In this document: one piece after another, positions 1 through 64,000 of the stretch
Layout: the number at the start of each line of letters is the position of its first letter
Numbering within the stretch: position 1 is the first letter of the stretch
Origin: an uncultured Lachnospiraceae bacterium
Lineage (GTDB): Bacteria > Bacillota > Clostridia > Lachnospirales > Lachnospiraceae
Length of the DNA stretch: 64,000 bases
Assembly: GCA_946405185.1 (NCBI GenBank)
Contig: CAMJGH010000002.1
Span: forward strand, 5,761 to 69,760
Direction: 5' to 3'
Notes under the pieces: model-generated
The model's database searches: none
What the model saw: the letters and a program-made list of their open reading frames with translations, nothing else
What the model was told of the DNA's origin: nothing
Position numbers and translations under genes: made by a program

Positions 1-2367
1 CTGCCGGACATTCAGGAGCGCGTGGATGCCATCGCCCGCGAGGAGGACCAGGGCGCCACGTTCCACGGGCCTTCACTGTTTGTGCACCGCCCGGAGGATG
101 CCGCCAAAGCCGCTGCCACAGCCGGCCCCCGAAAGGCAGCCGATGAGCCGCCCGTGGCGCTCTCCATCGATGTGGTGGACACCGAGGCCATGCGCAAGCG
201 CCCCAAGACCGACCGTCCCATCACCTGGACCTTCACGGATCTGCCGGTCTTTGACGGCTCACAGGCGCCGTCCGCCGGACCGGACACTTCCGAAAAGCCG
301 GCCCGCACGCGTAAGGCGGCCGACCGCCCGAAGTCTTCCAAGCCGGAAGCCGAGGCGGCTTCTCCCGCGGAGACGCCTGCTTCCCGCCGTGTGAAACCGG
401 CGGATATCCCCATCTTCTTCGGGACCGGTTCCCAGGCCGCCCAGCCTTCTGAAGAGATACCTGCACCTGAAAAGCCCGCAGCGCCCGCGCCCAAAAAGCC
501 GGCCGCCAGGGCAGAGAAGAAGCCCGCTGCCGCGCCGGCCGCCAGGCCGGCTCCCGCACCGGACAACGACATCGACAACCTGCTGCAGGCCTTCTCCGAA
601 GAGGATACCGAGCCGGTCACGCTCTTCCAGGAGGACGATCCGTACGAGCAGGCCTTTGACGATGAGTTTGACGAGCCCGGCATCCCCGAGCAGTTCCTGC
701 CCGGGTACGATGAGAAGGAAGCCGCCGGCAAGGATCTGAACACCTACAACGCCGAGACCGGCGTCAAGCGCGTGGTGACGGCCAGCGGTAAAGTCATCGA
801 GGTGGAGCTGGACGGTGTGCCCGGCGCCCGCAAGATGCCGCCGGCACCGCCCAAGAAAGAGACCGTCAAGCCCGAGGAGATCGTGCCGGTCAAGCCCGTC
901 ATCCTGAAGGATTACGTGCCGCCGAAGCTCAACCTCCTGAAGCTGGCGGACAACAACATCAACCGGCAGGCGCTGGACGCCGAACTGCGGGATACCGCCG
1001 TGAAGCTCCAGGAAACCCTGCAGAGTTTCGGCGTGGGCGTCACCGTGGCCAACGTCACCTGCGGCCCGACGGTCACCCGGTACGAGCTGCAGCCCGAACA
1101 CGGCGTCAAAGTCAGCCGCATCACGTCGCTGGCGGACGACATCAAGCTGAGCCTGGCCGCTGCGGACATCCGCATTGAAGCGCCGGTGCCCGGCAAATCC
1201 GTCATCGGCATCGAAGTGCCCAACCGCGAGAACGTGACGGTCTCGCTGCGCGAACTGCTGGAAACGCCGGAGTTCAAAAACCACCCGTCCAAGCTGGCCT
1301 TTGCGGTGGGCAAGGACATCGGCGGCAAGACCATCATTGGCGATATCGCGCGCATGCCGCACCTGCTGATCGCCGGTGCCACCGGCTCGGGTAAGTCCGT
1401 CTGCATCAACACGCTGATCATCAGCCTCCTGTACCGGGCCAAGCCCGATGAAGTGAAGCTGATCATGATCGACCCGAAGGTCATCGAGCTGCAGGACTAC
1501 AACGGCATCCCGCACCTGCTGCTGCCGGTCATCACGGATCCGAAGAAGGCCGCCGGCGCCCTCAACTGGGCGGTCGCGGAGATGACGCAGCGCTACAAGA
1601 AGTTCGCGGACGTGTCCGTGCGCAACATCGGTGAGTACAACCGCAAGATCGACGACATGGACGATCTGCCGGAAGAGAAGCGCCCCGAGAAGATGCCGTA
1701 TATCGTCATCATCGTGGACGAGCTGGCGGATCTGATGATGACCTGCGGCGGTGAGGTGGAAGACGCCATCATCCGCCTGGCCCAGCTGGCCCGCGCCTGC
1801 GGCATCCATCTGGTCATCGCCACGCAGCGCCCGTCCGTCAACGTCATCACCGGTCTGATCAAGGCCAACATTCCCAGCCGCATCGCCTTCGCGGTCACCT
1901 CCGGTGTGGATTCCCGCACCATCCTGGACCACAACGGCGCCGAGAAGCTGTTGGGCAAGGGCGACATGCTGTACTCGCCCATGGGCATGAACACGCCGCT
2001 GCGCGTGCAGGGCGCGTTTGTGTCCGGCTCCGAAGTGACGGCGGTGGTCGAGTCCATCACCAAACAGGGGGCCGTCAAGGGCAGCGAGCAGAACACCGCC
2101 ATCACGGAGTCGGCCTCTTCGAACGCCCGCGGCGGTGCCGCGGACCGGGACGAACTGTTCATGCAGGCCGCCCAGTTCATCGTGGACAAGGAGAAGGCTT
2201 CCATCGGCGCCCTGCAGCGGATGTTCTCCATCGGCTTCAACCGCGCGGCGCGCATCATGGACCAACTCTGCGATGCCGGCGTGGTCAGCGAGGAGGAGGG
2301 CACCAAGCCCCGCCGCGTGCTGCTGACCAAAGAGCAGTTTGCCGCCTGGCAGGAAGAAAATTTCTGA
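1..2367 (+). CDS. ftsK: DNA translocase FtsK/SpoIIIE (5' end outside window; frame open from nt 1)
   Basis: Pro/Ala-rich linker, then motor domain with Walker A 'GATGSGKS' and Walker B 'IVIIVDELADLMM'. C-terminal gamma winged helix 'ASIGALQRMFSIGFNRAARIMDQL'. No N-terminal TM helices in the window, so the true start is upstream. Confidence 0.93.
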   Translation: MPDIQERVDAIAREEDQGATFHGPSLFVHRPEDAAKAAATAGPRKAADEPPVALSIDVVDTEAMRKRPKTDRPITWTFTDLPVFDGSQAPSAGPDTSEKPARTRKAADRPKSSKPEAEAASPAETPASRRVKPADIPIFFGTGSQAAQPSEEIPAPEKPAAPAPKKPAARAEKKPAAAPAARPAPAPDNDIDNLLQAFSEEDTEPVTLFQEDDPYEQAFDDEFDEPGIPEQFLPGYDEKEAAGKDLNTYNAETGVKRVVTASGKVIEVELDGVPGARKMPPAPPKKETVKPEEIVPVKPVILKDYVPPKLNLLKLADNNINRQALDAELRDTAVKLQETLQSFGVGVTVANVTCGPTVTRYELQPEHGVKVSRITSLADDIKLSLAAADIRIEAPVPGKSVIGIEVPNRENVTVSLRELLETPEFKNHPSKLAFAVGKDIGGKTIIGDIARMPHLLIAGATGSGKSVCINTLIISLLYRAKPDEVKLIMIDPKVIELQDYNGIPHLLLPVITDPKKAAGALNWAVAEMTQRYKKFADVSVRNIGEYNRKIDDMDDLPEEKRPEKMPYIVIIVDELADLMMTCGGEVEDAIIRLAQLARACGIHLVIATQRPSVNVITGLIKANIPSRIAFAVTSGVDSRTILDHNGAEKLLGKGDMLYSPMGMNTPLRVQGAFVSGSEVTAVVESITKQGAVKGSEQNTAITESASSNARGGAADRDELFMQAAQFIVDKEKASIGALQRMFSIGFNRAARIMDQLCDAGVVSEEEGTKPRRVLLTKEQFAAWQEENF

Positions 2368-2405
2368 CGGCCGCCCCGTAAAGGGGAACCGTCCTGGAGA
2401 TCCGT

Positions 2406-3794
2406 ATGAATGCATTGACCGTAAATGAGATCGCGCAGGCCGCCGGCGGCCGCATCCTGTCCGGAAACCCGGAGACAGTGGTGACCAGCCTCGCCATCGA
2501 CTCGCGCGTGGTCACGAACGACTGCCTGTTCATCCCCATCATCGGGGAGCGGACCGACGCGCACCAGTTCCTGCCGGAGGTCTGTGAAGAGGCTGCCGCC
2601 GTGCTCACGAGCGAACATGATGCTGCGCCCGAAAACCCCGGCCGTGCCGCCTGGGTCCGCGTGGACGATACCATCGCGGCCTTATCGGCCATCGGCGCGC
2701 TTTGCCGCAGCCGGGCCATGATCCCGGCCGTGGGCGTGACCGGTTCCGTGGGCAAGACTACCACGCGCGAGCTGATCGCCGCGGCGCTCTCGGCCGGAAA
2801 GACCGTCTACAAGACCAACCGCAACTACAACAGCCGCATCGGCCTGCCCATCACGCTGTCCGAGATGACGAACGATTATGACTGCGCCGTGCTGGAATTG
2901 GGCATGAACGTGCCCGGCGAGCTGACAGACATCGCGAAGCTGGCGAAGCCCGCCTGCTGCGTAGTTACCAACATCGGCGTGGCGCACATGGAGTTTTACG
3001 GCTCGCAGGAAGGCATCTGCCACGAGAAACTCTCCGTGACGCAGGGGATGCTGCCGGGCGGCGTACTCTTTGCCAACGGCGACGATCCCTACCTGCGCAA
3101 ATTCGCACCCGACGTGCCGTTCCCGGTCGTCTTTTTCGGCGAAGGAGAGGACAACGACGTGCGCGCGGTGGATGTGCGCCTGGAAGACGCGCTGGCGCGC
3201 TTTACGGCTGTGCTCGGTGTGGAGCGCGTGCCGGTGTCGCTGTCCGTTCCCGGACGCCACAACGTGCTGAACGCCCTGGCCGCGCTGGCTGTGGCCAGCC
3301 ATTTCGGCGTGGACCTGCACAAGGCCGCCGAAGCCATCGGCGCCTACAAAGGCTATGCCGGGAGGCTTCTGACCACCATCGTGTCCGGTGTGACACTGAT
3401 CGATGACGCCTATAATGCCAGCCCCGCCTCCATGAAGGGCGGCCTGGATATCCTGACCCAGCGCGGCTGTGCGGGCCGCCGCGTCGCGGTGCTGGGCGAT
3501 ATGAAAGAACTCGGTGACCGGACGGATGATTTCCACCGCGAGGTGGGAGACCACGCCGCAGCCCTCCCGCTGGATCTTCTCGTGACCATCGGCAGCAGTG
3601 CCCGATACATCGGTGAAGCGGCCAAAGCCGCCGGCGCCGCGTTTGACGTGATGGGCTTTGAGACCGCCATGGACGCCAAAGACGCGCTGCTTTCGTACGC
3701 AAAGCCCGGGGACATCCTCTACTTTAAAGCCTCCAACAGCATGAAGCTGGGCGCGCTGGCTGCGGCCGTGAAAGACGGCCTGAAAGACGCATGA
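2406..3794 (+). CDS. murF: UDP-N-acetylmuramoyl-tripeptide--D-alanyl-D-alanine ligase
   Basis: Mur ligase P-loop 'GVTGSVGKTTT' and 'DDAYNASPASM' motif. About 460 aa, typical MurF length. Confidence 0.9.
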   Translation: MNALTVNEIAQAAGGRILSGNPETVVTSLAIDSRVVTNDCLFIPIIGERTDAHQFLPEVCEEAAAVLTSEHDAAPENPGRAAWVRVDDTIAALSAIGALCRSRAMIPAVGVTGSVGKTTTRELIAAALSAGKTVYKTNRNYNSRIGLPITLSEMTNDYDCAVLELGMNVPGELTDIAKLAKPACCVVTNIGVAHMEFYGSQEGICHEKLSVTQGMLPGGVLFANGDDPYLRKFAPDVPFPVVFFGEGEDNDVRAVDVRLEDALARFTAVLGVERVPVSLSVPGRHNVLNALAALAVASHFGVDLHKAAEAIGAYKGYAGRLLTTIVSGVTLIDDAYNASPASMKGGLDILTQRGCAGRRVAVLGDMKELGDRTDDFHREVGDHAAALPLDLLVTIGSSARYIGEAAKAAGAAFDVMGFETAMDAKDALLSYAKPGDILYFKASNSMKLGALAAAVKDGLKDA

Positions 3795-6004
3795 TCGCCC
3801 GGTATGCCGGCGTCATCGTGGACGGCAAGGTGGAGGCGCTCGACCGCGTCTTTTCCTACCGCATCCCCGCGGCGCTTGCGGACCGCATCCGGCCGGGCGT
3901 GCGCGTGCGCGTGCCCTTCGGCAAAGGCGATCACGAAAAAGCCGGCTATGTGGTCACGCTTTCGGACCGGACGGATGTGCCGGACGAGAAGATCAAGGAT
4001 CTGCTGGGCGTCAAGGATCTGACGGGCGATGCCGCCGAGATCCGCGTGGCGCTGGCCGCCTGGATGCGCGGCGAGTACGGCTGCACCATGAGCCAGGCCC
4101 TGAAGGTCTGCCTGCCGCCCGCCAAAGCCGCGCAGGTGCGCATCCAGCGCATCCTTCACCTGGCCGCAGACAGGGATCAGGCGAAGGCGCTGCTGGCCGA
4201 AGCGGAGAGGAAGAAACACCACGCCAAGGCCAGACTGATCGCCGCCCTCATCGAAGACCCGTCCGTTCCGCAGTCCGCCGTGACCGGCCGCCTGCAGATC
4301 ACCCGGCCCACCATCGACGCCCTCGTGCGTGACGGCGTCATCCGCGTGGAAGAGCGGGAGATCACCGGCCCCGCGCAGCCGGAGACGGAGCGCGTGAAGA
4401 TCACGCTGAATCCGGACCAGCAGCACATTGCGGATGAGATCTGGCAGGGCTATACGCACGGGGATTCCCGCCCCAGCCTGATCTACGGCATCACCGGCAG
4501 CGGAAAGACCGAGATCTACCTGGAACTGATGGAGCGCGTGATCGCGCAGGGGAAACAGGTGATCCTGCTGATCCCGGAGATCTCGCTGACCTACCAGACG
4601 CTGATGCGCTTTTACCGGCGCCTCGGCCACCGCGTCTCCTACGTGCACTCGCGGCTGACGCCGGCCGAAAAGGCCGAGCAGTTTGCCCGAGCGGCGGACG
4701 GGGAGATCGACGTCATGATCGGCCCGCGCTCGGCGCTCTTCACGCCTTTTGCAAAGCTTGGCTGCATCATCGTGGACGAAGAACACGACGACGCCTACCA
4801 GAGCGATCAGACACCGCGCTACCACGCGGTGGAGACAGCCTTCCATCTGGGAGAACTGACCGGGTCGCTGGTGATTGCCGGTTCCGCCACACCTTCCATA
4901 GACCGGTACGACCGGGCTATGAAAGGCGAACTGCGGCTCTTTTCCCTGACCAGACGCGCCCACGAGGGCGCGCTGCTGCCGGATGTCACCGTCTGCGACA
5001 TGCGCGAGGAGATGAAGAACAAGAACCGTTCCATCTTCTCGGCACCGCTCTGGGAAGCCATCGAAGGGTGCCTGGAGCGCCACGAGCAGATGATGCTGTT
5101 CCTAAACCGCCGCGGCTTTTCCGGATTTGTGTCCTGCCGTTCCTGTGGAACGCCGCTCACCTGCCCGCACTGCGATATCTCGCTGACGGCTCACCGGGAC
5201 GGGCGCCTGCGCTGCCACTACTGCGGCTACACGCGCATCCTCCCGAAACAGTGCCCGGTCTGTGGGTCCGAGTACCTGGCCGGCTTCGGCATGGGCACCG
5301 AGAAGGCCGAAGAGCTGGTGAAGCAGGCTTTCCCCGGTATCCGGACGCTGCGGATGGATGCGGACACCACCTCCGGCAAGGACGGCCACAGCCAGATCCT
5401 GCGCGCCTTCGGCGCCGGGGAGGCCGATGTGCTCATCGGCACCCAGATGATCGTCAAAGGACACGATTTTCCGGCTGTCACGCTGGTGGGCATCCTCATG
5501 GCGGATCTGTCGCTCTACAGTGCGGACTACCGCGCCTCGGAAAAGACCTTCGGGCTGCTCACGCAGGCTGCCGGCCGCGCCGGGCGCGCGGACCTTCCCG
5601 GGCAGGTCATCATCCAGACCTACAACCCGGAGCACTACGCCATCCAGTGTGCCGCCCTGCAGGATTATCCGGCATTCTACGAGCAGGAGATCGCCTACCG
5701 GCAGCTGATGCACTACCCGCCGTGCGGGTATCTGATGAACGTTCAGTTTGCCTCGCCGGATGAGCGCACGGCCGAGCGCGCCGCGGACGACTGCGCCGCG
5801 TTCCTGAAGCGCCAGCCGGAGACATCCGCCTACAAGATGGCCGTCATCGGCCCTGGCTCACCGCACGTGAGCAAGATCAAAGACCAGTACTACCGCCACC
5901 TGATCGTCAAGGCAGAGGACAAGACGGCGCTGGCGGCATTACGGGAAGCCATCCTCCGCCGGGAAGCCGGACCGCGCGTCTGGCTCACCTGTGAGATCCG
6001 ATAA
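3791..6004 (+). CDS. priA: Primosomal protein N' (replication restart helicase PriA)
   Basis: Walker A 'GITGSGKTE', 'VDEEHD' box and Cys-rich zinc module 'CRSCGTPLTCPHCDISLTAHRDGRLRCHYCGY...CPVCGS'. ATGA overlap with the murF stop. Confidence 0.93.
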   Translation: MIARYAGVIVDGKVEALDRVFSYRIPAALADRIRPGVRVRVPFGKGDHEKAGYVVTLSDRTDVPDEKIKDLLGVKDLTGDAAEIRVALAAWMRGEYGCTMSQALKVCLPPAKAAQVRIQRILHLAADRDQAKALLAEAERKKHHAKARLIAALIEDPSVPQSAVTGRLQITRPTIDALVRDGVIRVEEREITGPAQPETERVKITLNPDQQHIADEIWQGYTHGDSRPSLIYGITGSGKTEIYLELMERVIAQGKQVILLIPEISLTYQTLMRFYRRLGHRVSYVHSRLTPAEKAEQFARAADGEIDVMIGPRSALFTPFAKLGCIIVDEEHDDAYQSDQTPRYHAVETAFHLGELTGSLVIAGSATPSIDRYDRAMKGELRLFSLTRRAHEGALLPDVTVCDMREEMKNKNRSIFSAPLWEAIEGCLERHEQMMLFLNRRGFSGFVSCRSCGTPLTCPHCDISLTAHRDGRLRCHYCGYTRILPKQCPVCGSEYLAGFGMGTEKAEELVKQAFPGIRTLRMDADTTSGKDGHSQILRAFGAGEADVLIGTQMIVKGHDFPAVTLVGILMADLSLYSADYRASEKTFGLLTQAAGRAGRADLPGQVIIQTYNPEHYAIQCAALQDYPAFYEQEIAYRQLMHYPPCGYLMNVQFASPDERTAERAADDCAAFLKRQPETSAYKMAVIGPGSPHVSKIKDQYYRHLIVKAEDKTALAALREAILRREAGPRVWLTCEIR

Positions 6005-6024
6005 ACCGAAAGGAAGCAAACACT

Positions 6025-6534
6025 ATGGCACTTCGCAACATCCGTCTGGAAGGAGACCCGCTGCTGCGCAAGACCAGCAAGCCGGTCAAAGAGATCACCG
6101 ACCGCATCCGTACGCTGGCCGAGGACATGCTCGAGACCATGTACGACGCCAACGGCGTAGGCCTGGCCGCCCCGCAGGTGGGCATCTTAAAGCGCATGGT
6201 CACCATCGATGTCTCGGAGGACGGGACGGAACCCATGGTGATGATCAACCCCGTCATCCTGGAGCGGGACGGTGAGCAGACCGGCCCCGAGGGGTGCTTA
6301 AGCCTCCCCGGGCTTCAGGGAACCGTCACCCGCCCGTCGCACGTTAAGGCGGAATACACGGATCTGGACGGCAACCGCTGCACGGTAGAAGGCGATGATC
6401 TGCTGGCCCGCTGCATCTGCCACGAGCTGGACCACCTGGACGGCGTGCTCTACCGCGATGTGGCCGAAGGCCCGCTGGTGCAGGTGAGCGCTTCCGACGA
6501 CGAAAAAGAGGAAGAAGAAGCCGAAGAGGAGTGA
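6025..6534 (+). CDS. def: Peptide deformylase
   Basis: The three canonical motifs 'GVGLAAPQVG', 'EGCLSLPG' and 'HELDHLDG'. Acidic C-terminal tail. Confidence 0.95.
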   Translation: MALRNIRLEGDPLLRKTSKPVKEITDRIRTLAEDMLETMYDANGVGLAAPQVGILKRMVTIDVSEDGTEPMVMINPVILERDGEQTGPEGCLSLPGLQGTVTRPSHVKAEYTDLDGNRCTVEGDDLLARCICHELDHLDGVLYRDVAEGPLVQVSASDDEKEEEEAEEE

Positions 6535-6555
6535 CCTCTTCGAAAGGAGCACGGC

Positions 6556-7497
6556 TTGCGCGTTATCTTTATGGGAACTCCGGACTTTGCGGTGCCGACG
6601 CTGCAGAGTCTGATCAACAGCAAACACGAGGTCTGCGCCGTGGTGACGCAGCCGGACCGCCCGAAGGGGCGTCACGGACAGCCGGTGTTCTCGCCGGTCA
6701 AGGAGACGGCGGCGGCCGCCGGCCTGCCGGTGCTGCAGCCCGCGAAACTCCGTGAGGAAGGCGTGTACGAAGCGCTGGCCGCTTACCACCCGGATGTCAT
6801 CGTGGTGGCCGCGTTCGGGCAGATCGTGCCGGAACGCATCCTCAACCTCCCGCCGTACGGCTGCATCAACGTGCACGGGTCGCTCCTTCCGAAATACCGC
6901 GGGGCTTCTCCCATCCAGTGGGCCATTGCGGAAGGGGAGAAGGAGACCGGCATCACCATCATGCAGATGGCCAAAGGCCTGGATACGGGCGACATGCTGC
7001 TGCAGAAGGCCATCCCGCTGACCGGCACCGAGACAGGCGGGAGCCTGTTCGATGAACTGGCCGGCATGGGCGGTCCGCTGGTGCTGGAAGTGCTGGACGG
7101 CCTGGCCGCCGGTACCGTCACGCCGGTGCCGCAGAATGATGCCGAGGCCACCTACGTGACCATGCTCACCCGGGAGTCCGGCGCCATCAGCTGGAGGGAA
7201 CCGGCCGCTGTCATCGAGCGCAAGGTGCGCGCCTTCAACCCGTGGCCGGCCTGCTATACGGAGCTGGAGGGACAGACGTTGAAGATCTGGGCCGCTCACG
7301 TGGAAGACCGGGATGCCAACGCCCTGCCGGGAACGGTGGTGGACACCGCCGGCGGTGTGCTGCGTGTGCAGACAGGAGAGCACATCCTGGCCGTCACCGA
7401 GCTGCAGCTGGCCGGCAAGAAGCGCATGGACACTGCCAGTTTCCTGCGCGGTTTTGCGGTGAAGCCCGGCACCAGGCTGGGTGAGGCAGACGCATGA
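6556..7497 (+). CDS. fmt: Methionyl-tRNA formyltransferase
   Basis: TTG start 6 nt after 'AAAGGAG'. 'MRVIFMGTPDFAVPTL' and 'HGSLLPKYRGASPIQWAI'. Conserved def-fmt synteny. Confidence 0.93.
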   Translation: MRVIFMGTPDFAVPTLQSLINSKHEVCAVVTQPDRPKGRHGQPVFSPVKETAAAAGLPVLQPAKLREEGVYEALAAYHPDVIVVAAFGQIVPERILNLPPYGCINVHGSLLPKYRGASPIQWAIAEGEKETGITIMQMAKGLDTGDMLLQKAIPLTGTETGGSLFDELAGMGGPLVLEVLDGLAAGTVTPVPQNDAEATYVTMLTRESGAISWREPAAVIERKVRAFNPWPACYTELEGQTLKIWAAHVEDRDANALPGTVVDTAGGVLRVQTGEHILAVTELQLAGKKRMDTASFLRGFAVKPGTRLGEADA

Positions 7498-8825
7498 GCG
7501 CGCCTTCCGCCCGCGAGCTGGCCGTACGCCTTACGCAAAGCGTGCTGGAGGGCGATGCCTTCCTGCAGGATGAACTGACGAAAGCCATGGAGTCCGGTGC
7601 GCTGACGCCCGCCGACAAGCGATTTCTGCAGCGCCTGTCGCGCGGCACGGTGGAGCATGTGATGCTCCTGGACTGGTACATCGGGCAGGTTTCCTCGGTG
7701 CCGGTCCGCAGGATGAAGCCGCGCATCCGCGCCATCCTGCGCGTCACCGCGGAACAGCTTTTCTTCCTGGAGGTGCCGGACCGCGCCGCGGTCAGCGAGG
7801 CCGTCCGTCTGGCGAAGGCCATGGGCATGGCCGGACTGTCCGGCTTCGTGAATGCCGTGAGCCGCAAACTGGCCTCCCAAATAAACACCTTAACACCGCC
7901 AAAAGACCGGGCCACCCGGCATTCCGTGCCGGAGTGGATCCTGAAGGAATACGAAGCCTGCGCCACGGCAGACCGCCTGGACGCAGCGCTTGCCTACCTG
8001 AACGACCCGGACCGCCACGGCATCACCGTGCACCTGCACGAAGATATGCTGCCGGCGGATCAGATCATCACCCGCATGGAGCAGGACGGCCTGACCGTCC
8101 GCCTGCGCGACGATATCCCCGGAGCAGCGGATATCGAAGCCCCCGAAGGCCTCGGGAAGTGCACCTCCTTTGCGAAAGGCCTGTTTACCGTACAGGATGC
8201 CGGCTCCATCGCCGCGTGCCTGGCCGCGGGCATCTGCCCGGGCGATACGGTGCTGGATCTGTGTGCCGCCCCCGGCGGCAAAACGGTCTTTGCCGCCCAT
8301 GCCGCCGGTCCTTCCGGCCACGTGACGGCCAGAGACCTGAGCCGGGACAAGACCGATAAGATCACCGAAAACCTCTGGCGCTGCCGCATGCCGCAGGTAA
8401 AAACGGAAGTGTGGGATGCCACCACACCGGACCCGCGCTGGGTCGATCAGGCGGACGTGGTCATCGCCGACCTGCCGTGTTCGGGCCTGGGCGATATCGC
8501 CCGCAAGCCGGACATCCGCTACCGGCAGACGCCGGAGAGTGTAAAAGACCTGGCGGAACTGCAGCGGCGGATCCTCACCAATGCCGTCACCTACGTGAAG
8601 CCAGGCGGCACGCTGCTGTATGCCACCTGCACCGTCACGGAGGAAGAGAACGCCGGCAACGTGAAGTGGATGCTGGCCAGCTTCCCGGAGTATCATCTGG
8701 AAGAGGCGTCCGTCCCGGGGCTCACGCTCCCGGCCGGCACCAGCACGCCTTACGGTGTGCAGCTCCTTCCCGGTGAACTGGGAGGAGACGGATTCTTTTT
8801 CGCGAGGTTCGTGAGACAACAATGA
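7494..8825 (+). CDS. rsmB: 16S rRNA (cytosine967-C5)-methyltransferase
   Basis: NusB-like N-terminus plus SAM MTase motifs 'DLCAAPGGKT', 'DLPCSGLG' and 'LLYATCT'. Follows fmt as in most Firmicutes. Confidence 0.9.
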   Translation: MSAPSARELAVRLTQSVLEGDAFLQDELTKAMESGALTPADKRFLQRLSRGTVEHVMLLDWYIGQVSSVPVRRMKPRIRAILRVTAEQLFFLEVPDRAAVSEAVRLAKAMGMAGLSGFVNAVSRKLASQINTLTPPKDRATRHSVPEWILKEYEACATADRLDAALAYLNDPDRHGITVHLHEDMLPADQIITRMEQDGLTVRLRDDIPGAADIEAPEGLGKCTSFAKGLFTVQDAGSIAACLAAGICPGDTVLDLCAAPGGKTVFAAHAAGPSGHVTARDLSRDKTDKITENLWRCRMPQVKTEVWDATTPDPRWVDQADVVIADLPCSGLGDIARKPDIRYRQTPESVKDLAELQRRILTNAVTYVKPGGTLLYATCTVTEEENAGNVKWMLASFPEYHLEEASVPGLTLPAGTSTPYGVQLLPGELGGDGFFFARFVRQQ

Positions 8826-9904
8826 AGGGAAAGGACGAACAGACAATCGCATACGGAACGGACGCCCGCTCCCTGAGTCTTCCCGAATGGGAGGCGTATC
8901 TGGCCAAAGCCGGCCTTCCCCGGTACCGCGCCGGGCAGATCTACGGGTGGCTGCACAAGCACGGGGCTGAATCCTATGAGGAGATGACCAACCTGCCGGC
9001 GTCCCTGCGGGAGCGCCTGGCGGGAGACCTTCCCATCGCGCCGGTCACGGAAGCCGCCAGACAGGTCTCGGCGCTGGACGGCACGCAGAAATTCCTGTTT
9101 GAGATGGGCGACGGCAACGCCGTGGAGAGCGTCTTCATGAAGTACCACCACGGCAACTCCGTGTGCATCTCCTCGCAGGCCGGGTGCCGCATGGGGTGCC
9201 GGTTCTGTGCCTCCACCATCGGCGGGCTGGACCGCAACCTCACGCCCGGCGAGATGCTGGGGCAGATCTATCAGATCCGCCGCCTCACGGGCGAAGAGAT
9301 CAGCAACGTCGTGGTCATGGGCACGGGCGAGCCGTTTGACAACTACGACAACCTGATGCGCTTTCTGCACCTCCTGACGGATCCGAAGGGCTTCGGGCTC
9401 TCGGCCCGGTCCGTCACGGTGTCCACCTGCGGCCTGGTGCCGCGCATCTACCAGTTTGCGGAGGAAGGCATCCCGTGCACGCTGGCCATCTCGCTGCACG
9501 CCTCGGACGATGAGACCAGGCGCCGGATGATGCCCATCGCCGAAAAGTATTCCATCGCCGAGATCCTGGCAGCCTGCCGCACGTATTTCGAGAAGACCGG
9601 CCGCCGGGTGACGTTTGAATACAGCCTGGCTGCGGGCGTCAACGACAGCCCGGAGGCCGCGAAAGCCCTGGCCGCGCTGGTAAAAGGCCTCAACTGCCAC
9701 ATCAATCTGATCCCGATCAACCCCGTCCGCGGGCGGGAATTTGCCCCCTCGGCAAGGCCTTCCTGCGAGGCGTTTAAACTTTTACTTGAAAAACAGGCAA
9801 TCCATGTTACGATAAGGAGAGAGCTCGGGCGCGATATCGACGGGGCCTGCGGTCAGCTGCGCCACCGTCAGAAGCTTTCGGCTCACGAAACAGGAGAGGA
9901 ATGA
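8822..9904 (+). CDS. rlmN: 23S rRNA (adenine2503-C2)-methyltransferase, radical SAM
   Basis: Radical-SAM cluster 'CRMGCRFCAS', 'YRAGQIYGWL' N-terminus and 'GACGQL' C-terminus. Confidence 0.93.
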   Translation: MKGKDEQTIAYGTDARSLSLPEWEAYLAKAGLPRYRAGQIYGWLHKHGAESYEEMTNLPASLRERLAGDLPIAPVTEAARQVSALDGTQKFLFEMGDGNAVESVFMKYHHGNSVCISSQAGCRMGCRFCASTIGGLDRNLTPGEMLGQIYQIRRLTGEEISNVVVMGTGEPFDNYDNLMRFLHLLTDPKGFGLSARSVTVSTCGLVPRIYQFAEEGIPCTLAISLHASDDETRRRMMPIAEKYSIAEILAACRTYFEKTGRRVTFEYSLAAGVNDSPEAAKALAALVKGLNCHINLIPINPVRGREFAPSARPSCEAFKLLLEKQAIHVTIRRELGRDIDGACGQLRHRQKLSAHETGEE

Positions 9905-10665
9905 GAAGCATCACCGCAACCGATATCGGGTTGGTGCGCAGCGTCAACCAGGATATGTGCTTCGCGTCGGATGAGCCCGTCGGGCCTCTGCCCAATCTGT
10001 ATCTGCTGGCAGACGGCATGGGCGGTCATTCGGCCGGAGAGTTTGCCTCCAGTTTCACCATCCGCAACTTTGTGCGGCTGGCGGAAACGCGGGAGGCTGG
10101 TTTTGGTGTGCCGCTTCAGACGTACCTGTCCGCCATCGCCATGGAAGTCAACGGCCTGCTCTACCAGGAGTCCTCGCGGCCCGGCGCCTTCCACGGCACC
10201 GGCACCACGCTGGTGGCGGCCACGGTGGCGGAGGGCGTGCTCTACGTCATCAACATCGGCGACAGCCGTCTCTACCGGGTGGGCAAAGAGTTCACGCAGG
10301 TGACACTTGATCACTCCGTCTCGGAGGAGATGGTGCGCCGCGGCGAGACTGAGCGCGGTTCGGACCTCTACTGGGAAAAGAAGAATCAGATCACACGGGC
10401 CGTCGGTCCGGCGCGGACCGTCCTGGTGGATACGTTCGCCCTGCCGCTGCACGAGGGGGAGGGCATCCTCCTGTGCTCGGACGGACTGACCAATATGCTT
10501 TCGGATGAGGAGATCCTGTCCGTCATCCGCGCCTATCCGGGGCGGGATGCCGACAGCCTGGCTCACATCCGCGAAGACCTGCTCGAGGCGGCGAAGGCTG
10601 CCGGCGGCACGGACAACATCACGTTCGTCTATGCCTGGCCCGAGCAGGCGGCAGACCGCGCCTGA
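9901..10665 (+). CDS. prpC: PP2C-family Ser/Thr protein phosphatase (Stp/PrpC)
   Basis: 'LLADGMGGHSAGEFAS', 'CSDGLTN' and 'GGTDNITFV' motifs. Lies immediately upstream of the PASTA kinase. Confidence 0.92.
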   Translation: MRSITATDIGLVRSVNQDMCFASDEPVGPLPNLYLLADGMGGHSAGEFASSFTIRNFVRLAETREAGFGVPLQTYLSAIAMEVNGLLYQESSRPGAFHGTGTTLVAATVAEGVLYVINIGDSRLYRVGKEFTQVTLDHSVSEEMVRRGETERGSDLYWEKKNQITRAVGPARTVLVDTFALPLHEGEGILLCSDGLTNMLSDEEILSVIRAYPGRDADSLAHIREDLLEAAKAAGGTDNITFVYAWPEQAADRA

Positions 10666-10738
10666 CGCCGCGCGTATCAATAGGCGTTCAACCCGGCAGG
10701 GCTTTTCCGGCCTGCCGTCATGATGGAGGAATCACTTC

Positions 10739-13405
10739 ATGTTGCGAAACGGTGCATTTGTGGGAGACCGCTACGAGATCATCAGCCAGATCGGCTCCGG
10801 CGGCATGTCGGATGTCTATAAGGCCAGGGATCACAAGCTTAACCGCCAGGTAGCGATCAAAGTCCTGAAAGACGAATTTTCCAAGAACCAGGCGTTTGTC
10901 ACGCGTTTCCGGGTGGAGGCTCAGGCCGCTGCCAAGCTGTCGCACCCGAACATCGTCTCCATTTACGATGTCGGCGACGAATCGGCGCTGCATTACATCG
11001 TCATGGAGCTGGTCGAAGGCATCACGCTGAAAGACTACATCGCCCACAAGGGCACCCTGGAGAACCGCGAGGCCACCGGCATCGCCATCCAGGTGGCCCA
11101 AGGCCTGGAAGCCGCCCACGCGCAGAAGATCGTCCACCGGGACATCAAGCCGCAGAACATCATCATCAGCCGCGAAGGCAAGGTGAAGGTGATGGACTTC
11201 GGTATCGCCAAGGCGGTCACCGGCGATACCATCAATTCCGAGGCCATGGGCTCCGTGCACTACATCTCGCCGGAGCAGGCCCGCGGCGGGTACTGCGACA
11301 CCCGCAGCGACATCTATTCCCTCGGCATCACGCTGTACGAGATGCTGACCGGCCAGGTGCCGTTTGACGGCGACAACTCCGTCTCCGTGGCGCTGGCCCA
11401 CATCCAGGAGCCCATCGTTCCGCCGCGCATGCTGGTCACCTCCATCACGCCGGCTCTCGAAAAGATCATCCTCAAGTGCACGCAGAAACAGTCGGACGCG
11501 CGCTATCCGAACGTCACCGCCCTGGTGACGGACCTGCGCAAGTCCCTCATTGATCCTACGGGCGCATTTGTGACCCTCAACCCCGCTGGCGCCGCGGCGG
11601 CTGCCGCATCAGCCAGCGCCGTGGACCAGGCAGGCATCGGCCAGGGCGGCACCGGCATCTCGGTGATGCCGACCGTGCAGGCTGCCGGCACCGCAGAGGG
11701 TCCCGCCGTTATCGAAGCGGAAGAGCACGCCGCTCTCTATCAGGAGACGGATGATCCCGCCCCCGCAAACAATGACCGCCGCAACTACGCCGGCATGATC
11801 AACGACGGGGATTACTTCGGAGAACCCGATGACGACGAGGATGAGGACGATGACCGTCCCACCGTCGGCGACCGCGTCACGCTGGTCATGACCATCGTGC
11901 TGGCCGTGGCCATCCTGCTGCTGGCGCTCTACATCATCGGGCGTCTGACCGGCATCATCCCCACCAAATCCACTGTGGTCACCGAGACGGAGAGCCAGAC
12001 GGTCACCACCGAAGAGGCCACGCTGCCCGCCAACCAGACCTACATGCCTGACCTCTCCGGCAACACCGAAGAGGAAGCCCGCCGCGCGCTGAACGAGGCC
12101 GGCCTCGGCATGGAGCCCGCCTACGAGTATAACGATACCGTTCCCAAGGGGACCGTTGTCAGCCAGGATATCCAGGCGGATACCGTGGTGGACAAGAACC
12201 AGCGCATCAAGGTGATCATCAGCAACGGCCCGAACAATGTCCAGATCAACAAGGCGGACCTGCTCGGCAAGACCGAAACCGAAGTAGGCGTGCTGCTGCG
12301 CTCGCAGGGCATCGATCTGGAGGCGCTGGACATCGAGATCATCACCATGAGCCAGTATAACGACGAATATCCGGAAGGCACCGTCTGCGGCGTGCTGCCG
12401 GATTCCGAGACCGGCACCATCACGCTGACGCCCGGCAACAGCATGATCCTGTACATCTCCAGCGGCAAGCGCATCCAGACCTTCCGCATGCCGAACTACG
12501 TGAACCATCAGAACGCGGACGTGGTCAAGCCGACGCTGGAAGAGCGCGGCTGCACCGTGGAGCTGCAGTATCAGTACAGCGAGGATGTGGCCGAAGGCCT
12601 GATCATCTCGCAGAACATCGCCGAAGGCACCGAGGTGTCCGAAGGCACGCACATCGTGTTTGTGGTCAGCCAGGGCAAGCAGCCGTACGAGATGCCGAAC
12701 TACGTTGGCCTGAAGATCGAAGACGTGACCAAGGTGCTGGATGAAGCCGAACTTCCGTATGAGATCCAGTACGAGACCGTCACGGAAGAGGCGCAGGACG
12801 GCATCGTGAGCGCGCAGAGCATTCCGGAAGGCGATAGCTTCACGACCGATCAGACGCTGGTGCTGACGGTGGGCAAACTCAAAGGAGAAGCTAACGTACC
12901 GGATTCTGCCAAACCCGGAAATCTGTGGTCAAATGTATATTCTGATTTTGCCGCTTTACAATTAGATCTTGATATAAAGACTTCTGAACAATATGACGAC
13001 ACTTACAGCACTCCTGGAATGATTGTTTCAATCACTCCTGAAGCTGGCAGTACTATTGAAAGATACGGCACGGTAACGGTAGTTGTAAGTCTAGGACAAA
13101 AGACCACGGCCAACCCTGTAACCGTTGGTATGGATGCTAATGCTGCTCATGATGCACTATTGGCCCTTCAATGGAATTTGAAGATTGTCTTCAAAGACAC
13201 ATCTGGTAATGAGCTGAATAATGATAACGGAGAGCTTGATGGGTGGACTGTTACAACTGTTACTCCCGAAGGACCGTTGGAACATAGCAACACAGTTACC
13301 ATGTTTGTGACTCCGCCTCAAGCACAGCCTGAGCCTCAGACAGAAGGAACAACTGCTGCTACAGAGCCTGCCACAGAACCCCCCGCGGAAGGTGCCAACG
13401 AATGA
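10739..13405 (+). CDS. prkC: PASTA-domain Ser/Thr protein kinase (PrkC/StkP family)
   Basis: Hanks kinase motifs 'GSGGMSDVYKA', 'HRDIKPQNI', 'DFGIA' and 'SPEQA'. Acidic linker, one TM ('VTLVMTIVLAVAILLLALYIIG'), then four clear PASTA repeats plus two PASTA-like repeats in a low-GC 3' segment. Confidence 0.92.
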   Translation: MLRNGAFVGDRYEIISQIGSGGMSDVYKARDHKLNRQVAIKVLKDEFSKNQAFVTRFRVEAQAAAKLSHPNIVSIYDVGDESALHYIVMELVEGITLKDYIAHKGTLENREATGIAIQVAQGLEAAHAQKIVHRDIKPQNIIISREGKVKVMDFGIAKAVTGDTINSEAMGSVHYISPEQARGGYCDTRSDIYSLGITLYEMLTGQVPFDGDNSVSVALAHIQEPIVPPRMLVTSITPALEKIILKCTQKQSDARYPNVTALVTDLRKSLIDPTGAFVTLNPAGAAAAAASASAVDQAGIGQGGTGISVMPTVQAAGTAEGPAVIEAEEHAALYQETDDPAPANNDRRNYAGMINDGDYFGEPDDDEDEDDDRPTVGDRVTLVMTIVLAVAILLLALYIIGRLTGIIPTKSTVVTETESQTVTTEEATLPANQTYMPDLSGNTEEEARRALNEAGLGMEPAYEYNDTVPKGTVVSQDIQADTVVDKNQRIKVIISNGPNNVQINKADLLGKTETEVGVLLRSQGIDLEALDIEIITMSQYNDEYPEGTVCGVLPDSETGTITLTPGNSMILYISSGKRIQTFRMPNYVNHQNADVVKPTLEERGCTVELQYQYSEDVAEGLIISQNIAEGTEVSEGTHIVFVVSQGKQPYEMPNYVGLKIEDVTKVLDEAELPYEIQYETVTEEAQDGIVSAQSIPEGDSFTTDQTLVLTVGKLKGEANVPDSAKPGNLWSNVYSDFAALQLDLDIKTSEQYDDTYSTPGMIVSITPEAGSTIERYGTVTVVVSLGQKTTANPVTVGMDANAAHDALLALQWNLKIVFKDTSGNELNNDNGELDGWTVTTVTPEGPLEHSNTVTMFVTPPQAQPEPQTEGTTAATEPATEPPAEGANE

Positions 13406-14283
13406 TGACCGGTACCATCCTCCGGGGTGTCGGCGGATTCTACTACATTCAGACCGAAACCGGAGACATCTGGTGCTGCCGGGCGCGGGGGATCTTCCGC
13501 AAGCAGGGGGTCCGCCCGCTGCCCGGCGACATCGCCTCCTTTGAGATCACGCACGAGGGGGATGCCGAAGGCAGCATCACGGATATCCATCCGCGCAGAA
13601 GCGAGCTGCTGCGGCCGGCCGTGGCCAACGCGGACCAGTCGCTGGCGGTGTTTGCCATGAAAGATCCGGAGCCGTCGCCCAACCTGATCGACCGGGTGCT
13701 GCTCCATATGAAGACCCGCGAAATGCCGGTGCTGCTAGTGTTCCAGAAACGCGACCTGGCCGGCGCCAAGCGGGAAGCCTACCTGCGGGAGCTCTACGCC
13801 GGGTGCGGTGCGGAGCTGTTCTTTGTGAGCGCCCGGACAGGAGAGGGCGTTGACGCGCTGCGGGAACGTCTGGCGGGCCATATCACCGTGATGGCCGGCC
13901 CTTCCGGCGTGGGCAAATCCACGCTCTTAAACCGCCTGTGCGGCGCCGAGCAGATGGAGACCGGCGGCCTGTCCGAAAAGATCCGCCGCGGCCGCCATAC
14001 CACGCGCTACACGGAGCTGTTCCCGCTTCCCGACGGCGGTTTTCTCTTTGATACCCCCGGCTTTGGATCGCTCATCCTGCCGGAGATGGAGCCGGAAGAC
14101 CTGGCTTCCTGGTATCCCGAATTTCAGAATGAGATCGGATGCTGCCGCTTTGCCGGCTGCGTCCATATGGGTGAGACGGACTGTGGTGTGAAAGATGCCG
14201 TCAGGCTGGGAAGGATCCCGGCGCCCCGATATCAGAATTACCGGATCTTCTTTGAAGAGCTGGAAGCTGCGCGGAGGTATTGA
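13402..14283 (+). CDS. rsgA: Ribosome small-subunit-dependent GTPase A
   Basis: Circularly permuted GTPase with 'VFQKRDL' and 'GPSGVGKSTLLN'. Zinc knuckle 'CRFAGCVHMGETDC'. ATGA overlap with the prkC stop. Confidence 0.92.
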   Translation: MMTGTILRGVGGFYYIQTETGDIWCCRARGIFRKQGVRPLPGDIASFEITHEGDAEGSITDIHPRRSELLRPAVANADQSLAVFAMKDPEPSPNLIDRVLLHMKTREMPVLLVFQKRDLAGAKREAYLRELYAGCGAELFFVSARTGEGVDALRERLAGHITVMAGPSGVGKSTLLNRLCGAEQMETGGLSEKIRRGRHTTRYTELFPLPDGGFLFDTPGFGSLILPEMEPEDLASWYPEFQNEIGCCRFAGCVHMGETDCGVKDAVRLGRIPAPRYQNYRIFFEELEAARRY

Positions 14284-14981
14284 TGAGACCCTTCATACTG
14301 GACCCCTCTCTGTTATCAGCTGATTACGGAAACCTGGCAGCGGATCTGGCCGCTCTGGAGGCTTCCGGCACGCATGCCGTCCATTTTGACATGATGGACG
14401 GTCTCTTTGTGCCCAGCATCTCCATGGGCTTTCCCGTGCTGAAGGCCGTACGGGCCAACACCAGGCTCCCGGTGGATGTGCACATGATGGTCGAAACGCC
14501 CATCCGCTACGTTGACCAGTGTGCAGCCTCCGGTGCCGACTGGATCACCATCCATCACGAAGCCTGTCACGGGCGCGGCAAAGAGACGCTGGCGCACATC
14601 CGCAAGCTCGGGTGCAAGGCCGGTCTGTCCATCAAGCCGGAGACGCCTGTGGAGGTGCTGCGGGATTACCTGGACGACGCGGATCTGTTCCTCATCATGT
14701 GCGTCCAGCCGGGATTCGGCGGCCAGGCGTACATTCCCGAGAGCACGGAACGCATCCGCCAGACCGCAGAGATGATCCGCCAGTCCGGCAAGCCCATCGA
14801 CCTGCAGGTGGACGGCGGCATCAGCAAGAGACGCCTGGCCATGGTCCTGGAAGCCGGTGCCAACGTGGTGGTGGCCGGCACCTGCCTGTTCCGGCATTCC
14901 ATTCCGGCCAACATCAAGGAGTTTTTGACCATCATGGACGACGTGGACCGGAAGCGCCGGAATGCTGCTTCCGCCAACTGA
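14283..14981 (+). CDS. rpe: Ribulose-phosphate 3-epimerase
   Basis: 'HFDMMDGLFVP', 'DVHMMV' and 'VDGGI' motifs. The ATG overlaps the rsgA stop. An in-frame TTG at 14280 is the alternative start. Confidence 0.92.
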   Translation: MRPFILDPSLLSADYGNLAADLAALEASGTHAVHFDMMDGLFVPSISMGFPVLKAVRANTRLPVDVHMMVETPIRYVDQCAASGADWITIHHEACHGRGKETLAHIRKLGCKAGLSIKPETPVEVLRDYLDDADLFLIMCVQPGFGGQAYIPESTERIRQTAEMIRQSGKPIDLQVDGGISKRRLAMVLEAGANVVVAGTCLFRHSIPANIKEFLTIMDDVDRKRRNAASAN

Positions 14982-15084
14982 CCCGCAAAAGATATTTGAA
15001 ATTGCTGCTTTTTTAAAGGACAGTCTGCGGTATACTCCTTTCATTGCATCCCGGACATTCGAATGGATGCGAAAGGAGGGTACC

Positions 15085-15666
15085 ATGGAAAAGAAGAAAG
15101 CGAAACCTGTTATCGTGCTCGTGGAAGCGGCGCTCATTGCGGCTCTGTCCTACGTCGTCTTCACGTTCCTGAAGATCCCGGTGGCTACTGCTGCGGGCAA
15201 GTCCACATACATTCATGTGGGCAATGCGTTTGCCGCACTCGGTGCCTTCCTGATCGGCGGGCCGTGGGGCGGTCTGGCCGCCGGCATCGGCATGGCCTTC
15301 GGCGATCTGTTCCTGGGGGATCCGATCAACGCCGTCAAGACCGTCATCTGCAAGCTGATCATCGGTCTGGTGGCCGGCCTCATCGGCAACCGGCTGCTGA
15401 AAGTCAACTCTGTGGAGAAGGCCGGCGAGCGCACCGTCAAGGTGACCGCAGCCGCTGCCATCGCGCTGCTGGTCAATGTGGTCACCGACCCGTTCCTGGG
15501 GTATCTGCGCAACCGCTATATCTACGAGCTTGACGTGAACGTGTCGTCGATCACCGCCAAGCTGACGAGCGGCATCACGTTCATCAACGCCATCATCAGC
15601 ACCATCGCCGCGGTCCTGCTGTATCAGGCCCTGCGTCCGGCGCTGAAAAAACTGGGATATCTGTAA
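15085..15666 (+). CDS. Polytopic membrane protein, ECF-transporter S-component-like (substrate unknown)
   Basis: ATG 4 nt after 'AAAGGAGGG'. About 5-6 hydrophobic helices with Gly-rich helix faces ('GGPWGGLAAGIGMAFGDLFLG'). Size and pattern resemble ECF S components. No diagnostic motif recognised. Confidence 0.45.
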   Translation: MEKKKAKPVIVLVEAALIAALSYVVFTFLKIPVATAAGKSTYIHVGNAFAALGAFLIGGPWGGLAAGIGMAFGDLFLGDPINAVKTVICKLIIGLVAGLIGNRLLKVNSVEKAGERTVKVTAAAAIALLVNVVTDPFLGYLRNRYIYELDVNVSSITAKLTSGITFINAIISTIAAVLLYQALRPALKKLGYL

Positions 15667-15683
15667 CGGAAGATTCGTTAGGG

Positions 15684-15717
15684 CCTCCTCCGCACAGGTT
15701 CCGGAGGAGGTCTTTTT
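15684..15717 (+). terminator. Rho-independent terminator whose 3' arm contains the maf Shine-Dalgarno
   Basis: Stem 'CCTCCTCCG' (15684-15692) pairs with 'CGGAGGAGG' (15702-15710), followed by 'TCTTTTT'. The maf ATG is at 15718. Confidence 0.6.
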
Positions 15718-16302
15718 ATGAAAAAGCTGATCCTGGCATCCGCCTCGCCCAGACGCCGCGAGCTGCTCGCGCGTCTGACGGCGGATTATACCATCATGAT
15801 CTGTCACGATGAGGAGCATTCCGATGCGGAAGCTCCTTTTCTTCGTGTTCAGGAGCTGGCCGCCCACAAGGCGCGCGCCATCGCCGCCCAGCTGCCGGCG
15901 AAAGAGAAGGCCGTCATCATCGGCTCCGATACGCTGGTGGCAATGGGGCACCGGATCTACGGAAAGCCTTCTGATGCCGACGATGCCTGCCGGATGCTGC
16001 GGGAACTCTCCGGCAAGACCCATCACGTGCACACGGGCGTCTGCCTGATCGACACCGAGACGGGAGAGGAAGACCGCTTCACCGTGTCCACGGCCGTCAC
16101 CTTTGCCGACCTGTCGGAAGAGGACATCCGCCGCTACGTGGCCACCGGCGACCCGCTGGACAAAGCCGGCGCCTACGCCGCGCAGGGGCTTTTCTCCCCC
16201 TATGTGGAGAAGATCGACGGCAATTTCGATGCCGTCGTGGGCCTGCCTATGTGTGAACTGCGCAAACACCTCAAAAACCACGGCCTTCCGGGCTTGTCAT
16301 AA
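15718..16302 (+). CDS. maf: Maf-family nucleoside triphosphate pyrophosphatase
   Basis: 'LILASASPRRRELL', 'GSDT' and 'GAYAAQG' motifs. Confidence 0.9.
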   Translation: MKKLILASASPRRRELLARLTADYTIMICHDEEHSDAEAPFLRVQELAAHKARAIAAQLPAKEKAVIIGSDTLVAMGHRIYGKPSDADDACRMLRELSGKTHHVHTGVCLIDTETGEEDRFTVSTAVTFADLSEEDIRRYVATGDPLDKAGAYAAQGLFSPYVEKIDGNFDAVVGLPMCELRKHLKNHGLPGLS

Positions 16303-16313
16303 AAACCGTTCTT

Positions 16314-17306
16314 TTGTACAATATGACTATGAGATCAAAAACACTTCTCATCGCGATCCTGGTATTCTCACTCCTGGCCGCCTCCTGCGGCAGCCGGGAT
16401 TCTTCGCATGCGGACGTCGGCTTTACGCCCAACGAAGTCTGCGCGCTCGGGCCTCTGTCGCTCACACGTGACGGCGCCGTCTATCTATATGGGTCGATGG
16501 CTGCCTCCAGCGCCTCCTCCTACGGTGCTGCCGTGGGCGAAGGCGAAGCGGAGCGCGCCGCCTATGAACAGTGGCTGCTGACCACCCTGATGCCGGAAGA
16601 GTTTTCGGCGCTGGCCGCTCTGAACGTGATCGCGGCCGAAGAGGGGCTGTCGCTGTCCAACCGGGATGATTCGGCCATCCGCGCTGTCATCACCGAGGAC
16701 ATCGTCCTGACACTCGACGACGGCTCGTTTTATACCGTTCCCAAGGAGACGGTCTGGCAGCTGCTGAAAGCCTACCGCCTGGCGGATATGGCCATTTCCC
16801 GGCTGTCCGAAAACATCTCCATCTCGGTCAGCGACGACGAAGTGCGCGTCATCAGCATAAGGCAGCTTCTGCTGGCGGACTCCGGCGAAGCCATGGGCGT
16901 CTTCACCAGCCTCGAGGAGGGCGAACCGTTTGAAGCGGTAGTCGGTATGTACGCCGGCAGCACCCTGCGGCAGATGACGCTGCGCCGGGGCGGAGAGGAC
17001 AAGGTGCTCGAAGATGCCGCCTTCGCCTTAAAGACCGGCGAGTACAGCATGCCGGTCAACTGCGCGGACGGATGGTGCATCCTGTACTGCGACAGCGAGT
17101 ATGACCCCTCGCTCACCCGCGAGAACCGCAGCCAGCTCCTTCGGGAAGCCCGCGAGAACGCCTGGCTCTCCCGCGTGGAAGAGACGCTGGCCGGGCAGGT
17201 GCTCTACCGCAACGCAGACCTGGCCGACAACCTGGTGCTGGCCGAACCGGCCGCCGAAGACAGCCTCTTTGCGCTGTACCGCCGCGTCTTCCCGGACGCC
17301 GGCTGA
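16314..17306 (+). CDS. Lipoprotein with degenerate parvulin-type (PpiC/PrsA-like) PPIase domain
   Basis: Signal peptide plus lipobox 'LLAASCGS'. C-terminal pattern '[11 protein letters not shown]...[37 protein letters not shown]' resembles a parvulin fold. The start may be one of the downstream Mets (MTMRSK). Confidence 0.55.
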
Positions 17307-17365
17307 CCCCCACGAACCTCATAACAAGTGACCATACAATGCTTATGAACGGAGGGAAGGAAACC

Positions 17366-18862
17366 ATGCCAAACTATGTGATGGCCCTGGACCAGGGCAC
17401 AACGTCGAGCCGCTGCATCCTGTTTGACAAGAGCGGCAATATCTGCAGCATGGCGCAGCGGGAGTTTGAGCAGATCTATCCGCAGCCCGGCTGGGTGGAG
17501 CACGATCCCATGTCCATCTGGTCTTCGCAGATCAGCGTGGCCGCCGAGGCCATGTCGCGCATCAATGCCGAATCCGCGGACATCGCCGCCGTCGGCATCA
17601 CCAACCAGCGCGAGACCACCATCATCTGGAACAAAGAGACCGGCCGGCCCATCTACAACGCCATTGTCTGGCAGTGCCGCCGCACGTCCGAGATGATCGA
17701 CGCCATCGTGGCCAAGGGGTACGGTGACATGATCCGCGAGAAGACCGGTCTCATCCCGGACGCCTATTTCTCCGGCTCCAAGATCCGCTGGATCCTGGAC
17801 CACGTGGAGGGTGCGGACGAGATGGCCAAAGCCGGCAAGCTGCTGTTCGGCACCGTGGAAACCTGGATCATCTGGAACCTGACGAAGGGCCGCGTACACG
17901 TGACGGACTACACCAACGCCTCCCGCACCATGCTCTTCAACATCCATACGCTGGACTGGGACGATGAGATCCTGAAGATCTTTGACATCCCGCGGTGCAT
18001 GCTGCCGGAAGTCAAGCCTTCTTCCTGCATCTACGGCCGTACGGACAGCGAAGCCATCGGCACCGGCATCCCGATCGCCGGCGCGGCGGGAGACCAGCAG
18101 AGCGCCCTGTTCGGGCAGTGCGGCTTTGAAGCCGGCTCCGCCAAGAACACCTACGGCACCGGTTGCTTCCTGCTGATGAACACCGGCAGAGAAGCCGTCA
18201 CCTCGCACAACGGCCTGCTGACCACCATCGCGGCATCGGAGGCCGGCGAAGTGCAGTACGTGCTGGAAGGCAGCGTCTTTGTGGGCGGTGCCTCCATCCA
18301 GTGGCTGCGCGACGAGATGCAGGTCATCCGCCACGCTGCGGAATCCGAACAGCGCGCCCTCGAAGTACCGGATACCGCCGGCGCCTACGTGGTCCCGGCC
18401 TTCACGGGCCTTGGCGCCCCTCACTGGGACCAGTACGCCCGCGGCGCCGTGGTGGGCATCACCCGCGGCTTCGGCGTGAACCACCTGATCCGCGCCACGC
18501 TCGAATCCATCGGCTACCAGGTGGCCGACATCGTGCGCGCCATGGAGGCTGATGCCGGTGTCCCCATCACCAGCCTGAAGGTGGACGGCGGTGCTTCCGC
18601 CAACAACTTCCTGATGCAGTTCCAGGCCGATATCCTCAACACCACCGTGGAGCGCCCGCAGTGCATCGAGACCACCGCGCTCGGCGCCGCCTACCTGGCG
18701 GGCCTGGCCGTCGGCTACTGGAAAGACAAGGATGACATCCGCCAGAACTGGCAGTTGGGCAGGTCCTTCATGCCCACCATGTCGTCCGAAACCCGCATGA
18801 AGCTGATGAACGGGTGGCATAAGGCGGTCAAGCGTTCCTTTGCCTGGGCTTCCGAAGACTGA
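17366..18862 (+). CDS. glpK: Glycerol kinase
   Basis: '[18 protein letters not shown]', 'GITNQRETT' and '[10 protein letters not shown]'. ATG preceded by 'GGAGGGAAGG'. Confidence 0.95.
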
Positions 18863-18881
18863 CGGTCCTTCTGTATAAAAG

Positions 18882-18915
18882 AGGCAGGTTCCTTCCGGCA
18901 AGAAGGAACCTGCCT
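18882..18915 (+). terminator. Terminator-like hairpin after glpK
   Basis: 14-bp stem 'AGGCAGGTTCCTTC' / 'GAAGGAACCTGCCT'. The downstream T tract is weak ('TCCTGTTATTT'). Confidence 0.5.
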
Positions 18916-18986
18916 TCCTGTTATTTATGGGTAACATCACGCATACTGTGGGCATTGTTTTATGCCTTAGCACAGAAAGTGATCCT

Positions 18987-19319
18987 ATGAAAGACCCCCA
19001 GATCATCCGTTTCCTGTTTCGCCTGCACGCCAGTGCACACTACAGCGGCTTTTACCCGATGGCCGAATGCCTGTACCACCTGACCGAGACGGAAGAGGCC
19101 GCCTCCCGCATCATCCGCGATGTCCTGAAGCCGGTCTCCCGGCTGTACGGCATCAGCGAGCACGCCCTCTACCGGCGCCTGGAAACGCTGGTGCGCGTGA
19201 TGTACCGGGAAGCACCGCCGGATATCTGGGACGAACTCATGCTGCCGCTGAAGCGGGAGCCGAGCGTGGGGCAGTTTCTGTCCGCGGCTGCGCTGTACCT
19301 GCTGTATGAAGAAAAGTGA
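18987..19319 (+). CDS. Small stand-alone Spo0A C-terminal (Spo0A_C)-like DNA-binding domain protein
   Basis: Pattern match to the Spo0A effector domain: 'HYSGFYPMAECLY' (cf. H-KGY-Y), 'VLKPVSRLYGISEHALYRRLETLVRVMY' (cf. LYP-IAKK...VERAIRHAI) and 'EPSVGQFLSAAALYL' (cf. KPTNSEFI). No receiver domain. Start uncertain (18927 or 18987). Confidence 0.45.
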   Translation: MKDPQIIRFLFRLHASAHYSGFYPMAECLYHLTETEEAASRIIRDVLKPVSRLYGISEHALYRRLETLVRVMYREAPPDIWDELMLPLKREPSVGQFLSAAALYLLYEEK

Positions 19320-19320
19320 A

Positions 19321-19370
19321 CGCAAAAATACCGGCCGGAAGCCACGTGGTTTCAGGCCGGTATATTTGCG
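19321..19370. terminator. Bidirectional terminator between the Spo0A_C-like gene and lexA
   Basis: 'CGCAAAAATACCGGCC...GGCCGGTATATTTGCG' forms a long hairpin flanked by A/T runs on both strands, between convergent genes. Confidence 0.65.
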
Positions 19371-19371
19371 T

Positions 19372-19992
19372 TTAAGCGAGATAGCGGAAGACGCCGATGA
19401 CGGTGCCCAGCACCTCACAGTGATCCACGATGATGGGATCCATGAAGTCATTTTCGGGCTGCAGGCGGTAATGCCCGTTTTCCTTGTAGAAGCGCTTGAC
19501 GGTGGCGGAATCCTCCACCAGGGCTACGACCACCTCGCCGTTGCGGGCGGTGTGGGCTTCGCGGACGAAGACCTGGTCACCGTCCAGGATGCCGATGTTC
19601 ACCATGCTGTCCCCGTGGACGCGCAGGGCGAAGACGCGGTCCATACCCGTTATGTAGCCGGCGGGAAGCGGGAAGTACTCCTCGATGTTCTGCTCGGCGA
19701 AGATGGGCTCACCGGCGGCCACGCGGCCGATCACCGGAACGGAGACGGTCTCCGTGAAGAGGTCCGGCTCGTTCTCATCGACGATCTCGATGGCGCGGGG
19801 CTTGGTGGGGTCACGGCGTATGTAGCCGTTCTTTTCCAGAGAGGACAGGTGGGCGTGCACCGAAGAGGTGGACTTCAGGCTGACTGCTTCGCAGATCTCA
19901 CGGACCGAGGGCGGATAGCCTTTGGCGCGCACCTGCGCTTTCATGTAATCCAGGATCTCCTGCTGCTTGGGAGTGATGGGACCGTAGCTCAT
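19372..19992 (-). CDS. lexA: LexA repressor (SOS regulator, S24 self-cleaving)
   Basis: Winged-HTH N-terminus '[13 protein letters not shown]...GYPPSVREI', cleavage region 'VAAGEP' and the S24 Ser/Lys domain. AGGAGG lies 8 nt upstream of the ATG. Confidence 0.95.
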
Positions 19993-20015
19993 GGTGATGA
20001 CCTCCTGTCAGGGCA

Positions 20016-20029
20016 CAAACATGTGTTCT
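20016..20029. promoter_or_regulatory. Cheo/LexA box (1 mismatch) just downstream of the lexA -10
   Basis: Minus-strand 'AGAACACATGTTTG' gives GAAC-N4-GTTT against the GAAC-N4-GTTC consensus. Confidence 0.6.
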
Positions 20030-20035
20030 GAACAC

Positions 20036-20064
20036 AGTATAGCACAGCAGAGGGCGGAATGCAA
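20036..20064 (-). promoter_or_regulatory. Putative sigma-A promoter of lexA
   Basis: Minus strand reads TTGCAT (20064-20059), a 17-nt spacer ending in TGC, then TATACT (20041-20036). Confidence 0.55.
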
Positions 20065-20088
20065 ACGTATGTTTCGAAAATATGTTCG
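20062..20088. promoter_or_regulatory. Two abutting LexA-box-like sites
   Basis: 'CAAACGTATGTTTC' (2 mismatches) shares one base with 'CGAAAATATGTTCG' (1 mismatch). Both overlap the lexA -35. Confidence 0.5.
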
Positions 20089-20097
20089 ATTTTCCGC

Positions 20098-20126
20098 TTG
20101 ACAAACGTATGTTCGGGTGCTATTCT
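20098..20126 (+). promoter_or_regulatory. Putative sigma-A promoter of the yneA-like gene with a LexA box in its spacer
   Basis: TTGACA (20098-20103), 17-nt spacer, extended -10 'TGCTATTCT'. The spacer contains 'CAAACGTATGTTCG' (20102-20115, 1 mismatch to the Cheo box). Confidence 0.6.
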
Positions 20127-20140
20127 GTGTTCACAGCCAT

Positions 20141-20154
20141 CGAACAAACGTTCC
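20141..20154. promoter_or_regulatory. Consensus Cheo/LexA box in the yneA-like 5' UTR
   Basis: 'CGAACAAACGTTCC' is a perfect GAAC-N4-GTTC. Confidence 0.75.
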
Positions 20155-20177
20155 CTTCCCTGAAAGGAGGTCCTTAT

Positions 20178-20507
20178 ATGAAAGCTTCTGCCCGTACCCG
20201 CTATGAGAAAATGCACCGCCGCTACGTCATCGGCCTGTTCCTTCTGGTCGCCGTCTGCCTGCTTTTTGCCGCCACGCGCGCCCAGGCCGTCAGCGCCCAC
20301 GCCCGGGAAGACCGCGTCAAGTGCTACACCAGTGTCTGCGTGCAGGAGGGTGACAGCCTCTGGTCCATCGCCGAGGCCCACTTCTCGGAAGAGTATGCCA
20401 GCACCACGGAGCTGGTCGAGGAGATCCGCCGCATCAACCACGTCGGTTCGGATATCCGCTCCGGCGCCTACCTCATGGTGCCGTACTACACCGCCAGCGC
20501 CCAATAA
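20178..20507 (+). CDS. yneA: LysM-domain, single-TM SOS cell-division inhibitor (YneA-like)
   Basis: ATG after 'AAAGGAGG'. N-terminal TM 'VIGLFLLVAVCLLFAA' plus LysM 'VCVQEGDSLWSIAEAH...TELVEEIRRINHVGSDIRSGAYLMVP'. Divergent from lexA and preceded by LexA boxes, as for B. subtilis yneA. Confidence 0.75.
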   Translation: MKASARTRYEKMHRRYVIGLFLLVAVCLLFAATRAQAVSAHAREDRVKCYTSVCVQEGDSLWSIAEAHFSEEYASTTELVEEIRRINHVGSDIRSGAYLMVPYYTASAQ

Positions 20508-20550
20508 CCGGTAATCCATCAGGAGACTCCCCGTTTCCCTGGTTTACAAG

Positions 20551-20586
20551 GCCGCCTGTGTTCCCCTGCACAGGCGGTCTTTTTTG
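20551..20586 (+). terminator. Rho-independent terminator after the yneA-like gene
   Basis: 'GCCGCCTGTG...CACAGGCGGTC' followed by 'TTTTTT'. Confidence 0.8.
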
Positions 20587-20614
20587 TGCCATATCACCGC
20601 AGGGCAGACGTTTG

Positions 20615-20643
20615 CTGACAAATCAGCGCAAACATGGTAAAGT
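20615..20643 (+). promoter_or_regulatory. Putative sigma-A promoter of the DUF1461 gene
   Basis: cTGACA, 17-nt spacer ending in TGG, then TAAAGT. Confidence 0.4.
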
Positions 20644-20697
20644 AGACGCTGTGCGGCTTTTGCGGCCGTCTCTTGAAACGGAAGGAGAGTGGTCCCT

Positions 20698-21372
20698 ATG
20701 GATCCCATGGAAAAACGCAGACCGGTCATCGCCATCCTCCGCAATGTGCTCGGCACGGTGGTGTGCACCGCCCTGATCATCTCGCTCTGTGTCACCCTTA
20801 CCCTGCTGTACCGTCCCCTGTATTTCCGCGATATGCAGCAGATGAAGCTGGCCGAAAGGAACGGTGTGACGGAAGAGGAGATCCTGGCCAATTACAGGAC
20901 GCTCATCACCTACAACACCCTCTTCGGGCCGGACGAGCTGGAATTTCCCACGCTCACACAGTCCGAGACCGGGCGCATCCATTTTGCCGAGGTGAAGAAG
21001 ATCTTTGTCGGCTTCCAGTGGTGCGCCATCGTCTGCCTGCTGCTGTTTTCCAGCCTTCTGGCGCGCTCCCGCGTGGCCAGGGACTTCCGGTGGCTGCGGG
21101 CCACGGCCATCGCCATCGGCGTCATACTGGCCGCCATTGCGGCCGTCTTTCTGATCGGCGGCTGGGACAACGTGTTCGTGTGGTTCCACAAGCTGGTCTT
21201 CAACAACGATTACTGGATCTTTGACTACACCACGGATCCCATCATCAACTTCCTGCCGGATACCTACTTCCTGCACTGCGCGCTGCAGATCCTCATCAAC
21301 GTTCTCATCGGTGCCGGCATCTGCGAGTGGCGCTACCGGGCCACCCGCAAGGAGTTTGCCGCGAAGAAATAA
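20698..21372 (+). CDS. TIGR01906/DUF1461-family integral membrane protein (family of lipoprotein intramolecular transacylase Lit, from memory)
   Basis: ATG 9 nt after 'AAGGAGAG'. Four TM segments and the family-like 'FHKLVFNNDYWIFDYTTDPIINFLPDTYF' block. Confidence 0.6.
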   Translation: MDPMEKRRPVIAILRNVLGTVVCTALIISLCVTLTLLYRPLYFRDMQQMKLAERNGVTEEEILANYRTLITYNTLFGPDELEFPTLTQSETGRIHFAEVKKIFVGFQWCAIVCLLLFSSLLARSRVARDFRWLRATAIAIGVILAAIAAVFLIGGWDNVFVWFHKLVFNNDYWIFDYTTDPIINFLPDTYFLHCALQILINVLIGAGICEWRYRATRKEFAAKK

Positions 21373-21402
21373 GGTATACGCCGGCCTGGACGGCTGATCA
21401 CG

Positions 21403-22923
21403 ATGAAATCCGAACAGATGAGAGAACAAACGGAAAAAAGAGAACAGAGAGGCAGACGGTCCATGGTCACCACCACCCTGGACCGTCTGCCTATGGGCAC
21501 GGCTGAGCTTCTGGCAGAGGAGAGCAGCAAGACCGCCCGTGAGCGCCGCCGTCTTCCGGATGCCGTCAGCAGCCGGGATCTGTACCGCGATGTCATCCGC
21601 ATCGCCTGGCCGTCCATGGTGGAGCTGCTGCTCACCTCCCTGGTCGGCATGGCTGACATGATGATGGTGGGTGCCATTCCCGGAAAAGGGGATCAGGCCA
21701 TCGCGGCGGTCAGCCTTTCCAACCAGCCGAAGTTCATCTTCATCTCGCTGATGATCGCGCTGAACGTGGGCGTGACCGCCGTGGTGGCGCGCTACCGCGG
21801 AGCGGGTGAGCACGAGAAGGCCAACACGGCCCTGCGGCAGGGGCTGTTCTTCTCGTTCCTCTGGACCATTGCGGCCGGCATTCTGGGCACCGTCTTTGCG
21901 GAGCCGCTGGTGCGGTTTATGGCCAATGACGGCTTAAGCGCCGGCACGCTGTCCGACGCCGTGGATTATCTGCGCATTCAGATGATCTTTTTCTTTACCA
22001 TGGGCATCACCGCCACGTTCACGGCGGCGCTGCGCGGCACCGGCAACTCCCGCGTGCCCATGATCTACAACATGACGGCCAACGCCGTCAACATCGTCTT
22101 CAACTATCTGCTGATCAACGGGCATTTCGGCTTTCCGGCACTGGGTGTGCGCGGTGCGTCCATTGCCACCATCATCGGCCAGACCGTGGCCCTCGTGATG
22201 GCCATCCGCGTCAACGCCGGCGGGAAGTATTACTTTACCGTCAAGCCGCTGGATTTCCTGCATTTCCGCCTGGAGCCCGACATCCTCAAAAAGATCGTCA
22301 ACGTCGGCGTGCCGTCGCTTCTGGAACAGCTGATCCTGCGCGTGGGCATCATTTTGTTCACCCGGCAGGTCACGCCGCTGGGGGACCTTTTGTACACCAC
22401 GCATACCATCTGCATGAACATCCAGAGCATGTCGTTCATGCTGGGGCAGGCGCTGGCCGTCAGCTCCACGTCCCTGGTGGGGCAGAGCCTGGGCAAACGC
22501 CGTCCGGATATGGCCGAACACTATTCGCGGCGCTGCGTGTACGTGGGCCTGATCACCTCGGCGGCACTCGGCATCCTGTTCGGCACCCTCGGCAAGTACA
22601 TCGTGGGCTTCTACAGCAGCACTGAAGCGGTACGGCTGGCCTCCATCCCGGTGATGATCATCATCGGCTGTCTGCAGCCCATTCAGGGGCCTACGTTCAT
22701 TCTGGCCGGCAGCCTGCGCGGCGCGGGCGATACCCGCAGCGTGGCGCTGGTGACGGCCATCGGCATCCTGCTGGTGCGCCCCATCATGGGGTGGCTCACC
22801 ATCGAAGTGCTCGCCTGGGGCCTGATGGGCGCCTGGTCGGCCATCAGCGTGGACCAGGCCATGCGGTGCCTGGTGCTTTACGCTCTTTACCGCCGCGGAA
22901 AATGGAAAAAGGTGACGCTCTGA
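21403..22923 (+). CDS. MATE-family efflux transporter
   Basis: 12-TM pattern with 'IAWPSMVELLLTSLVGMADMMMVG' and the duplicated MatE halves. The start is uncertain because the 40-50 aa charged N-terminal leader has no strong RBS. Confidence 0.85.
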   Translation: MKSEQMREQTEKREQRGRRSMVTTTLDRLPMGTAELLAEESSKTARERRRLPDAVSSRDLYRDVIRIAWPSMVELLLTSLVGMADMMMVGAIPGKGDQAIAAVSLSNQPKFIFISLMIALNVGVTAVVARYRGAGEHEKANTALRQGLFFSFLWTIAAGILGTVFAEPLVRFMANDGLSAGTLSDAVDYLRIQMIFFFTMGITATFTAALRGTGNSRVPMIYNMTANAVNIVFNYLLINGHFGFPALGVRGASIATIIGQTVALVMAIRVNAGGKYYFTVKPLDFLHFRLEPDILKKIVNVGVPSLLEQLILRVGIILFTRQVTPLGDLLYTTHTICMNIQSMSFMLGQALAVSSTSLVGQSLGKRRPDMAEHYSRRCVYVGLITSAALGILFGTLGKYIVGFYSSTEAVRLASIPVMIIIGCLQPIQGPTFILAGSLRGAGDTRSVALVTAIGILLVRPIMGWLTIEVLAWGLMGAWSAISVDQAMRCLVLYALYRRGKWKKVTL

Positions 22924-22927
22924 GGCG

Positions 22928-24181
22928 TCACCATTCATCCACGTTCAGTTTCTGTACCTGGGCTTTCTGCTGTTCCTTTTGCAGCTCCGCATAGAACCGC
23001 GCCGTGACCGCCACGCTCTTGTGGTTGAGCTGCTGGCTGGCCAGCTGCACGTTTCCGGTCTGTGACAGGATGCGTGTGGCGCAGGTGGCGCGCAGCTTGT
23101 GCGGCGAGAAGATGTCTTTGTCCGGATAGTCCGGCAGATACGTGCGGACCATTTCCTTGACCATCAGTTCCACCGCGCGCACCGTCATGCGGCCGCCGCG
23201 GGTGGTGATGAACACGGCTTCACAGTTCTTTTTCGGCCCCAGACCGGACCGCCCCTGCCGGCGCATGGCGGAAGCCAGCGCCTCCATATCGCGGTAGAAA
23301 CTCTCGGATTCCTCGGGGTAGGTGTCGCGCACCAGTCTGGCAAAGCCGGCCGTCATGGCGTTCTTCCGGCAGAATTCCAGTTCATCCTCCCCGTACTTTT
23401 CCGTGAGGGAAGAGGGGAGAGACGTACCGTCCAGATACATCTTCAGCGCCTCGGCTACCGCTTCTCCAAAGTACACTTCGTTCTCATCCCCGCCTTTGGT
23501 GACCACCGTAAAACACCCGCGATAGAAGTTGATATCCTGAAGATCCAGCCCCACCAGCTCCGAACACCGCAGCCCGGTGCCCAGAAACGTGCGCAGGATC
23601 GCGTAATTGCGCAACACCAGCCGGTCACGTTTTACCTGCACGGTCTCCGGAATGCTGATGACCACGGGTCTGTCTTCCCCTTCCAGCAGATACTTGTCGT
23701 TGGCCAGCACCCCCGTGAGCAGCCGGGAGGACAGATCCGCATCCAGCCGCACGATCCGGTGGCGGTTCAGCGCCGGATAGGAGAAGAACCGCATGGGGTT
23801 GTGCTCGGTGAAGCCGATGGCGTTCAGGTATTTGTAGAACACCGAGAGCGACGAAAAATACCGCTTGGACGACGCGTTGGTGATCATGCGCACGCGGTGC
23901 AGGTAGTCCCGGTATTCGTTCAGATCCTGGACGGAGAAGACGGTAAACATCTCCATGGGGAAGTCCTTCAGATCCGTTTCCGCCAGCGACGGCACCATTT
24001 CCTTCTCGTATTTCATGAACTCCACCACGTCCGACACGTAGTAGAGCTGCGTCAGCACCTCCTTGGTGCCGCCGGAGATGTGCTGGTAGAACCCCTGCAT
24101 GTAAGAGGGGGCGGTCTTCAGCACACGGCGGATCTTATCTTCAGCCTTGCGGTTCTGTTCATCGCGGTATTCAACAGACAT
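22928..24181 (-). CDS. Tyrosine site-specific recombinase (XerC/D / phage-integrase family)
   Basis: SAM-like N-domain and catalytic-domain residues: 'LRTFLGTGLRCSEL' (Arg), 'HKLRATCATRIL' (H-x-x-R) and 'LNHKSVAVTARFYAE' (His...Tyr). ATG at 24181 follows 'AAGGAGA'. The upstream Met at 24319 has no RBS. Confidence 0.85.
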   Translation of the reverse strand: MSVEYRDEQNRKAEDKIRRVLKTAPSYMQGFYQHISGGTKEVLTQLYYVSDVVEFMKYEKEMVPSLAETDLKDFPMEMFTVFSVQDLNEYRDYLHRVRMITNASSKRYFSSLSVFYKYLNAIGFTEHNPMRFFSYPALNRHRIVRLDADLSSRLLTGVLANDKYLLEGEDRPVVISIPETVQVKRDRLVLRNYAILRTFLGTGLRCSELVGLDLQDINFYRGCFTVVTKGGDENEVYFGEAVAEALKMYLDGTSLPSSLTEKYGEDELEFCRKNAMTAGFARLVRDTYPEESESFYRDMEALASAMRRQGRSGLGPKKNCEAVFITTRGGRMTVRAVELMVKEMVRTYLPDYPDKDIFSPHKLRATCATRILSQTGNVQLASQQLNHKSVAVTARFYAELQKEQQKAQVQKLNVDEW

Positions 24182-24312
24182 GACAGTCTCCTTAAGATTC
24201 AACCCACTGTGACATCGCTTACGGAAGAGGGCAGTTTGATGATAGCACTTCTTCGCATTATGTGCAATACTTCGAAATAATAAATTGATCTGAATCAGAT
24301 ATCCGTTCTTTC

Positions 24313-24341
24313 TTGACAATCTCCCGGATTTCCTTCATACT
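24313..24341 (+). promoter_or_regulatory. Putative sigma-A promoter of the collagen-like gene
   Basis: TTGACA (24313-24318), 17-nt spacer, CATACT (24336-24341). The ORF-track 'start' at 24313 is actually the TTG of this -35. Confidence 0.4.
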
Positions 24342-24399
24342 TTTTCAAGACAAAGATTTTCAGACATTTTTCAATCCTTTATACAGGAGTTATGAACCT

Positions 24400-26433
24400 A
24401 TGAATGACAACACCCCGCATAAGAACCGCACCCGGAAGGGCCTCCTGCTGGCTGCGCTGGCCATCGCCTGCCTGCTGCTGGCTTTCGGCATCGGCACGTT
24501 TGCCGGCGGCCGTGCCGCCAGGAAAGCCGTGCAGAACATCCCGGACACGACCATCAAAGAGGCCGGCGTGAGCGCGGACGGCGATCTGATCATCACACTG
24601 TCTACCGGGAAGACCATTAACGCCGGCCATGTGCTGGGTGCGCCCGGCCGTGACGGCGTTGATGGCAAAAACGGCCAGGACGGCGCTCCCGGCGCCAACG
24701 GTGCAGACGGAAAAGACGGGGCCGACGGCGCTCCCGGTGCTCCCGGAGCCGATGGCCGGAATGGCCTCAACGGTGCCAACGGAGCAGACGGCAAGGATGG
24801 CAGGGATGGCGCAGACGGCAGTGCAGGGCCTGCCGGACCGGCCGGAACCAACGGTACGGACGGGAAAGACGGTGTCGGTGTGTCTTCCGTGACCATCAGC
24901 GCCAGCCAGGAACTGATCATCACCTATACCGATGGTACCGCCCACAACGCCGGCTCTGTGAAGGCCGAAAAAGGCGATACGGGTGCCATAGGCGCGACAG
25001 GAGCCGCGGGAGCAGACGGGACCGGCATCTCCACGGTGGCTGTCAATGACGCCGGTGAACTGGTCCTGACGCTGACGGATGGCTCGGTCCTCAACGTAGG
25101 CCGGGTGGTCGGCCGTGACGGGCAGAATGGCGCCGACGGCAAAGACGGTGCCGATGGCCAGGACGGAAAAGACGGCAGAGATGGCGCGGATGGCCAGGAC
25201 GGAAAAGACGGTGAAAACGGCCAGGATGGCAAAGACGGCAAAGACGGACAGAACGGTGCCGACGGCATAGGCGTTTCGTCTGTCGCCATCTCGGATGATG
25301 GCAGTCTCACCATGACGCTCTCAAACGGGAACAATATAGAACTTGGAAACATCCGGGGAAAGGATGGTGCCCCCGGTGCCAATGGCGCTGACGGCAAGGA
25401 CGGTCAGGACGGCGCAGACGGAAGAGGCATTGAGTCTGCCTCCATCAACGAAGCCGGGGAGTTGGTCTTCACCTTCACGGACGGCTCGACGACGAACCTC
25501 GGCACGGTCGTGGGAAAGGACGGTAAAGACGGAGAGGACGGTGCTGACGGACAGCCCGGAAAGGACGGAAAGAACGGAAACAATGGAAGCAACGGCAAGG
25601 ATGGGGTCGGTATTGAATTGATCCAGAGGATCAATGATGAACTGATCGTAGTACTGACACCCGATTACCGCCCGGTAAACCTCGGCAATATCAAAGGTGA
25701 TAAAGGAGACACCGGAGACACCGGCCGCGGCATTACCGATGTCACTGTAAATGGTGACGGCAATCTGATCATCACCTATACCGACGGGACCACCCAGAAT
25801 GCCGGGCATATTGTCGATAAGAATACCCCCACAGACCCATATGCGATCGGCAGCGTCGTCACGATGGGCAAATACGAGCAGGATAACAACACCTCCAACG
25901 GACCCGAGCCCATTGAATGGATCGTGGTCCAGAATACAGGAAACAAAGCGTTGCTGATGTCCAAATATGTGCTGGAATATATGGCTATGTCGGATTCCCG
26001 GTACATGAGGTCCGCCGTTCGGGAGTTTCTGGAAGGTAATTTTTACTGGAACGCCTTTACCTACGATGAAACGAAAAAGATCCTGGACTCGCATATTCCC
26101 GATCTGAGTGCAGTCACACAAGGCAGAATAAACAATCATGTGTATATCTTCAGTTATGACGAAATAACAGCTCTTTCGCTGAACAACATCGATCTTACCC
26201 CGATTTTCACCCCCTATGTCCTGGCGAGAAACGGCAACAGGGAGGATGACGGCGTCTGGCTGCGGGATGAATATGACGGTTCCGGCAAATCAGGGGGCGG
26301 TAATTGCATCTATCGGACTTATCAAGGGTTCCTGCACATACAAAGTCCGACTGCGTTTACAGTTAACTATGTAATGAAACCAGAGGAGTCCTGCGGCGTC
26401 CGCCCCTCCATGTGGATTTCCATCGAACCGTAA
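24400..26433 (+). CDS. Membrane-anchored mosaic collagen-like (G-X-Y) repeat surface protein with DUF6273-like C-terminal domain
   Basis: ATG 10 nt after 'CAGGAG'. N-terminal TM '[21 protein letters not shown]'. Six G-X-Y runs (by my count about 27, 6, 18, 8, 11 and 4 triplets) alternate with seven ~27-aa modules, e.g. '[27 protein letters not shown]'. C-terminal '[42 protein letters not shown]' resembles DUF6273 (from memory). Confidence 0.8.
24637..25731 (+). repeat. In-frame collagen-triplet / beta-module repeat array (coding)
   Basis: Recurrent 'GGCAAAGACGGn / GACGGCGCn' 9-mers encode GKD/GAD/GQD triplets, interleaved with diverged ~81-nt modules. Confidence 0.85.
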
Positions 26434-26462
26434 CCGCTGAACCATACGATACGGACTCTTTC

Positions 26463-26492
26463 AAGCCGCCCGGCTTTCCAGGCGGCTTTTTT
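26463..26492 (+). terminator. Rho-independent terminator after the collagen-like gene
   Basis: 'AAGCCGCC' cggctttcca 'GGCGGCTT' followed by 'TTTT'. Confidence 0.75.
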
Positions 26493-26612
26493 CATGCGCC
26501 AAAAAAAGCCTTTCTGCCGTCCGTGGCACCACCTCCCCGAACCATCTCCGGTTTACAATACGGCAGATTCCGTCACACCAACTGTCAACTCAAAAAAAAT
26601 ATAATGGATCCA

Positions 26613-26640
26613 TATAACCATTTTCGTTCACGGGGCGTCT
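26613..26640 (+). promoter_or_regulatory. Candidate ECF-type promoter, copy A (TATAACC-N17-GTCT)
   Basis: 'TATAACCattttcgttcacggggcGTCT'. The GTCT ends about 60 nt upstream of the 26700 ATG. One of four copies with identical 17-nt spacing. Confidence 0.55.
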
Positions 26641-26699
26641 CTTATACAGAGGGGCAGTTCTGAACCCCGTCAAAACAATCCATGCAAGGGAGAAAGACA

Positions 26700-28106
26700 A
26701 TGAAGAAGATCAACTGGTTCGTGCTCTTGGTCATGACGGCGCTGCTGGCGCTTGCCGGCTGTGGAGGCGGCAAGACGATCAACCTGAATGACTACGTCAA
26801 GGTGACGTTCACCGGCAGCAACGGCTACGGAAAGCCCGAGCTGTCCCTCGATGAAGCAGGCCTTCAGAATGCCATCGACAAGGCGGCCGGCAAGTCCGAC
26901 GAAGAGAAGCTTGGTGCCGTGTGGGCGGCTTCGGGCGCCATGCAGGGAGAGTGGTCCGCTTCCGAAGGCCTCTCCAACGGGGATACGGTGACGTACCACT
27001 TCACCGCCAGCCAGGAGGAGCTTGCCAAACTCAGCAAGGTGCGTTTCCGCTTCAAGGACATCACCGTGAAGGTGACCGGCCTTCCGGAGCGCGAGGTGTA
27101 CGATCCTTTTTCGGAGATTGAGGTGACCTTCGAAGGCTTTTCCGGGAAAGGGGAGGTGAAGATCCAGACGAAGGAACAGACGGTGAAGGGCCTTACGTTC
27201 AAGGCTTCCCAGCCGGAAGGCCTTTCCAATGGCGACACCGTGACCATCACCTGTGAAGCGCCGAACGGCGATCTGGACGCCTACCTGGCCGAAAGAGGGA
27301 TGGCTGCTGAAAAGAGCAGCTGTGACGTGACCGTCTCCGGGCTTACGGAGATGACATCCTTCGATCCGTTCGAGTATATCACGGTGTCCTTTACGGGCAT
27401 CTCGCCGAACGGCTCCATCCAGGTGGAGCAGGCCGGGATGCCGGTCGGCACGCTGCAGTTCATCTGCGAAGAAAGCGGCCACATCATGACCGGCCAGACC
27501 GTCACGCTGAAGATCGACAGCACCGGATATGGCGACATCGTCGATTTCTGCGCGAAGTACGGCTACACGCCTTCACGCCTTTCCTGTGAGTACACGGCCG
27601 ACAGTCTGAACCGGTATGCGACGTCTTTGGATGACGTGTCGGAAGAGGTTCTGGTGCGCGTGGACCGGGCTGCTGAAGATTTCATGCAGGCGTATGCCAA
27701 CAAAGGCATGTCGGGCTTCCCGAACAGCGATTACTACCGCGGTATGACACGCGTGGGCAGCGCCATCATCAGCCGGAAAGATCTGAAGCCGATGCCCACC
27801 AGGCCGACCACCCGCCTGTATGTGCTTTACGAGGTGTCGATGGAGTATGAGGGTACCGCCATGTCCTACTACTATGTCTTTACCTATGACAACGTCCTGA
27901 CCGACGCGCAGGGGCAGATGCAGCTGGATGCGGAATCGTACCGGTATACCGATAACGGATACTTCAAGATGACGCAGGTTGTGTTCGGCAAGGGGCCCAT
28001 TAAGGGCAACTCCGGCTATGGATTCAAATCCGTGCAGGATTTCCTGGACGCAGAGGTGCTTTCAAAGACGGACGAGTATCAGTACGATACCGACCTTCTG
28101 CCGTAA
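26700..28106 (+). CDS. Lipoprotein with three tandem ~80-aa internal repeats plus C-terminal globular domain; function unknown
   Basis: Signal peptide plus lipobox 'LLALAGCGGG'. Repeats are marked by 'V(T/S)FxG..G.G' and 'GLSNGDTVT' ('MTGQTVT' in the third). ATG follows 'GGGAGAAAG'. Confidence 0.75.
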   Translation: MKKINWFVLLVMTALLALAGCGGGKTINLNDYVKVTFTGSNGYGKPELSLDEAGLQNAIDKAAGKSDEEKLGAVWAASGAMQGEWSASEGLSNGDTVTYHFTASQEELAKLSKVRFRFKDITVKVTGLPEREVYDPFSEIEVTFEGFSGKGEVKIQTKEQTVKGLTFKASQPEGLSNGDTVTITCEAPNGDLDAYLAERGMAAEKSSCDVTVSGLTEMTSFDPFEYITVSFTGISPNGSIQVEQAGMPVGTLQFICEESGHIMTGQTVTLKIDSTGYGDIVDFCAKYGYTPSRLSCEYTADSLNRYATSLDDVSEEVLVRVDRAAEDFMQAYANKGMSGFPNSDYYRGMTRVGSAIISRKDLKPMPTRPTTRLYVLYEVSMEYEGTAMSYYYVFTYDNVLTDAQGQMQLDAESYRYTDNGYFKMTQVVFGKGPIKGNSGYGFKSVQDFLDAEVLSKTDEYQYDTDLLP

Positions 28107-28123
28107 GAAGTTATTTATCTATA

Positions 28124-28152
28124 TTCAATATTTGCCCATCCTGTGCTATGAT
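28124..28152 (+). promoter_or_regulatory. Possible sigma-A promoter ahead of the sigma-fusion gene
   Basis: TTCAAT, 17-nt spacer ending in TGC, then TATGAT. Weak -35. Confidence 0.3.
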
Positions 28153-28208
28153 AAAGGCGGGGCGGTTACAAGCCCTCCTTTCCGACAGAGACCAAAGGAC
28201 GAACGACC

Positions 28209-29744
28209 ATGGACGAAAAGATGCTGCAGCAGGCTGTCACCCGCTTTCAGGCGGGCGATGAGCAAGGCTTCAATATGCTTTACTCCGCGTATTACAACCG
28301 CGTGAAGAGCGGCCTTTACTATATGCTCAATGACGAGCATCTGGCCGAAGACTTCACGCAGGATGCCTTCCTGAAGGTGTACCAATACATCAATCAGCTG
28401 AAAGAACCCGGCAGATTCCCTTACTGGGTAAACAGGATCGCCGCCAACTGCGCGAACGATTATCTGAAGAAAGGCATGGCGACAGAAAAGACGTTCACGT
28501 CGCTGACGCCTGAGGGGGAAGAAGAGTCTGCCTTCCCATCTGACCACTATGTCCGGAATCCGGATGACTATCAGCCGGAGCAGGCCTACAGCCGGCAGGA
28601 GACGCAGCGCCTCATCCGGGAGATCCTGGATGACCTCCCGGATGGCCAGCGCATCTCCGTAACCCTGTACTATTACAACCAGATGAAGGTGAAAGAGATC
28701 GCGGAGATCACCGGCGTCAAGGAGAACGCTGTCAAGCAGTCGCTCTACCAGGCCCGCAAGAAGATCACCGCCAAAGTGGAAGAGTTGGAAAAGAAGGGGA
28801 CGAAGCTGTATTCCCTGGCACCGTTTTCCTTTTTCCTGTGGCTTTTTCACGCCGAGGCCGAAGCCTCCGCACTGGTGGCGGTTTCGGCTGCCGGTGCTTC
28901 CGCGGTGGCAGCTGCAGCCGCTGCTGCGGGAGGCGCCGGTGCTGCGGCCACCGGCAGCGCTGCCATCGGTTCAGCCGGCGGCCTGGGCGCCTGGCTGGCG
29001 GGGCTTCCCGGACTGGCCAAGGCCGGGTTAGGCGTGCTGGTGATGGCTGCCGTCATTGGCGGCGGCATCGGCATTGGCTCTCTGGCCGGGAAAGGAGATC
29101 GACCCCCTTCCCCTGAGACTGTCACCATGATCACCTCGGAAGCCGCCACCGAGTCGTCCACAGCTGAAACCTCCGAAAGCAGCACCGAAGAGACCACACC
29201 GGCCCATGTGCACAACTGGGTGGAAGTGACGGAAACCATCCATCACGACGCGGAGTATGAGGTCATCCCCCACGAAGCAGAAATCAGTACGGAGACGGAG
29301 GTCATCCACCACGACGCGGTGATCCGCACCATCCACCACGAGGCGGAGTATACAGAAGAAACGACGTTCGTCCCAAATGGAGAGACGTACAATATGTACG
29401 CCTGCCCTGCCTGCGGCGCCACGGGGTTCATATATGAAGGCCCCGGCTCTGACATGACGAATCTGCAGAAATATGGCGAGCTCCAACACAATGACGGGTG
29501 CACGGGAAGCGGCGCGCTAGTCCCCGTCACAGGTTACGGGGGAGATTATGAAACCATCCAGGTGCTCCTCCGGGAAGCCTATGACGAAACCGTGCTGGAA
29601 GCGGAGGCCTGGGATGAGACCGTCACCCACACGGTGGTGGAAAAGGAAGCCTGGGATGAGACCGTGCTGGTATCGGACGCGTGGGATGAAACCATAGTCA
29701 CCGGCTGCATCTGCGAGGAGTGCGGCGAGACCAAACCCGACTGA
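28209..29744 (+). CDS. ECF (sigma-70 group 4) sigma factor fused to a TM segment and an extracytoplasmic His/Trp/Cys short-repeat domain
   Basis: Region 2 is 'DAFLKVYQYINQLKEPGRFPYWVNRIAANCANDYLKK'. Region 4 is 'LPDGQRISVTLYYYNQMKVKEIAEITGVKENAVKQSLYQARKKI'. This is followed by an Ala/Gly-rich hydrophobic stretch with TM 'GLGVLVMAAVIGGGIGIGSL', an S/T/E linker and then HHDAEY-type and AWDET-type repeats with two CxxCG motifs. Confidence 0.8.
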   Translation: MDEKMLQQAVTRFQAGDEQGFNMLYSAYYNRVKSGLYYMLNDEHLAEDFTQDAFLKVYQYINQLKEPGRFPYWVNRIAANCANDYLKKGMATEKTFTSLTPEGEEESAFPSDHYVRNPDDYQPEQAYSRQETQRLIREILDDLPDGQRISVTLYYYNQMKVKEIAEITGVKENAVKQSLYQARKKITAKVEELEKKGTKLYSLAPFSFFLWLFHAEAEASALVAVSAAGASAVAAAAAAAGGAGAAATGSAAIGSAGGLGAWLAGLPGLAKAGLGVLVMAAVIGGGIGIGSLAGKGDRPPSPETVTMITSEAATESSTAETSESSTEETTPAHVHNWVEVTETIHHDAEYEVIPHEAEISTETEVIHHDAVIRTIHHEAEYTEETTFVPNGETYNMYACPACGATGFIYEGPGSDMTNLQKYGELQHNDGCTGSGALVPVTGYGGDYETIQVLLREAYDETVLEAEAWDETVTHTVVEKEAWDETVLVSDAWDETIVTGCICEECGETKPD

Positions 29745-29760
29745 AACTCATCACAAACCA

Positions 29761-29788
29761 TATAACCAAAACCCTTTTCAGGCGGTCT
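29761..29788 (+). promoter_or_regulatory. Candidate ECF-type promoter, copy B (TATAACC-N17-GTCT)
   Basis: 'TATAACCaaaacccttttcaggcgGTCT', about 140 nt upstream of the XRE gene start. Confidence 0.45.
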
Positions 29789-29929
29789 TTCCTAACAGGA
29801 GGGGCCGCCTGAACGCATATCAGCACCTGATGGACTGTTTACGATACGGCAACTTTCATAAGCCCAACAGTCACCCTCTTATGAGTACAATTATATAGTT
29901 ATGCCAAAGCCATAAGGAGGTGACAGATT

Positions 29930-30235
29930 TTGGAGCACTTGGCTGAAAAACTGAAGCTGGCGCGTCAAAACGCGCATCTGACGCAGGCCCAGGTGGCTTC
30001 CATGGTCGGACTGAACAAAGCGGCTATCTCTACCTACGAGACCGGCACCAGAAGGCCTTCGTTTGAAGTCTTATGCCGGCTTGCGTCCATATACAAAGTG
30101 AGCGTCGATTACCTGTTTGGACTGTCTGAAAGCAGCTCCATCCAAACGGAAGGCCTGACCGCCGAAGAGACGGAGCTGATCCGTTCACTCATCCGGATCA
30201 TGGAAAAGAAGCACCCGGAGACAGGCGAAAAATAA
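29930..30235 (+). CDS. XRE-family helix-turn-helix transcriptional regulator
   Basis: TTG start 9 nt after 'AAGGAGG'. 'LKLARQNAHLTQAQVASMVGLNKAAISTYETGTRRPSFEVLCRLASIYKVSVDYLFG' is a canonical Cro/C1 HTH. Confidence 0.85.
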   Translation: MEHLAEKLKLARQNAHLTQAQVASMVGLNKAAISTYETGTRRPSFEVLCRLASIYKVSVDYLFGLSESSSIQTEGLTAEETELIRSLIRIMEKKHPETGEK

Positions 30236-30248
30236 TGTCCAGAAACCG

Positions 30249-30276
30249 TATAACCTTTTCCGTTCTCAGGCGGTCT
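30249..30276 (+). promoter_or_regulatory. Candidate ECF-type promoter, copy C (TATAACC-N17-GTCT)
   Basis: 'TATAACCttttccgttctcaggcgGTCT'. The GTCT ends 30 nt before the 30307 ATG. Confidence 0.45.
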
Positions 30277-30306
30277 TTATCTATGAGATCCAAAAGGAGG
30301 ACCATC

Positions 30307-31698
30307 ATGAAAAAACACATCGCCATTCTGACCGTCACCTGTATCATCCTGATCCTTTCCGGCTGCCGGAAAGCCACGCAGGCGGACACGCTGCCGGAAA
30401 CCACCGCTCAGACCGCTGCCGTGGAGACCACAGAAGAGAACACCCCGGCGTCCACCGAAGAAGAGCTTCAAACGGCAGACGAGGCTTCCCGTGAGCCTTC
30501 CACCAGACGTGATCACGCTTACAGACCGACCGGGAAAGCCCTCGCGGTGCATGCCCGGCCCGCCGGAAAGGCCGGCATGACGTCTGAGGCATCCGCCGAG
30601 GCTGACGCCTCCGAAGAAGCCCTCGGGCTTCCGGCTGCGGCGGACGCCGCGGAAAACGTCAATCCCTCTGCCGCTCAGCCGACCGCTCCCACACCGGCAG
30701 AGAACGCCTCTCAGGAAGCACGCGCTGCCGAACCCGCACCGGCGCCCACCGAGACTCCCGCTGCTCCCGCACAGACACCGGCAGCGCAGGAGAGTGCCGC
30801 CCCCGCTCCTGCAGCACCCGCTCCCGCAGAAACCGCTGCTCCCACCGCTCCGGCGCCTGCCTTTACAGAAGGCTTCAACAACGCCAAGGCGTCCGAATTT
30901 GTCCAGCAGCTCAATGCGTTCCGTCAGGCTAACGGCCTTCCTGAAGTGCGTTGGGATGATACGTGCGCACAGGTTTCCGCGGAACTGAGCGCAAAGCGCA
31001 GCACCGGCGTGGCGACGGACGTGACGGAAGAGCACCTGAAGCGGCTGAACTGCAATACGATGCATTACGTCAGCATGTACGGTCCGGCCTCCGAAACCGC
31101 TGCAAAGCATTTCACAGGATTGAAAAACTATCCCGGCGAACCCGAGAAGCTGCTGGATCCGTCCCTCACCCGCATCGGTGTCGCTTTCTACGATCATATG
31201 AGCGCCCAGGGAGAATGGTGCGACGGATATCTGATCCTGGCGCCGGATGCGTTAAGCGCACCCATCTATATACCCGAGACCGAACCGGCACCTGCCTTCG
31301 ATCCGTATTTCGATGAAGCCGCGGCCATGCAGTGCTTTGAACTCACCAACGAGCTGCGCAGAAGCCTGGGACTCCCGGAACTGGTCTGGGACAGTGCCTG
31401 CCTTCAGGTATCCAATGTCAGAGCGCAGCAGCTGCCGGCAAACTGCACCCACGACCTCTTCTGGAGCGAGTTTGTCAAGGTGATGGGAGATCAGACGCCT
31501 TGTGCGGAAAACATCATGCACAGCCGCAGCACCTGTGACGGAGCCGTTGCTTTTGAGGGCTGGAAAAACTCCCCCAGTCACTACGCCGCCATGGTCAATC
31601 CGGCATACACCCGCGTGGCCATCACCATCTACCAGGTGATGTATGAAGGCGTCCCCTCCACCTTCGGCGTGATGATCCTGGCCGGACCCACACCGTGA
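30307..31698 (+). CDS. Lipoprotein with long Ala/Pro/Glu/Thr linker and two CAP/SCP (PR-1, YkwD-like) domains
   Basis: ATG 6 nt after 'AAGGAGG'. Lipobox 'ILILSGC'. The second domain has the CAP hallmarks 'AENIMH' and 'EGWKNSPSHYAAMVNPAYTRVAI'. The first domain is degenerate ('FVQQLNAFRQANGLPEVRWDD'). Confidence 0.75.
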   Translation: MKKHIAILTVTCIILILSGCRKATQADTLPETTAQTAAVETTEENTPASTEEELQTADEASREPSTRRDHAYRPTGKALAVHARPAGKAGMTSEASAEADASEEALGLPAAADAAENVNPSAAQPTAPTPAENASQEARAAEPAPAPTETPAAPAQTPAAQESAAPAPAAPAPAETAAPTAPAPAFTEGFNNAKASEFVQQLNAFRQANGLPEVRWDDTCAQVSAELSAKRSTGVATDVTEEHLKRLNCNTMHYVSMYGPASETAAKHFTGLKNYPGEPEKLLDPSLTRIGVAFYDHMSAQGEWCDGYLILAPDALSAPIYIPETEPAPAFDPYFDEAAAMQCFELTNELRRSLGLPELVWDSACLQVSNVRAQQLPANCTHDLFWSEFVKVMGDQTPCAENIMHSRSTCDGAVAFEGWKNSPSHYAAMVNPAYTRVAITIYQVMYEGVPSTFGVMILAGPTP

Positions 31699-31736
31699 TC
31701 CGCATCCCGTCGAATACAGAGTAAAGGAGAGTCATC

Positions 31737-32240
31737 ATGTTCGTAGCCTACATTCTGGTCTTTATCAGCTTAGGTTTTATCTGGGCATTCTGGAAGATGT
31801 CCTGCAGTTTTCTGTTCAACCTGATCCTGTTGTTTCTAACCTGGCTCTGGGACCACATGAGGATCACCTGCATCGTCCTCGCCATCACCATGGTGCTCGG
31901 TGTGGTCTTCACCGTCTTTTCCATCGGCTGGCGTGATCAGTACCACGAGCTCTTCTATGAGGGCAGCGCCATCGTCCGGTTCTTGGAACTGACGTCCGAG
32001 CCTCACGTGTTGGACTGGTATTCCTCCGGCTTTGAAAGCCTCTTCGGAAAACTGTTTGGCGCAGACTCCGGCACAGACGTGTTTGTCCAGGTGATCGGCA
32101 TCTATCTGGCTGCTTACCTGATACCGGTGATCCTCATGCTCATGATCGTCCTGCTCATGCCCATGTGTTTCATCAAGGTGTTGGCCGCCGCCATCGTACT
32201 GGATCTGATCCTCAAACTCTTTCAGCGCAGAAGAAAATAA
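31737..32240 (+). CDS. Polytopic membrane protein, unknown function
   Basis: ATG after 'AAAGGAGAG'. At least 4 hydrophobic helices. Probably co-transcribed with the CAP lipoprotein gene (38-nt gap, no terminator). Confidence 0.6.
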   Translation: MFVAYILVFISLGFIWAFWKMSCSFLFNLILLFLTWLWDHMRITCIVLAITMVLGVVFTVFSIGWRDQYHELFYEGSAIVRFLELTSEPHVLDWYSSGFESLFGKLFGADSGTDVFVQVIGIYLAAYLIPVILMLMIVLLMPMCFIKVLAAAIVLDLILKLFQRRRK

Positions 32241-32252
32241 GAACCCCAGCAG

Positions 32253-32284
32253 GCGGCCGCTTTATCGCAAAGCGGCCGCTTTTC
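32253..32284 (+). terminator. Rho-independent terminator
   Basis: 'GCGGCCGCTTT' atcgc 'AAAGCGGCCGC' followed by 'TTTT'. Confidence 0.85.
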
Positions 32285-32304
32285 GACAAAAACGGATACA
32301 GACA

Positions 32305-32332
32305 TATAACCATTTTCCTTCTTGAGCCGTCT
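32305..32332 (+). promoter_or_regulatory. Candidate ECF-type promoter, copy D (TATAACC-N17-GTCT)
   Basis: 'TATAACCattttccttcttgagccGTCT'. The GTCT ends about 55 nt before the 32387 ATG. The flanks and leader are homologous to copy A. Confidence 0.55.
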
Positions 32333-32386
32333 TATATACAGAAGGGCCGCACAGGCACTTCAAAACCATCCAGGGAGGAACACAAC

Positions 32387-33514
32387 ATGAAGACCATCAT
32401 CACTTTTCTCTGCAATCTCGGCAACGATCTGGCAGACGCCGCGCAGCGTGCGGCAGAGGCGATGCCCGGCGGCTGGTGGGGCCTCATCGGACTGACCATC
32501 GTCATGCTGGCCGCCAGCACGGCACTTTCGTACCGGTACAACCGGAAGACCACGGAAGTTTCCGGGAAAGAAGCCTGGACCAAAGCAATGACAGATCCCA
32601 TCGCGTGGATCGCAAAGCCGATCCGTAAACTGCTGAAGAAAAGCAACAGCTGGCTTGTACTCATTGTCCTGACACTGCTGATCGCTTCAGCCGGCTGTTC
32701 GGACGGCAATACCGTCACTCCGAATGACGATGTTCACAAGGCCTCCTCCGAGGAGCAAACATCCGCCCCGTCGAAAACCTCTGCGGCTGCTTCCTTCAGA
32801 AAGCAGAAAAAAGCCGCCGCTGCCAGGACATCGGAAGCGAAGGAATCTGAAGGAGCGAAAACCATCCTGGCTCAGAACTACACCGAAGCAGAAGCGGAAC
32901 AGTCGGCTGCTGAAACGGAAATCGCCATGCTGAGTTCTGTTGAAAGCGCAGAAGATACAGCCGAGAACGTCGAAAGTGTCACCACGGTTGCACCGACTGC
33001 TCATGAACACACGTGGGAGGAGATCGGCCATAACGAAAACGTCATGATCCGGGATGCCTATGATGAGCCGATCGTGGCAAAAGCAGCCTGGGATGAGCAG
33101 ATACTCGTAAAGGATGCCTGGGATGAGCAGTTACTGGTCAGCGATGCCTGGGATGAGCAAGTCATGGTGGAAGAGGAATGGGATGAGCCCATATATGAGT
33201 GTCACAGTTTCTGCAATCAATGTGGGATCGATCTGACTGTCAATTGTCCGGGAGAATACGTGAATCATTTGATGGATGTTCACGATGGTGCCGCCGGCTG
33301 GTATTCCAGAAACACTGAAGTTGATTCCATCCATCACGATGCGCAGTATGAGACCGTCCATCATGACGCGGAATACCAGACCGTTCATCATGAAGCTGAG
33401 TACCAGACGGTACATCATGATGCGGAATACGGAACCGTGCATCACGACGCTCAGTATGAACAGCGCTGGATCGTGGACGGATACCGATGCTCCGGGTGCG
33501 GTGAAGTCAAATAA
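32387..33514 (+). CDS. Membrane/lipoprotein carrying a module-swapped paralogue of the sigma-fusion ectodomain (AWDE x5, CxxC, HHDAEY x5, CxxCG)
   Basis: ATG 8 nt after 'GGGAGG'. TM 'WWGLIGLTIVMLAASTAL', then a second hydrophobic segment ending 'LLIASAGCSDG' (lipobox-like). An internal Met at 32588 would give a classical lipoprotein signal peptide. The C-terminal repeat domain is aa 205-375. Confidence 0.75.
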   Translation: MKTIITFLCNLGNDLADAAQRAAEAMPGGWWGLIGLTIVMLAASTALSYRYNRKTTEVSGKEAWTKAMTDPIAWIAKPIRKLLKKSNSWLVLIVLTLLIASAGCSDGNTVTPNDDVHKASSEEQTSAPSKTSAAASFRKQKKAAAARTSEAKESEGAKTILAQNYTEAEAEQSAAETEIAMLSSVESAEDTAENVESVTTVAPTAHEHTWEEIGHNENVMIRDAYDEPIVAKAAWDEQILVKDAWDEQLLVSDAWDEQVMVEEEWDEPIYECHSFCNQCGIDLTVNCPGEYVNHLMDVHDGAAGWYSRNTEVDSIHHDAQYETVHHDAEYQTVHHEAEYQTVHHDAEYGTVHHDAQYEQRWIVDGYRCSGCGEVK

Positions 33515-33524
33515 CAGGTTGTGA

Positions 33525-33728
33525 ATGATCATGCTGACAACTGACAAATTAAAGGAACTGATATGCCTTGGCATCGGATATGGGATGGATCCTCCGGATA
33601 AGGTGGAGGAAAGCTATGCCCGGCTGATGAAACGGGTGAGAGCGGCAGAAGCCTCATCCGGTAAGCGGGAGTTTGTTTCATCAGACATCGAAAAAGCAGA
33701 AGGACATCTGGCAATGCCGACGGGCTGA
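33525..33728 (+). CDS. Small hypothetical protein (67 aa), doubtful
   Basis: ORF 10 nt after the preceding stop. No convincing RBS, no recognisable domain, lower GC than the surroundings. Confidence 0.25.
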   Translation: MIMLTTDKLKELICLGIGYGMDPPDKVEESYARLMKRVRAAEASSGKREFVSSDIEKAEGHLAMPTG

Positions 33729-33797
33729 GTCTGGTTGATGGAAATTCTGTTTTCGCATAACTGCAATACTACGAAAAAGAGCATTTATCCCGAAAAT

Positions 33798-33840
33798 ACC
33801 CCGGAATTGCCTGTATCAGGCCTTTCCGGGGTTCTTTTTC
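33798..33840. terminator. Bidirectional terminator-like hairpin at the lgt 3' end
   Basis: 'ACCCCGGA...TCCGGGGT' stem with 'TCTTTTT' on the plus strand and 'TATTTTC' on the minus strand. Confidence 0.5.
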
Positions 33841-34768
33841 AGGCTTCCGGCTTTTCAGCGGATTCCTCGGTATGGTCGGCTTCCTCGGACGTTTCTTCGC
33901 TGGCAGCCGTCTTGTCTGCAGGTTCTGCTTCAGCTTCATCAGCTGTCTTGTCTGCAGCATCCGTGTCTTTCGTTTCCGCAGCGGCTTTTTCGGCTTCGTA
34001 TTCCGCATCGGCTTCGGCAATGGCGCCGCGTACTGTGCACATCCGGTACAGCACCACGCCCGCAATCAGCGTGAAAATGGCGATGAACTGCGATGTGGAA
34101 AACAGCCAGACGCTCCCGCGCGGATCTCCGCGGAAATACTCCATGGCAAACCGTCCGATGCTGTACAGGATCAGATACAGGCTGCCCACCTGGCCATCGT
34201 AGCGCTTTTTGCGGGCAAAGCCCAGGAGCACGCCGAAATGCAGGAAATTCAGTGCCGAACTCATGAGCTGCGTCGGGATCAGCTTCACATTGTTGGGGGC
34301 AAACTGGGAATTCTTGAACACGATGTGGCAGGCGGACGCGGTCTCTTTGCCGTAGCAGCACCCGGCCAGGAAGCAGCCGATGCGGCCGAACGCCTGTGCG
34401 AGCGCAATGGACGGCATGACCAGATCAAACATCTTAAAGAAATTCAGATGTTTGCGCCGGGTATACAGCCAGCCTGTGAAAATTCCCAGGACGATACCGC
34501 CATAGACCACAAAGCCGTCCGCCACGTTCAGGAACAGCTTCGGGTTGGCCAGATACGTCGGCAGTTCCACGATCCAGTACATGACCTTGGCGCCGACCAG
34601 ACCGCCGATACCGGCCCAAATGCCCAGGTAAAAGACGGTATCTTCATCGGTACCGTACTTTTTGGCGCGCTTCATGGCCACCAGAAACGCTGCCACAATG
34701 CCGACAGCCATCATCAGGCCGTATCCGTAGATGGTGATCGGCCCGATATGCAGCAATTCATTATGCAT
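33839..34768 (-). CDS. lgt: Prolipoprotein diacylglyceryl transferase with ~60-aa acidic low-complexity C-terminal tail
   Basis: 'IGPITIYGYGLMMAVGIVAAF' and 'GRIGCFLAGCCYG' Lgt-like blocks. Tail 'AEADAEYEAEKAAAETKDTDAADKTADEAEAEPADK...'. Confidence 0.88.
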   Translation of the reverse strand: MHNELLHIGPITIYGYGLMMAVGIVAAFLVAMKRAKKYGTDEDTVFYLGIWAGIGGLVGAKVMYWIVELPTYLANPKLFLNVADGFVVYGGIVLGIFTGWLYTRRKHLNFFKMFDLVMPSIALAQAFGRIGCFLAGCCYGKETASACHIVFKNSQFAPNNVKLIPTQLMSSALNFLHFGVLLGFARKKRYDGQVGSLYLILYSIGRFAMEYFRGDPRGSVWLFSTSQFIAIFTLIAGVVLYRMCTVRGAIAEADAEYEAEKAAAETKDTDAADKTADEAEAEPADKTAASEETSEEADHTEESAEKPEA

Positions 34769-34801
34769 TTCGGTTACTCTCCCGCCGGGCGCCGGCCGGC
34801 T

Positions 34802-35440
34802 TTACTTCTCTTCTTTCAGGCGCTTCTGGCGAAGGTATTCCAGGATGATCTCCACGCAGCCGTCGTACCCGATACGCGAGCTGTTCAGGATCAGATCATA
34901 CGAGGAGGCGCTCCCCCAGGTCTTTGAGGTAAAATAGTTGTAGTAATTGGCACGTTTCTTGTCGCTCTTGGCGATCAGATCCGCCGCCTTGTCTTCGGAG
35001 ATGCCGTCGCGCTCGGCGATGCGCTTCACCTTGTCTTCCTTGTCCGCCGTGATGAACACGCTGACCATATGCGGGTTGTCCGACAGCGCATAGTCTGCGC
35101 AGCGCCCGATGATGACGCAGGAGTGATCCTCCGCCACCTTCTTGATGGTGTCAAACTGCGCCAGGAAGACGCGGTGGTTGATGGGAAGCTGCTCCGTGCC
35201 GCCCACGCCGGCTCCCAGCGAGTACGTGTTCATAACGGTGGAAAACAGAAAGCTGCCGACCGGCTTCTCGTCGTAATTCTCAAACAGGTCCTGCACGATG
35301 CCGCTTTCCTTGGCGGCCAGTGCCAGCAGTTCCTTGTCGTAGTACCGGATGCCCAGACGCTCTGCCAGCATCTGCCCGATCTGGTGTCCGCCGCTGCCGG
35401 TCTCCCGTCCGATGGTGATGACTTGCTGTTTGTCTGCCAT
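34802..35440 (-). CDS. Cytidylate kinase-like family protein
   Basis: 'ITIGRETGSGGHQIGQMLAERLGIRYYDKELL' is the typical N-terminus of the cmk-like (AAA_18-type) family. Confidence 0.75.
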   Translation of the reverse strand: MADKQQVITIGRETGSGGHQIGQMLAERLGIRYYDKELLALAAKESGIVQDLFENYDEKPVGSFLFSTVMNTYSLGAGVGGTEQLPINHRVFLAQFDTIKKVAEDHSCVIIGRCADYALSDNPHMVSVFITADKEDKVKRIAERDGISEDKAADLIAKSDKKRANYYNYFTSKTWGSASSYDLILNSSRIGYDGCVEIILEYLRQKRLKEEK

Positions 35441-35541
35441 ATAGTACCTCCTTCCGGTGGTCTCTCTCCCTTTGGAAGGCGACCGCCTTCCCCTCTTCTA
35501 ACAGGATTATACCACAAGTCAGGCACTTTTGTATAGGTGGT

Positions 35542-36474
35542 TCATTTCCGGGCGCGAAGCGCCGTCAGAAGTTCTTCCATTTCATCCGGAAGCGGCGAGG
35601 AAAACACGACCTCTTCGCCGGTTGTGGGGTGAACAAACCCCAGCAGATACGCGTGAAGGCACTGCCCGTGCAGGTTTTTCAGGCTCAAGCCGGCCAGTTT
35701 CCCTTCCGCCGGGCCGTAGACCGTATCGCCCACCAGCGGATGGCCGATCTTCGTCATATGCACGCGGATCTGGTGCGTTCTTCCCGTTTCCAGGCGGCAT
35801 TCGATGTAGGTGCAGTCCCCAAAGCGCTCCAGCACTTTCCAGTGCGTCACGGCTTCCCGTCCGCCCGGCACGACCGCCATCTTCTTGCGGTCCGCAGGGC
35901 TGCGGCCGATGGGCGCGTTGACCGTCCCTTCGTCCTCGCGCAGATTCCCGTAGACGATGGCCCGGTAGCGGCGCTGCAGCGAATGAACCGCCAGCTGCGC
36001 GGCGATGGCTGTATGCGCGGCATCGTTCTTGCAGACCACCAGCAGGCCCGTGGTGTCGCGGTCGATCCGGTGCACGATGCCCGGACGCTCCACGCCGTTG
36101 ATGCCGGACAGATCCGTACAGTGATACAGCAAGGCGTTGACCAGCGTCCCGGTCATGTGGCCGGGTGCGGGATGCACCACCATGCCTTTGGGCTTGTTGA
36201 CCACGATGACATCGGCATCTTCGTAGACGATATCCAGCGGGATGTCCTCGGCGGCGATGGCCACCGGCGTCACTTCGGGCACGCGGATGCGGATGCCGTC
36301 GCCGGCCGCCGGCTCATAGCTGGGCTTGACCGGACGGTCGTTCACCGTCACGTCTCCGGCCGCGATGCGCTTCTGCCAGAACGTCCGTGAGCGCTCGGAA
36401 AAGCGCGCCGCCAGATACCGGTCGAGGCGCGCTTCTTCTTCTCCTTCTTCCACACGGTAGAAAATGTCCGTCAC
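35542..36474 (-). CDS. rluD: RluA-family 23S rRNA pseudouridine synthase (RluD-like)
   Basis: S4 domain 'RLDRYLA' and catalytic 'HRIDRDTTGLLVVCKN'. Conserved lspA-rluD pairing. Confidence 0.9.
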   Translation of the reverse strand: MTDIFYRVEEGEEEARLDRYLAARFSERSRTFWQKRIAAGDVTVNDRPVKPSYEPAAGDGIRIRVPEVTPVAIAAEDIPLDIVYEDADVIVVNKPKGMVVHPAPGHMTGTLVNALLYHCTDLSGINGVERPGIVHRIDRDTTGLLVVCKNDAAHTAIAAQLAVHSLQRRYRAIVYGNLREDEGTVNAPIGRSPADRKKMAVVPGGREAVTHWKVLERFGDCTYIECRLETGRTHQIRVHMTKIGHPLVGDTVYGPAEGKLAGLSLKNLHGQCLHAYLLGFVHPTTGEEVVFSSPLPDEMEELLTALRARK

Positions 36475-37004
36475 TTCTTTTCGTCCCCGTCTGCTTTCGT
36501 ACCCGGCTTCAGGAAGGCCAGATCATCGTCCTTCCTGTAGACAAAAACCATCAGGATGATCAGCAGGATCACGGAGCAGACCACACAGATGTCCGCCACG
36601 TTGAACACCGGGAAGTTGATCAGCGAGAAATACAGGAAATCCACCACATAGCCGTTCATCATGCGGTCCAGGAGGTTTCCCACCGCACCGGCCATCAGGC
36701 CGAACAGGCAGAGGGTGAACAGCGTGTACCGCTTCTCCTCCGGCACCTTGCGGAGAACGCCCACGATCGCGGCCAGCATGATCAGCGTGACCGCCAGGAA
36801 AAAGAAGTTGGCGTTCTGCAGGATGCCGAAAGCCGCGCCCCGGTTCTCCACGTATGACAGTTCAAAGACGCCCGGGATCAGGGGGATGGATGCCGCCTTC
36901 AGCGTGGTGGCCGCCCAGTACTTGGTCAGCTGGTCGATCAGGACCAGCACGGCCATCATCACAAAGCCGGCGGTCTTCATGCGCGGTGTTTTCGTTTGAT
37001 CCAT
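36471..37004 (-). CDS. lspA: Lipoprotein signal peptidase II
   Basis: 'NRGAAFGIL' and 'FPVFNVADI' catalytic Asp blocks. Four TMs. Confidence 0.92.
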   Translation of the reverse strand: MDQTKTPRMKTAGFVMMAVLVLIDQLTKYWAATTLKAASIPLIPGVFELSYVENRGAAFGILQNANFFFLAVTLIMLAAIVGVLRKVPEEKRYTLFTLCLFGLMAGAVGNLLDRMMNGYVVDFLYFSLINFPVFNVADICVVCSVILLIILMVFVYRKDDDLAFLKPGTKADGDEKK

Positions 37005-37025
37005 TCTTCTGAAGGCTCCTTGTGT

Positions 37026-37667
37026 TTAGTAGATCGAGAGATTCAGCGTATTCATGTTGAGGGTATCGTTGACCATCTCGATGAAATCCCCGGACAGATC
37101 CACGGAACCCGGCGCCGCGATGAAGATCTTGTTGGAGATACCCTGCAGGGAGCCGCCGATGGTATAGCAGGCGCCGCCCACGAAATCGATGATGCGCTGC
37201 GCATCCGTCAGACCCACGGCTTCCAGATTCATGACCACCGAACGGCCGCTGATCAGCAGATCCACGATCTGCTCGGAATCCTCGGCGGAGCGGGCGATGA
37301 CCATGGAGACCATGGATTTGCGGCGGGAGCCGTCATCGGACGAAGAAGCGGCTTCCCGGCGCTCCGCAAAGAGCCTGCGGGACGGTTTGGCCGGTGCCGG
37401 CTCGCGCTCGGCACGCGCTTCCGCACGCTCGGCGCGCTCGGCCCGCACGCGCTCACGGCGCGGCGGAACGTAGTCGTCCTCATCCTCCTCGGCCGGCGCG
37501 TCGTCTTCCACCGGTGTCCGGTCTTCTTTCCAGCGGGCAAAGAGACCGCCGCGGTTTTCGCTGGTCACGATCTCGTCGTCTTCTTCGGTGATCTCCTCAT
37601 CCGTTTCGGGCTCATCGTCTTCCACATTGAGGGCCATTGCCTTAAGCATCTTGTCCATTACACCCAT
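37026..37667 (-). CDS. sepF: Cell division protein SepF (long charged N-terminal linker)
   Basis: C-terminal SepF core 'SMVIARSAEDSEQIVDLLISGRSVVMNLEAVGLTDAQRIIDFVGGACYTIGGSLQGISNKIFIAAP'. Confidence 0.88.
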   Translation of the reverse strand: MGVMDKMLKAMALNVEDDEPETDEEITEEDDEIVTSENRGGLFARWKEDRTPVEDDAPAEEDEDDYVPPRRERVRAERAERAEARAEREPAPAKPSRRLFAERREAASSSDDGSRRKSMVSMVIARSAEDSEQIVDLLISGRSVVMNLEAVGLTDAQRIIDFVGGACYTIGGSLQGISNKIFIAAPGSVDLSGDFIEMVNDTLNMNTLNLSIY

Positions 37668-37748
37668 CGTATCTTACCTCCCGATACCGATCATACTTGA
37701 GAGAAGCCTCTCCCCTTTATACTGACTGTAAACAAGTTATTTTCACTT

Positions 37749-39146
37749 TTAATAGATCACATCAAACTCTTTGACACCGCGGTTCTCCTGGACGATGTGA
37801 TCATAGACCGCGAGCCCGTACGGTGTGCCGCTGCGGATCAGCAGCATGTTCTCCGTGTGCTCGAGGATCTCCACCTGGCGGAACACGGCGTAGCCGCGGT
37901 TGATGTTGAACGCCCCCACCAGTTCCCTGGTTTCGGCCACCACGAACGTCTGGTCCGAATCCGGCAGGTAGATGGTATCCCCCGCCGCAAAATCCTTCTG
38001 GTTCACGTAATAGTAGCCATCCGCCGACAGGCTGTAGAACGTCGGCGAGATGAACTCCGGCGTTTCCTCGCCGGCTTTGCGCCGCAGGAAGCCGTACGTG
38101 TTCTGGTTGCCGCCGTACGCCGCGTACTCCTTGGGGATCACGTAGAACGACTGCGTGATCACCGCGGATTCCGGGATCTTCAGGCCTTCCGTCTTCTGCT
38201 TGACCAGCTTGATGTCCAGGAACCGGTCATCGGTGTAGCGGGCGCCGTACTTCGGCACATCCAGCGAGCAGAACTTGGTTCCGTCGGCCGCCGTAAACAG
38301 ATGGAACGGCGCGGACACGTTCTGCCCGGTGGATAAAATGGTAAAGGTCACGCGCTTGTTGGCCGCGGACAGGTCACTGACGGAGAGCTCGTACAGGTCC
38401 TGATAGTCCTCGTCGCTGACCGGCCAGATCAGCGAGAAAGACTGATCCGTGATGGTCTTGAGGATGGGCGTGCCGGCACTCAGCAGCTCACCGCTGCGGT
38501 GGATGGTGCGCGTGTATTCCGAACGGTCAAAACTGGCGGCAGTGATGTCCGCCTCCTTCAGGAACTCATACCCGTCCAGCGCGAAAGACACCAGACCCGA
38601 AACCTCCGCCGTGCCTTCCACGAAGGTCTCGCTGCCGCGCAGGCTGTCCAGCGCGGTCTGGCCGAGCGAGTTGAGCACATCCATCTCCAGGTCCCGGCGG
38701 ATCAGATAGACATCCGAAAACGCCAGGTCATCGTAGCTGGTGCGGAACTCGTAGAGTTCTTTTTTCATCTCCCGCACCGTGGATTCCGGGAAGGAATCCA
38801 TGCCGGCCATGGCCTCATGCAGCTTCTCGGAGAAGGTGCCGTTGACATCGATCGTGTAGAGCGTTTCGCTGCGGTCTGCCATGTCTCCTTCGTTCAGGAA
38901 GAAATCCACGGTGCCGGAGGCGTCCATGCCGCGCACCTGCTCATCCCGCAGGATCAGCGCGGTCACAGTCTCCTCCTGTGTGATGGCACCGGCCTCCACC
39001 TGGTAGAAACGGATCTCCTTGCGGGTCAGATACAGCGTTGTGAGGATGACCAGGTAAACAAAGATAAACAAAAAGAGGGCCAATCCCACATTGACGCGAA
39101 TTGGCCTCTTATAGCGGATGATGTTTTTCTCTTTGCGCGCTGCCAT
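37749..39146 (-). CDS. Membrane-anchored HlyD/barrel-sandwich-like protein, function unknown
   Basis: N-terminal TM 'VGLALFLFIFVYLVILTTLYL'. Blocks of the type 'VEAGAI...' and 'GLKIPESAVI' resemble membrane-fusion-protein folds. No partner transporter is adjacent. Confidence 0.4.
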   Translation of the reverse strand: MAARKEKNIIRYKRPIRVNVGLALFLFIFVYLVILTTLYLTRKEIRFYQVEAGAITQEETVTALILRDEQVRGMDASGTVDFFLNEGDMADRSETLYTIDVNGTFSEKLHEAMAGMDSFPESTVREMKKELYEFRTSYDDLAFSDVYLIRRDLEMDVLNSLGQTALDSLRGSETFVEGTAEVSGLVSFALDGYEFLKEADITAASFDRSEYTRTIHRSGELLSAGTPILKTITDQSFSLIWPVSDEDYQDLYELSVSDLSAANKRVTFTILSTGQNVSAPFHLFTAADGTKFCSLDVPKYGARYTDDRFLDIKLVKQKTEGLKIPESAVITQSFYVIPKEYAAYGGNQNTYGFLRRKAGEETPEFISPTFYSLSADGYYYVNQKDFAAGDTIYLPDSDQTFVVAETRELVGAFNINRGYAVFRQVEILEHTENMLLIRSGTPYGLAVYDHIVQENRGVKEFDVIY

Positions 39147-39157
39147 CCGTACCCGTC

Positions 39158-39577
39158 TTACAGGGAGACGGTCACGTACTTGCGGACGCTCTCGGGAAGG
39201 TCACACTCATCAGCGGAAACGCTTAAGATAAACGTAACCTGATTCTTGGAGCCGATGAAGTTCAGGAAATCAATGACTCCCTCGATCTCGTCAGCTTCAA
39301 TGCGGGCCAGCTTCAGGAAGCTGTCCAGGTAAATCTGCTCAAGATCGTGATCCGAAGCGATGATGCCGGAAATAAAGCCGAAGAAGCGCTCTTTCGAGTC
39401 AATGTGGTAGTCCAGCACGTTGATCAGACGGATGCGGTTGTTCAGCTCATACATGTGGTTGATGGACTTGTCGAGATAAACGATGGAGCCGTCTTTTTCT
39501 TTGACTGCCTTGTTGGCCTGCTCAAGCAGGATCTTGGTTTTGCCTTTGCCTTTATTTCCGGAAATGATCTGTATCAT
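39158..39577 (-). CDS. Small (139 aa) Walker-A-containing protein, function unknown
   Basis: N-terminal 'IISGNKGKGKTKIL' (GxxxxGKT). GC visibly lower than the neighbours. 11-nt gap to the downstream HlyD-like gene. Confidence 0.5.
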   Translation of the reverse strand: MIQIISGNKGKGKTKILLEQANKAVKEKDGSIVYLDKSINHMYELNNRIRLINVLDYHIDSKERFFGFISGIIASDHDLEQIYLDSFLKLARIEADEIEGVIDFLNFIGSKNQVTFILSVSADECDLPESVRKYVTVSL

Positions 39578-39662
39578 AAATCACGTACCTCCTTTTGATG
39601 ATATTATAGGCGAACCACAGGGAAAAGACAACCGCTTTTCACGGAAATCCCTCCGGCGGTCA

Positions 39663-40058
39663 TCATTTGTAGGCTTCGCGCCACTCCATGGCACCGGCCT
39701 CGAGCGACCGGATCAGGAGTTCGGCCGTGGCCAGATTGGTGGCCAGCGGAATGTTGTTGCGGTCGCAGAGGCGGAACAGGTAATCCGCGTCCGGATCCGT
39801 CTTTTTGGGAGCCACCGGCTCCCGCAGGAAGATCAGAAGATCCAGCTCGTTGCTCTCGATCTGCGCGCCGAGCTGCTGCACCCCGCCCAGGTGGCCGGGA
39901 AGGTATTTGTGCACGATGAGATTTGTCTGCTCTTCCACCAGCCGGCCCGTTGTGCCGGTGGCGTACAGGTCGTTCTTCTTCAGGATCCCCTGGTAGGCGA
40001 TGCACAGATTCTGCATCAGCATCTTTTTGGAATCATGAGCGAGCATTCCGATCTTCAT
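39663..40058 (-). CDS. mgsA: Methylglyoxal synthase
   Basis: 'IGMLAHDSKK', 'LYATGTTG' and 'GPLGGDQQ-like HLGGVQQLG' blocks. ATGA overlap with the rodA stop, with GGAGGG upstream. Confidence 0.85.
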   Translation of the reverse strand: MKIGMLAHDSKKMLMQNLCIAYQGILKKNDLYATGTTGRLVEEQTNLIVHKYLPGHLGGVQQLGAQIESNELDLLIFLREPVAPKKTDPDADYLFRLCDRNNIPLATNLATAELLIRSLEAGAMEWREAYK

Positions 40059-41215
40059 ACGACCCTCCAATCATCTTTCTCTTTCTTTTTACGCTGCAAC
40101 CCGACGTTCAGCACGATCCCCAGGCCCACGAAGGCGCTCAGCAGGGAGCTGGTGCCGAAACTGATGAACGGGAGCGGGATGCCGGTATTGGGCATCATTC
40201 CCGTAGCCACACTGATGTTGACGATGGTCTGGAAGCCGATCAGCGCCGCATACCCGGTGCACAGCAGCCGCCCGCACATATCCGGCGCCCGACGGCCCAC
40301 GTTCAGGCACAGGATGATGAACAGCAGCACGCCGCACAGGATGCCGGCCGCTCCCAGAAAGCCCAGTTCCTCTCCCACCACGGCAAACACGAAGTCCGTC
40401 TGCGCTTCCGAGAGGAAGTTGCCGTTCTTGACCGATTCAAATGTGGTGGTGTACAGCCCCTTGCCGGCCAGGCCGCCGGAGCCGATGGCCATCATGGAGT
40501 TCTCCTGCTGGTAGTAAAGATCCGCATACTGCTGCGGCCGGAAGAACGCCAGGATGCGGCGTGCCCAGTAGTGCTTCTCCACCAGTTCCTGCTCGTTGGC
40601 GAACAGATACCAGAAGAACGCGCCGGCCGCCGGCACGATGACACCGAGCACCCCCAGGATCCACTTGTAACTGATCTTGGCCGTATAGATCATGGCCGCG
40701 AACAGCAGCACGCAGACAATGGTGGTGGAGATGTCCGGCTCGCGGAAGATCAAAAACAGCGGAACGGCTGTGGTCCCCACGATGATGCCGACCGCCCAGG
40801 CCTTGTTGATGTCCCGCTCCAGCACCGACATCAGCGATGCCCAGAAGACCACCAGCATGATCTTGCAGAACTCGGACGGCTGGATCTGGCCGATGGCCGG
40901 CAGGATGATCCAGCGCCGGGCGCCGCCGCGGACCACGCCGGCGATCAGCACGTACGCCAGGATGGCTACGATGACGACCCAGATGACCGGGAACAGCTTT
41001 TTGTACAGGTGATAGTCCACCAGCGAGAAGATCACGGCCATGCCCGCGGAAATGGACAGGCCCATGATCTGGCGCTGGTACAGATCCGCGTCCGCGGTGC
41101 CGATGGTGGCGCTGCGGATCACCAGCACGCCGACCACCGACAGTCCGGCTGCCAGGAGCAGCAGGATCACCGGATAATCCCATATTCGATAATCGCGCAG
41201 TCGTTTCAGTGACAT
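40055..41215 (-). CDS. rodA: SEDS-family peptidoglycan polymerase RodA/FtsW
   Basis: 10-TM SEDS pattern with 'QPSEFCKIMLVVF', 'EPDISTT' and 'TDFVFAVVGEELGFLG'. The alternative TTG start is at 41230. Confidence 0.88.
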   Translation of the reverse strand: MSLKRLRDYRIWDYPVILLLLAAGLSVVGVLVIRSATIGTADADLYQRQIMGLSISAGMAVIFSLVDYHLYKKLFPVIWVVIVAILAYVLIAGVVRGGARRWIILPAIGQIQPSEFCKIMLVVFWASLMSVLERDINKAWAVGIIVGTTAVPLFLIFREPDISTTIVCVLLFAAMIYTAKISYKWILGVLGVIVPAAGAFFWYLFANEQELVEKHYWARRILAFFRPQQYADLYYQQENSMMAIGSGGLAGKGLYTTTFESVKNGNFLSEAQTDFVFAVVGEELGFLGAAGILCGVLLFIILCLNVGRRAPDMCGRLLCTGYAALIGFQTIVNISVATGMMPNTGIPLPFISFGTSSLLSAFVGLGIVLNVGLQRKKKEKDDWRVV

Positions 41216-41240
41216 AGACTCTTCTTTCAAAGGACGGGCA

Positions 41241-44111
41241 TCAGTCGTTGAGGTTGTAGGCGCCGCCGAGGTTGAAGGCGTCCAGGCTCATGACTTCGTC
41301 GTAGGACATGGCCCCGTACCAGAATTTGTAGATTTCGTTGGCCGCCAGCGCCGCAAAGGAAGATCCGTACCCGTTGGGGATGGTGACCGCCAGGCTGATC
41401 TCCGGGTTGTCGAACGGCGCATAGCTGATGAAGTGAGCGTGCTCCGAACGCTTCAGGTCCTGCTGCGACGTACCGGATTTGCCGGCCATCGGGAAGCACT
41501 CGATATCGGTGAAGTTCACGCTCTGCGAACCTTCGGTCATGACCAGGCGCATGCCGGTCTGCACTTCGTCCCAGATGGCGTCCGGCAGCTCGATCGTCCG
41601 CACGATCTCGGGCTCAAACACTTCTTTTCTGGTGCCGTCCGCGCTCTCGACCGAGCCCAGCAGGCTTAAGCGGTAGAGGTTGCCGCGGCTGGCGATAGCT
41701 GTGGCATAGCGCCCCAGCGCTGCCGTCGAGTAGGCGTGAGTACCCTGACCGATGGCCGAGGCGATGGCCTCGCGGTCGGAAATGTGCGGTGTGGATTCAG
41801 ACAGCTCGATGCCGGTCTTCTCGGAGAAGCCGAACATCTCCGCATAGGTGCGCAGTTTCTCGACACCCGCGGCCGAGTTCAGCTGTCCCTGGTCGTCGAG
41901 GCTCAGGCGGTAGCCGATCTCGTAGAAATAGATGTTGCACGAGTCCGCGATGGCATCGCGCGCCGCTTCGGGCCCGTGGCCTTCCAGGAACCAGCACGAC
42001 GGCGACGGCGTAACCTTTTCATAGACACCGGTACAGTTCACCTCCTCCGTCATGGTGATGACGTTCTCCTGCAGACCCGCGATCAGCGAGATCATCTTGA
42101 ACGTGGAACCCGGCGCGATGGTGGTCTGCGTGGCGCGGTTGTACAGCGGTGAGGACATGTCCTCGATCAGGCGCGAGTAATAGGTAGCGTCGATGGAACC
42201 CGAGAAATAGTTATTGTCATAGCCGGGGTAGCTGATCATATCCAGCACCTTGCCGGTCTTGACATCCGTCATGACCACGGCGGCCGAGCACGGATCCAGC
42301 GCCAGCTGCTGCGGCGTGAGTTCCAGGCTGCGGATCTTCTCCGACAGGTAGTGGAACACCACTTCGCGCCCGCCGGACTGAATCTGCTGCAGCTCCTCAT
42401 CGGTGTGCTCCAGCACGCCCTGGTACAGCAGCGCAGCCGTGATGTCGTTGCCGGAGATCACGTGGTCCGTGATCAGCTGGCTGTAGAGCAGCTTGTCGAA
42501 ACTGCGGCTCTCCTCCAGGCGGCCCATCAGATCCGCCAGCAGACGGTCGTAGAGTTCGTCCGTGTTGGCGTACTTTTCGTCCGTGTTGACGGCGGACGTC
42601 TCGATCCAGTCGTTGGAGATGGCGGCGCGCAGGAAGTCCTGCAGGGTGACGGACCGCTCGGCCCAGGCCAGGTAGATCTCGCTCTCGCGGTCGATGGCGC
42701 CGCTCTTGAAGATGCCCCAGCTCTGCAGCAGGTCGCTGTAGAGGAAGTCAAAGTAGGCCTGCTCGTTTTCGGAAAGCGTCTCGTAGGGGCGCGCTTCGGG
42801 CGAGGACAGTTCCTGCTCCACCACAGCCAGCGCCTCGGCGCGTTTGGCGGTAAACGCCTCGCGCATGCGCTTTTCGGGCTCCGAAGCATCCGGACGGTCA
42901 AACAGTTCGTAGTCCACCACGTTGTTGCTGATCAGGTTGATCAGCACGGTGCGGATGGGGATCTCCGGGTTCTGCTTCTCTTCCACTTCATCGGCGTCCA
43001 CCAGGTTGGCCAGAATGATACCGGCCAGCATGCGCTCCATCAGATGGTAAGTGCCTATGACTTTTTCAATATCGATCGTCAGGTACACGGAGCTGCCCAT
43101 CTCGGGCTCGGTGCGCTCCACCACGTTCAGGATCTGCCCCTGGCTGTCCAGATAGACGGTCTGCTGGCCCTTGCGGCCCTGCAGATAGCTCTCCATGTTC
43201 TCTTCGATACCGCCGACGCCGATGACATCGCCCGCCTTGTAGCCGGCATCCGGGTAGAGTTCCTGGAGTCTGGCCAGCTCCTCTTCATCCGCCGACTTGG
43301 TGTAGCCGATCAGTGCGGCGCAGTAGCGACCGTACGGATACACGCGCTTGTAGTTCTGCTCGACGGTCAGGCCGGCAATGTCCGAGGCCGCCTCCATGGC
43401 CGCCGCCACCGCCTCGTCCGTCAGATCGGAAGCCAGCGAGATGGACAGATACTTGCTGTAGGCCGTCATGGTGAGTTTGAAGCGGATGTTGAGCACGGCC
43501 AGCGCCGTCTCGTTGTCCGGGTTGACCGGCGTTTTCTTGTCGGCTTCAACCCAGCGGTCAAAGTAGTACTTGGCCTTCATGTAATCGATGACCTGCGTGG
43601 CCGTCCAGGCGTAGACATCCTCACCGTTGTTTGCGCGGCGCTCGATGTAGGTGCGCCCGCACAGGTCGATCAGGAACCGGCGGCGTCTTGCCGGCGAATC
43701 CGTGGACCACACAAAGCCGTACGGCGTGGCTTCGATGGGAATGACCGTGACGAGCGGCTCGCCGATCTGCTGCAGCAGGTGCCAGATCTCGCGGGCGGCC
43801 GTGTTCTTGGCCTGGTGGGTCCGGTAGGCGCCGGTATCCCGGAAGACCAGATCATAGACTACTTCGTTGCCGGCCAGCAGGTTCCCCTTGCTGTCGTAGA
43901 TGTTGCCGCGCACGGAAGGAATGTCCAGCGTGGCCAGCGTCTTCTGGACATAGTTTTCGCGGTATTTATCCCCGTTGACGATCTGCATGGCGTACAGGCG
44001 CCCGATGAGCCCTCCGAACAGCAGGGTAAAGATGATCGCCAGAGGAAACAGGCGGGAGCGGACCAGTTTGTTGAAAAAGGCGCCGATAAGCTCCCAGAAT
44101 TCCCTAGCCAA
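41241..44111 (-). CDS. mrdA: Class B penicillin-binding protein 2 (elongasome transpeptidase), unusually long at 956 aa
   Basis: TM anchor, pedestal 'SVRGNIYDSKGNLLA', and transpeptidase motifs 'STFK', 'SCN' and 'KSGT'. Sits between mreD and rodA. Confidence 0.88.
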   Translation of the reverse strand: MAREFWELIGAFFNKLVRSRLFPLAIIFTLLFGGLIGRLYAMQIVNGDKYRENYVQKTLATLDIPSVRGNIYDSKGNLLAGNEVVYDLVFRDTGAYRTHQAKNTAAREIWHLLQQIGEPLVTVIPIEATPYGFVWSTDSPARRRRFLIDLCGRTYIERRANNGEDVYAWTATQVIDYMKAKYYFDRWVEADKKTPVNPDNETALAVLNIRFKLTMTAYSKYLSISLASDLTDEAVAAAMEAASDIAGLTVEQNYKRVYPYGRYCAALIGYTKSADEEELARLQELYPDAGYKAGDVIGVGGIEENMESYLQGRKGQQTVYLDSQGQILNVVERTEPEMGSSVYLTIDIEKVIGTYHLMERMLAGIILANLVDADEVEEKQNPEIPIRTVLINLISNNVVDYELFDRPDASEPEKRMREAFTAKRAEALAVVEQELSSPEARPYETLSENEQAYFDFLYSDLLQSWGIFKSGAIDRESEIYLAWAERSVTLQDFLRAAISNDWIETSAVNTDEKYANTDELYDRLLADLMGRLEESRSFDKLLYSQLITDHVISGNDITAALLYQGVLEHTDEELQQIQSGGREVVFHYLSEKIRSLELTPQQLALDPCSAAVVMTDVKTGKVLDMISYPGYDNNYFSGSIDATYYSRLIEDMSSPLYNRATQTTIAPGSTFKMISLIAGLQENVITMTEEVNCTGVYEKVTPSPSCWFLEGHGPEAARDAIADSCNIYFYEIGYRLSLDDQGQLNSAAGVEKLRTYAEMFGFSEKTGIELSESTPHISDREAIASAIGQGTHAYSTAALGRYATAIASRGNLYRLSLLGSVESADGTRKEVFEPEIVRTIELPDAIWDEVQTGMRLVMTEGSQSVNFTDIECFPMAGKSGTSQQDLKRSEHAHFISYAPFDNPEISLAVTIPNGYGSSFAALAANEIYKFWYGAMSYDEVMSLDAFNLGGAYNLND

Positions 44112-44631
44112 ATTTCACTTCCTTCTTTCTCTCCCGTGCGGTCAGCCACCCGTCGATGCGCAGGATCAGACCGTAGATAAAGACCAGCAGCACCACGGAG
44201 ACCACGAACTCCGGCAGAAGCTTGGTGGCGGCAAAGCTCATCAGGTTCCGGTCACCTTTGAGCAGGAAGCGGAACACGAACACGTAGAGGCCGTACACCA
44301 GCTCATCCGCCGTAAAGACCACCAGCGGGATGAGCAGCATGTCTTCGGTGATGAATTCCTGCAGCAGGCCGTTGAGATACCCCGCGTACAGGTAGAACAA
44401 GGCAAAGAAACCGATCAGCCCGCCGCCGGTGACGTCCTGCAGCAGCCCGCAGAAAAAGCCTGTGAGCATGCCGAACTTCGGCCCCCGGAGGATGGCGATG
44501 GTCATGGTCACGATGAGCATCAGGTTGGGACAGATGCCGGCCAGAGACGCCGGCAGGATACCCGGCAGCCAGGCCTGGCCCAGATACGCCAGCAGCACGG
44601 CCAGCGCCGTCAGAAGAGCCCGGATGATCAT
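44104..44631 (-). CDS. mreD: Rod shape-determining protein MreD
   Basis: Small 5-TM protein directly after mreC with a 4-nt overlap. Size and context are typical. Confidence 0.75.
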   Translation of the reverse strand: MIIRALLTALAVLLAYLGQAWLPGILPASLAGICPNLMLIVTMTIAILRGPKFGMLTGFFCGLLQDVTGGGLIGFFALFYLYAGYLNGLLQEFITEDMLLIPLVVFTADELVYGLYVFVFRFLLKGDRNLMSFAATKLLPEFVVSVVLLVFIYGLILRIDGWLTARERKKEVKFG

Positions 44632-45581
44632 TCGGCACCTCCTTCCTGCGCTTCACCCTCCGCGGCGGAAGGCGTTTCCGTCTCTGCGGCGGTTTCGGCC
44701 TCCGATCCGGCTTCCGTCTCCCTCTCAATGGGGATGGGCGGCTCGCCGTCGGCCGAAAGCACGACGAGGACATTTTTCAGATGCGCGAAATCCACCGCCG
44801 GGATCAGGCGGGCGCTGTACGAAAGCTTGTCCGCGTTCTGTCTCAGGTCCGTCACGGTGCCGATGGGAATGCCGCAGGCAAACCGGGCGGAAATGTGGCT
44901 GGTGACCAGCTGGATGCCGTTTTCGATGGTGGAATCATTGTCGATGAACGTGACCGGAAGGTACCCCTGCCGGTAGGCGTTTTCATCGCCCTCCACGATG
45001 CAGGTGTCCAGCGTGTCCGGGCGCATGGCCGAGACGTTGGTCTCGTGGTCGATCAGCGTGCGGACAACGGCAAAATTCTTCGCAACGGAAACCACCAGAC
45101 CCACCAGACCGTCTTCGTTGAGCACGGTCTGACCGGTCCGGATGCCGTCGGCCTCCCCCTTGTCGATCATGACGGTATAGTCAAAGTTGGCAAAGCCCGT
45201 GGAGATCACGCTGGCGCCGACCGTCTCGTACCCGCTGTAATAATCCCGGATGCCGGTCAGCTTCCGAAGACGGTCCAGCTCCGCCAGGTCCGTTCCCACC
45301 AGGTCCAGGCGCTCCTGCAGGGCGTCGATCTGCGCCTGCAGCGCCACGTTCTCCGCGGTGAGTTCCCGGACGGTGCGCCGCTCACGGGAAACACCCGACA
45401 GAGCCCGCCCCACCTGGTTGACGCCCGTCTGAAAAGGCACGACAACAGCGCCGACCGCGGTGCGTATGGACACACCGGCCCCGCTGCTGAAATAACTCAC
45501 GATCAGGGAGGCCGCACACACCAGCGTGAGCAGCCCCAGCATGGCGCGTGCGGACAGATTGATCCTTCCGAATTTCTTCAT
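44628..45581 (-). CDS. mreC: Rod shape-determining protein MreC (acidic C-terminal tail)
   Basis: N-terminal TM, coiled coil 'ENVALQAQIDALQERLD', beta-barrel region 'GLVGLVVSV...'. Confidence 0.85.
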   Translation of the reverse strand: MKKFGRINLSARAMLGLLTLVCAASLIVSYFSSGAGVSIRTAVGAVVVPFQTGVNQVGRALSGVSRERRTVRELTAENVALQAQIDALQERLDLVGTDLAELDRLRKLTGIRDYYSGYETVGASVISTGFANFDYTVMIDKGEADGIRTGQTVLNEDGLVGLVVSVAKNFAVVRTLIDHETNVSAMRPDTLDTCIVEGDENAYRQGYLPVTFIDNDSTIENGIQLVTSHISARFACGIPIGTVTDLRQNADKLSYSARLIPAVDFAHLKNVLVVLSADGEPPIPIERETEAGSEAETAAETETPSAAEGEAQEGGAE

Positions 45582-45584
45582 GTT

Positions 45585-46310
45585 CTACAGCAATCCCCGT
45601 TCCCGTAAGCTCACGTACCGCCCGTCACCGATGATCAGGTGGTCCGTCAGCCGGATTCCAACAATATCGGCCGCTTCCCGCACCCGCCTGGTGAGGAGGA
45701 TGTCCTCCTCGGAGGGTTCCGGGTCCCCGCCGGGATGGTTGTGGAGCATCAGGAAGGCGGCCGCGCGGCTGCGCAGCGCTTCCAAAAGGATCTCCCGCGG
45801 GGTGATGACGGATGTGTCGGCCGTCCCGAGTGACACCACGCTCTCCCGCACGAGGCGCAGGCGGGTGTTCAGGAAGACGACCAGCAGCTGCTCCTGCGGC
45901 AGGCGGCGCAGCTGTTCCATGTAGTAGTCGGCGGCTTTGCCCGGTTCGTCCAGTACCAGGTCCCTGGCCGCCTTTTCGCGCGCCAGCCGTCTGGCCAGCT
46001 CCGCAATGCAGACAAGCTGTATGGCCCGCACCCGGCCCACACAGGTCAGCTGCCTCATCTGCGGCACCGACAGAGACAGAAGCTCTGTCAGGCCTTTTGT
46101 CTGCGCCAGGATCTCGCGGGAGACGTCCACGACGTCTTTCCCCTGCATGCCGGTGCGCAGGATGACGGCCAGCAGTTCTTCGTCAGCCAGCACTTCCGGG
46201 CCGAACTGTTCGCAGCGCTCGTACGGGCGGGTCATATCCCCCGCCGCCTGGCTTTTGCTCTTATGTGACAATGTGTCCCTTTCCCACTCTCCAGGTGTTT
46301 TGGAAGACAT
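45585..46310 (-). CDS. radC: RadC-family JAB/MPN domain protein
   Basis: HhH N-terminus 'LADEELLAVILRTG' and JAMM motif 'HNHPGGDPEPSEED'. Confidence 0.88.
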   Translation of the reverse strand: MSSKTPGEWERDTLSHKSKSQAAGDMTRPYERCEQFGPEVLADEELLAVILRTGMQGKDVVDVSREILAQTKGLTELLSLSVPQMRQLTCVGRVRAIQLVCIAELARRLAREKAARDLVLDEPGKAADYYMEQLRRLPQEQLLVVFLNTRLRLVRESVVSLGTADTSVITPREILLEALRSRAAAFLMLHNHPGGDPEPSEEDILLTRRVREAADIVGIRLTDHLIIGDGRYVSLRERGLL

Positions 46311-46355
46311 TTCTCACAAAAGAACGCCCGAAAACGATGCGTAATTGTGGTTATT

Positions 46356-47627
46356 TTAGCATAACGTCAGGCCTTCATCAACCAGTTTCTGAACCGCCAT
46401 CAGCACGCCCGTCTTGGCGTGATACCACGTCAGACCGCCCTGGAAGAACACCGAATACGGTTCTTTTAACGGCCCGTCGGCCGACAGTTCGATGGACGAG
46501 CCCTGCACGAACGCGCCTGCGGCCATGATGACCGGCGCGTCGTACCCGGGCATATCCCACGGCTCCGGCGCCACAAAGCTGTCCACCGGCGCGGCGGCCT
46601 GAATGCCGCGGCAGAAGGCCACCAGCAGCTCCGGCTTGCGCAGGATCACCTGCTGGATGATGTCGTACCTGGGCGTCTCCGGCCGCGGGATGACTTCAAA
46701 GCCCAGCCCCTCAAAGCAGCTGGCCGCAAAGACGGCTCCCTTGATGGCCGAGGCCGTCACGGTCGGTGCCAGGAAAAAGCCCTGGAACATCGAAGGCAGC
46801 AGCCCCAGCGAGGCGCCCACCTCGGCGCCGAGGCCCGGAGCATTCAGCCGGTAGGCACAGCGGTCGATGATGTCCTGCCGCCCCGCCAGATACCCGCCGG
46901 TGGAAGCCAGCCCGCCGCCCGGATTCTTGATCAGCGACCCGACCACCAGGTCCGCGCCCACATCCGACGGCTCGATCTCTTCGGCAAACTCGCCGTAGCA
47001 GTTGTCTACCATGCAGATGACATCCGGCTTCACGGCTTTGACGGCCGCGATGATCTGCCCGATCTTCTCACACGAAAGCGTGGGACGGGACGAATACCCG
47101 CGTGAGCGCTGGATCTCCACCAGCCGGGTGCGCTCGTTGATCCTGCTCACGATGGCCGGGATATCCGGATCCCCGTTCTCATCCGGGTCCGCCTGCGCGT
47201 ACGTGATGCCATACTCCGCCAGCGAACCGGCCGACGGACGGATGCCGATCACTTCTTCCAGCGTGTCGTAGGGCTTGCCCACGGCGGATAAGATCTCATC
47301 GCCCGGGTGCAGGCAGGCCCACAGGCCCACCGTCAGCGCGTGCGTGCCGCAGGTGATCTGCGGGCGCACCAGCGCGGCTTCCGTGTGAAAGGTATCCGCA
47401 TAGACGGCCGCCAGCGTGTCGCGCCCGGCATCGTTGTACCCGTAGCCGGTGGACGTGCCCAGATGGGCTTCCGCCAGGCGGTTTTTCTGCATGGCCGCCA
47501 GCACCTTCAGCTGATTGGCTTCGGCCACCCGGTCGATGGCCGCAAAACGGGCAGTCAGTTCCGCCTCTTTCTTCTCTCCGTATGCCTGTACGGCGGGGGA
47601 AATGCCCACCGTGGAATAATCGATCAT
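46356..47627 (-). CDS. PLP-dependent methionine gamma-lyase-family / aluminium-resistance (YnbB-like) protein
   Basis: 'GYGYNDAGRDTL' and 'SLIKNPGGGLA' blocks are typical of this family. Frequently linked to miaA in Firmicutes. Confidence 0.75.
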   Translation of the reverse strand: MIDYSTVGISPAVQAYGEKKEAELTARFAAIDRVAEANQLKVLAAMQKNRLAEAHLGTSTGYGYNDAGRDTLAAVYADTFHTEAALVRPQITCGTHALTVGLWACLHPGDEILSAVGKPYDTLEEVIGIRPSAGSLAEYGITYAQADPDENGDPDIPAIVSRINERTRLVEIQRSRGYSSRPTLSCEKIGQIIAAVKAVKPDVICMVDNCYGEFAEEIEPSDVGADLVVGSLIKNPGGGLASTGGYLAGRQDIIDRCAYRLNAPGLGAEVGASLGLLPSMFQGFFLAPTVTASAIKGAVFAASCFEGLGFEVIPRPETPRYDIIQQVILRKPELLVAFCRGIQAAAPVDSFVAPEPWDMPGYDAPVIMAAGAFVQGSSIELSADGPLKEPYSVFFQGGLTWYHAKTGVLMAVQKLVDEGLTLC

Positions 47628-48565
47628 ATTGTCTGTTTCCTTTGCCGTTCTTCTTCAAGCTGCGCGATCACCCGTGCGGTGGCGGCCGCATCGCCGCCGT
47701 ATTCATCCACGTCGAGGCGCACCATGCCTTCGGTGTGCCGAAACCACGTCAGCTGCCGCTTGGCAAAATGCCTGGTATTGAGTTTGATGAGCGCACGGGC
47801 TTCGTCCAGCGTGCACTCCCCGGCGCACCAGGCGTACAGTTCCTTGTACCCCAGGCCCTGCATGGCCGTGCTCGTGCGGACAGCCCCCGCATCATACAGC
47901 CGTCTGACTTCTTCTGCAAGCCCTTCGTCAAACATCGCATCCACGCGCTGTTCGATGCGCGCGTAGAGCTTCGCCCGGTCCCGGTCCAGGAAATACATCC
48001 CGGTATCGTAAGGCGACGGGCGCTGCTTTTCTCTCTCATTGTGGGCCGAGATGGGCGTGCCGGTCTGCCGGTAGAACTCCAGCGCCCGGATCAGGCGCTT
48101 TTTGTTGTTGGCATGGATGGCGATGGCACTCTCCGGGTCCACCTCCTCCACCATCCGGTAGAGTTCTTCGGCGGGTTTTTCTTCCAGTTCCCGCCGGTAG
48201 TCCGCATCCTCCGCCGTTTCGGTGAAATCGATATCCCGCAGCAGCGCCTGCAGATAAAACCCCGTGCCGCCGGCCACAATGACCGGCTTGCCGCGCCCGG
48301 CGATGTCTTCCGCCGCCGCCTTGGCCATGGACTGAAAGCGCACCACATCAAACGGCTCCGACGGATCCAGCACGTCGATCATCCAGTGGCGGACGCCTTT
48401 CATCTCTTCTTTTGTCACTTTGGCCGTGCCGATGTCCATGCCGCGGTAGACCTGCATGGAATCCGCGCTGATGATCTCGCCGTCCAGGAGCCTGGCCAGT
48501 TCCACGGAGACCGCCGTCTTGCCCACCGCCGTGGGCCCGGCCACCGCGATCATATGGATGCTCAT
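47624..48565 (-). CDS. miaA: tRNA dimethylallyltransferase
   Basis: 'IAVAGPTAVGKTAVSVELA' and 'EIISADSMQVYRGMDIGTAK'. ATGA overlap with the mutL stop. The upstream-extended ORF (to 48733) overlaps mutL and is rejected. Confidence 0.9.
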   Translation of the reverse strand: MSIHMIAVAGPTAVGKTAVSVELARLLDGEIISADSMQVYRGMDIGTAKVTKEEMKGVRHWMIDVLDPSEPFDVVRFQSMAKAAAEDIAGRGKPVIVAGGTGFYLQALLRDIDFTETAEDADYRRELEEKPAEELYRMVEEVDPESAIAIHANNKKRLIRALEFYRQTGTPISAHNEREKQRPSPYDTGMYFLDRDRAKLYARIEQRVDAMFDEGLAEEVRRLYDAGAVRTSTAMQGLGYKELYAWCAGECTLDEARALIKLNTRHFAKRQLTWFRHTEGMVRLDVDEYGGDAAATARVIAQLEEERQRKQTI

Positions 48566-50625
48566 CACACGATCCTCTTGAATTTCTTGTCCAGCTCGGC
48601 GCGCGTGAACGAGATCAGCGTGGGCCGCCCGTGCGGGCACGCATACGGGTTCTCGCACTGCATCAGCTGGTCGATCAGCGACTGCGCCTCCGCCAGGGAG
48701 TATGTATGGTTGCCTTTGATGGCCGCCTTGCATGACAGCGACGCCGCCTTGTTCAGGATGGTCTCCTGCGACAGCCGCCCTTCGGCCGCCAGGCCGTCGA
48801 GCACTTCCAGGAAGAGCGCACGGGGATCCACCCCCAGGGCGCCGGCCGGCACCGCGCCGATGGCGTACTCGCGCCCGCCGTAATAGGTGATCTCATAGCC
48901 CAGCTTCTCAAACACCTCGCGGTGCGTGCGCAGCACCTCCCCCTCACGCTCGGACACCTGCACGATGACAGGCGGCGAGACCATCTGCGAATCCGGCGCC
49001 TGCTCTTCGGCCAGGCGCTTTACCGTGCGCTCATAGAGGATCTTTTCATGCGCGGCGTGCTGGTCCATGATGTAGAACTTATCGCCCATCTCGATCAGCC
49101 AGAACGTGCCGAACACCTGCCCGATGATGCGGCGGTCCACCGCCGCCTGCTTATCCAGAAAGTGCCCGTCAAAGAGCGTCATCTGCTCCGGCTTCGGAGT
49201 GGGCTTTTCTTCAGGAGCCTGCTCCGGCTGCGGCTGAGGCACCGCCTGCGTTTCCGGAACGTTCTGGTAAGCGGCCGGGTCTTCTGACGGCTGTACAGGC
49301 GCCACGGAAGGTTCCGTCTTCGGCCCGATGCGGTACGGCGTGGCTTCCTCCGAGAAGTTCATGGCGTGCGCGTACGGCGCCCGGAAACTCCCGGAAGAAG
49401 GAGCTGCCGGAGCTGCGTGATACGTTCCGAGCGACCGGTACTGCCCGCCCATAGACGGAGCCGGACGGCCGAAACCCGCCATCTCGCGGACGGCTTCCTG
49501 CGGCGTCTCCGGTGCAGCCGGGCGGATGGGCGCCTGCGGGCGGTTTTCCTTTTCAAACGGCTCCTCGCCGGTGCGCCCGGCGGGCGCTTCCTGACGCACC
49601 TCTTCCGTCAGGGCCACATCGGCGATGAACTCACGGCCGGTCAGGGCGTTCTTCACGGCGCCGTAGACCATGCGGTAGATGGCATCCTCGCTGCGGAAGC
49701 GGATCTCACGCTTGGCCGGGTGCACGTTGACATCCAGATACTCGCCGGGAATACGGATGTCCAGCACCGCGAACGGATACCGGTGCTGCATCATGAACGG
49801 CTTGAAGGCCTCCTCCACGGCGCGGCTGATCATGCCGCTGGTGATGCTGCGGCCGTTGACAAACACCGTCTCATACCCGCGGTTGCCGCGGGCGATGACC
49901 GGCTTTCCCACAAAGCCGGTCAGTTCGGCGCCCAGTTCCTGCGAGCGCCCCTGCACCGGCAGGAGGTTCTCATGGATCTCACGGCCGTAGACCGCGTAGA
50001 TCACGTCTTTCAGTTTTCCGTTGCCGGACGTGTCCAGCTTGGTCTGGCCGTTGACGATCAGGCGGACGGACACCGCCGGATTGGAAAGCGCCAGCTTCTC
50101 GCACACCTCGGTCACGTAGGCACTCTCGGTGGCGGCGGTCTTTAAGAACTTCCGTCTGGCCGGCACCGCGCCAAAGAGGTTCTTCACCAGGAACGTGGTG
50201 CCGTTCGGCGCGCCCACGGCCGACAGGCCTTTTTCTTCACCGTTTTCGATACGGTAGTCGCTCCCCTCCACGGCTTCCGCCGTCTTGGTGATCAGCTCCA
50301 CCTCCGCCACCGATGCGATACTGGACAAGGCCTCTCCGCGGAACCCCAGGCTGGTCACGCCGATCAGATCGGCCGCCGTGCGGATCTTGCTGGTGGCGTG
50401 GCGCGCGAAGGCCAGCTTCACCTGGTCCGCATCGATCCCGCAGCCGTTGTCGGTCACGCGGATCAGCTCGGTCCCGCCGCCTTTGATCTCCACCGTCACC
50501 GCCGTGGCGCCGGCATCGACGGCGTTCTCGGTCAGTTCCTTGACGACCGAAGCCGGCCGCTCGATCACCTCGCCGGCGGCTATCTGGTCGATGGTCTGTT
50601 TGTCCAGCTGTACAATGGTGGGCAT
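48565..50625 (-). CDS. mutL: DNA mismatch repair protein MutL
   Basis: GHKL ATPase 'IAAGEVIERPASVVKELTENAVDAGA', 'GFRGEAL', and C-terminal dimerisation domain 'CPHGRPT'. Confidence 0.95.
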   Translation of the reverse strand: MPTIVQLDKQTIDQIAAGEVIERPASVVKELTENAVDAGATAVTVEIKGGGTELIRVTDNGCGIDADQVKLAFARHATSKIRTAADLIGVTSLGFRGEALSSIASVAEVELITKTAEAVEGSDYRIENGEEKGLSAVGAPNGTTFLVKNLFGAVPARRKFLKTAATESAYVTEVCEKLALSNPAVSVRLIVNGQTKLDTSGNGKLKDVIYAVYGREIHENLLPVQGRSQELGAELTGFVGKPVIARGNRGYETVFVNGRSITSGMISRAVEEAFKPFMMQHRYPFAVLDIRIPGEYLDVNVHPAKREIRFRSEDAIYRMVYGAVKNALTGREFIADVALTEEVRQEAPAGRTGEEPFEKENRPQAPIRPAAPETPQEAVREMAGFGRPAPSMGGQYRSLGTYHAAPAAPSSGSFRAPYAHAMNFSEEATPYRIGPKTEPSVAPVQPSEDPAAYQNVPETQAVPQPQPEQAPEEKPTPKPEQMTLFDGHFLDKQAAVDRRIIGQVFGTFWLIEMGDKFYIMDQHAAHEKILYERTVKRLAEEQAPDSQMVSPPVIVQVSEREGEVLRTHREVFEKLGYEITYYGGREYAIGAVPAGALGVDPRALFLEVLDGLAAEGRLSQETILNKAASLSCKAAIKGNHTYSLAEAQSLIDQLMQCENPYACPHGRPTLISFTRAELDKKFKRIV

Positions 50626-50628
50626 TTC

Positions 50629-53289
50629 TTACCTCTTTTTCAGTCTCGTCTGCAGCGAATAGAGCGCGTTCATGGCTTCAAACGGCGTCATCTGCGCCAG
50701 ATCGTACCGCTTGATCTCTTCGAGCAGGTCGTCCTTCGGCTCCTCCTCAAAAAGCGAGAGCTGCCCGTCGTCGGCCGCCTCTTTGCTCCGCTGTGCTTTT
50801 TTCTTGCCGCCGGCTTCCTGCACCAGCTCGCGGGCGCGCACGTTGATGTCCGCATCGGAGAGCTGTCCGACCAGCTCCTTGGCACGCGTGAGCACCCGCT
50901 CCGGCAGGCCCGCCAGCCGGGCCACCTGGATGCCGTAGCTCTTGTCGGCACCGCCCGTGATGATCTTGCGCAGGAAAACGATCTCCTCCCCCTGCTCCTT
51001 CACGGCGATGCAGTAGTTGTGCACGCCGGGCAGCGTCCCTTCCAGTTCGGTCAGTTCGTGATAGTGGGTGGCAAAGAGCGTCTTAGCCCCCACCAGCTGC
51101 TTGTCGGCAATGTATTCCAGCACCGCCCAGGCGATGCTCATGCCGTCAAACGTGGAGGTGCCGCGGCCGATCTCATCGAGGATCAGCAGCGAGTTGCGGG
51201 TGGCGTTCTTCAGGATGTCCGCCACCTCGTTCATCTCCAGCATGAAAGTGGACTGGCCGCTGGCCAGATCATCCGACGCGCCCACGCGGGTAAAGATGCG
51301 GTCGCAGATGCCGATGTCCGCCTCCGCCGCCGGCACGAAGCTCCCCACCTGTGCCATCAGCACGATCAGCGCGGCCTGGCGCATGTAGGTGGACTTGCCG
51401 GCCATGTTCGGGCCGGTGATGATGGCCACGCGGTTGTCCTTGTTGTCCAGATACGTGTCGTTGGCCACAAACGAGCCGTCGCGCGTCATCTGTTCCACCA
51501 CGGGGTGCCGGCCGTCCTTGATGCGGATGATGCCCTTGTGGTTGATCTGCGGGCGCACGTACCGGTTGGCGGCGGCCACCGCGGCCAGCGAGGCAAATGC
51601 GTCCAGCGACGCCACGGCCTGCGTGGTCTTCGTGATGCGGTCGATCTCGGCCGCCACGGCCTCGCGCACGTCCGTAAACAGCTTGTATTCCAGATCGCCC
51701 AGGCGCTCTTCGGCGCCCAGGATCATCTCCTCCAGTTCCTTCAGACGCGGGGTGATGTAGCGCTCGGCGCCGGTCAGCGTCTGCTTGCGCACGTAGTCCT
51801 CCGGCACCTTGTCCTTGAAGGAGTTGGTCACTTCCAGATAATAGCCGAACACCTTGTTGTAGCGGATGCGCAGCGTCCGGATGCCCGTGCGTTCGCGCTC
51901 GGCGGCTTCCAGCTCGGAGATCCACGTCTTGCCTTCGGTCTGCGAGCGCCGCAGGAGGTCGACTTCTTCGGAATAGCCCGTCTTGATGATGCCGCCGTCT
52001 TTGACCAGCACCGGCGCATCTTCATCGATGGCGCGCGTGATCAGGCTTTCAACATCCGCCAGTTCATCGATCTGCTCCCGGAGGGCGTCCGTGCGCGGAT
52101 GGTGGAACTCCGTCAGCACCCCGCGGATGGGCGGCAGCATGCGCAGCGACTTGGCAAAGGCGATCAGATCCTTCGGGCCCGCCGTGCCGGAGCAGATCTT
52201 CACCGACAGCCGCTCCAGATCGTAGATGGGATTCAGGTACTCCCGCAGTTCCTCGCGGGCCACATACTCGCCCGTCAGGGCTTCCACCGTGTCCAGACGC
52301 TCTTCGATGGCCGCCTGGTCCATGAGCGGCTGCTCCAGCCACGAACGCAGGTGTCTGGCCCCCATGGCCGTGCAGGTCTTATCCAGCACCCACAGAAGCG
52401 ACCCCTTGCGGGTCTTGTCCCGCAGCGTCTCGGTGATCTCCAGGTTCCGTCTGGCCGTCTGGTCCAGCACCATGTAACGGGCCGTCTCGTAGGTGGTCAT
52501 GACGGTCAGGTACCCCAGCGCGGATTTCTGCGTCTGGTGCAGGTACGACAGGAGCGCGCCGGCGGCGAGAGTTCCCATGGGATACTCCGCAAAGCCTTTG
52601 TCGGCCGTCTCTTCGCCGAAATGCTGGGTGATCAGCCGGCGGGCGCGATCCTCCTCGAACGAAGCCGCATCCAGCACACCCTCCGCGAACATCACCCCGC
52701 GGTCCTTCAGGCCGGACAGATCCACGCCGCTCATCGAAAAGGCGGCGTTGTAGACGATCTCCGACGGCGCGTAGCGGCTCACCTCATCGATAAGGCGGGC
52801 GGCATCGCTCACTTCCGTCACAAAGAACGCTCCCGTGGTGATGTCCGTGACCGCCAGACCCAGTGCCCCTTCCAGGAACGCGATGCACATCAGGTAGTTG
52901 TTGCGCGTGGAATCCAGCGCTTCCGACGCCATGATGGTGCCGGGCGTGACCACGCGGGTCACTTCGCGCTTGACCAGGCCTTTCGCAAACCGCGGGTCCT
53001 CCATCTGTTCGCCGATGGCCACCCGGTAGCCGGCCTGCACCATCTTGGTGATGTAGGCATCCACCGCGTGGTACGGCACGCCGCACATAGGCGCCCGGTG
53101 ATCCAGCCCGCACTCCTTGCCGGTCAGCGTCAGCTCCAGCACGCGCGCGCCGATCTCGGCGTCCTCAAAGAACATCTCATAGAAATCCCCCAGACGGTAG
53201 AACAGGATGCAGTCCGGGTATTCCTCTTTGGTCTCCAGGTATTTTTGCATCATCGGAGAAAGCTGTTTTCTCTCCGCCTCTGTCAGCAT
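50629..53289 (-). CDS. mutS: DNA mismatch repair protein MutS
   Basis: 'TPMMQKY', 'FYEMFFEDA', Walker A 'GPNMAGKSTYMRQ' and 'DEIGRGTSTFDG'. Confidence 0.96.
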   Translation of the reverse strand: MLTEAERKQLSPMMQKYLETKEEYPDCILFYRLGDFYEMFFEDAEIGARVLELTLTGKECGLDHRAPMCGVPYHAVDAYITKMVQAGYRVAIGEQMEDPRFAKGLVKREVTRVVTPGTIMASEALDSTRNNYLMCIAFLEGALGLAVTDITTGAFFVTEVSDAARLIDEVSRYAPSEIVYNAAFSMSGVDLSGLKDRGVMFAEGVLDAASFEEDRARRLITQHFGEETADKGFAEYPMGTLAAGALLSYLHQTQKSALGYLTVMTTYETARYMVLDQTARRNLEITETLRDKTRKGSLLWVLDKTCTAMGARHLRSWLEQPLMDQAAIEERLDTVEALTGEYVAREELREYLNPIYDLERLSVKICSGTAGPKDLIAFAKSLRMLPPIRGVLTEFHHPRTDALREQIDELADVESLITRAIDEDAPVLVKDGGIIKTGYSEEVDLLRRSQTEGKTWISELEAAERERTGIRTLRIRYNKVFGYYLEVTNSFKDKVPEDYVRKQTLTGAERYITPRLKELEEMILGAEERLGDLEYKLFTDVREAVAAEIDRITKTTQAVASLDAFASLAAVAAANRYVRPQINHKGIIRIKDGRHPVVEQMTRDGSFVANDTYLDNKDNRVAIITGPNMAGKSTYMRQAALIVLMAQVGSFVPAAEADIGICDRIFTRVGASDDLASGQSTFMLEMNEVADILKNATRNSLLILDEIGRGTSTFDGMSIAWAVLEYIADKQLVGAKTLFATHYHELTELEGTLPGVHNYCIAVKEQGEEIVFLRKIITGGADKSYGIQVARLAGLPERVLTRAKELVGQLSDADINVRARELVQEAGGKKKAQRSKEAADDGQLSLFEEEPKDDLLEEIKRYDLAQMTPFEAMNALYSLQTRLKKR

Positions 53290-54728
53290 GAAGCCACCTC
53301 GCCCATGTAATAAAAGCCTTTCGATTCCGTCAGATGCACCGGAACAATGGTCCCGATCATCGCCGGATCTCCCGGGAAATGCACCATGGTGTTGCCGGAC
53401 AGGCGCCCGGTAACATACCCCTCACGCTCCGCGTCCGCCTCTTCCACCAGGGCTTCCTCAACGGTCCCCACTCTGGCAGCGTTCTTCTCCGCGGCGATCT
53501 CCTGCACCAGCGCGAGCAGCCGGTCAAAGCGCGGCTGCGCTGCTTCCTTGCTCACCTGGTCCGGGAAATCCGCGGCCGGCGTGCCGGAACGGCGGGAATA
53601 CAGAAACGTGAACGCGCTGTCGTAGCGGACCCGGCGCACCACGTCCATGGTCTCTTCAAAGTCTTCCTCGGTCTCGCCCGGGAAGCCCACGATGATGTCC
53701 GTGCTCAGGCTGATGTCCGGAATGGCCGCCCGGATGCGCTCCACCAGTGCCAGATAGGATTCCTTGGTGTAGTGCCGGTTCATGCGCTTTAAGAGCGATG
53801 AGCTGCCGCTTTGCAGCGGCAGATGCAGCTGCCGGCAAACCTTCGGGCACTCCGCCATGGCTTGGATCAGCTCATCGGACAGATCCTTCGGGTGGGAGGT
53901 CATGAAGCGCACGCGCCGGATGCCCTCCACCTCGCAGACCTGTCGCAGCAGCTGCGCAAAGGTGATGGGTTCTTCGAGGCCTTTGCCGTAGGAATTGACG
54001 TTCTGGCCCAGCAGCATCACCTCGGTGACGCCGTCAGCCGCCAGGCGCCGCACCTCGTCCAGGATATCCTCCGGACGGCGGCTCTTCTCACGCCCGCGCA
54101 CGTGCGGCACGATGCAGTAGGTGCAGAAGTTGTCGCACCCGAACATGATGTTCACGCCGGCCTTGAAGCGGTATTTGCGCTCGTTGGGGAGTTCCTCCAT
54201 GATGGTCTTGGAATCCCCCTCGATCTCGATGACACGCGCATGCTCACTTAAGCACTTGTCCAGATACTCCGCAAACTTGTACAGGTTGTGCGTGCCGAAC
54301 ACCAGATTCACCACGCGGTAGTGCGTGCGGATCTCATCGGCGATGCCGTCCTCCTGCGCCAGGCACCCGCAGATGCCCACGACCATCCACGGCCGCTTTT
54401 TCTTGAGGCCGGTCAGCTGGCCCAGCCGTCCGAACACGCGGTTGGCGGCGTTCTCGCGCACCGTGCAGGTGTTCATCAGCACCACGTCGGCCTCAGCCTC
54501 CTCGGTGAGGATGAAGCCGCCCTCCCGCAGGATGCCCGCAAACTTTTCGGAATCCCGGGCGTTCATCTGGCAGCCGAACGTGCGCACGCAGCCGAAAGGC
54601 TTGCGCCCGTGCTCCTCTTCAAACGCCCGCGCGTGCCGGCGGAGCTTTGCGATATAGTAAGCCTGCCTGGCCGGCTCCTTGACGGGAGCTTCCCCGGCCA
54701 GCAGATAATCATCACCCTGAAACGTCAT
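53283..54728 (-). CDS. miaB: tRNA-2-methylthio-N6-dimethylallyladenosine synthase
   Basis: UPF0004 N-domain 'TFGCQMN', radical-SAM 'CDNFCTYCIVP', TRAM C-terminus. 7-nt overlap with the mutS start. Confidence 0.93.
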   Translation of the reverse strand: MTFQGDDYLLAGEAPVKEPARQAYYIAKLRRHARAFEEEHGRKPFGCVRTFGCQMNARDSEKFAGILREGGFILTEEAEADVVLMNTCTVRENAANRVFGRLGQLTGLKKKRPWMVVGICGCLAQEDGIADEIRTHYRVVNLVFGTHNLYKFAEYLDKCLSEHARVIEIEGDSKTIMEELPNERKYRFKAGVNIMFGCDNFCTYCIVPHVRGREKSRRPEDILDEVRRLAADGVTEVMLLGQNVNSYGKGLEEPITFAQLLRQVCEVEGIRRVRFMTSHPKDLSDELIQAMAECPKVCRQLHLPLQSGSSSLLKRMNRHYTKESYLALVERIRAAIPDISLSTDIIVGFPGETEEDFEETMDVVRRVRYDSAFTFLYSRRSGTPAADFPDQVSKEAAQPRFDRLLALVQEIAAEKNAARVGTVEEALVEEADAEREGYVTGRLSGNTMVHFPGDPAMIGTIVPVHLTESKGFYYMGEVASC

Positions 54729-56344
54729 CTTTCCTCCTCTTTTGCGGCGGGCGCGAACCGCATGGCGATGCGTTCAGCCGCCTTGATGCCGTCGATGGCG
54801 GCCGAGGTAATGCCGCCTGCGTATCCGGCGCCTTCCCCGCAGGGGTACAGCCCGGCGATCCGGGTGGATTCCATGTCCTCCCCGCGCACGATGCGCACCG
54901 GGGAAGACGTGCGGGTCTCCACACCCGAGAACACCGCATCCGGCCGGTCAAACCCTTTGATGCGCCGTCCGAAATCCGGCATGGCCGACAGAATGGCCTG
55001 TGAGAACGGTTCCGGCAGCACCTGCCGGAGGTTGGCAAAGCCGGTCAGCCCGCCGGTATCCGGCAGCACCTCCCCGAAGGCTGTGGACAGCACGCCGCTT
55101 TCGAAATCCGCCAGCAGCTGCACCGGCACACGCCCGCCGGCAGCGGCATAGGCGGCGGCTTCCAGCTGCCGCTGCAGGGCCATGCCGGCAAACACGGGAT
55201 CCTCTCCCGCAAAGGCCTGCAGGTCACCATCCAGCACGGCCGCCACGATGGCTGCATTGGCGTTCCGTCCGGCCCGCGCGTGGTCGCTGCACCCGTTGAC
55301 CGCCAGCCGCTCCGGTTCCGAGGAAGCGTTGACCACCTGTCCGCCCGGGCACATGCAGAAGCTGTACACCCCGCGCCCGTCCGGAGCCCGGAAGGTCAGC
55401 TTGTAATCGGCCGCCGGAAACTCACCGCGCTCCCGGCCGTACTGCGAGACATCGATCATCGTCTGCGGATGTTCGATGCGCAGGCCCACCGCAAAGAGCT
55501 TGCGCTCCATCTCCAGGCCTTTCCCGCGCAGCATGGCAAAGGTGTCACGGGCCGAATGGCCAATGGCCAGCACCGCCGCCTCCGCAGGGATCCACTCATG
55601 ATCATTGATCTGCAGCGCTTCCAGCCGCCCGTCTTTTTCCCGGATATCCGTCACCCGCGCGCCGAAGCGGAACGAAGCGCCCATCTCCTCCAGGCGGTGG
55701 CGCATGAAGACGATCACCTTGCGCAGCTCATCCGTTCCGATGTGCGGTTTGGCCATGAAGCGGATCTCTTCCGGCGCGCCGCAGGAGGCAAACACCTCCA
55801 GCATCTTGCCGATGCGCCCCTCGCGGTCCTTGATGCCGCTGGTGAGCTTCCCATCCGAAAACGTACCGGCGCCGCCTTCCCCGAACTGCACGTTGCTCTC
55901 CGGGTTCAGTGCTCCGCCTGCCCAGAACGTCCGGACATCCGCCAGGCGGTCTTCGACCGGCTTGCCGCGCTCGAGGATCAGCGGGGCGTAACCGGTCTCC
56001 GCCAGGATCCAGGCCGCAAACAGGCCGCAGGGCCCCGCGCCCACGATGACGGGACGGTGCGCCAGCGGCTTCGTCCCTTCCGCACGGAACCGGTAGACCG
56101 GCTCCTCCTTCTGCGACAGATGCAGCCGGTCCGCCCGGCGCATCAGCGCCTTCTCCCCGGGCACTTCCACCCACACGGAGAAGACATAGCTGACGTCCGG
56201 CTTGTGGCGCGCATCCACGGAACGCTTGGCCACCTTTACCAGCCGGATATCCTCCGGGCGCTTTGAGAGACGCGAAGCGCAGGCCGCCAGAATGGCCGCC
56301 CGCGACGTATCGCTCCCGGTTTTCAATTCACTGACTAAGATCAT
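54725..56344 (-). CDS. FAD-dependent oxidoreductase (COG2509-like)
   Basis: Dinucleotide fold 'VIVGAGPCGLFAA' and C-terminal 'LYPCGEGAGYAGGI'. The start is placed at the Met after the upstream gene's stop. Confidence 0.7.
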   Translation of the reverse strand: MILVSELKTGSDTSRAAILAACASRLSKRPEDIRLVKVAKRSVDARHKPDVSYVFSVWVEVPGEKALMRRADRLHLSQKEEPVYRFRAEGTKPLAHRPVIVGAGPCGLFAAWILAETGYAPLILERGKPVEDRLADVRTFWAGGALNPESNVQFGEGGAGTFSDGKLTSGIKDREGRIGKMLEVFASCGAPEEIRFMAKPHIGTDELRKVIVFMRHRLEEMGASFRFGARVTDIREKDGRLEALQINDHEWIPAEAAVLAIGHSARDTFAMLRGKGLEMERKLFAVGLRIEHPQTMIDVSQYGRERGEFPAADYKLTFRAPDGRGVYSFCMCPGGQVVNASSEPERLAVNGCSDHARAGRNANAAIVAAVLDGDLQAFAGEDPVFAGMALQRQLEAAAYAAAGGRVPVQLLADFESGVLSTAFGEVLPDTGGLTGFANLRQVLPEPFSQAILSAMPDFGRRIKGFDRPDAVFSGVETRTSSPVRIVRGEDMESTRIAGLYPCGEGAGYAGGITSAAIDGIKAAERIAMRFAPAAKEEER

Positions 56345-56393
56345 ATCACACAGCCATTTCTGTCTGGTATCGTCTTGCAAAAAGCCGCCTGTT

Positions 56394-57629
56394 TCAGGCG
56401 CCGGCCGCGCGTCCGGCCAGAATGCCGCCGGCAAACGCCGCGTGCAGGTTGAACCCACCGCAAAGTCCGGTCACATCCAGCACCTCGCCCGCCAGATAAA
56501 GCCCGGAACAGCGCCGGCTTTCCATGGTCGCCGGGTCCACTTCTTCCACCGGTACCCCGCCGGCTGTCACCTGCGCGTGGGCAAAACCGCCCGTCCCGGT
56601 CAGCCGGAGGGTGAACGCCTTCCCGGTCTGCCACAGGCGTTCAAGCGCTGCCGCATCCGGAGGCGTCTGCCCATCGGAAGCTGCTCCCCGGCAGATCACC
56701 GGGATCAGCTTCGCCGGAAGCAGGCCCGTTAACAGTTCCGCCGCACTCCGTGACGGGAACTGCGCAGCCCGCCGGTAAAAGGCCTCTTCGGACAGTCCCT
56801 CCGGCCAGAAGGAAAGCACGGCCGACACAGCCGCCGGGTCACTTTCCAGTGCGCGGGCCGCCCGGGCACTCACCTGAAAGACCGGAATGCCGGAGATGCC
56901 GTTTTTCGTCAGCTGCAGCTCGCCGGCATCGGAAGCCGCAACGGTCTGCCCGTCTTCTTTCCAGGAAAGTTCCACGCGGCCGTTCACGCGTACGCCGTCC
57001 CACGCTTTGCAGAACGGCGCGGAAGACATCAGGTACGTGAGCGCCGGCACCGGCGCCATCACCGTATGGCCGAGGTGTTTGGCCAATGTATATCCACTCT
57101 CCGTCCCGCCCAGAGCCGGCCCGGCCGGCCCGCCGCAGGCGATGACCACCCGGTCCGCGGAAAACCCGCTGCCAAGGCTGTCACCGTTCAGAACAAACTT
57201 TCCGGAAGCCTCCCGACGGATGTCCGCCACGGCGCACCCGGCATGGACCGTCACGCCGTTCTCTTCCAGTGCCAGACGCAGCGCTTCCACCACCGTGGCC
57301 GCCTGATTGGTGGCCGGGTACACATAGCCGCTGCGGCAGACGGAAGCCACGCCAAGCCCCTCAAACCAGGCCCGCAGCTCATCCGGTGTCACGCGTCCGG
57401 CCAGTTCCCCGGCAAACGCCGCGCCGTCCGTGTAATCAGCCGCCGTGACGGTCGCATGGGTGAAGTTGCACCGCCCGTTGCCGGTAGCAGCCAGTTTCCG
57501 CCCGATGCGGTCATTCCGGTCAAAGAGATGCACCGAGGCGCCCGCGCGCGCGGCTTCCACGGCCGCCGCCATGCCGGCAGCGCCCGCTCCGATGACCGCG
57601 ATCACCTTTCGGGTTCCCTCTGAACGCAT
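56394..57629 (-). CDS. NAD(P)/FAD-dependent oxidoreductase, HI0933/BaiN-like family
   Basis: 'VIAVIGAGAAGMAAA' and C-terminal 'LYLAGEVLDVTGLCGGFNLHAAFAGG'. Confidence 0.75.
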   Translation of the reverse strand: MRSEGTRKVIAVIGAGAAGMAAAVEAARAGASVHLFDRNDRIGRKLAATGNGRCNFTHATVTAADYTDGAAFAGELAGRVTPDELRAWFEGLGVASVCRSGYVYPATNQAATVVEALRLALEENGVTVHAGCAVADIRREASGKFVLNGDSLGSGFSADRVVIACGGPAGPALGGTESGYTLAKHLGHTVMAPVPALTYLMSSAPFCKAWDGVRVNGRVELSWKEDGQTVAASDAGELQLTKNGISGIPVFQVSARAARALESDPAAVSAVLSFWPEGLSEEAFYRRAAQFPSRSAAELLTGLLPAKLIPVICRGAASDGQTPPDAAALERLWQTGKAFTLRLTGTGGFAHAQVTAGGVPVEEVDPATMESRRCSGLYLAGEVLDVTGLCGGFNLHAAFAGGILAGRAAGA

Positions 57630-57695
57630 CTCCCAGCCACTCCTCACTAACAGAAAGCAGCGCTTTCCGACAAGAAGAAAGCGCCGCAACGTTTC

Positions 57696-59348
57696 TTACT
57701 GCAAAAGTCCCAGTTTTCTGGCCAGACGGGCGATCCGCCCGCCCATCGGGAAATCGGCCAGTTCGCGCTCGGTCACCGCGCCGGACAGCAGCAGCGCCGC
57801 CGCATAGACCGCCACACCGGCCAGCACGCCGATCAGCACCGTCACCGCGTTGCTGTGGAACAGCGACGTCAGCAGCAGCTTTAACGCAAAGACCACGATG
57901 CCCATGATCACTGCGCACAGCCCCGGCAGGATCAGGATCTTCATCAGATCCGGGCGGGCGATGTGCTCCCGCAGGATGGTCATGCCGTTCAGCAGGCTCA
58001 TGCACAGGGCAAACAGCGCGTAGCTGATGATCACGGCTTCAATGCCCATATGCATGCCCCACAGCAGCACCGCCATGACACCGGTGTGGATGGCCAGCGA
58101 GATCAGCGCGTGGATGACCGGCACCCGCAGCCGCCCCACCCCCTGCAGGATGGCGTTCATCACCGTGGACAGCGACATGAAGATGATGGACACTGCCCCG
58201 AGGTGCAGGAACGCGGCCGCGTCCGCCGTCTCCCCGGAACGGGAGAACAGCAGCGCCATGACGGGTGAAGCCAGCACCGCCAGGCCCACCGCCGACGGCA
58301 CGGCGATCAGCATGGCAAACTGCAGCGCCAGGCCCACGCGCGCCGAAACGGCTTTCTGGTCACCCTTCGTGTGGGCCGCCGTAACGGACGGCATGAGCGA
58401 TACGGCGATGGCCGAGGAAAACGACACCGGCACGTGGATGAGCGTCAGCACCATGCCGCTGTACGCGCCCCACACGGATTCATACGTGTCCGCCGCTTCC
58501 GTGCGGGTGATGTAATTGCCGAACACCGCATTATCCACCAGGTCGATGATGTTGTACGAGGCGGTGCTGGCGATGATGGGCAGGACCGTGAGTGCCAGCG
58601 CCGTCAGGATCTCCTGTGTGTCCTCACGGTGCTTCGTGCGGTCTTTTTTGAGCAGTTTCACAAACTGCGGCCGGAAGGCCGTATACAGCATGAGCACAAA
58701 GATGAGGGCCGTTAAAGCGCCCATCGTGGTGCCCAGTGTCCCGCCGGCTGCTCCCAGGGAATGCGCCCGTTCGGCACTCCCCGCTCCGCCGGCCGTACCC
58801 ATCCCCACACGGAACAGATACCACGCGGCCGCCACGCTGACGACGGCATTGACGATCTGCTCGGCCAGCTGGCTTACCGCCGTGGGGAGCATGGTCCGCA
58901 GGCCCTGGAAGAACCCGCGCAGCACCCCGAGAAACGCCATGACAAACACCGCGGGAGCCAGCACGCGCAGGGCCGGCGCCGCCGCAGGCATCCGCAGGAT
59001 GCGGCCCGCAAAGAAACCTGCCCCCGCGAAGGTGATCAGCCCGAAGACCGTGCCGATGACTGCGGCCGCCAGAAACGCCGTCCGCATCAGGCGGCAGGCG
59101 TTGCGGTATTCCTTCAGCGCCATGCGCTGCGAGATCATGCGGGAAATGGCCGCCGGCATACTGTACGAAGAGATCAGCAGCATCACGTTGTACACCTGGA
59201 AGGCCCCCGAATAGTAGGCCATGCCCTCGCGGCCGATGATGTTGACCATCGGGATGCGGTATAACAGCCCGATGATGCGCACCACAATGGCCGTAATCGC
59301 CAGGATGCTTCCGTGTAAGAGAAAACTGCTGTTTGATTTCTTCGCCAT
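57696..59348 (-). CDS. MOP-superfamily flippase (MurJ/SpoVB-type polysaccharide/lipid II exporter)
   Basis: About 14 TMs. The N-terminus 'GSILAITAIVVRIIGLLYRIPMVNIIGREGMAYYSGAFQVYNVML' is typical of the SpoVB/MurJ family. Confidence 0.75.
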   Translation of the reverse strand: MAKKSNSSFLLHGSILAITAIVVRIIGLLYRIPMVNIIGREGMAYYSGAFQVYNVMLLISSYSMPAAISRMISQRMALKEYRNACRLMRTAFLAAAVIGTVFGLITFAGAGFFAGRILRMPAAAPALRVLAPAVFVMAFLGVLRGFFQGLRTMLPTAVSQLAEQIVNAVVSVAAAWYLFRVGMGTAGGAGSAERAHSLGAAGGTLGTTMGALTALIFVLMLYTAFRPQFVKLLKKDRTKHREDTQEILTALALTVLPIIASTASYNIIDLVDNAVFGNYITRTEAADTYESVWGAYSGMVLTLIHVPVSFSSAIAVSLMPSVTAAHTKGDQKAVSARVGLALQFAMLIAVPSAVGLAVLASPVMALLFSRSGETADAAAFLHLGAVSIIFMSLSTVMNAILQGVGRLRVPVIHALISLAIHTGVMAVLLWGMHMGIEAVIISYALFALCMSLLNGMTILREHIARPDLMKILILPGLCAVIMGIVVFALKLLLTSLFHSNAVTVLIGVLAGVAVYAAALLLSGAVTERELADFPMGGRIARLARKLGLLQ

Positions 59349-59371
59349 CGATGATCACATCTTCCTGTCAG

Positions 59372-60574
59372 TTATTCAGCGCGCAGCTCGATCGAACCCT
59401 CTCTCGACTTCATGACGATGCACACCCAGGTCTTGCCGGGGTTCATCTCGATCTCGGTGCCGTCCAGATAATAGTAATGCGTGATCCCCCACTCCCAGTC
59501 TTTCTCCCAGTGGATGGGCACGGCCACACCGTTGGTGCAGTAATATCCGGTGCCGTTCTTGTCCATGACATCAAAGTACAGATACGGAGAACCGCCGATG
59601 TGCTCGCACGGCTGGGCCAGGATCAGGATGTTCTTGACCGCCAGCTGGTCACCGCTCTCGGTCACATGCGGGCCGCCGTACTGGAAGCGCTTGTACTGTC
59701 CCGAAGCCTCATCGTACGTAAACCACGGCTCATTGATGGGATACCCCGGCACCACCGTTTTGGCCGGAACGGCATCCGCGCGCTCCGACAGCTGCGTGCC
59801 GCCTTCCTTGTGATTGAAATGGAACGTACCGTTGTACGGATAGCTGCCGTCCCAGTAGGACATCCAAGGGTTGTAGCCCATGTACTCCATGCCCTTCTGG
59901 ACGCCGGACGCACTGGCATAGGCATTGTGCGGGCTCGGACGGTCCGTGGTGCGGTAATAGACCAGACCGCCTTCCTTGCCGAGGCCGTTCAGGTTGTCAC
60001 AGAACACGGTATCCAGATACATCTGGGCGTGAATGGCCTGCCCAAAGTGGCAGAAAATGGCCCTGAACTCCGCCTGATAGTAGACGAAATACGTGCGCGC
60101 GCTGCGCATGGAGCCGATCTTTTCCAGACCGGTGATGTTCTCGAAGATACCCATCAGGCGGTTGATGCCGCCCTCGCAGGGCGCTTCGTAAATGACGCCG
60201 GCTTTTTCCAGACCGCTCTGCGGCACAGCCGCCTTGACGTTGTTGAGCATGAAGGCGTACGGGCGCATCTCGGTGACGAGTTTATCAACCACTTCGCCTG
60301 TCAGCCAGGAAAACGCTTCATCCTCCGCCAGGCCATAATCCTCCTCGGTCTCCGTCTCGGTTTCCGTTTCGGTTTCCGTCTCGGTCTCCGACTCGGTCTC
60401 GGTCTCCGTCTCAGACATCGTCTGGGTCTCGGTTTCCGATTCCGTCACTTTGGTGATCTGTTCCGTTGCCTCTTCGGTGCTTTCAGGAGCCTTCTTCTTG
60501 CAGCCCGCCAGTGAAAAGACCATGACCATGGCCAGCATCAGGGCCGCCAGTCTGAACAACGTGTTTTGCTTCAT
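59372..60574 (-). CDS. DUF3048-family (YerB-like) lipoprotein with (Thr-Glu)n linker
   Basis: Lipobox 'FSLAGC'. 'TESETETQTMSETETETESETETETETETETETEED' linker. Core 'GVIYEAPCEGGINRLMGIF' and 'SMRSARTYF'. Confidence 0.8.
   Translation of the reverse strand: MKQNTLFRLAALMLAMVMVFSLAGCKKKAPESTEEATEQITKVTESETETQTMSETETETESETETETETETETETEEDYGLAEDEAFSWLTGEVVDKLVTEMRPYAFMLNNVKAAVPQSGLEKAGVIYEAPCEGGINRLMGIFENITGLEKIGSMRSARTYFVYYQAEFRAIFCHFGQAIHAQMYLDTVFCDNLNGLGKEGGLVYYRTTDRPSPHNAYASASGVQKGMEYMGYNPWMSYWDGSYPYNGTFHFNHKEGGTQLSERADAVPAKTVVPGYPINEPWFTYDEASGQYKRFQYGGPHVTESGDQLAVKNILILAQPCEHIGGSPYLYFDVMDKNGTGYYCTNGVAVPIHWEKDWEWGITHYYYLDGTEIEMNPGKTWVCIVMKSREGSIELRAE
60344..60446 (-). repeat. Imperfect hexanucleotide (GAGACS/GAAACS)n coding repeat
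   Basis: The plus strand shows 'ctcggtctccgtctcggtttccgtttcggtttccgtctcggtctccgactcggtctcggtctccgtctc...'. This encodes the TE/SE run of the DUF3048 protein. Confidence 0.85.
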
Positions 60575-60595
60575 GTTTTATCCCCCATTCCCCGG

Positions 60596-61099
60596 TCAAG
60601 CCGGATCCCTTGTGATACCAAGTGCCTGCAGGATCTCCTCCTGCCGCCGCTCCATGTCCTGCCGTTCCCCGTCCTCCATGTGGTCATACCCCAGCAGATG
60701 GAGGCAGCTGTGTGCCACCAGGAACGCCACTTCGCGCTGCAGCGAGTGCCCGTAGGCCTTCGCCTGTGCGGCGGCGTGCTCGGTGGAGATGACGATATCC
60801 CCCAGCAGCAGTTCCCCCGTGTCCGGGTGGAAGCAGTCATAGTCTTCTTCCAGGCGGTCGTAGTCCGCCGGCGCATCCCACTCGATCATGGGAAAGGACA
60901 GCACGTCCGTAGCAGCGTCGATGCCGCGGTTCTCGCGGTTCATCTCGTGAATGCCGGCATCGTCCGTGAACAGCACGGACACGTCGCACTCGTAGGGGCA
61001 CTCTTCGTAGTCCACAGCCCCTTCGACCACCCGGCGCACCAGCGCTTCGTACGCTTCTTTATCGGGAAGATCCGCTTCCCAGTCGATGGTTACGGTCAT
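60596..61099 (-). CDS. ybeY: rRNA maturation endoribonuclease YbeY
   Basis: Zinc motif 'HSCLHLLGYDH'. Conserved phoH-ybeY pairing. Confidence 0.93.
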   Translation of the reverse strand: MTVTIDWEADLPDKEAYEALVRRVVEGAVDYEECPYECDVSVLFTDDAGIHEMNRENRGIDAATDVLSFPMIEWDAPADYDRLEEDYDCFHPDTGELLLGDIVISTEHAAAQAKAYGHSLQREVAFLVAHSCLHLLGYDHMEDGERQDMERRQEEILQALGITRDPA

Positions 61100-62133
61100 A
61101 CCTGACGCCTCCTGGAAGGATCATAACGGCGCTCCTGCGGACGCTGCGGGCGGGCATCCGGCGGCCGGTGGGAGGCCTGACGCGCTTCGTACGCCTCGTA
61201 GGCTTCCACGATGCGCTGCACCAGCGGATGGCGCACCACGTCTTTGTTGGTCAGCGTGACGGTCCTGATGCCTTCCACATCCCGCAGCACGCGCAGCGCC
61301 ACGTCAAGCCCCGACAATTGTCCTGCGGGCAGGTCCTTCTGCGTCTGGTCACCGGTGATGATCACCTTGCTGCCGAAGCCGATGCGGGTGAGGAACATCT
61401 TCATCTGGGCGGGCGTGGTGTTCTGCGCCTCATCCAGGATGATGAACGCGTTGTCCAGCGTCCGGCCGCGCATGTAGGCGAGCGGCGCCACTTCAATGAG
61501 TCCTTTTTCGGAGTTGTGCTGGAAACTGTCCGCGCCCATGATCTGGTAGAGCGCGTCGTACAGCGGCCGCAGGTACGGATCGATCTTCTGCTGCAGGTCA
61601 CCCGGCAGGAAGCCCAGGTTCTCACCGGCTTCAATGGCCGGGCGCGTGAGGATGATGCGGCTCACCTCGCCGTCCTTGAACGCCTGAATGGCCATGGCCA
61701 TGCCCAGATACGTCTTGCCGGTGCCGGCAGGCCCCACGCCGAAGACGATCATGTTCTCGCGGATGGCTTTGATGTAGTCCATCTGGCCCAGCGTCTTGGG
61801 TTTGACAGGCCGCCCGGAAATGGTGCGGCAGATGATGTCCTTGTCCATCTCCAGCACGGCGTCTTCCGCGCCTTCCATGGACAGCGCCAGCGCATAGTCC
61901 ACATTCTGCTCCGTGATCTCGTTGCCGCGCTGCGACAGCTCGATCAGGTTCGTCAGGACGCGCTTCGCCCGGCCGGCTGCCACCTCGGTGCCGATGATCT
62001 TAAGGGAATCATCGCGTGAGATCAATGACACATGCAGTGTCCGCTCCACTTTCTTGAGGTGCTCATCCAGCCTGCCGAAGACGTTGGCCTGATGTTCGGT
62101 TGGTATATTGACAATGGATTCGATCGCGCTCAA
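61096..62133 (-). CDS. phoH: PhoH-family ATPase (basic C-terminal tail)
   Basis: Walker A 'GPAGTGKTYLGMA' and 'ILDEAQN'. TTG start (MSAIESIV...) is preceded by GGAG. The 450-aa upstream extension has no support. Confidence 0.85.
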   Translation of the reverse strand: MSAIESIVNIPTEHQANVFGRLDEHLKKVERTLHVSLISRDDSLKIIGTEVAAGRAKRVLTNLIELSQRGNEITEQNVDYALALSMEGAEDAVLEMDKDIICRTISGRPVKPKTLGQMDYIKAIRENMIVFGVGPAGTGKTYLGMAMAIQAFKDGEVSRIILTRPAIEAGENLGFLPGDLQQKIDPYLRPLYDALYQIMGADSFQHNSEKGLIEVAPLAYMRGRTLDNAFIILDEAQNTTPAQMKMFLTRIGFGSKVIITGDQTQKDLPAGQLSGLDVALRVLRDVEGIRTVTLTNKDVVRHPLVQRIVEAYEAYEARQASHRPPDARPQRPQERRYDPSRRRQV

Positions 62134-62240
62134 TCCGTTTCTCCATTCCTGTTTCACAAGGGATGCCGGCCGCCCGTAAGGGGCCTTCGCATACAGGGAA
62201 AAGTATAGCATTTTTGTGGATGAGAGTAAAGCGACATCTC

Positions 62241-62268
62241 TTGCATTTTCCGTCCGCTCTGCTATACT
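62241..62268 (+). promoter_or_regulatory. Putative sigma-A promoter of the DUF1858 gene
   Basis: TTGCAT, 16-nt spacer, TATACT. Confidence 0.45.
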
Positions 62269-62301
62269 GAGACGCGAAGGCTTTTGAAAGGAGTTCTCAA
62301 A

Positions 62302-62514
62302 ATGGCACAGATTACGAAAGATATGACCATGGGCGAGATGCTCATGGTGGATGAAGGCATCGCATACATCCTCATGCAGTGCGGCATGCACTGCATCGGC
62401 TGCCCGTCTTCCATCGGGGAGACTCTGGAGCAGGCCTGCCTGGTGCACGGTCTTGACGCCGATGCCGTCATGGACTACATCAACGAGTACCTGGGGCAGA
62501 AGGACGAGGCGTAA
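62302..62514 (+). CDS. DUF1858 / hybrid-cluster-protein-associated redox disulfide domain protein
   Basis: 'ITKDMTMGEML...GMHCIGCPSSIGETLEQACLVHGLD' with its CxxC. ATG follows 'GAAAGGAG'. Confidence 0.75.
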   Translation: MAQITKDMTMGEMLMVDEGIAYILMQCGMHCIGCPSSIGETLEQACLVHGLDADAVMDYINEYLGQKDEA

Positions 62515-62543
62515 AAAGCGCTTCCGGCGTCCATGAAAACAGC

Positions 62544-62586
62544 AGGCACGCGGTTCTTTAACAGATCCGTGTGCCTGTTTTTTTTG
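62544..62586 (+). terminator. Rho-independent terminator
   Basis: 'CAGGCACGCGG...CCGTGTGCCTG' followed by a T9 run. Confidence 0.85.
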
Positions 62587-62640
62587 CCATTACCCGCAAA
62601 AAAACCGGCTGAGCATCTGCCCAGCCGGCCTCTTTTTGAT

Positions 62641-62817
62641 TTAGTTGTATTTGCGCTTTCTGGCAGCCTCGCTCTTTTTCTTTCTCTTCACGCTCGGCTT
62701 CTCATAGTGCTCGCGCTTGCGGATCTCCTGCTGGATACCGGCCTTGGCGCAGTTCCTCTTGAACCGGCGAAGGGCGCTGTCCAGGCTCTCGTTCTCCTTG
62801 ACAATGACACTTGACAT
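62641..62817 (-). CDS. rpsU: 30S ribosomal protein S21 (58 aa; below the ORF-track size cutoff)
   Basis: My own translation of the minus strand gives '[58 protein letters not shown]'. GGAGGG RBS lies upstream. Confidence 0.9.
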
Positions 62818-62867
62818 TCTGTTTTCACCCCCTCCGGATTATCGTCGCGCTTTGCGCGCGCCAAATC

Positions 62868-62895
62868 ATTATAGCACAACCGCCTGCGGCGTCAA
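62868..62895 (-). promoter_or_regulatory. Strong sigma-A promoter of rpsU
   Basis: Minus strand reads TTGACG (62895-62890), a 16-nt spacer ending in TGC, then TATAAT (62873-62868). Confidence 0.65.
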
Positions 62896-62905
62896 GCGGA
62901 TTTTA

Positions 62906-64000
62906 TCACGCCTTCAGCTGCTCCGCGGCGCATTCCTGCGCTTTCTTCAGCGCGTCCGCCACGCCTGCCGGGTTCTTGCCGCCGGCCTGGGCCATGTTCG
63001 GACGTCCGCCGCCGCCACCGCCGACCATCGGCGCGATGGCCTTGATCAGATTGCCGGCATGGGCACCCTTCTTCACGGCGCCATCGGTTGCGGACACCAC
63101 CAGGTTCACCTTGCCGTCGGCCACGGAAGCGGCCACCACCAGGCTCTCGCCCAGCTTGTCCTTCAGCTGGTCGGCCAGCGTGCGCAGGCCGTTCATATCC
63201 TGGTCAGGCACGGAGACGGTCAGCACCTTCACGCCGTTCATCTCCACGGCGCTTTCGGCGGCGTCGCCCACGGCACCGGAAGCCAGTTTGCTCTTCAGGC
63301 TTTCGTTCTCGGCATTCAGGGCCTTGATCTCTTCCTGCAGGCCGGCCACGCGCTTCATCAGCTCGGCCGGTGTGGTCTTCAGCTTGCCGCACACGGCAGC
63401 CAGTTCCTCTTCCACGCCGCGGTAGTAAGCGGACAGGCCGTCAGCCGTCAGCGCCTCGATACGGCGCACACCGGCCGCGATGCCGGACTCGGACAGGATC
63501 CTGAAGCTGCGGATCTTGCCGGTATCCTTCACGTGCGTACCGCCGCACAGTTCGATGGAGAAGTCGCCCATGCGCACCACGCGCACTTCATCGCCGTACT
63601 TCTCGCCGAACAGCGCCATGGCGCCGGTCTTGCGGGCCTCATCCAGGCTCATGATATCCGTGACAACGGGCAGATCTTCTTCGATCTTCGCGTTGACGAT
63701 GTCTTCCACCTTCGCGATCTCTTCGGCCGTCATCGGCGAGAAATGCGTGAAGTCAAAGCGCAGACGCTCGCCGTCCACGTAGGAGCCCTTCTGCTCCACG
63801 TGCGTGCCCAGCACTTCGCGCAGGGCCTTCTGCAGCAGGTGGGTGGCGGAGTGGTTTTTGGCCGTGGCGGAACGGTTCTTTTCGTCCACCTTCAGGGTGA
63901 CGGTCTCACCCACGGTGAACATGCCGCGGGTCATCACGCCCACATGGCCTACTTTGCCGCCCAGCAGATGGATGGTATCCGTCACGGTAAAGCTGCCCTT
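62906..64000 (-). CDS. alaS: Alanine--tRNA ligase, C-terminal part (5' end beyond window)
   Basis: Editing-domain 'HSATHLLQKALREVLG', coiled-coil linker, and C-terminal DHHA1 'GGGGGRPNMAQAGG'. The frame is open to nt 64000. Confidence 0.93.
   Translation of the reverse strand, partial: KGSFTVTDTIHLLGGKVGHVGVMTRGMFTVGETVTLKVDEKNRSATAKNHSATHLLQKALREVLGTHVEQKGSYVDGERLRFDFTHFSPMTAEEIAKVEDIVNAKIEEDLPVVTDIMSLDEARKTGAMALFGEKYGDEVRVVRMGDFSIELCGGTHVKDTGKIRSFRILSESGIAAGVRRIEALTADGLSAYYRGVEEELAAVCGKLKTTPAELMKRVAGLQEEIKALNAENESLKSKLASGAVGDAAESAVEMNGVKVLTVSVPDQDMNGLRTLADQLKDKLGESLVVAASVADGKVNLVVSATDGAVKKGAHAGNLIKAIAPMVGGGGGGRPNMAQAGGKNPAGVADALKKAQECAAEQLKA

Follow-up and report, generated by a model that had tools for sequence, protein, structure and literature searches.

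ECF sigma factors are the commonest means by which bacteria couple extracellular events to gene expression. In Bacillus subtilis, the consensus of ECF promoters has AAC in the -35 element, which reads TGAAAC or TGTAAC, and CGT or GTC in the -10 element. The promoter specificities of SigW, SigX, and SigM of this species overlap. The ECF sigma factors of the dominant gut Clostridia are, to our knowledge, almost unstudied.

ECF sigma factors usually autoregulate, which allows their promoters to be predicted (PMC7826278). IutY of Pseudomonas putida (ECF243) is a sigma/anti-sigma hybrid that is freed by regulated intramembrane proteolysis (PMC8999054). Actinobacterial sigma factors of the groups ECF48, ECF52, and ECF53 (e.g., SCO4117) combine a zinc-finger with membrane helices and a long extension on the outside, and proteolytic release has been proposed for them as well (PMC8999054).

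The 64-kb stretch of DNA analysed here (the window) encodes an ECF sigma factor fused to a C-terminal extension, and four copies of a two-block motif are found near its gene. It is probable that these four sites are promoters read by the ECF domain of the fused sigma and that they define a local regulon of four units. Such a promoter prediction is itself routine and would not surprise a specialist.

The fused sigma factor

The sigma gene (28209..29744, + strand) encodes a protein of 511 aa, which was characterised by family profiles, alignment, and an AF2 model. Judged by its sequence, it is a member of the ECF (group 4) sigma-70 family, as the sequence-only reading had proposed. It matches Pfam Sigma70_r2 with 48.5 bits (cut-off 24), Sigma70_r4_2 with 54.4 bits (cut-off 25.7), and TIGR02937 (sigma70-ECF) with 94.4 bits (cut-off 42.9). 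No Pfam match to the region 1 or region 3 sigma domains was found. The AF2 model gives a pLDDT of at least 90 to most residues of 1-90 and 135-195, and only ~40 disordered residues separate r2 from r4. The nearest relatives of the sigma domain with solved structures are sigma-E, AlgU, and SigW.

The sigma2 and sigma4 domains (1-195) are followed by the conserved segment EKKGTKLYSLAPFSFFLWLF and then by a linker rich in Ala and Gly. A hydrophobic helix comes next, at about 268-294, and beyond it is an outer domain that contains HHDAEY and AWDE repeats as well as CxxC pairs. Residues 196-267 consist of the 20-residue conserved segment and the linker. Neither Pfam nor NCBIfam has an anti-sigma family that matches between sigma4 and the membrane helix, and the AF2 model does not dock these residues confidently onto the sigma domains. 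Segment 268-294 has a Kyte-Doolittle score of 2.09, and the hydrophobic stretch is kept in the family alignment. A second segment, rich in Ala (219-241), likewise has a hydrophobic score, which leaves the topology of the protein uncertain.

The C-terminal domain probably lies outside the cell, as suggested by a second protein of the locus (32387..33514, + strand, 375 aa) in which a copy of this domain follows a lipobox or a second helix preceded by a strongly basic loop. This protein is a membrane-anchored, stand-alone copy of the outer domain with AWDE and HHDAEY repeats and CxxCG. BLASTP matches it to the sigma fusion over the repeats (2e-12 and 5e-12), and the two genes have the DNA repeat families D1 and D2 in common. 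It had earlier been called a paralogue, which is correct, but it is a paralogue of the outer domain of the sigma and not of the lipoprotein.

A possible housekeeping (sigma-A type) promoter of the sigma gene is located at 28124..28152 (+ strand). It reads TTCAAT-N17-TATGAT (-10 element TGCTATGAT) with TGC directly before the -10. It was read by eye from the sequence and scores under the threshold of the consensus scan. The 102-nt gap directly 5' of the sigma gene contains no copy of the motif, so autoregulation rests on predicted read-through from the copy before the upstream lipoprotein gene. The fold of this gap (28107-28208) contains no terminator (z = 0.15), in line with the earlier observation, and is consistent with such read-through. 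Given the candidate housekeeping promoter, autoregulation is probably layered over basal expression.

Four motif copies and the units behind them

An exact scan of both strands finds TATAACC-N17-GTCT four times in the window, always on the + strand. These are the same four copies that the sequence-only reading had located, with none elsewhere. All of them sit in intergenic gaps 5' of genes, on the coding strand. Copy A (26613..26640) stops 59 nt short of the ATG at 26700, and copy D (32305..32332) 54 nt short of the ATG at 32387; both read TATAACC-N17-CGTCT. Copy B (29761..29788) begins 16 nt after the sigma stop and ends 141 nt before the next start codon, and copy C (30249..30276) stops 30 nt short of the ATG at 30307. 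In copies B and C the motif reads TATAACC-N17-GGTCT, the -10 being GGTCT and not CGTCT. Distances run from the final T of GTCT to the start codon with the best support, and their range of 30-141 nt is practically that given before (30-140 nt).

The recurrence had been judged very unlikely by chance, and the numbers agree. From base composition ~0.012 copies are expected per window (Poisson P(>=4) ~9e-10), and 100 dinucleotide-preserving shuffles of the window contain none. When up to two mismatches are allowed, only three further sites appear in the window against a chance level of 4.4 +/- 2.0, indicating that it has no additional degenerate copies. The 17-nt spacer is fixed and T-rich, and GTCT is followed by a partly conserved TATACAG. 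AAC in the -35, GTC in the -10, a fixed spacer, a single orientation, and a position 5' of genes together make up the form of an ECF-type promoter.

The likeness among the copies extends past the 11 fixed bases: A and D share 82% identity over 45 nt, B and C 79% over 39 nt. This would be expected if each of these pairs were a remnant of duplication within the locus, or if the copies belonged to RNA hairpins or terminators, in either case having no regulatory role in common. A very stable hairpin (29777..29813, + strand; inverted repeat I19) indeed covers the -10 of copy B; it has a 17-bp stem and no U-tract after it, and the 80-nt stretch 29768-29847 folds at -33 kcal/mol (z = -5.4). This hairpin would arise only in read-through transcripts from the sigma gene. 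Small stems were also flagged at copies A and C by the terminator scan, but the folds around these copies are no better than those of shuffles (z = -0.28 and -0.58), and no Rfam family matches. Most of the identity falls in the two promoter blocks, the flanks beyond ~45 nt and the downstream genes are unrelated, and across 59 sites in other genomes it is the blocks, not hairpins, that are conserved. It is very improbable that the copies are such remnants or structural parts without a common regulatory role.

In the favoured reading, RNA polymerase with the ECF sigma domain from 28209-29744 would read all four sites as promoters. TATAACC would hold the -35 (AAC) and (C/G)GTCT the -10, with the 17-nt spacer setting the geometry, and transcription would start ~6-9 nt after GTCT, within TATACAG. 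Start codons were selected on the strength of ribosome-binding sites and lipoprotein signal peptides. Longer ORFs in the mechanical ORF list would overrun copies C and D. The shorter genes are favoured by the lipoprotein signal MKKHIAILTVTCIILILSGC at 30307 and by the ribosome-binding site GGGAGGA before 32387. Strong terminators after 26433, 32240, and 33728 mark the borders of the units. Outside the window the regulon may have further members.

Unit 1 would consist of a lipoprotein gene and the sigma gene itself, and read-through would give positive autoregulation on top of the candidate weak housekeeping promoter. A predicted intrinsic terminator of the upstream collagen-repeat gene (26463..26494, + strand; hairpin AAGCCGCC..GGCGGCUU then U6, in the fold of 26434-26520) shields this unit from upstream transcription. 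The lipoprotein (26700..28106, + strand, 468 aa, lipobox LAGC) has three repeats of a beta-rich domain with a GLSNGDTVT motif and a C-terminal helix-plus-sheet domain. It matches no Pfam or NCBIfam family, and its AF2 model has a mean pLDDT of 87. Unit 2 would be the gene of an XRE-family helix-turn-helix regulator (29930..30235, + strand, 101 aa, TTG start; Pfam HTH_3 1e-14), for which an RstR-like match (5e-17) is below the family cut-off.

Unit 3 would encode a lipoprotein with two CAP/SCP (YkwD-like) domains (30307..31698, + strand, 463 aa; Pfam CAP 6e-23 in two stretches, lipobox LSGC). In the same unit is the gene of a small membrane protein that is multi-pass by hydropathy (31737..32240, + strand, 167 aa) and matches no family in Pfam or NCBIfam. 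An intrinsic terminator closes the unit (32251..32285, + strand; 13-bp stem then UUUU, z = -3.9). Unit 4 would consist of the gene for the free, membrane-anchored copy of the outer domain and, as its last gene, a small ORF taken from the ORF list (33525..33728, + strand, 67 aa), for which a similarity search found nothing. It ends at a two-way terminator (33793..33842; inverted repeat I6, fold z = -3.2) between this unit and the convergent lgt gene.

The motif beside related sigma genes

The comparison set consists of 80 loci encoding relatives of the sigma, from Lachnospiraceae and Oscillospiraceae genomes. No available orthologue exceeds 43% identity, leaving aside P0002 (36% identical, from a short contig) and a contig of 1.3 kb that is identical. 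In these loci [AT]A[AT]AACC-N17-GTC is found 60 times on the sigma strand and five times on the opposite strand. With the spacer set to 14-16 or 18-20 nt there are 1-7 matches per length, and only 17 nt on the sigma strand is enriched. The family form is T(A/T)AAAACC-N17-(C/T)GTCT. None of the other loci compared showed the window variant TATAACC, where the family has TAAAACC, as a promoter.

The motif is present up to 700 nt upstream of the sigma gene or up to 400 nt after its stop in 36 of the 80 loci, upstream of it (within the same 700 nt) in 28, and, as with copy B of the window, 15-31 nt after the sigma stop in at least 12. The remaining 44 have no motif close to the sigma gene, so the link between sigma and motif is not universal. 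Homologues of the window lipoprotein are encoded in 11 of the 80 loci (10 by tblastn, plus L025 by blastp), and four of them (L014, L025, L028, and L060) are directly preceded by the family motif. The products of further genes behind the motif in relatives are surface proteins that contain LRR, SLH, dockerin, and Listeria-Bacteroides repeat domains.

These data bear on who reads the motif. One organism's ECF sigma factors can overlap in promoter specificity, and the window sigma gene has its own housekeeping-like candidate promoter. The fused sigma may thus be a target, with the sites read by a different ECF sigma encoded elsewhere. This is unlikely. Across dozens of unrelated genomes the motif accompanies relatives of this sigma, strand- and spacer-specifically; lipoprotein homologues away from any sigma (L084-L087) have no such motif; and the fused sigma is the only sigma encoded in the 64 kb. 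There is even less reason to regard the motif as an operator for the XRE regulator or another DNA-binding protein, although the XRE gene is inside the cluster and has a motif copy before it. XRE homologues are found in only two of the 80 related loci and the motif in about half, which argues against an XRE operator. The motif also lacks symmetry and keeps a single orientation with respect to the gene that follows it, and two blocks at a fixed 17 nt have the form of a promoter rather than of a palindrome for a dimeric helix-turn-helix protein.

The assignment of the motif to the fused sigma is thus supported by co-location and by comparison among genomes. Since related genomes carry the same signal beside their own sigma copies, the locus is most probably a sigma-factor gene set of the ordinary, self-controlled kind, albeit from an unstudied family. 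The candidate regulon that the sequence-only reading had put forward gains support from the strand and spacer specificity of the motif beside these sigma genes.

In many relatives, a conserved helical protein of 46-73 aa is the first gene product of the sigma operon.

A broader reading is possible, though we hold it only tentatively. The window sigma would belong to a large clade of ECF sigmas in gut and rumen Clostridia, tethered to the membrane by a single pass, which may act as one-protein transmembrane signalling devices without an anti-sigma domain and would each drive a small set of adjacent surface-protein genes. The small helical protein of the relatives could then be a so far overlooked partner of the sigma or its inhibitor. 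In the window, the sigma would in addition induce a free copy of its own sensor domain, and this copy could be a decoy that damps the signal. More than 350 proteins of this clade were found, and it is uncharacterised as far as could be found. They have the conserved segment EKKGTKLYSLAPxPFLLWL after sigma4, and their outer domains are highly variable. The promoter used throughout the clade may be TAAAACC-N17-CGTCT, a motif that would allow sequence-based regulon prediction for hundreds of related sigmas. The locus itself is a compact test system, with a sigma domain (1-200), four predicted promoters with an exact common motif, and defined lipoprotein and membrane targets.

Comparison with described ECF systems

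In the proposed mechanism, the sigma would be tethered to the membrane by one helix, with its variable domain outside the cell. By likeness to IutY and to ECF48, ECF52, and ECF53, a signal from outside would lead to cleavage in or near the membrane and free the sigma2-sigma4 part. As in IutY, one polypeptide chain joins the ECF sigma at its N terminus to a membrane-spanning segment and a sensing domain on the outside. IutY differs in having a FecR-like anti-sigma part, a TonB-dependent receptor as a partner, and a Gram-negative envelope. The window sigma resembles ECF48, ECF52, and ECF53 in its long C-terminal extension, membrane helix, variable outer domain, and lack of a separate anti-sigma factor. 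These groups belong to a different phylum, and in them a zinc-finger (ZAS-like) element precedes the membrane helix, where the window sigma has the EKKGTKLYSLAPxPFLLWL segment and the Ala/Gly-rich linker. The features of a tethered hybrid are therefore present in part: the window sigma has a C-terminal extension with a membrane helix and lacks a recognisable anti-sigma domain (FecR-like or ZAS/zinc-finger). If the fused architecture works without such a domain, a Firmicutes example would join the few known membrane-tethered sigma factors.

The B. subtilis regulons of SigW, SigX, SigM, and SigV are similar in other respects. Their sigmas also have only the sigma2 and sigma4 domains, and SigW is among the best solved-structure sequence matches to the window sigma. 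Both sets of promoters have AAC in the -35, CGT or GTC in the -10, and a T-rich spacer of 16-17 nt. The B. subtilis promoters precede the sigma's own operon, as copy A would if read-through occurs, and the targets, predicted ones in the window, are envelope proteins in both. The -35 differs, being TATAACC in the window and TAAAACC in relatives versus TGAAAC or TGTAAC in B. subtilis. Unlike in B. subtilis, no separate anti-sigma gene follows the window sigma, which itself bears the membrane helix and outer domain. The B. subtilis regulons consist of dispersed genes, whereas the regulon seen in the window consists of four adjacent units.

Four promoter-like sites and their transcription units

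When both strands of the window are scanned for exact matches, TATAACC-N17-GTCT turns up four times, always on the forward strand: copies A (26613-26640), B (29761-29788), C (30249-30276), and D (32305-32332). The sequence-only reading had listed these same four same-strand copies, and this observation is confirmed. Its view that the recurrence is very unlikely by chance also holds. With a base composition of 61% G+C about 0.012 copies are expected in the window (Poisson probability of four about 1e-9), and 100 shuffles contain none. The motif had not been noticed elsewhere in the window. A scan that tolerates up to two mismatches adds just three sites, a number expected by chance. In an ungapped comparison the copies share a core cCATATAACC, a T-rich spacer, and (C/G)GTCTt. 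Compared in pairs, A and D share 82% identity across 45 nt, and B and C share 79% across 39 nt. Flanks farther away are unrelated in sequence.

A weight matrix made from 59 sites of related loci, the kind of scan that had been proposed, gives only two further matches in the window, at 16272 and 16301. These were rejected as extra regulon members because on reading they turn out to be a housekeeping promoter, TTGTCA-N17-TACAAT, and no further regulon member was accepted within the window. This housekeeping promoter (16290-16326) lies ahead of another lipoprotein gene (start near 16329). An Rfam search of 26300-33900 matched no family.

From the last T of GTCT to the start codon there are 59, 141, 30, and 54 nt for copies A to D, in line with the earlier estimate of 30-140 nt. 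Seven genes lie on the forward strand: a 468-aa lipoprotein with lipobox LAGC (26700-28106), a 511-aa protein of which residues 1-195 are an ECF sigma factor (28209-29744; Pfam Sigma70_r2 and r4_2, TIGR02937), a 101-aa XRE regulator (29930-30235), a lipoprotein of 463 aa carrying two CAP domains (30307-31698), two membrane proteins of 167 aa (31737-32240) and 375 aa (32387-33514), and a 67-aa ORF (33525-33728). By folding, clear intrinsic terminators are found at 26463-26494, past the upstream collagen-repeat gene; at 32251-32285, past the gene of the 167-aa membrane protein; and at 33793-33842, past the 67-aa ORF. No terminator had been seen between 28107 and 28208, and folding of this 102-nt gap before the sigma gene agrees (z = 0.15). 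Given these terminators and the terminator-free gap, copies A to D head four units: lipoprotein and sigma; XRE; CAP lipoprotein and membrane protein; and 375-aa protein with the small ORF.

The -10 of copy B falls within the 5' arm of a 17-bp hairpin (29777-29813), located 33 nt past the sigma stop. The 80-nt stretch 29768-29847 folds at -33 kcal/mol (z = -5.4), and no U-tract follows the hairpin. Only transcripts that continue past the sigma gene would form this hairpin, so one may conjecture that it limits read-through into the XRE unit. A non-systematic reading noticed no similar hairpin at the sites in other loci.

A prophage or mobile-element origin of the locus was rejected because the surrounding genes are ordinary chromosomal ones: FtsK, PriA, fmt, rsmB, rlmN, PP2C phosphatase, PASTA kinase, rsgA, and rpe on the 5' side, and lgt, rluD, and lspA on the 3' side. 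Directly 5' of the locus, with its own terminator, is a gene (24313-26433) whose 706-aa product combines collagen triple-helix repeats with DUF6273 at the C terminus. Lipoprotein-maturation genes flank the locus: Lit (20689-21372, by Pfam), and on the reverse strand lgt (33839-34768) and lspA (36471-37004), the latter two identified from translations only. Their position beside a locus with lipoprotein targets is probably a coincidence, as lgt and lspA belong to a conserved housekeeping stretch.

The motif in loci of related sigma factors

Of the candidates that were scored, 352 match the family of the fused sigma. Family members span 450-850 aa: an N-terminal ECF sigma is followed by the conserved segment EKKGTKLYSLAPxPFLLWL, then by a hydrophobic helix and a C-terminal part that varies greatly. 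Eighty loci from Lachnospiraceae, Oscillospiraceae, and related genomes were compared (L numbers below); their sigmas are 31-43% identical to that of the window, whose own species is absent from the set. Across the 80 loci, the sigma strand carries [AT]A[AT]AACC-N17-GTC 60 times and the other strand five times; spacers of 14-16 or 18-20 nt give 1-7 matches on either strand. In 59 distinct sites the consensus runs from an A/T-rich stretch through TAAAACCT and a spacer that closes with TTT to (C/T)GTCT.

In 36 of the 80 loci the motif lies close to the sigma gene, at most 700 nt 5' of it or 400 nt past its stop; the other 44 have none nearby. At least 12 loci carry it 15-31 nt past the sigma stop, the same place as copy B. 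In several loci with no copy nearby (e.g., L022, L046, and L078) it stands farther 5', before the genes that precede sigma, which is the arrangement of the window itself. Other genes behind the motif code for surface proteins, whose domains are of the LRR/BspA, SLH, dockerin, Listeria-Bacteroides repeat, or transglutaminase-like type. NERD (nuclease-related) domain proteins, odd beside surface-protein targets, follow the family promoter in three loci. XRE homologues occur in only two of the 80.

Homologues of the window lipoprotein are encoded on the sigma strand in 11 of the 80 loci. The motif lies directly 5' of those in L014, L025, L028, and L060, and in L046 and L077 the lipoprotein gene precedes sigma as in the window. 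Four lipoprotein homologues that are not beside a sigma gene (L084-L087) lack such a motif, and in some of them housekeeping-like promoters take its place, indicating that the motif tracks the sigma and not the target family.

A search for orthologues suited to footprinting gave no informative close relative: none in the genome collection searched exceeds 43% identity. One homologue, P0002 (36% identity), is on a 2.6-kb contig beginning inside the upstream gene, and a metagenome scan for a close relative returned only an identical 1.3-kb fragment.

The motif has AAC in its -35 and CGT/GTC in its -10, with a T-rich spacer of about 17 nt between them. This is the usual form of ECF promoters, as for SigW, SigX, and SigM of B. 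subtilis. Among solved structures, sigma-E, AlgU, and SigW come closest to the sigma domain. Autoregulation is common in ECF sigmas and is an accepted basis for predicting their promoters (PMC7826278). Taken together with the comparison of the 80 loci, the best reading is that copies A to D are predicted promoters recognised by the fused sigma. The candidate regulon proposed from the sequence thus gains support.

Autoregulation in the window would come from transcripts started at copy A that run on into the sigma gene. At 28124-28152, the gap before this gene also contains TTCAAT-N17-TATGAT, its -10 immediately preceded by TGC. The consensus scan scores this sequence under its threshold. It is a plausible housekeeping promoter, and might supply the basal sigma level that such a sensor needs. 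Overall, the data support a local ECF regulon of the textbook kind, under a sigma whose family, membrane-tethered and found in Clostridia, is unstudied.

Gene products of the locus and its relatives

The AF2 model of the lipoprotein (mean pLDDT 87) has three beta-rich repeats and a helix-and-sheet C-terminal domain. A fold search with it finds no solved structure at E <= 0.001; the C-terminal domain gives only weak NTF2-like hints (RsgI9 S1C-NTF2, VirB8-like). The lipoprotein family is large (872 matches) and has no Pfam model. In many of its members (P0121-P0240 were looked at) an N-terminal zinc-ribbon and a membrane helix replace the lipoprotein signal. One homologue (L084, 5001-6437) is within a WXG100/type VII secretion cluster. 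The lipoprotein domain was rejected as an outer domain of other fused sigmas, with no match among 120 sigma homologues.

The gene behind copy D had been called the paralogue. Its 375-aa product bears no resemblance to the lipoprotein, and instead matches the C-terminal part of the sigma fusion (E-values 2e-12 and 5e-12). Both have AWDE repeats, His-rich HHDAEY repeats, and CxxC(G) pairs (29220-29740 and 33040-33510), and their common repeats are also seen in the DNA as families D1 and D2. Judging from these shared features, the 375-aa protein is a membrane-anchored, stand-alone copy of the sigma outer domain. The composition of this domain hints at metal binding. Such a copy is rare (two of the 80 loci), and the idea that induction of its own outer-domain copy by the sigma is a family trait was therefore rejected.

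In at least 16 of the 80 loci, the family promoter is followed by a conserved ORF of 46-73 aa directly 5' of the fused sigma gene (e.g., L029, 9747-9890; L036, 9735-9878; L001, 9753-9893; L046, 8480-8683; L054, 8655-8798). Its product, an acidic, helical protein showing the pattern F..LF..hv....L..E.A..LLQ+IL.IL, may be a partner or inhibitor of these sigmas that has so far gone unrecognised. Searching every six-frame ORF of the window with a profile gave no homologue (best E-value 2.2).

Architecture of the fused sigma and known tethered sigmas

The fusion scores 94 bits with TIGR02937 (cut-off 43) and is the sole sigma-like ORF in the window. By hydropathy, residues 268-294 form a strong hydrophobic segment and the Ala-rich residues 219-241 a weaker one; only the former is kept as a hydrophobic helix across the family. 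In the 375-aa paralogue, the domain equivalent to the C-terminal part of the sigma fusion comes after a lipobox and a strongly basic loop, which would place it outside the cell. By homology, this implies that the C-terminal part of the sigma fusion is also outside, with a single membrane pass. The AF2 model is confident for the sigma domains alone and uninformative on the conserved segment after sigma4.

The main text of the ECF classification paper describes no Clostridia group matching the fused sigma, and a literature search returned nothing specific on membrane-tethered sigma factors in Clostridia or Lachnospiraceae, nor on the fused-sigma clade. Among described systems, IutY (ECF243) and the actinobacterial ECF48, ECF52, and ECF53 come nearest; there the sigma is retained by a fused membrane part up to its proteolytic release (PMC8999054). 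By analogy, proteolytic release of this type is the favoured, most likely mechanism. Unlike these systems, the sigma fusion has no detectable anti-sigma domain: Pfam and NCBIfam find none between sigma4 and the membrane helix. Therefore, it should be set beside the IutY, ECF48, ECF52, and ECF53 groups and not filed within them.

Follow-up and report, generated by a model that had tools for sequence, protein, structure and literature searches.

The stretch of DNA analysed here, 64,000 nt from an uncultured Lachnospiraceae bacterium (the window), carries on its forward strand a single gene in which an ECF sigma factor, a transmembrane (TM) helix and an ectodomain are fused. The gene and the parts of its product are as follows.

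28209..29744, + strand: whole gene, ECF sigma - TM - ectodomain fusion, 511 aa; uninterrupted ORF, with the same or near-identical ORFs in independent assemblies
28278..28472, + strand: sigma-70 region 2, aa 24-88; Pfam PF04542 (Sigma70_r2), 48.5 bits, cutoff 24
28608..28766, + strand: sigma-70 region 4, aa 134-186; Pfam PF08281 (Sigma70_r4_2), 54.4 bits, cutoff 25.7
28776..28862, + strand: family-defining post-sigma4 motif VEELEKKGTKLYSLAPFSFFLWLFH, aa 190-218; conserved in 45 relatives and 65 genome loci
28863..29021, + strand: Ala/Gly-rich low-complexity cytoplasmic linker, aa 219-271; from family composition
29022..29090, + strand: single Gly-rich TM helix, aa 272-294; hydropathy maximum 2.09
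29091..29198, + strand: acidic S/T/E/P stalk, aa 295-330; seen in the sequence
29199..29741, + strand: ectodomain, aa 331-511; from alignments A1 and A5 and a profile search

Sigma2 and sigma4 make up a canonical ECF sigma at aa 1-195, and no Pfam match to sigma region 1 or region 3 was found in the protein, which thus has the domain content of an ECF (group 4) sigma-70 factor, sigma2 and sigma4 only. The initial annotation had read a single 511-codon ORF with both regions within aa 1-195 and had named failure against sigma HMMs as evidence to the contrary; the ORF call agrees with it, and the two Pfam models as well as the NCBIfam model TIGR02937 (sigma70-ECF, 94.4 bits, cutoff 42.9) exceed their cutoffs. 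The named NCBIfam sigma subfamilies (SigW, SigM, SigV, SigX, RpoE and others) were not reached, their best scores being 65-93 bits against cutoffs of 126-260. The nearest solved structures over aa 3-195 are ECF sigmas (sigmaE 1or7, SigW 5wuq and 8z6g), with E values of 1e-15 to 1e-19 between the sigma core and sigmaE, SigW and AlgU-type structures, and AF2 modelled aa 1-91 with pLDDT >95 and aa 123-195 with pLDDT >90. Further along the chain, hydropathy (Kyte-Doolittle, 19-residue window) reaches its maximum of 2.09 at aa 274-292, where a clear TM helix had been called, and the Ser/Thr/Glu linker and ~180-aa Cys/His/Trp repeat domain described behind it are both present. A second peak, at poly-Ala aa 221-239 (1.89), occurs in the window protein only; a second TM at this stretch was rejected as a family feature, the peak being lacking in relatives.

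We considered whether an assembly or sequencing artefact, or a pseudogene, might have joined a sigma gene to a membrane-protein gene lying downstream. The 90%-identity cluster of the window protein has five members of 506-511 aa. Three of these were read, each as the intact ORF, on contigs from three different samples (ERZ12302852, ERZ28612952 and ERZ27256871), and the ORF also lies on a 77-kb NCBI contig. Recurrence in at least three other samples and in the NCBI contig argues against an artefact, as does the retention of the layout at 30-45% identity across hundreds of species; the alignment with one relative of 36% identity (P0002) spans 97% of the length. Given the 511-aa protein in independent assemblies and the layout common to the best 120 relatives, a frameshift, for which a check had been proposed, is ruled out, and the chance of any such artefact is negligible.

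By sequence comparison, the window gene does not stand alone but falls in a large clostridial family, recognisable by a diagnostic motif after sigma4. Among species-representative genomes, the family has at least 357 loci, spread over Lachnospiraceae, Oscillospiraceae, Acutalibacteraceae, Mogibacterium and Eubacteriaceae, and a genome holds several paralogues; the gut-commensal genera with multiple copies per genome include Faecalibacterium, Roseburia, Agathobacter, Blautia and Ruminococcus. Among the best 120 relatives of the sigma domain (mostly 450-857 aa, a few 284-356 aa), all but two have a single hydrophobic segment 60-130 aa past sigma4. In P0087 none exceeds the threshold, and P0062, which looks chimeric, has a second one near its C-terminus. 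About 65 complete ORFs from species-representative genomes (362-939 aa) have exactly one TM in all cases except L048. The family plan is an ECF sigma, a near-invariant ~25-aa motif, a disordered Ala/Gly/Ser/Thr linker of ~55 aa, a Gly-rich TM, an acidic stalk and an exchangeable ectodomain. The ectodomains are heterogeneous, falling into 27 clusters among 66, and BspA-type LRR is one of the kinds other than that of the window protein, in which one TM 60-130 aa after the motif is followed by an extracytoplasmic domain of >150 aa. The fusion is thus kept in the best 120 relatives and the ~65 genome ORFs, and homologues are not universally split into sigma and anti-sigma genes, the outcome that the initial annotation had held would count against it. 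In phage and plasmid collections, only the sigma domain found matches, and a full-length relative was absent.

The window protein carries ELEKKGTKLYSLAPFSFFLWLF at aa 192-213, a match to the family motif [ED]LEKKGTKLY...P.PFLL.L. This motif is almost invariant family-wide (ELEKKGTKLYsLAPxPFLLWL), with the consensus kKIe.kV.eLEKKGTKLYslaPiPFLllLfr across 65 genome loci. In 45 diverse relatives, G197 and L200 are invariant and L193, E194, K195, K196, T198, K199, Y201 and F208 are at least 90% conserved, and the motif is conserved as well as the sigma core or better. The linker is kept in kind across the family, not in sequence (A 28%, G 14.5%, T 9%, S 9%; median length 56 aa). We built an AF2 model of aa 1-305 to seek docking of the extension on the sigma. 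The extension was of low confidence, with pLDDT of only ~63 for the motif and <50 for the linker, and a helix at aa 205-238 (pLDDT 47-64) without a confident fold; the model therefore gives no structural support for an autoinhibitory contact. At the membrane, the TM has at least three Gly in 61 of 65 loci and K/R just ahead of it in 55 of 65, and K271, just before the TM, is at least 90% conserved in the 45 relatives. The identity of the TM is conserved although the ectodomains are unrelated, and the residues after it are rich in E (18%) and S (10%). The abundance of helix-destabilising Gly in the TM and its position behind an Ala-rich tract, both kept despite the unrelated ectodomains, hint at proteolysis.

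The genes and promoter-like sites around the sigma gene are given below.

26615..26640, + strand: promoter-like site TAACC-N16-CGTCT upstream of the lipoprotein gene; matches the family-wide motif
26700..28106, + strand: lipoprotein gene, 468 aa from MKKINWF; its family recurs beside family sigma genes
29763..29788, + strand: promoter-like site TAACC-N16-GGTCT, 19 nt past the sigma stop codon, upstream of the HTH gene; from a motif scan
29930..30235, + strand: XRE/HTH_3 regulator gene, 101 aa; Pfam HTH_3, 54.4 bits
30251..30276, + strand: promoter-like site TAACC-N16-GGTCT between the HTH and CAP genes; from a motif scan
30307..31698, + strand: CAP/YkwD-domain lipoprotein gene; Pfam CAP, 82 bits
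31737..32240, + strand: multi-TM membrane protein after the CAP gene, 167 aa; no family match
32307..32332, + strand: promoter-like site TAACC-N16-CGTCT upstream of the ectodomain paralogue; from a motif scan
32387..33514, + strand: free paralogue of the sigma ectodomain, 375 aa; by BLASTP, with a membrane/lipoprotein-type N-terminus

Pfam and NCBIfam scans found no anti-sigma family among the flanking ORFs, as the initial annotation had claimed for stand-alone genes, and no anti-sigma domain in the C-terminal extension of the window protein or of 10 family members; zf-HC2 and RskA had no match at E<=0.1 in the window protein. A class I anti-sigma domain, a folded helical unit of ~80 aa docking on sigma2 and sigma4, is therefore not recognisable, although an inhibitory element that is novel or very short could be present. 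Clustering of the neighbours at 70 family loci found no gene family in more than 10, no conserved anti-sigma partner and no conserved protease gene nearby. The cluster of the upstream lipoprotein is present at 9 of the 70 loci, and a homologue at L015 (E 1.7e-13) stands behind the same promoter motif. A small zinc-ribbon/TM protein lies beside the sigma gene in only 6 of the 70, and the HTH gene is a neighbour also in L001, L002 and L083. The gene caller starts the CAP gene (463 aa) downstream of the site at 30251..30276. The upstream lipoprotein also has weak similarity to the P0110 ectodomain (E 0.002), on which we did not rely.

An anti-sigma or adaptor encoded elsewhere could instead be the main regulator and recognise EKKGTKLY...PFLLWL, in which case the ectodomain would be an anchor or surface module, not a sensor. 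A motif conserved at least as well as the sigma core would imply a conserved binding partner, and the sharing of the motif by paralogues within one genome and the diversity of the ectodomains would fit such an arrangement. Nevertheless, the 70 neighbourhoods contain no conserved candidate, and core RNA polymerase, the membrane or a protease would serve equally as the partner of the motif. Furthermore, sensor diversification usually shows itself as variable ectodomains on a constant core, and we consider an unlinked partner quite improbable.

The ectodomain of the window protein (~180 aa) consists of metal-ligand-rich H/C/W repeats in the order HxHxW, (T.HHDAxY)n, CxxCG with a C2H2-like centre, (AWDETV)n and a C-terminal CxxCGxTK. 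It has no match in Pfam and had not been recognised in the initial annotation; a profile search matched 2,024 clusters, and the domain is thus a real family. Its homologues are lipoproteins or fusions with CWB2, PG_binding_1 or surface Ig-like domains. The AF2 model of the ectodomain was of low confidence (mean pLDDT 59.7), and a Foldseek search of it against the PDB returned nothing with E<1. The free paralogue at 32387..33514 matches the sigma ectodomain in two blocks (BLASTP, 6e-13 and 2e-12) in permuted order, the AWDE and HHDA blocks being swapped, and its N-terminus has hydrophobic segments and a lipobox-like SAGC.

An N-in/C-out topology is predicted. It is supported by the charges flanking the TM (N-side +2.0 K/R and 0.03 D/E; C-side 1.5 K/R and 1.9 D/E), by the occurrence of the ectodomain on lipoproteins and on CWB2 and PG_binding_1 surface proteins, and by the lipoprotein-type signal on the window paralogue. 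In a two-TM or re-entrant arrangement, the poly-Ala stretch or LAPxPFLLWL would span the membrane too, and the Cys/His-rich C-terminal domain would be cytoplasmic, a metal-sensing extension of CorE type. Its CxxC pairs, many His and C2H2-like centre are commoner in cytoplasmic proteins, and the poly-Ala peak of the window protein points the same way. However, the relatives are without a second peak and the motif segment is always below the TM threshold, while the ectodomain is also found behind lipoprotein signal peptides and on cell-surface proteins and the flank charges favour N-in/C-out, so that a second membrane passage is very improbable.

A family-wide ECF-type promoter motif, AACC-N16-CGTCT, was counted 25 times on the gene strand of the family loci; the opposite strand had 3 copies and shuffled sequence 1.2. 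The relaxed AACC form was used for this count because the strict TAACC...CGTCT variant is nearly absent from other family loci, which use AAAACC. Nearly half of the positioned sites (11 of 23) precede the family sigma gene itself by 140-320 nt, and the remainder stand before adjacent genes, mostly for membrane or secreted proteins. Around the window gene, there are three exact ATATAACC-N16-SGTCT sites, versus 0.00 expected, and a fourth relaxed site; all four are intergenic, on the same strand and conserved in independent assemblies. They have the AAC (-35)/CGT (-10) form of ECF promoters, which are often autoregulatory, and position and enrichment make them candidate targets of the window sigma. 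No copy lies directly upstream of the window sigma gene. The nearest is 1.6 kb off, before the lipoprotein gene, where the site at 26615..26640 possibly drives a lipoprotein-sigma operon. The 100-nt gap before the sigma gene has only a weak hairpin and a weak sigmaA-like candidate picked manually (TTCAAT-N17-TATGAT at 28124-28152), and a scan for sigmaA-type promoters there gave nothing convincing.

Several known systems resemble the window protein in part. IutY of Pseudomonas putida (ECF243), a FecI-type ECF sigma with a FecR-type anti-sigma, likewise joins an N-terminal sigma through one TM to a C-terminal extracytoplasmic domain in the same chain. Its sigma is freed through regulated proteolysis by Prc and RseP, so that release of a fused sigma in this way has been seen before (PMC8999054). 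IutY, however, works in Gram-negative cell-surface signalling with its FecR domain and a TonB-dependent receptor, whereas the window protein is Gram-positive clostridial, has no recognisable FecR or other anti-sigma domain and carries an unrelated ectodomain; no FecR match was found in it or in 10 family members. According to PMC5826349 and PMC8999054, ECF52/SCO4117 of Streptomyces coelicolor (also ECF48 and ECF53) shares the long C-terminal extension with TM helices and an extracellular domain, and activation by proteolytic processing is predicted. In actinobacterial ECF52, sigma4 is followed by a zinc-finger (ZAS-like) domain ahead of the TM, and the protein also contains a Pro-rich region and a carbohydrate-binding domain. 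The cytoplasmic segment of the window protein has instead the EKKGTKLY motif and an Ala/Gly linker, with only one His and no Cys (none in aa 196-271, hence no HxxxCxxC zinc finger). The comparison with ECF52 made in the initial annotation therefore stands for the fused architecture, a class known from IutY and ECF52, and fails for the zinc-finger anti-sigma domain. The clostridial family may be catalogued as ECF262 (example SFB89493.1, Ruminococcus albus). That group comes from a clostridial genus, and Table 2 of PMC8999054 gives it under the ECF groups that carry regulatory extensions, 'mechanism: others'.

The two-gene modules sigmaW-RsiW, sigmaE-RseA and sigmaV-RsiV share a similar sigma core, an ECF-type promoter (AAC-N17-CGT) and a single-pass component with an extracytoplasmic sensor. 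RsiW and RseA are site-2-protease/Clp substrates, which the Ala/Gly-rich TM region of the window family resembles. In these modules, sigma and sensor are separate, whereas the window protein is one chain with no recognisable anti-sigma domain to sequester sigma2/sigma4. ToxR, CadC and TcpP, too, are single proteins whose cytoplasmic DNA-directed domain is joined through one TM to a periplasmic or extracellular sensor, but they are winged-helix activators that bind DNA directly, whereas the window protein is an RNA polymerase subunit.

With all the listed elements present and the fusion conserved, the one-component transmembrane signalling sigma first proposed from the letters of the DNA is the best fit. 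The protein is probably a single-pass N-in/C-out sigma that would be freed by regulated proteolysis and fire AACC-N16-CGTCT promoters. At rest, the sigma would be kept from productive use by tethering, possibly aided by the conserved motif. A signal at the ectodomain, the putative sensor, would bring about regulated proteolysis within the Gly-rich TM or close to it, and the freed sigma would direct RNA polymerase to the candidate promoters. The targets in the window would be the lipoprotein gene, the XRE-type regulator, the CAP-domain lipoprotein operon and the free sensor-domain paralogue; given the motif sites ahead of them, the output would be a local set of envelope or secreted proteins. 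The sigma gene itself would probably be transcribed by read-through from the upstream lipoprotein promoter.

Alternatively, the sigma could act while tethered in the manner of ToxR and CadC, a flexible linker of ~75 aa reaching RNA polymerase and DNA and the ectodomain acting by oligomerisation or conformation, with no proteolysis. The long disordered Ala/Gly/Ser/Thr linker is kept in kind, the small-residue-rich, GxxxG-like TM could support dimerisation, the candidate promoters adjoin the gene and drive envelope-protein genes, as would suit membrane-proximal transcription, and the 70 loci have no conserved protease gene nearby. On the other hand, a holoenzyme buries sigma2 and sigma4 on core RNA polymerase, which is sterically demanding at the membrane, and no sigma factor is known to us to work while membrane-anchored. 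Since IutY, the only fused sigma with experimental activation data, is freed by RseP and Prc (PMC8999054), action in the tethered state seems unlikely, if less so than an unlinked partner.

While the architecture class is already known, its anti-sigma-less clostridial version appears uncharacterised, and no experimental study of the family was found in the literature. We tentatively suggest a broader reading, in which the family would form a widespread anti-sigma-less one-component class of gut Clostridia, controlled by tethering and the ~25-aa motif, as a minimal inhibitor or a dock for a protease or RNA polymerase, with dozens of plug-in ectodomains. The regulon would include a permuted copy of the ectodomain, suggesting decoy or co-receptor feedback, and the ectodomain would be a new extracellular beta-repeat fold containing a Zn finger. 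The domain itself is a sizeable family of at least 2,000 clusters absent from Pfam. The finding points to a compact single-gene sigma system without a recognisable anti-sigma domain, present in multiple copies in abundant gut commensals, and raises the testable question of how a sigma is silenced without an anti-sigma. For experiments, the comparative data provide both a candidate promoter, AACC-N16-CGTCT, and a candidate regulon. With its exchangeable ectodomains, the constant core would also make an attractive chassis on which to build synthetic sensors in Firmicutes.

The ECF sigma factor, the membrane helix, and the ectodomain are encoded by one gene, which lies among the following features:

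22928-24319, - strand: tyrosine recombinase of the phage-integrase family, abutting a ~10-kb low-G+C block
24313-26433, + strand: collagen-like protein of 706 aa with five collagen triple-helix (G-x-y) blocks and a C-terminal DUF6273
26700-28106, + strand: upstream lipoprotein with repeated ~90-aa modules (…LSNGDTVT…)
28209-29744, + strand: tethered-sigma gene, one ORF of 511 codons
32387-33514, + strand: ectodomain paralogue whose N-terminus is of membrane/lipoprotein type and whose AWDE and HHDA blocks are permuted relative to the sigma fusion; it lies behind a promoter-like site
33839-34768, - strand: lgt, at the far end of the low-G+C block

Sigma regions 2 and 4, which the initial annotation had read in this uninterrupted ORF, were both recovered far over the Pfam cutoffs (Sigma70_r2 at aa 24-88 and Sigma70_r4_2 at aa 134-186), and the general ECF model of NCBIfam, TIGR02937, gave 94 bits against a cutoff of 42.9, confirming the N-terminus as an ECF sigma. 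None of the named NCBIfam sigma subfamilies (SigW, SigM, SigX, RpoE, and others) reached its cutoff. The solved structures closest to aa 3-195 were the ECF sigmas 8z6g, 6in7, sigmaE (1or7), and SigW (5wuq). The TM helix first placed at aa ~272-291 coincided with the top peak of a Kyte-Doolittle (KD) scan (aa 274-292, score 2.09), and downstream of it lay, as annotated, an acidic Ser/Thr/Glu stalk and a domain of ~180 aa with many His, Cys, Trp, Asp, and Glu residues. An artefactual origin of the fusion, such as a frameshift merging two genes, was rejected. In the 90%-identity cluster of the protein there are five sequences, 506-511 aa long, three of which lie on contigs of three different samples with the ORF intact and the same neighbours, and a more distant relative, P0002, aligned at 36% identity over 97% of the length.

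The best 120 relatives of the full-length protein, on which the family survey was based, were nearly all 450-857 aa long (a few 284-356 aa) and shared a common plan: an ECF sigma, a conserved motif, a low-complexity Ala/Gly/Thr/Ser linker, and one hydrophobic helix of the form K-I-x-A-G-x-L-A-x-A-V-I-G-G-G, beyond which the C-terminal regions were unrelated between relatives. The motif directly follows sigma4, with the strikingly conserved consensus kKIe.kV.eLEKKGTKLYslaPiPFLllLfr. In a 45-sequence alignment, G197 and L200 were invariant, L193, E194, K195, K196, T198, K199, Y201, F208, and K271 were at least 90% conserved, and conservation of these columns equalled that of the highest sigma-core columns. 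Exactly one hydrophobic segment (KD ≥ 1.6, overlapping sub-peaks merged) occurred 60-130 aa past the motif in all but two of the 120, namely P0087, with no segment, and the chimeric-looking P0062, with a second segment near the C-terminus; the motif itself never reached this threshold among the 120. A second peak of the window protein (aa 221-239, 1.89) is poly-Ala; it was discarded as a family feature, not being common to these relatives.

With the pattern EKKGTKLY and one genome per GTDB species, at least 357 family members were confirmed. They were found in Lachnospiraceae (Roseburia porci, Pseudobutyrivibrio, Dorea sp. 5-2, Anaerosporobacter mobilis DSM 15930, Agathobacter, Blautia, Anaerostipes, and Acetatifactor), in Oscillospiraceae/Ruminococcaceae (Faecalibacterium, Pseudoflavonifractor phocaeensis, and Ruminococcus), and also in Acutalibacteraceae, Mogibacterium, and Eubacteriaceae, commonly in multiple copies per genome (e.g., four in MAG HAN082). 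The ~65 complete ORFs in those loci spanned 362-939 aa (nearly all 447-939), and all except the one at locus L048 had a single TM; the ectodomains of 66 members formed 27 unrelated clusters, one type being a BspA-type LRR. As the single-TM plan is common to both the relatives and the species-representative loci, the fusion, whose conservation among homologues had been left to be surveyed, is the rule in this clostridial lineage and not the exception. Many members (P0008, P0014, P0025, P0048, and others, as well as those at loci L010 and L066) carry an N-terminal CxxC...CxxC zinc ribbon (PF13240) before sigma2; the window protein has none. NCBI labels the relatives plainly 'RNA polymerase sigma factor', and the literature searched contained no paper that describes these clostridial proteins or reports experiments on them; they form a large family, apparently uncharacterised.

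Averaged over 66 members, the TM was preceded by 15 residues with 2.0 K/R and 0.03 D/E and followed by 15 with 1.5 K/R and 1.9 D/E, and the 50 residues beyond these were 18% Glu; these charges fit an N-in/C-out topology. The ectodomain type of the window protein also stands behind classical lipoprotein signal peptides (P0121, P0122, and P0126) and forms the C-terminal end of proteins that carry CWB2, PG_binding_1, or surface Ig-like domains. In the paralogue, a strongly basic loop is followed by an h-region and then a lipobox-like SAGC. On these grounds, the C-terminal domain is predicted to be extracytoplasmic.

A single-sequence search with this ectodomain retrieved only 29 small unannotated proteins; a profile from 16 aligned sequences, run over 1.84 billion representatives, matched at least 2,024 clusters (50% identity) at E ≤ 1e-3, 894 of them with E ≤ 1e-10. 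In nearly all matches listed, a few long multi-repeat proteins differing, the domain was at or near the C-terminus, usually ending ...GYxCSxCGATK. One match, P0276 (3,179 aa), contained 38 matched stretches. The core runs HxHNW, (T-[VI]-H-H-[DE]-A-x-Y)n, CxxCG...H...NGGxC, (A-W-D-E-[TQ]-V)n, G-Y-x-C-x-x-C-G-x-T-K, where the HHDAxY and AWDETV units are 9-10-residue strands, both blocks vary in copy number, and some members have them in swapped order. Among the matches listed, sigma fusions with this ectodomain were few: the window protein's own cluster, P0002 (partial), P0119, and P0205. Similarity to a C2H2 zinc finger at the centre of the domain was weak (best E 3.5e-5); no Pfam family matched the ectodomain (window 29199-29741), and no fold matched its AF2 model, which was poor (pLDDT 59.7). 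Its many His, Asp, Glu, and Cys residues hint, speculatively, at metal binding.

The cytoplasmic segment between sigma4 and the TM (aa 196-271) contains no Cys and only one His, and thus no ZAS motif; no Pfam or NCBIfam family matched it at E ≤ 0.1, and no anti-sigma domain was found in ten further family members. Nor was a stand-alone anti-sigma gene detected in the flanks, as had been noted from the sequence: the upstream ORF encodes a lipoprotein of unknown family, and the others an XRE/HTH_3 protein, a CAP/YkwD lipoprotein, and a multi-TM protein without an N-terminal cytoplasmic domain. Neighbour clustering over 70 family loci gave no conserved partner, no ORF family occurring in more than 10 of them. 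In an AF2 model of aa 1-305 built with 45 relatives, sigma2 and sigma4 had pLDDT >90, the motif only ~63, and the linker <50, so the model speaks neither for nor against an autoinhibitory contact. Fused sigma/anti-sigma architectures are indeed catalogued, as stated in the initial annotation: PMC5826349 and PMC8999054 name IutY in ECF243, ECF52/SCO4117, ECF48, ECF53, and some ECF36, each with a recognisable FecR-type or zinc-finger anti-sigma domain. The main difference is that no such domain was detected in the clostridial family.

A ~45-bp element is repeated in the intergenic DNA before three genes neighbouring the tethered-sigma gene. Its core, ATATAACC-N16-[CG]GTCT, had three copies in the window, where 0.00 were expected, and the relaxed form TAACC-N15-17-[CG]GTC added one more, giving four promoter-like sites:

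26615, + strand: before the lipoprotein gene that lies upstream of the sigma gene
29763, + strand: 19 nt past the sigma stop and ahead of the HTH gene
30251, + strand: after the HTH gene, ahead of where the CAP-lipoprotein gene really starts
32307, + strand: before the ectodomain paralogue

All four are intergenic and kept in independent assemblies, and their AAC-N17-CGTC spacing has the classic -35/-10 layout of ECF promoters. Over the 70 family loci, the counts of AACC-N16-CGTCT were 25 on the sigma-gene strand, 3 on the opposite strand, and 1.2 in shuffles, with no excess of AAC...CGTC at the adjacent spacings N16 and N18; the family consensus was TTAAAACC-N16-CGTCTAgg. Eleven of 23 family sites preceded a family sigma gene itself, at 140-320 nt from its predicted start codon (L007, L010, L012, L019, L025, L031, L060, L065, L067, L069, and L075), which implies unusually long 5' leaders that might hold a further regulatory element. 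The remaining sites precede adjacent genes, mostly for membrane or secreted products and a few for small, uncharacterised ones; one encodes a homologue of the window lipoprotein (L015, E 1.7e-13). This pattern is what would be expected of an ECF sigma that regulates its own gene and a local set of envelope genes, and from position and enrichment we infer that the window sigma reads sites of this type. Its gene has no promoter-like site of its own and so may be expressed by read-through from the lipoprotein promoter. The site past the sigma stop overlaps an inverted repeat (TTCAGGCGG...CCGCCTGAA, window 29775-29815) without a T-run, which may be a terminator or attenuator overlapping the downstream promoter.

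The protein thus comprises a complete ECF sigma, a ~75-residue tether, a single TM, and an outside domain, a conserved plan that upholds its initial reading as a one-component transmembrane signalling sigma. The TM sequence and the motif next to sigma4 are kept across members with unrelated ectodomains, and an ECF-type promoter is enriched beside family genes. In the proposed scheme, the ectodomain would sense a signal, the sigma would be unavailable while tethered, and a cut in or near the Gly-rich TM would free it. Cleavage at the TM is favoured because the helix is Gly-rich (at least three Gly in 61 of 65 members), Lys precedes it in 55 of 65, and an Ala-rich tract lies upstream. The region resembles RsiW and RseA, substrates of site-2-protease and Clp steps. 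The long flexible linker would also permit the sigma to signal while still tethered, as ToxR does; we regard this main rival as rather unlikely. Action after release is the reading we somewhat favour, and the release would be comparable to that of IutY, which depends on RseP/Prc (PMC8999054).

The sigma gene and its candidate regulon may be carried on an integrated island, a ~10-kb block (~24000-34000) with 52-58% G+C against 60-65% in the flanks, which ends at lgt. The collagen-like gene is the first of the run of + strand genes to which the sigma gene belongs; in its product, G-x-y blocks alternate with short beta-like modules behind a membrane-anchor-like N-terminus. An independent assembly of the locus (L083) has, at 7135-8749, one more gene between the paralogue and lgt, encoding an HTH_3 protein of 459 aa with a faint HipA_C match; the gene is absent from window ~33515-33840, so the block edge varies between strains. 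Of the 70 loci, 9, including L015 (7570-8781), have a member of the upstream-lipoprotein family next to the family sigma gene, and a weak match (E 0.002) suggests that the lipoprotein module may double as the ectodomain of another family sigma, P0110.

One-component ECF sigmas extended by a TM are a known kind, of which the tethered-sigma gene is a variant. ECF262, represented by a Ruminococcus albus protein and tabled in a 2022 review (PMC8999054) with those groups whose regulatory extensions act by an unknown mechanism, may be the same clostridial family, for which there are now a candidate promoter and a candidate regulon.

Follow-up and report, generated by a model that had tools for sequence, protein, structure and literature searches.

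Hybrid ECF sigma factors, in which sigma and anti-sigma functions are carried by one polypeptide, include IutY of Pseudomonas putida (ECF243) and SCO4117 of Streptomyces coelicolor (ECF52) as well as ECF48 and ECF53; IutY is known to be activated by proteolysis and ECF52 is expected to be, and the extension of SCO4117 holds a Pro-rich region and a carbohydrate-binding domain (PMC8999054). In periscope proteins and the stalks of fibrillar adhesins, the number of repeats varies between relatives and sets how far the terminal domain is projected (PMC8201768). The surface exclusion protein PrgA, from plasmid pCF10 of Enterococcus faecalis, is described in one report as protruding ~40 nm from the cell wall, presenting a CAP/protease domain and processing the adhesin PrgB (bioRxiv 10.1101/2020.06.18.156562). 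The gene discussed here occupies positions 28209..29744 of the + strand in the 64,000-nucleotide stretch of DNA that was analysed (the window), and its ORF encodes a protein of 511 aa composed of an ECF sigma factor, a membrane helix, a linker and a predicted hairpin ectodomain. All of its features lie on the + strand and are given in window coordinates. We lean towards reading the product as a membrane-tethered sigma factor whose ectodomain is a zinc-clasped hairpin, acting as a stalk or sensor, with a separate finger at its tip.

The ECF sigma factor covers the N-terminal ~200 aa and had been passed over in the sequence-only reading of this DNA. Its group 4 sigma-70 domain (aa 1-195, 28209..28793) is matched by Pfam Sigma70_r2 (PF04542, E = 7.4e-13, aa 24-88) and Sigma70_r4_2 (PF08281, E = 1e-14, aa 134-186) and by NCBIfam TIGR02937 (E = 5.5e-27). 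At E up to 1, Pfam gave no match to a sigma region-3 or region-1, and Pfam and NCBIfam gave none to an anti-sigma domain (ZAS zinc finger or FecR-like). Directly after sigma-4 comes the conserved hydrophobic motif LYSLAPFSFFLWLFH (aa 200-214, 28806..28850), which recurs as GLVPLFPALF in the sigma fusion P0156 and as KKGTKLYSAPIIPFIIWML in P0236; it may form a helix that inhibits in cis or associates with the membrane. An Ala/Gly-rich segment (aa 216-262) then leads into the single predicted transmembrane helix (aa 263-295, 28995..29093; Kyte-Doolittle window maximum 2.09), and a Ser/Thr/Glu-rich stretch that reads as a low-complexity linker (aa 296-331, 29094..29201) follows, comparable in kind to the linkers that sit between anchor and module in relatives. 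ECF sigma factors of 450-570 aa form a family with one membrane helix and diverse ectodomains: among 66 matches to the sigma domain, nearly all full-length relatives carry one hydrophobic segment, at about aa 250-330. An Ala-rich stretch at aa 219-241 also exceeds the hydrophobicity threshold; a topology with two helices, which would place the module inside the cell, is unlikely. Given an N-terminal ECF sigma factor, one membrane helix and a linker, the remaining module (aa 332-511) would be the ectodomain of a hybrid of the sigma/anti-sigma type. The earlier proposal of an ectodomain holds up, since relatives of the module show signal peptides, lipoboxes, an LPXTG anchor, or SLH, PG_binding_1 or choline-binding domains, and the related sigma fusions share the single membrane helix at the same place. 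Two near-identical copies in other assemblies, P0048 (99% identical to the window protein) and P0253 (96% identical), have the same neighbouring genes, and every His and Cys position of the module is kept in a 96%-identical copy from another assembly.

The repeats quoted in the sequence-only reading match residues 332-511 of the ORF exactly. The module starts with AHVHNW (aa 332-337), followed by an ascending arm (aa 343-382, 29235..29354) of four His-rich units, TIHHDAEYE (343-351), VIPHEAEIS (352-360), VIHHDAVIR (365-373) and TIHHEAEYT (374-382), which we call h units and which follow the 9-residue pattern T-[VI]-H-H-[DE]-A-x-Y-x. A tip piece (aa 383-455, 29355..29573) comes next; within it, YACPACGATGF carries C399 and C402 (29403-29414) and precedes a spacer of ~53 aa containing H427 (29487-29489) and C431 (29499-29501), these four being the putative ligands of a finger. 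The descending arm (aa 456-499, 29574..29705) consists of four acidic and aromatic w units, EAYDETVLEA (456-465), EAWDETVTHT (466-475), EAWDETVLVS (480-489) and DAWDETIVTG (490-499), with the 10-residue pattern [ED]-A-[WY]-D-E-T-V-x-x-x. The module closes with CICEECGETKPD, which holds C500, C502 and C505 and the terminal CEECG. Each arm has an insertion of 4 aa between its units 2 and 3, STET in the ascending and THTV in the descending arm. When the 180 residues were shuffled, neither four [HP]H[DE]A nor four A[WY]DET, nor as few as two of both motifs, arose in any of 200,000 trials. Recent duplication of DNA does not account for the units: Tandem Repeats Finder detected no array in the DNA, pairs of units share 52-81% DNA identity, and the same residues are often encoded by different codons. 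This low identity and differing codon use indicate that the motif is kept at the protein level.

How these two sets of units are arranged in space is suggested by AlphaFold2 (AF2) models and, independently, by statistics on the family. The model of the window module has a mean pLDDT of 80, with 88-97 in the repeat blocks, and predicts two arms at query residues 13-74 (blocks 92-96) and 114-178 (88-97), whose strands are broken for two residues at the (D/E)A of every unit, with the breaks mirror-placed between the arms. Relative P0015 has mixed arms, in the order h w w w w, tip, h h h h w, and is modelled at pLDDT 90.6 with unbroken arms at 11-76 and 106-170 and no turn at the junction from h to w. 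When both arms are walked from the open end to the tip in 138 proteins, the units that face each other are h and w in 415 of 426 pairs and of the same kind (h:h or w:w) in 11. In the 66 proteins with mixed arms, heterotypic pairs outnumber homotypic ones by 224 to 11, as against 127 to 108 in a control that pairs the units in parallel register. Proteins with pure arrays have equal unit numbers in both arms, namely (1,1) five times, (2,2) 23 times, (3,3) ten times, (4,4) twice and (5,5) once, and the unit-count tuples (1,4,4,1), (2,1,1,2), (3,1,1,3), (4,2,2,4) and (6,1,1,6) fit one nested hairpin, not two local ones. Insertions are mirrored as well: +4/+4 in the window protein and in P0050, [2,0,2,2,0,2] on both arms of P0152, and [2,0] against a reversed [2,0] in P0094. 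As far as the order of units goes, the data do carry a pairing rule that sets a His unit opposite an acidic unit.

Two further approaches were set aside. Two local hairpins, considered for proteins of the order N-h-w-finger-h-w-C, fit 7 of 33 cases, as against 17 for the nested rule (5 fit both). Residue-level mutual information between facing units was not used, because the placement of units shifts by one residue and the proteins are relatives of one another.

Since the AF2 hairpin and the independent family statistics agree, we favour one long hairpin, and the module is predicted to be a two-stranded antiparallel beta hairpin, for which we suggest the term 'zipper hairpin'. At roughly 0.33 nm per residue such a ribbon would be about 20 nm long. 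Each h unit would face a w unit, with the (D/E)-Ala dipeptides of the two arms opposite each other and His-His opposite Asp-Glu to within one residue, the exact cross-strand register being uncertain by one. If h faces w in each rung, the arms must be 'reverse complements' of each other. It is possible instead that the region is a low-complexity, largely disordered acidic and His-rich spacer and that its repetitiveness led AF2 to an artefactual hairpin. The composition of the module is indeed biased (E, T, H, D, V), the pTM of the models is only 0.38-0.40 and the tip is modelled with low confidence. However, a rod is expected to score low in pTM, and the matching unit numbers, the excess of 415 over 11 pairs, the mirrored insertions and the co-occurrence of ligands described below do not depend on AF2. 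Moreover, the motif is conserved across Bacillota and Actinomycetota, and we hold disorder to be extremely improbable.

A single long hairpin also bears on how the Cys and His residues are to be grouped. The sequence-only reading had suggested that the two CxxC motifs, CPAC and CEEC, could form one Cys4 site, a zinc-ribbon-like clamp on both repeat arrays, and that the His/acid periodicity pointed to a row of extracellular sites for metals or other cations. Both motifs are conserved in most relatives, sub-threshold Pfam zinc-ribbon matches occur on the central motif of one relative only, and with so many His and carboxylate side chains metal binding is conceivable. However, both AF2 models place one CxxC motif at each end of the arms, which are ~60 residues long. 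Relatives P0003, P0005 and P0007 lack the central motif and retain the terminal one, and the central motif has a downstream His/Cys pair of its own in 113 of 120 relatives. The terminal motif instead varies together with HxHxW at the start of the module: both HxHxW and the terminal C(x1-2)CG are present in 129 relatives, neither in 21, and 24 are discordant (Fisher p = 1e-12). The periodicity that had been noticed is real, but the two halves of a code for pairing across the strands explain it better than a series of metal sites would; adjacent His residues on a strand point to opposite faces, so that His-His is a poor chelating pair, and the ladder may bind metal weakly. A shared Cys4 site is thus very unlikely.

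We favour a clasp of HxH and CxxC at the open end, together with a separate finger at the tip, because gain or loss of HxHxW goes with that of the terminal CxxCG and because a hairpin brings both chain ends to its open end. The N-terminal half of this clasp (H333-V-H335-N-W337, 29205..29219) corresponds to the family motif HxHxW and precedes strand 1 of the model, and the C-terminal half (C500-I-C502-E-E-C505-G506, 29706..29726) ends the last long strand. Four ligands, H333 and H335 of HxHxW and C502 and C505 of CxxCG, would staple the open end. The His pair comes from one end of the module and the Cys pair from the other, with ~165 residues of sequence in between, and the site probably binds zinc. 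HxHxW is found in 114 relatives and CxHxW, with Cys in place of the first His, in 7; within the last 18 residues, CxxCG is present in 124 relatives and CxCG in 30. The terminal motif in the family is GY.C(x1-2)CG, and the window protein has a Cys in place of the usual Tyr. Both clasp halves are missing from the sigma fusion P0156.

The closed end would carry a small separate finger, made in the window protein by C399, C402, H427 and C431. In 113 of 120 relatives, C-x1-2-C is followed by two more His/Cys within 45 residues, typically as C-x11-17-H-x3-12-[H/C], and the tip of P0015 is modelled as short strands and a helix (residues 89-98) carrying the invariant His (H95). The tip of the window protein is modelled at pLDDT below 50, and its ligands are spaced as C-x2-C-x24-H-x3-C, which sets it apart from the rest of the family. 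There is no Cys in the tip of P0003, and the tips of P0005 and P0007 are without CxxC. The best Pfam zf-C2H2 match, in P0006, lies below threshold (E = 0.087).

At least 291 clusters at 50% identity carry the module, whose spread had been put forward as a point to check, and its Cys/His positions are conserved. Its carriers are surface proteins of Gram-positive bacteria and make up a large family that is undescribed. As the sequence-only reading had suspected, no named family fits: Pfam and NCBIfam scans of the module and several relatives returned sub-threshold matches only (zinc ribbon 0.056, zf-C2H2 0.087, DUF6884 0.019), a sequence profile search of the PDB gave 0 matches, and Foldseek found none at E <=0.001 in the PDB (two models) or BFVD. 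The motif strings, searched in full-text literature, turned up only chance AYDEQV matches in Brucella epitope papers, and tblastn found no module in PLSDB plasmids or INPHARED phages. Models of choline-binding and CROP repeats (PF01473, PF19127, PF19085) do not match the module; domains of these types are present separately, as fusion partners, in P0152 and beside P0235. The loci that match most closely are from Oscillospiraceae and 'Firmicutes bacterium CAG:176', and the host of the window is a high-GC bacterium. The family spans 1 to about 25 rungs, and its tip or descending arm can carry other domains, P0049 having a transglutaminase-like and LRR insert of ~480 aa between ~25 h units and ~23 w units. 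Many module genes lie on mobile elements, directly upstream of a large LPXTG-type adhesin gene, and in 23 of 68 loci the gene directly downstream encodes a TED/SpaA/T-Q-ester adhesin. The window gene does not adjoin an adhesin gene; a CAP-domain gene lies two genes downstream of it.

The adhesin neighbours could be taken to mean that the hairpins do not act alone, and that several of them pack along their edges to build a beta barrel or tube, a sheet or a fibre, in the manner of beta pore-forming toxin stems, or add onto the strands of a partner such as the TIE adhesin that neighbours the module in many relatives. A two-stranded ribbon leaves two free edges, Val, Leu, Trp and Tyr are conserved in every unit, and a lone ribbon of 20 nm with such residues may need partners or self-association for stability. 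The only neighbours that Foldseek found, none of them significant, are the pore stems of lysenin, anthrax PA, CDTb and iota toxin and phage tail knobs. However, all these structural matches have E >=0.048 and TM <=0.2, the arms are highly charged and lack an alternating apolar stretch, the tip is a finger rather than a membrane-spanning turn, and a long linker tethers the N-terminus. We therefore regard an assembly of this kind as unlikely, and prefer the single clasped hairpin, which would form a rigid stalk of adjustable length displaying a small binding domain beyond the cell wall.

In the window protein, the module would in addition be the sensor end of a sigma/anti-sigma hybrid made of one polypeptide: binding or unfolding outside could lead to proteolysis and thereby to release of the sigma domain inside, by analogy with the hybrids introduced above. 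Such fusions are rare, only three having been seen in the family (the window protein with P0048, P0156 and P0235), and phmmer with the sigma domain of the window protein as query found no ECF sigma gene beside 79 genomic loci of the family, which argues that the module is not generally an anti-sigma partner. In a more specific scenario, the module is a zipper that opens and closes in response to zinc, pH or redox: clasp and His/carboxylate ladder would stay closed only with zinc or a suitable charge on His, and opening would expose the arms to a site-1 protease that frees the sigma factor. Each unit does provide one rung of a His pair and a carboxylate pair, the four ligands of the clasp co-occur as those of a metal site would, one membrane helix joins the module to the sigma factor, and IutY and ECF52 offer precedents for activation by proteolysis. 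However, most members of the family are not fused to a signalling domain, no metal transporter or pH-related gene adjoins the window gene, and the sigma fusion P0156 has no clasp at all, making this scenario decidedly improbable. A broader proposal unites a two-letter code for beta-strand pairing, comparable in a protein to the pairing of bases, with a zinc/His zipper whose opening signals release of the sigma factor. Since h would face only w, the arms would be reverse complements and every expansion would need a compensating one. We consider this union of code and zipper doubtful, and it is likewise unlikely that loss of zinc, a change of pH or redox, or a mechanical pull on the tip triggers proteolysis of the tether.

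If the model that we favour is true, it adds a structural principle that we did not find described, a beta-hairpin rod whose arms are written in two complementary repeat alphabets and whose chain ends come together in a metal site that staples it. Several hundred surface proteins of gut and rumen Bacillota and Actinomycetota, unannotated so far and many of them encoded next to adhesin genes of mobile elements, would gain a name and a fold, and single-polypeptide ECF sigma factors, the signals of which are mostly unknown, would gain a sensor domain of a new kind. A simple scaffold of tunable length would become available for protein design. Should the hairpin signal by unzipping, it would constitute a new way of transmembrane signalling and a programmable rod for design. 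Sharp predictions follow from the pairing rule, and testing them would cost little.

Among known folds, the stems of beta pore-forming toxins and the hairpins of phage tail knobs resemble the module in being very long two-stranded antiparallel hairpins and are its top Foldseek neighbours, the best matches to toxin stems being non-significant (E 0.048 and 0.16, TM <=0.2). Those hairpins, however, are found solely within oligomeric barrels, turn through an apolar segment that spans the membrane, and lack repeats, clasp and finger, whereas the module has a Cys/His finger as its tip and arms rich in D, E and H. Like a C2H2 finger, the tip has C-x(1-2)-C, a His on a predicted helix and then a His/Cys, and the clasp combines two His with two Cys as many structural zinc sites do. 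Unlike zinc fingers and ribbons, the module stays below the threshold of every Pfam zinc-finger and zinc-ribbon model (best E 0.056-0.087), it would be extracellular, and its clasp ligands are distant in sequence.

Periscope stalks (SHIRT, G5-E, Rib, SpaA/CnaB) are likewise modules of variable repeat number on Gram-positive surfaces. In the window protein and five relatives, the hairpin module has no match to a stalk domain of Pfam. Periscope stalks line up domains that each fold on their own and are read in one direction, whereas the hairpin family would build a rod from a single hairpin, in which a change of length needs matched arms and both chain ends lie at the same end of the rod. Rung number varies within the hairpin family, and the repeats of the window gene are not identical at the DNA level (52-81% between units). 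The stalk of PrgA is a chain folded back on itself, but it is alpha-helical, and prgA adjoins prgB much as many hairpin-module genes adjoin an adhesin gene; the CAP-domain gene near the window gene is a further likeness. The module, by contrast, would be a beta ribbon, and there is no similarity in sequence or fold.

In layout, the window protein resembles the hybrid ECF sigma factors: an ECF sigma factor at the N-terminus, a membrane helix and, beyond a low-complexity linker, a C-terminal domain outside the cytoplasm. The two differ in that the window protein has no detectable ZAS or FecR-like domain between sigma-4 and membrane helix, that its ectodomain is unrelated to theirs and that its host is neither an actinomycete nor a pseudomonad. 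The novelty lies in the module as a protein architecture; the complete polypeptide is a variant of the sigma/anti-sigma hybrids already known.

Residues 332-511 of the 511-aa protein encoded by the plus-strand ORF at 28209..29744 (nt 29202-29744, as read from the sequence) match letter for letter what the sequence-only reading described. AHVHNW (aa 332-337) is followed by four His-rich units (TIHHDAEYE, VIPHEAEIS, VIHHDAVIR and TIHHEAEYT), YACPACGATGF, a spacer of ~53 residues that contains H427 and C431, four acidic units (EAYDETVLEA, EAWDETVTHT, EAWDETVLVS and DAWDETIVTG) and the C-terminal piece CICEECGETKPD. When these 180 residues were shuffled 200,000 times, no shuffle yielded as many as two copies of each repeat motif. 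Since pairs of repeat units are 52-81% identical as DNA, the same residues often come from different codons and Tandem Repeats Finder reports no array of the repeats at the DNA level, the repeats are old and maintained by selection on the protein.

The members of the family share a common order: [H/C]xHxW, a first arm, a Cys/His piece, a second arm and, at the extreme C-terminus, GY.C(x1-2)CG.xK. The arms are built from His-rich h units of nine residues (T-V-H-H-D-A-x-Y-x) and acidic w units of ten (x-A-W/Y-D-E-x-V-x-V-x). The main result, which is independent of structure prediction, is a pairing rule apparent from the sequences: an h unit on one arm would face a w unit on the other. In proteins whose first arm has only h units and whose second has only w units, the unit numbers are equal, with (1,1) in five proteins, (2,2) in 23, (3,3) in 10, (4,4) in two and (5,5) in one; off-diagonal cases are few and mostly differ by one, as expected with a crude unit pattern. 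Some proteins have the reversed order, with the w arm first and then h, and in many the arms are mixed and are reverse complements of each other (hwwww/hhhhw, hhhhww/hhwwww, hhhhhhw/hwwwwww, wwwwwh/whhhhh). Counting facing units from both ends inward yields 415 heterotypic versus 11 homotypic pairs in 138 proteins, and 224 versus 11 in the subset of 66 proteins with mixed arms, whereas the same mixed arms set in parallel register as a control give 127 versus 108. Insertions are mirrored too: the window protein and P0050, a relative 46% identical to it, have units 2 and 3 separated by four extra residues in each arm, the spacing [2,0,2,2,0,2] occurs on both arms of P0152, and in P0094 arm 1 reads [2,0] and arm 2 [0,2], a pattern compatible with an antiparallel order only. 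P0146, with two extra residues on a single arm, is a counter-example.

Structure prediction agrees with the pairing rule. With residues 325-511 of the window protein and 10 relatives as input, AF2 predicts a single hairpin (mean pLDDT 80; repeat blocks 88-97) whose arms are query residues 13-74 and 114-178, with two-residue strand breaks exactly at the (D/E)-Ala of each unit, mirror-placed between the arms, and a tip (residues 87-110) of pLDDT <50. The mixed-arm relative P0015 is modelled at pLDDT 90.6 with arms 11-76 and 106-170, unbroken through the h-to-w junction; its tip has short strands and a helix (89-98) bearing an invariant His. In both models HxH lies immediately before the first strand and CxxC where the last long strand ends. 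From the mirrored strand breaks we infer a register in which His-His faces Asp-Glu and Ala faces Ala, within one residue, an arrangement that would account for h having only w as its partner.

It had been proposed that the two CxxC pairs form one Cys4 site clamping the two repeat arrays. However, the terminal CxxCG tracks HxHxW (both present in 129 proteins, both absent in 21, discordant in 24, several of these being pattern artefacts; Fisher p = 1e-12), and the central CxxC is sometimes missing, so a single site is disfavoured. Because of this co-occurrence, because seven proteins have CxHxW in place of HxHxW, a substitution that retains a metal ligand, because the tip has a His and His/Cys of its own (central CxxC, then His, then His/Cys, in 113/120 proteins) and because some tips lack CxxC (P0005 and P0007; that of P0003 has no Cys at all), we favour two independent candidate sites, a clasp at the open end (H333, H335, C502, C505) and a finger at the tip (C399, C402, H427, C431). 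The ligand types would suit zinc, which is plausible outside the cells of anaerobes since their surroundings are reducing. A sub-family without either clasp half (P0058, P0133, P0149, P0155, also P0026 and P0042) has w and h units, alternating in some members, along with a signal peptide and, C-terminally, either a sorting signal or a membrane anchor. These members show that other layouts, too, make use of h:w pairing.

A word-indexed search with the module returned 47 matches, and an exhaustive HMMER search 291 clusters (50% identity) at E <=0.001, 41 of them at <=1e-10. Carriers are Lachnospiraceae, Oscillospiraceae, Erysipelotrichaceae and Christensenella on the Bacillota side, as well as Coriobacteriia (Collinsella, Gordonibacter, Olsenella), Bifidobacterium, Micrococcales and Nocardioides. 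In most of the proteins a low-complexity linker joins a signal peptide or lipobox to the module, and others additionally carry an LPXTG anchor (P0026), SLH, PG_binding_1, choline-binding repeats or DUF4214, with an L,D-transpeptidase-like protein, recognised by eye, at locus L058. By this build the module is extracellular in the relatives. None of them has a Pfam domain across the module, the sole source name being 'hypothetical protein', and the module has no match in Pfam, NCBIfam, a PDB sequence profile or Foldseek (PDB, BFVD), nor do its motif strings in a full-text literature search. The earlier interpretation is partly upheld: the module is an unassigned ectodomain and its Cys/His positions are conserved, but a single Cys4 clamp is not supported. 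The module is a genuine architecture that is widespread yet undescribed; what defines it, the complementary repeat arms, is backed by sequence statistics and by two confident AF2 models.

Residues 1-195 of the window protein, a part absent from the sequence-only reading, are an ECF sigma factor (Sigma70_r2 7.4e-13, Sigma70_r4_2 1e-14, TIGR02937 5.5e-27), followed by a conserved hydrophobic motif (aa 200-214), an Ala/Gly-rich stretch, a single strongly hydrophobic segment (aa 263-295) and a Ser/Thr/Glu linker. Residues 1-330 as query retrieved 66 further proteins, mostly of 450-570 aa, and since most share the sigma domain and one hydrophobic segment at ~aa 250-330 but have unrelated C-terminal tails, the gene belongs to a family in which an ECF sigma factor is tethered to the membrane within a single polypeptide and the outer domain is exchangeable. 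PMC8999054 offers known precedents in IutY (ECF243), released by Prc and RseP, and in SCO4117 (ECF52), with its Pro-rich linker and carbohydrate-binding ectodomain. No anti-sigma domain is detectable in the window protein. It shares with P0156 and P0236 a motif after sigma-4, ELEKKGTKLYS.P and then a hydrophobic helix (window 28773-28850, aa 189-214), which could be an inhibitory element in cis in place of a classical anti-sigma domain. Within the module family only the window protein, P0156 and P0235 are sigma fusions; P0048 differs from the window protein at a few residues only. Directly 3' of P0235, the other clasp-bearing fusion, lies a gene for an 824-aa choline-binding/Big_2 surface protein (locus L080, 2941-5415), a hint that tethered sigma factors control surface proteins.

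Around the gene, GC falls to 0.55-0.59 (24-34 kb) versus 0.61-0.65 in the flanks, and the low-GC stretch, set among ordinary chromosomal genes (PASTA kinase, PBP, MutL, RluD), encodes a tyrosine integrase, a collagen-repeat/DUF6273 protein, an unassigned lipoprotein, an HTH_3 regulator and a CAP-domain protein. The integrase gene (22928-24319, minus strand) is back to back with that for a 706-aa protein whose collagen triple-helix repeats are accompanied by DUF6273 at the C-terminus (24313-26433, plus), and this pair, with the GC drop, suggests a small integrated island. The 474-aa predicted lipoprotein (26682-28106, plus; no Pfam match) precedes the sigma-fusion gene by 102 nt; downstream, the HTH_3 gene (29930-30235, plus) has a stop codon overlapping the ATG of that for a 487-aa secreted protein with an Ala/Pro-rich linker and two stretches matching the CAP model (30235-31698, plus). 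Because L083, a locus in another assembly, preserves the order lipoprotein, sigma fusion, HTH_3, CAP, 167 aa, 375 aa, these genes may form a unit that belongs to the sigma factor. In another assembly, a copy 96% identical to the window protein keeps the lipoprotein, HTH_3 and CAP neighbours, differs in length only in the Ala/Gly stretch and retains every candidate ligand. A 9-bp stem (TTCAGGCGG / CCGCCTGAA; 29777-29813, 19-nt loop, no T run) 33 nt past the stop codon may be a terminator or regulatory hairpin.

What the module does, including its ligand, oligomeric state and proteolytic release, is a matter of inference. The number of rungs ranges from 1 to ~25 per protein. In the 1126-aa relative P0049, an array of ~25 h units that repeat exactly every 9 residues leads to the finger, an insert of ~480 aa (transglutaminase-like and BspA-LRR) sits inside the descending arm, and ~23 w units with a period of 10 residues come before the terminal CxxCG; if folded as predicted, this stalk would reach a length of roughly 70 nm. 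At 23 of the 68 loci with enough downstream sequence (L002, L004, L006, L009, L018, L021, L030, L034, L035, L039, L043, L050-L052, L065 and others), a gene for a 1,200-2,000-aa adhesin follows the module gene on the same strand at a distance of 30-900 nt, and the three adhesins scanned have thioester (TED), SpaA and T-Q-ester domains. Since nearby ORFs resemble, by eye, ParA, ParB, relaxase, integrase and topoisomerase, these loci point to mobile elements; conjugation of pLS20 requires thioester adhesins of this kind, according to PMC8092201. No adhesin gene follows the module gene in the window. The best reading is that the module would serve as a stalk, rigid and adjustable in length, for presenting a small domain past the wall, and in the window protein it would be the part of the sigma hybrid that does the sensing. 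PrgA of pCF10 carries a CAP domain on a long stalk, and the CAP gene near the window's module gene is possibly a coincidence. A stalk of this kind would be similar in effect to the Periscope proteins (PMC8201768) and similar in layout to PrgA (bioRxiv 10.1101/2020.06.18.156562).
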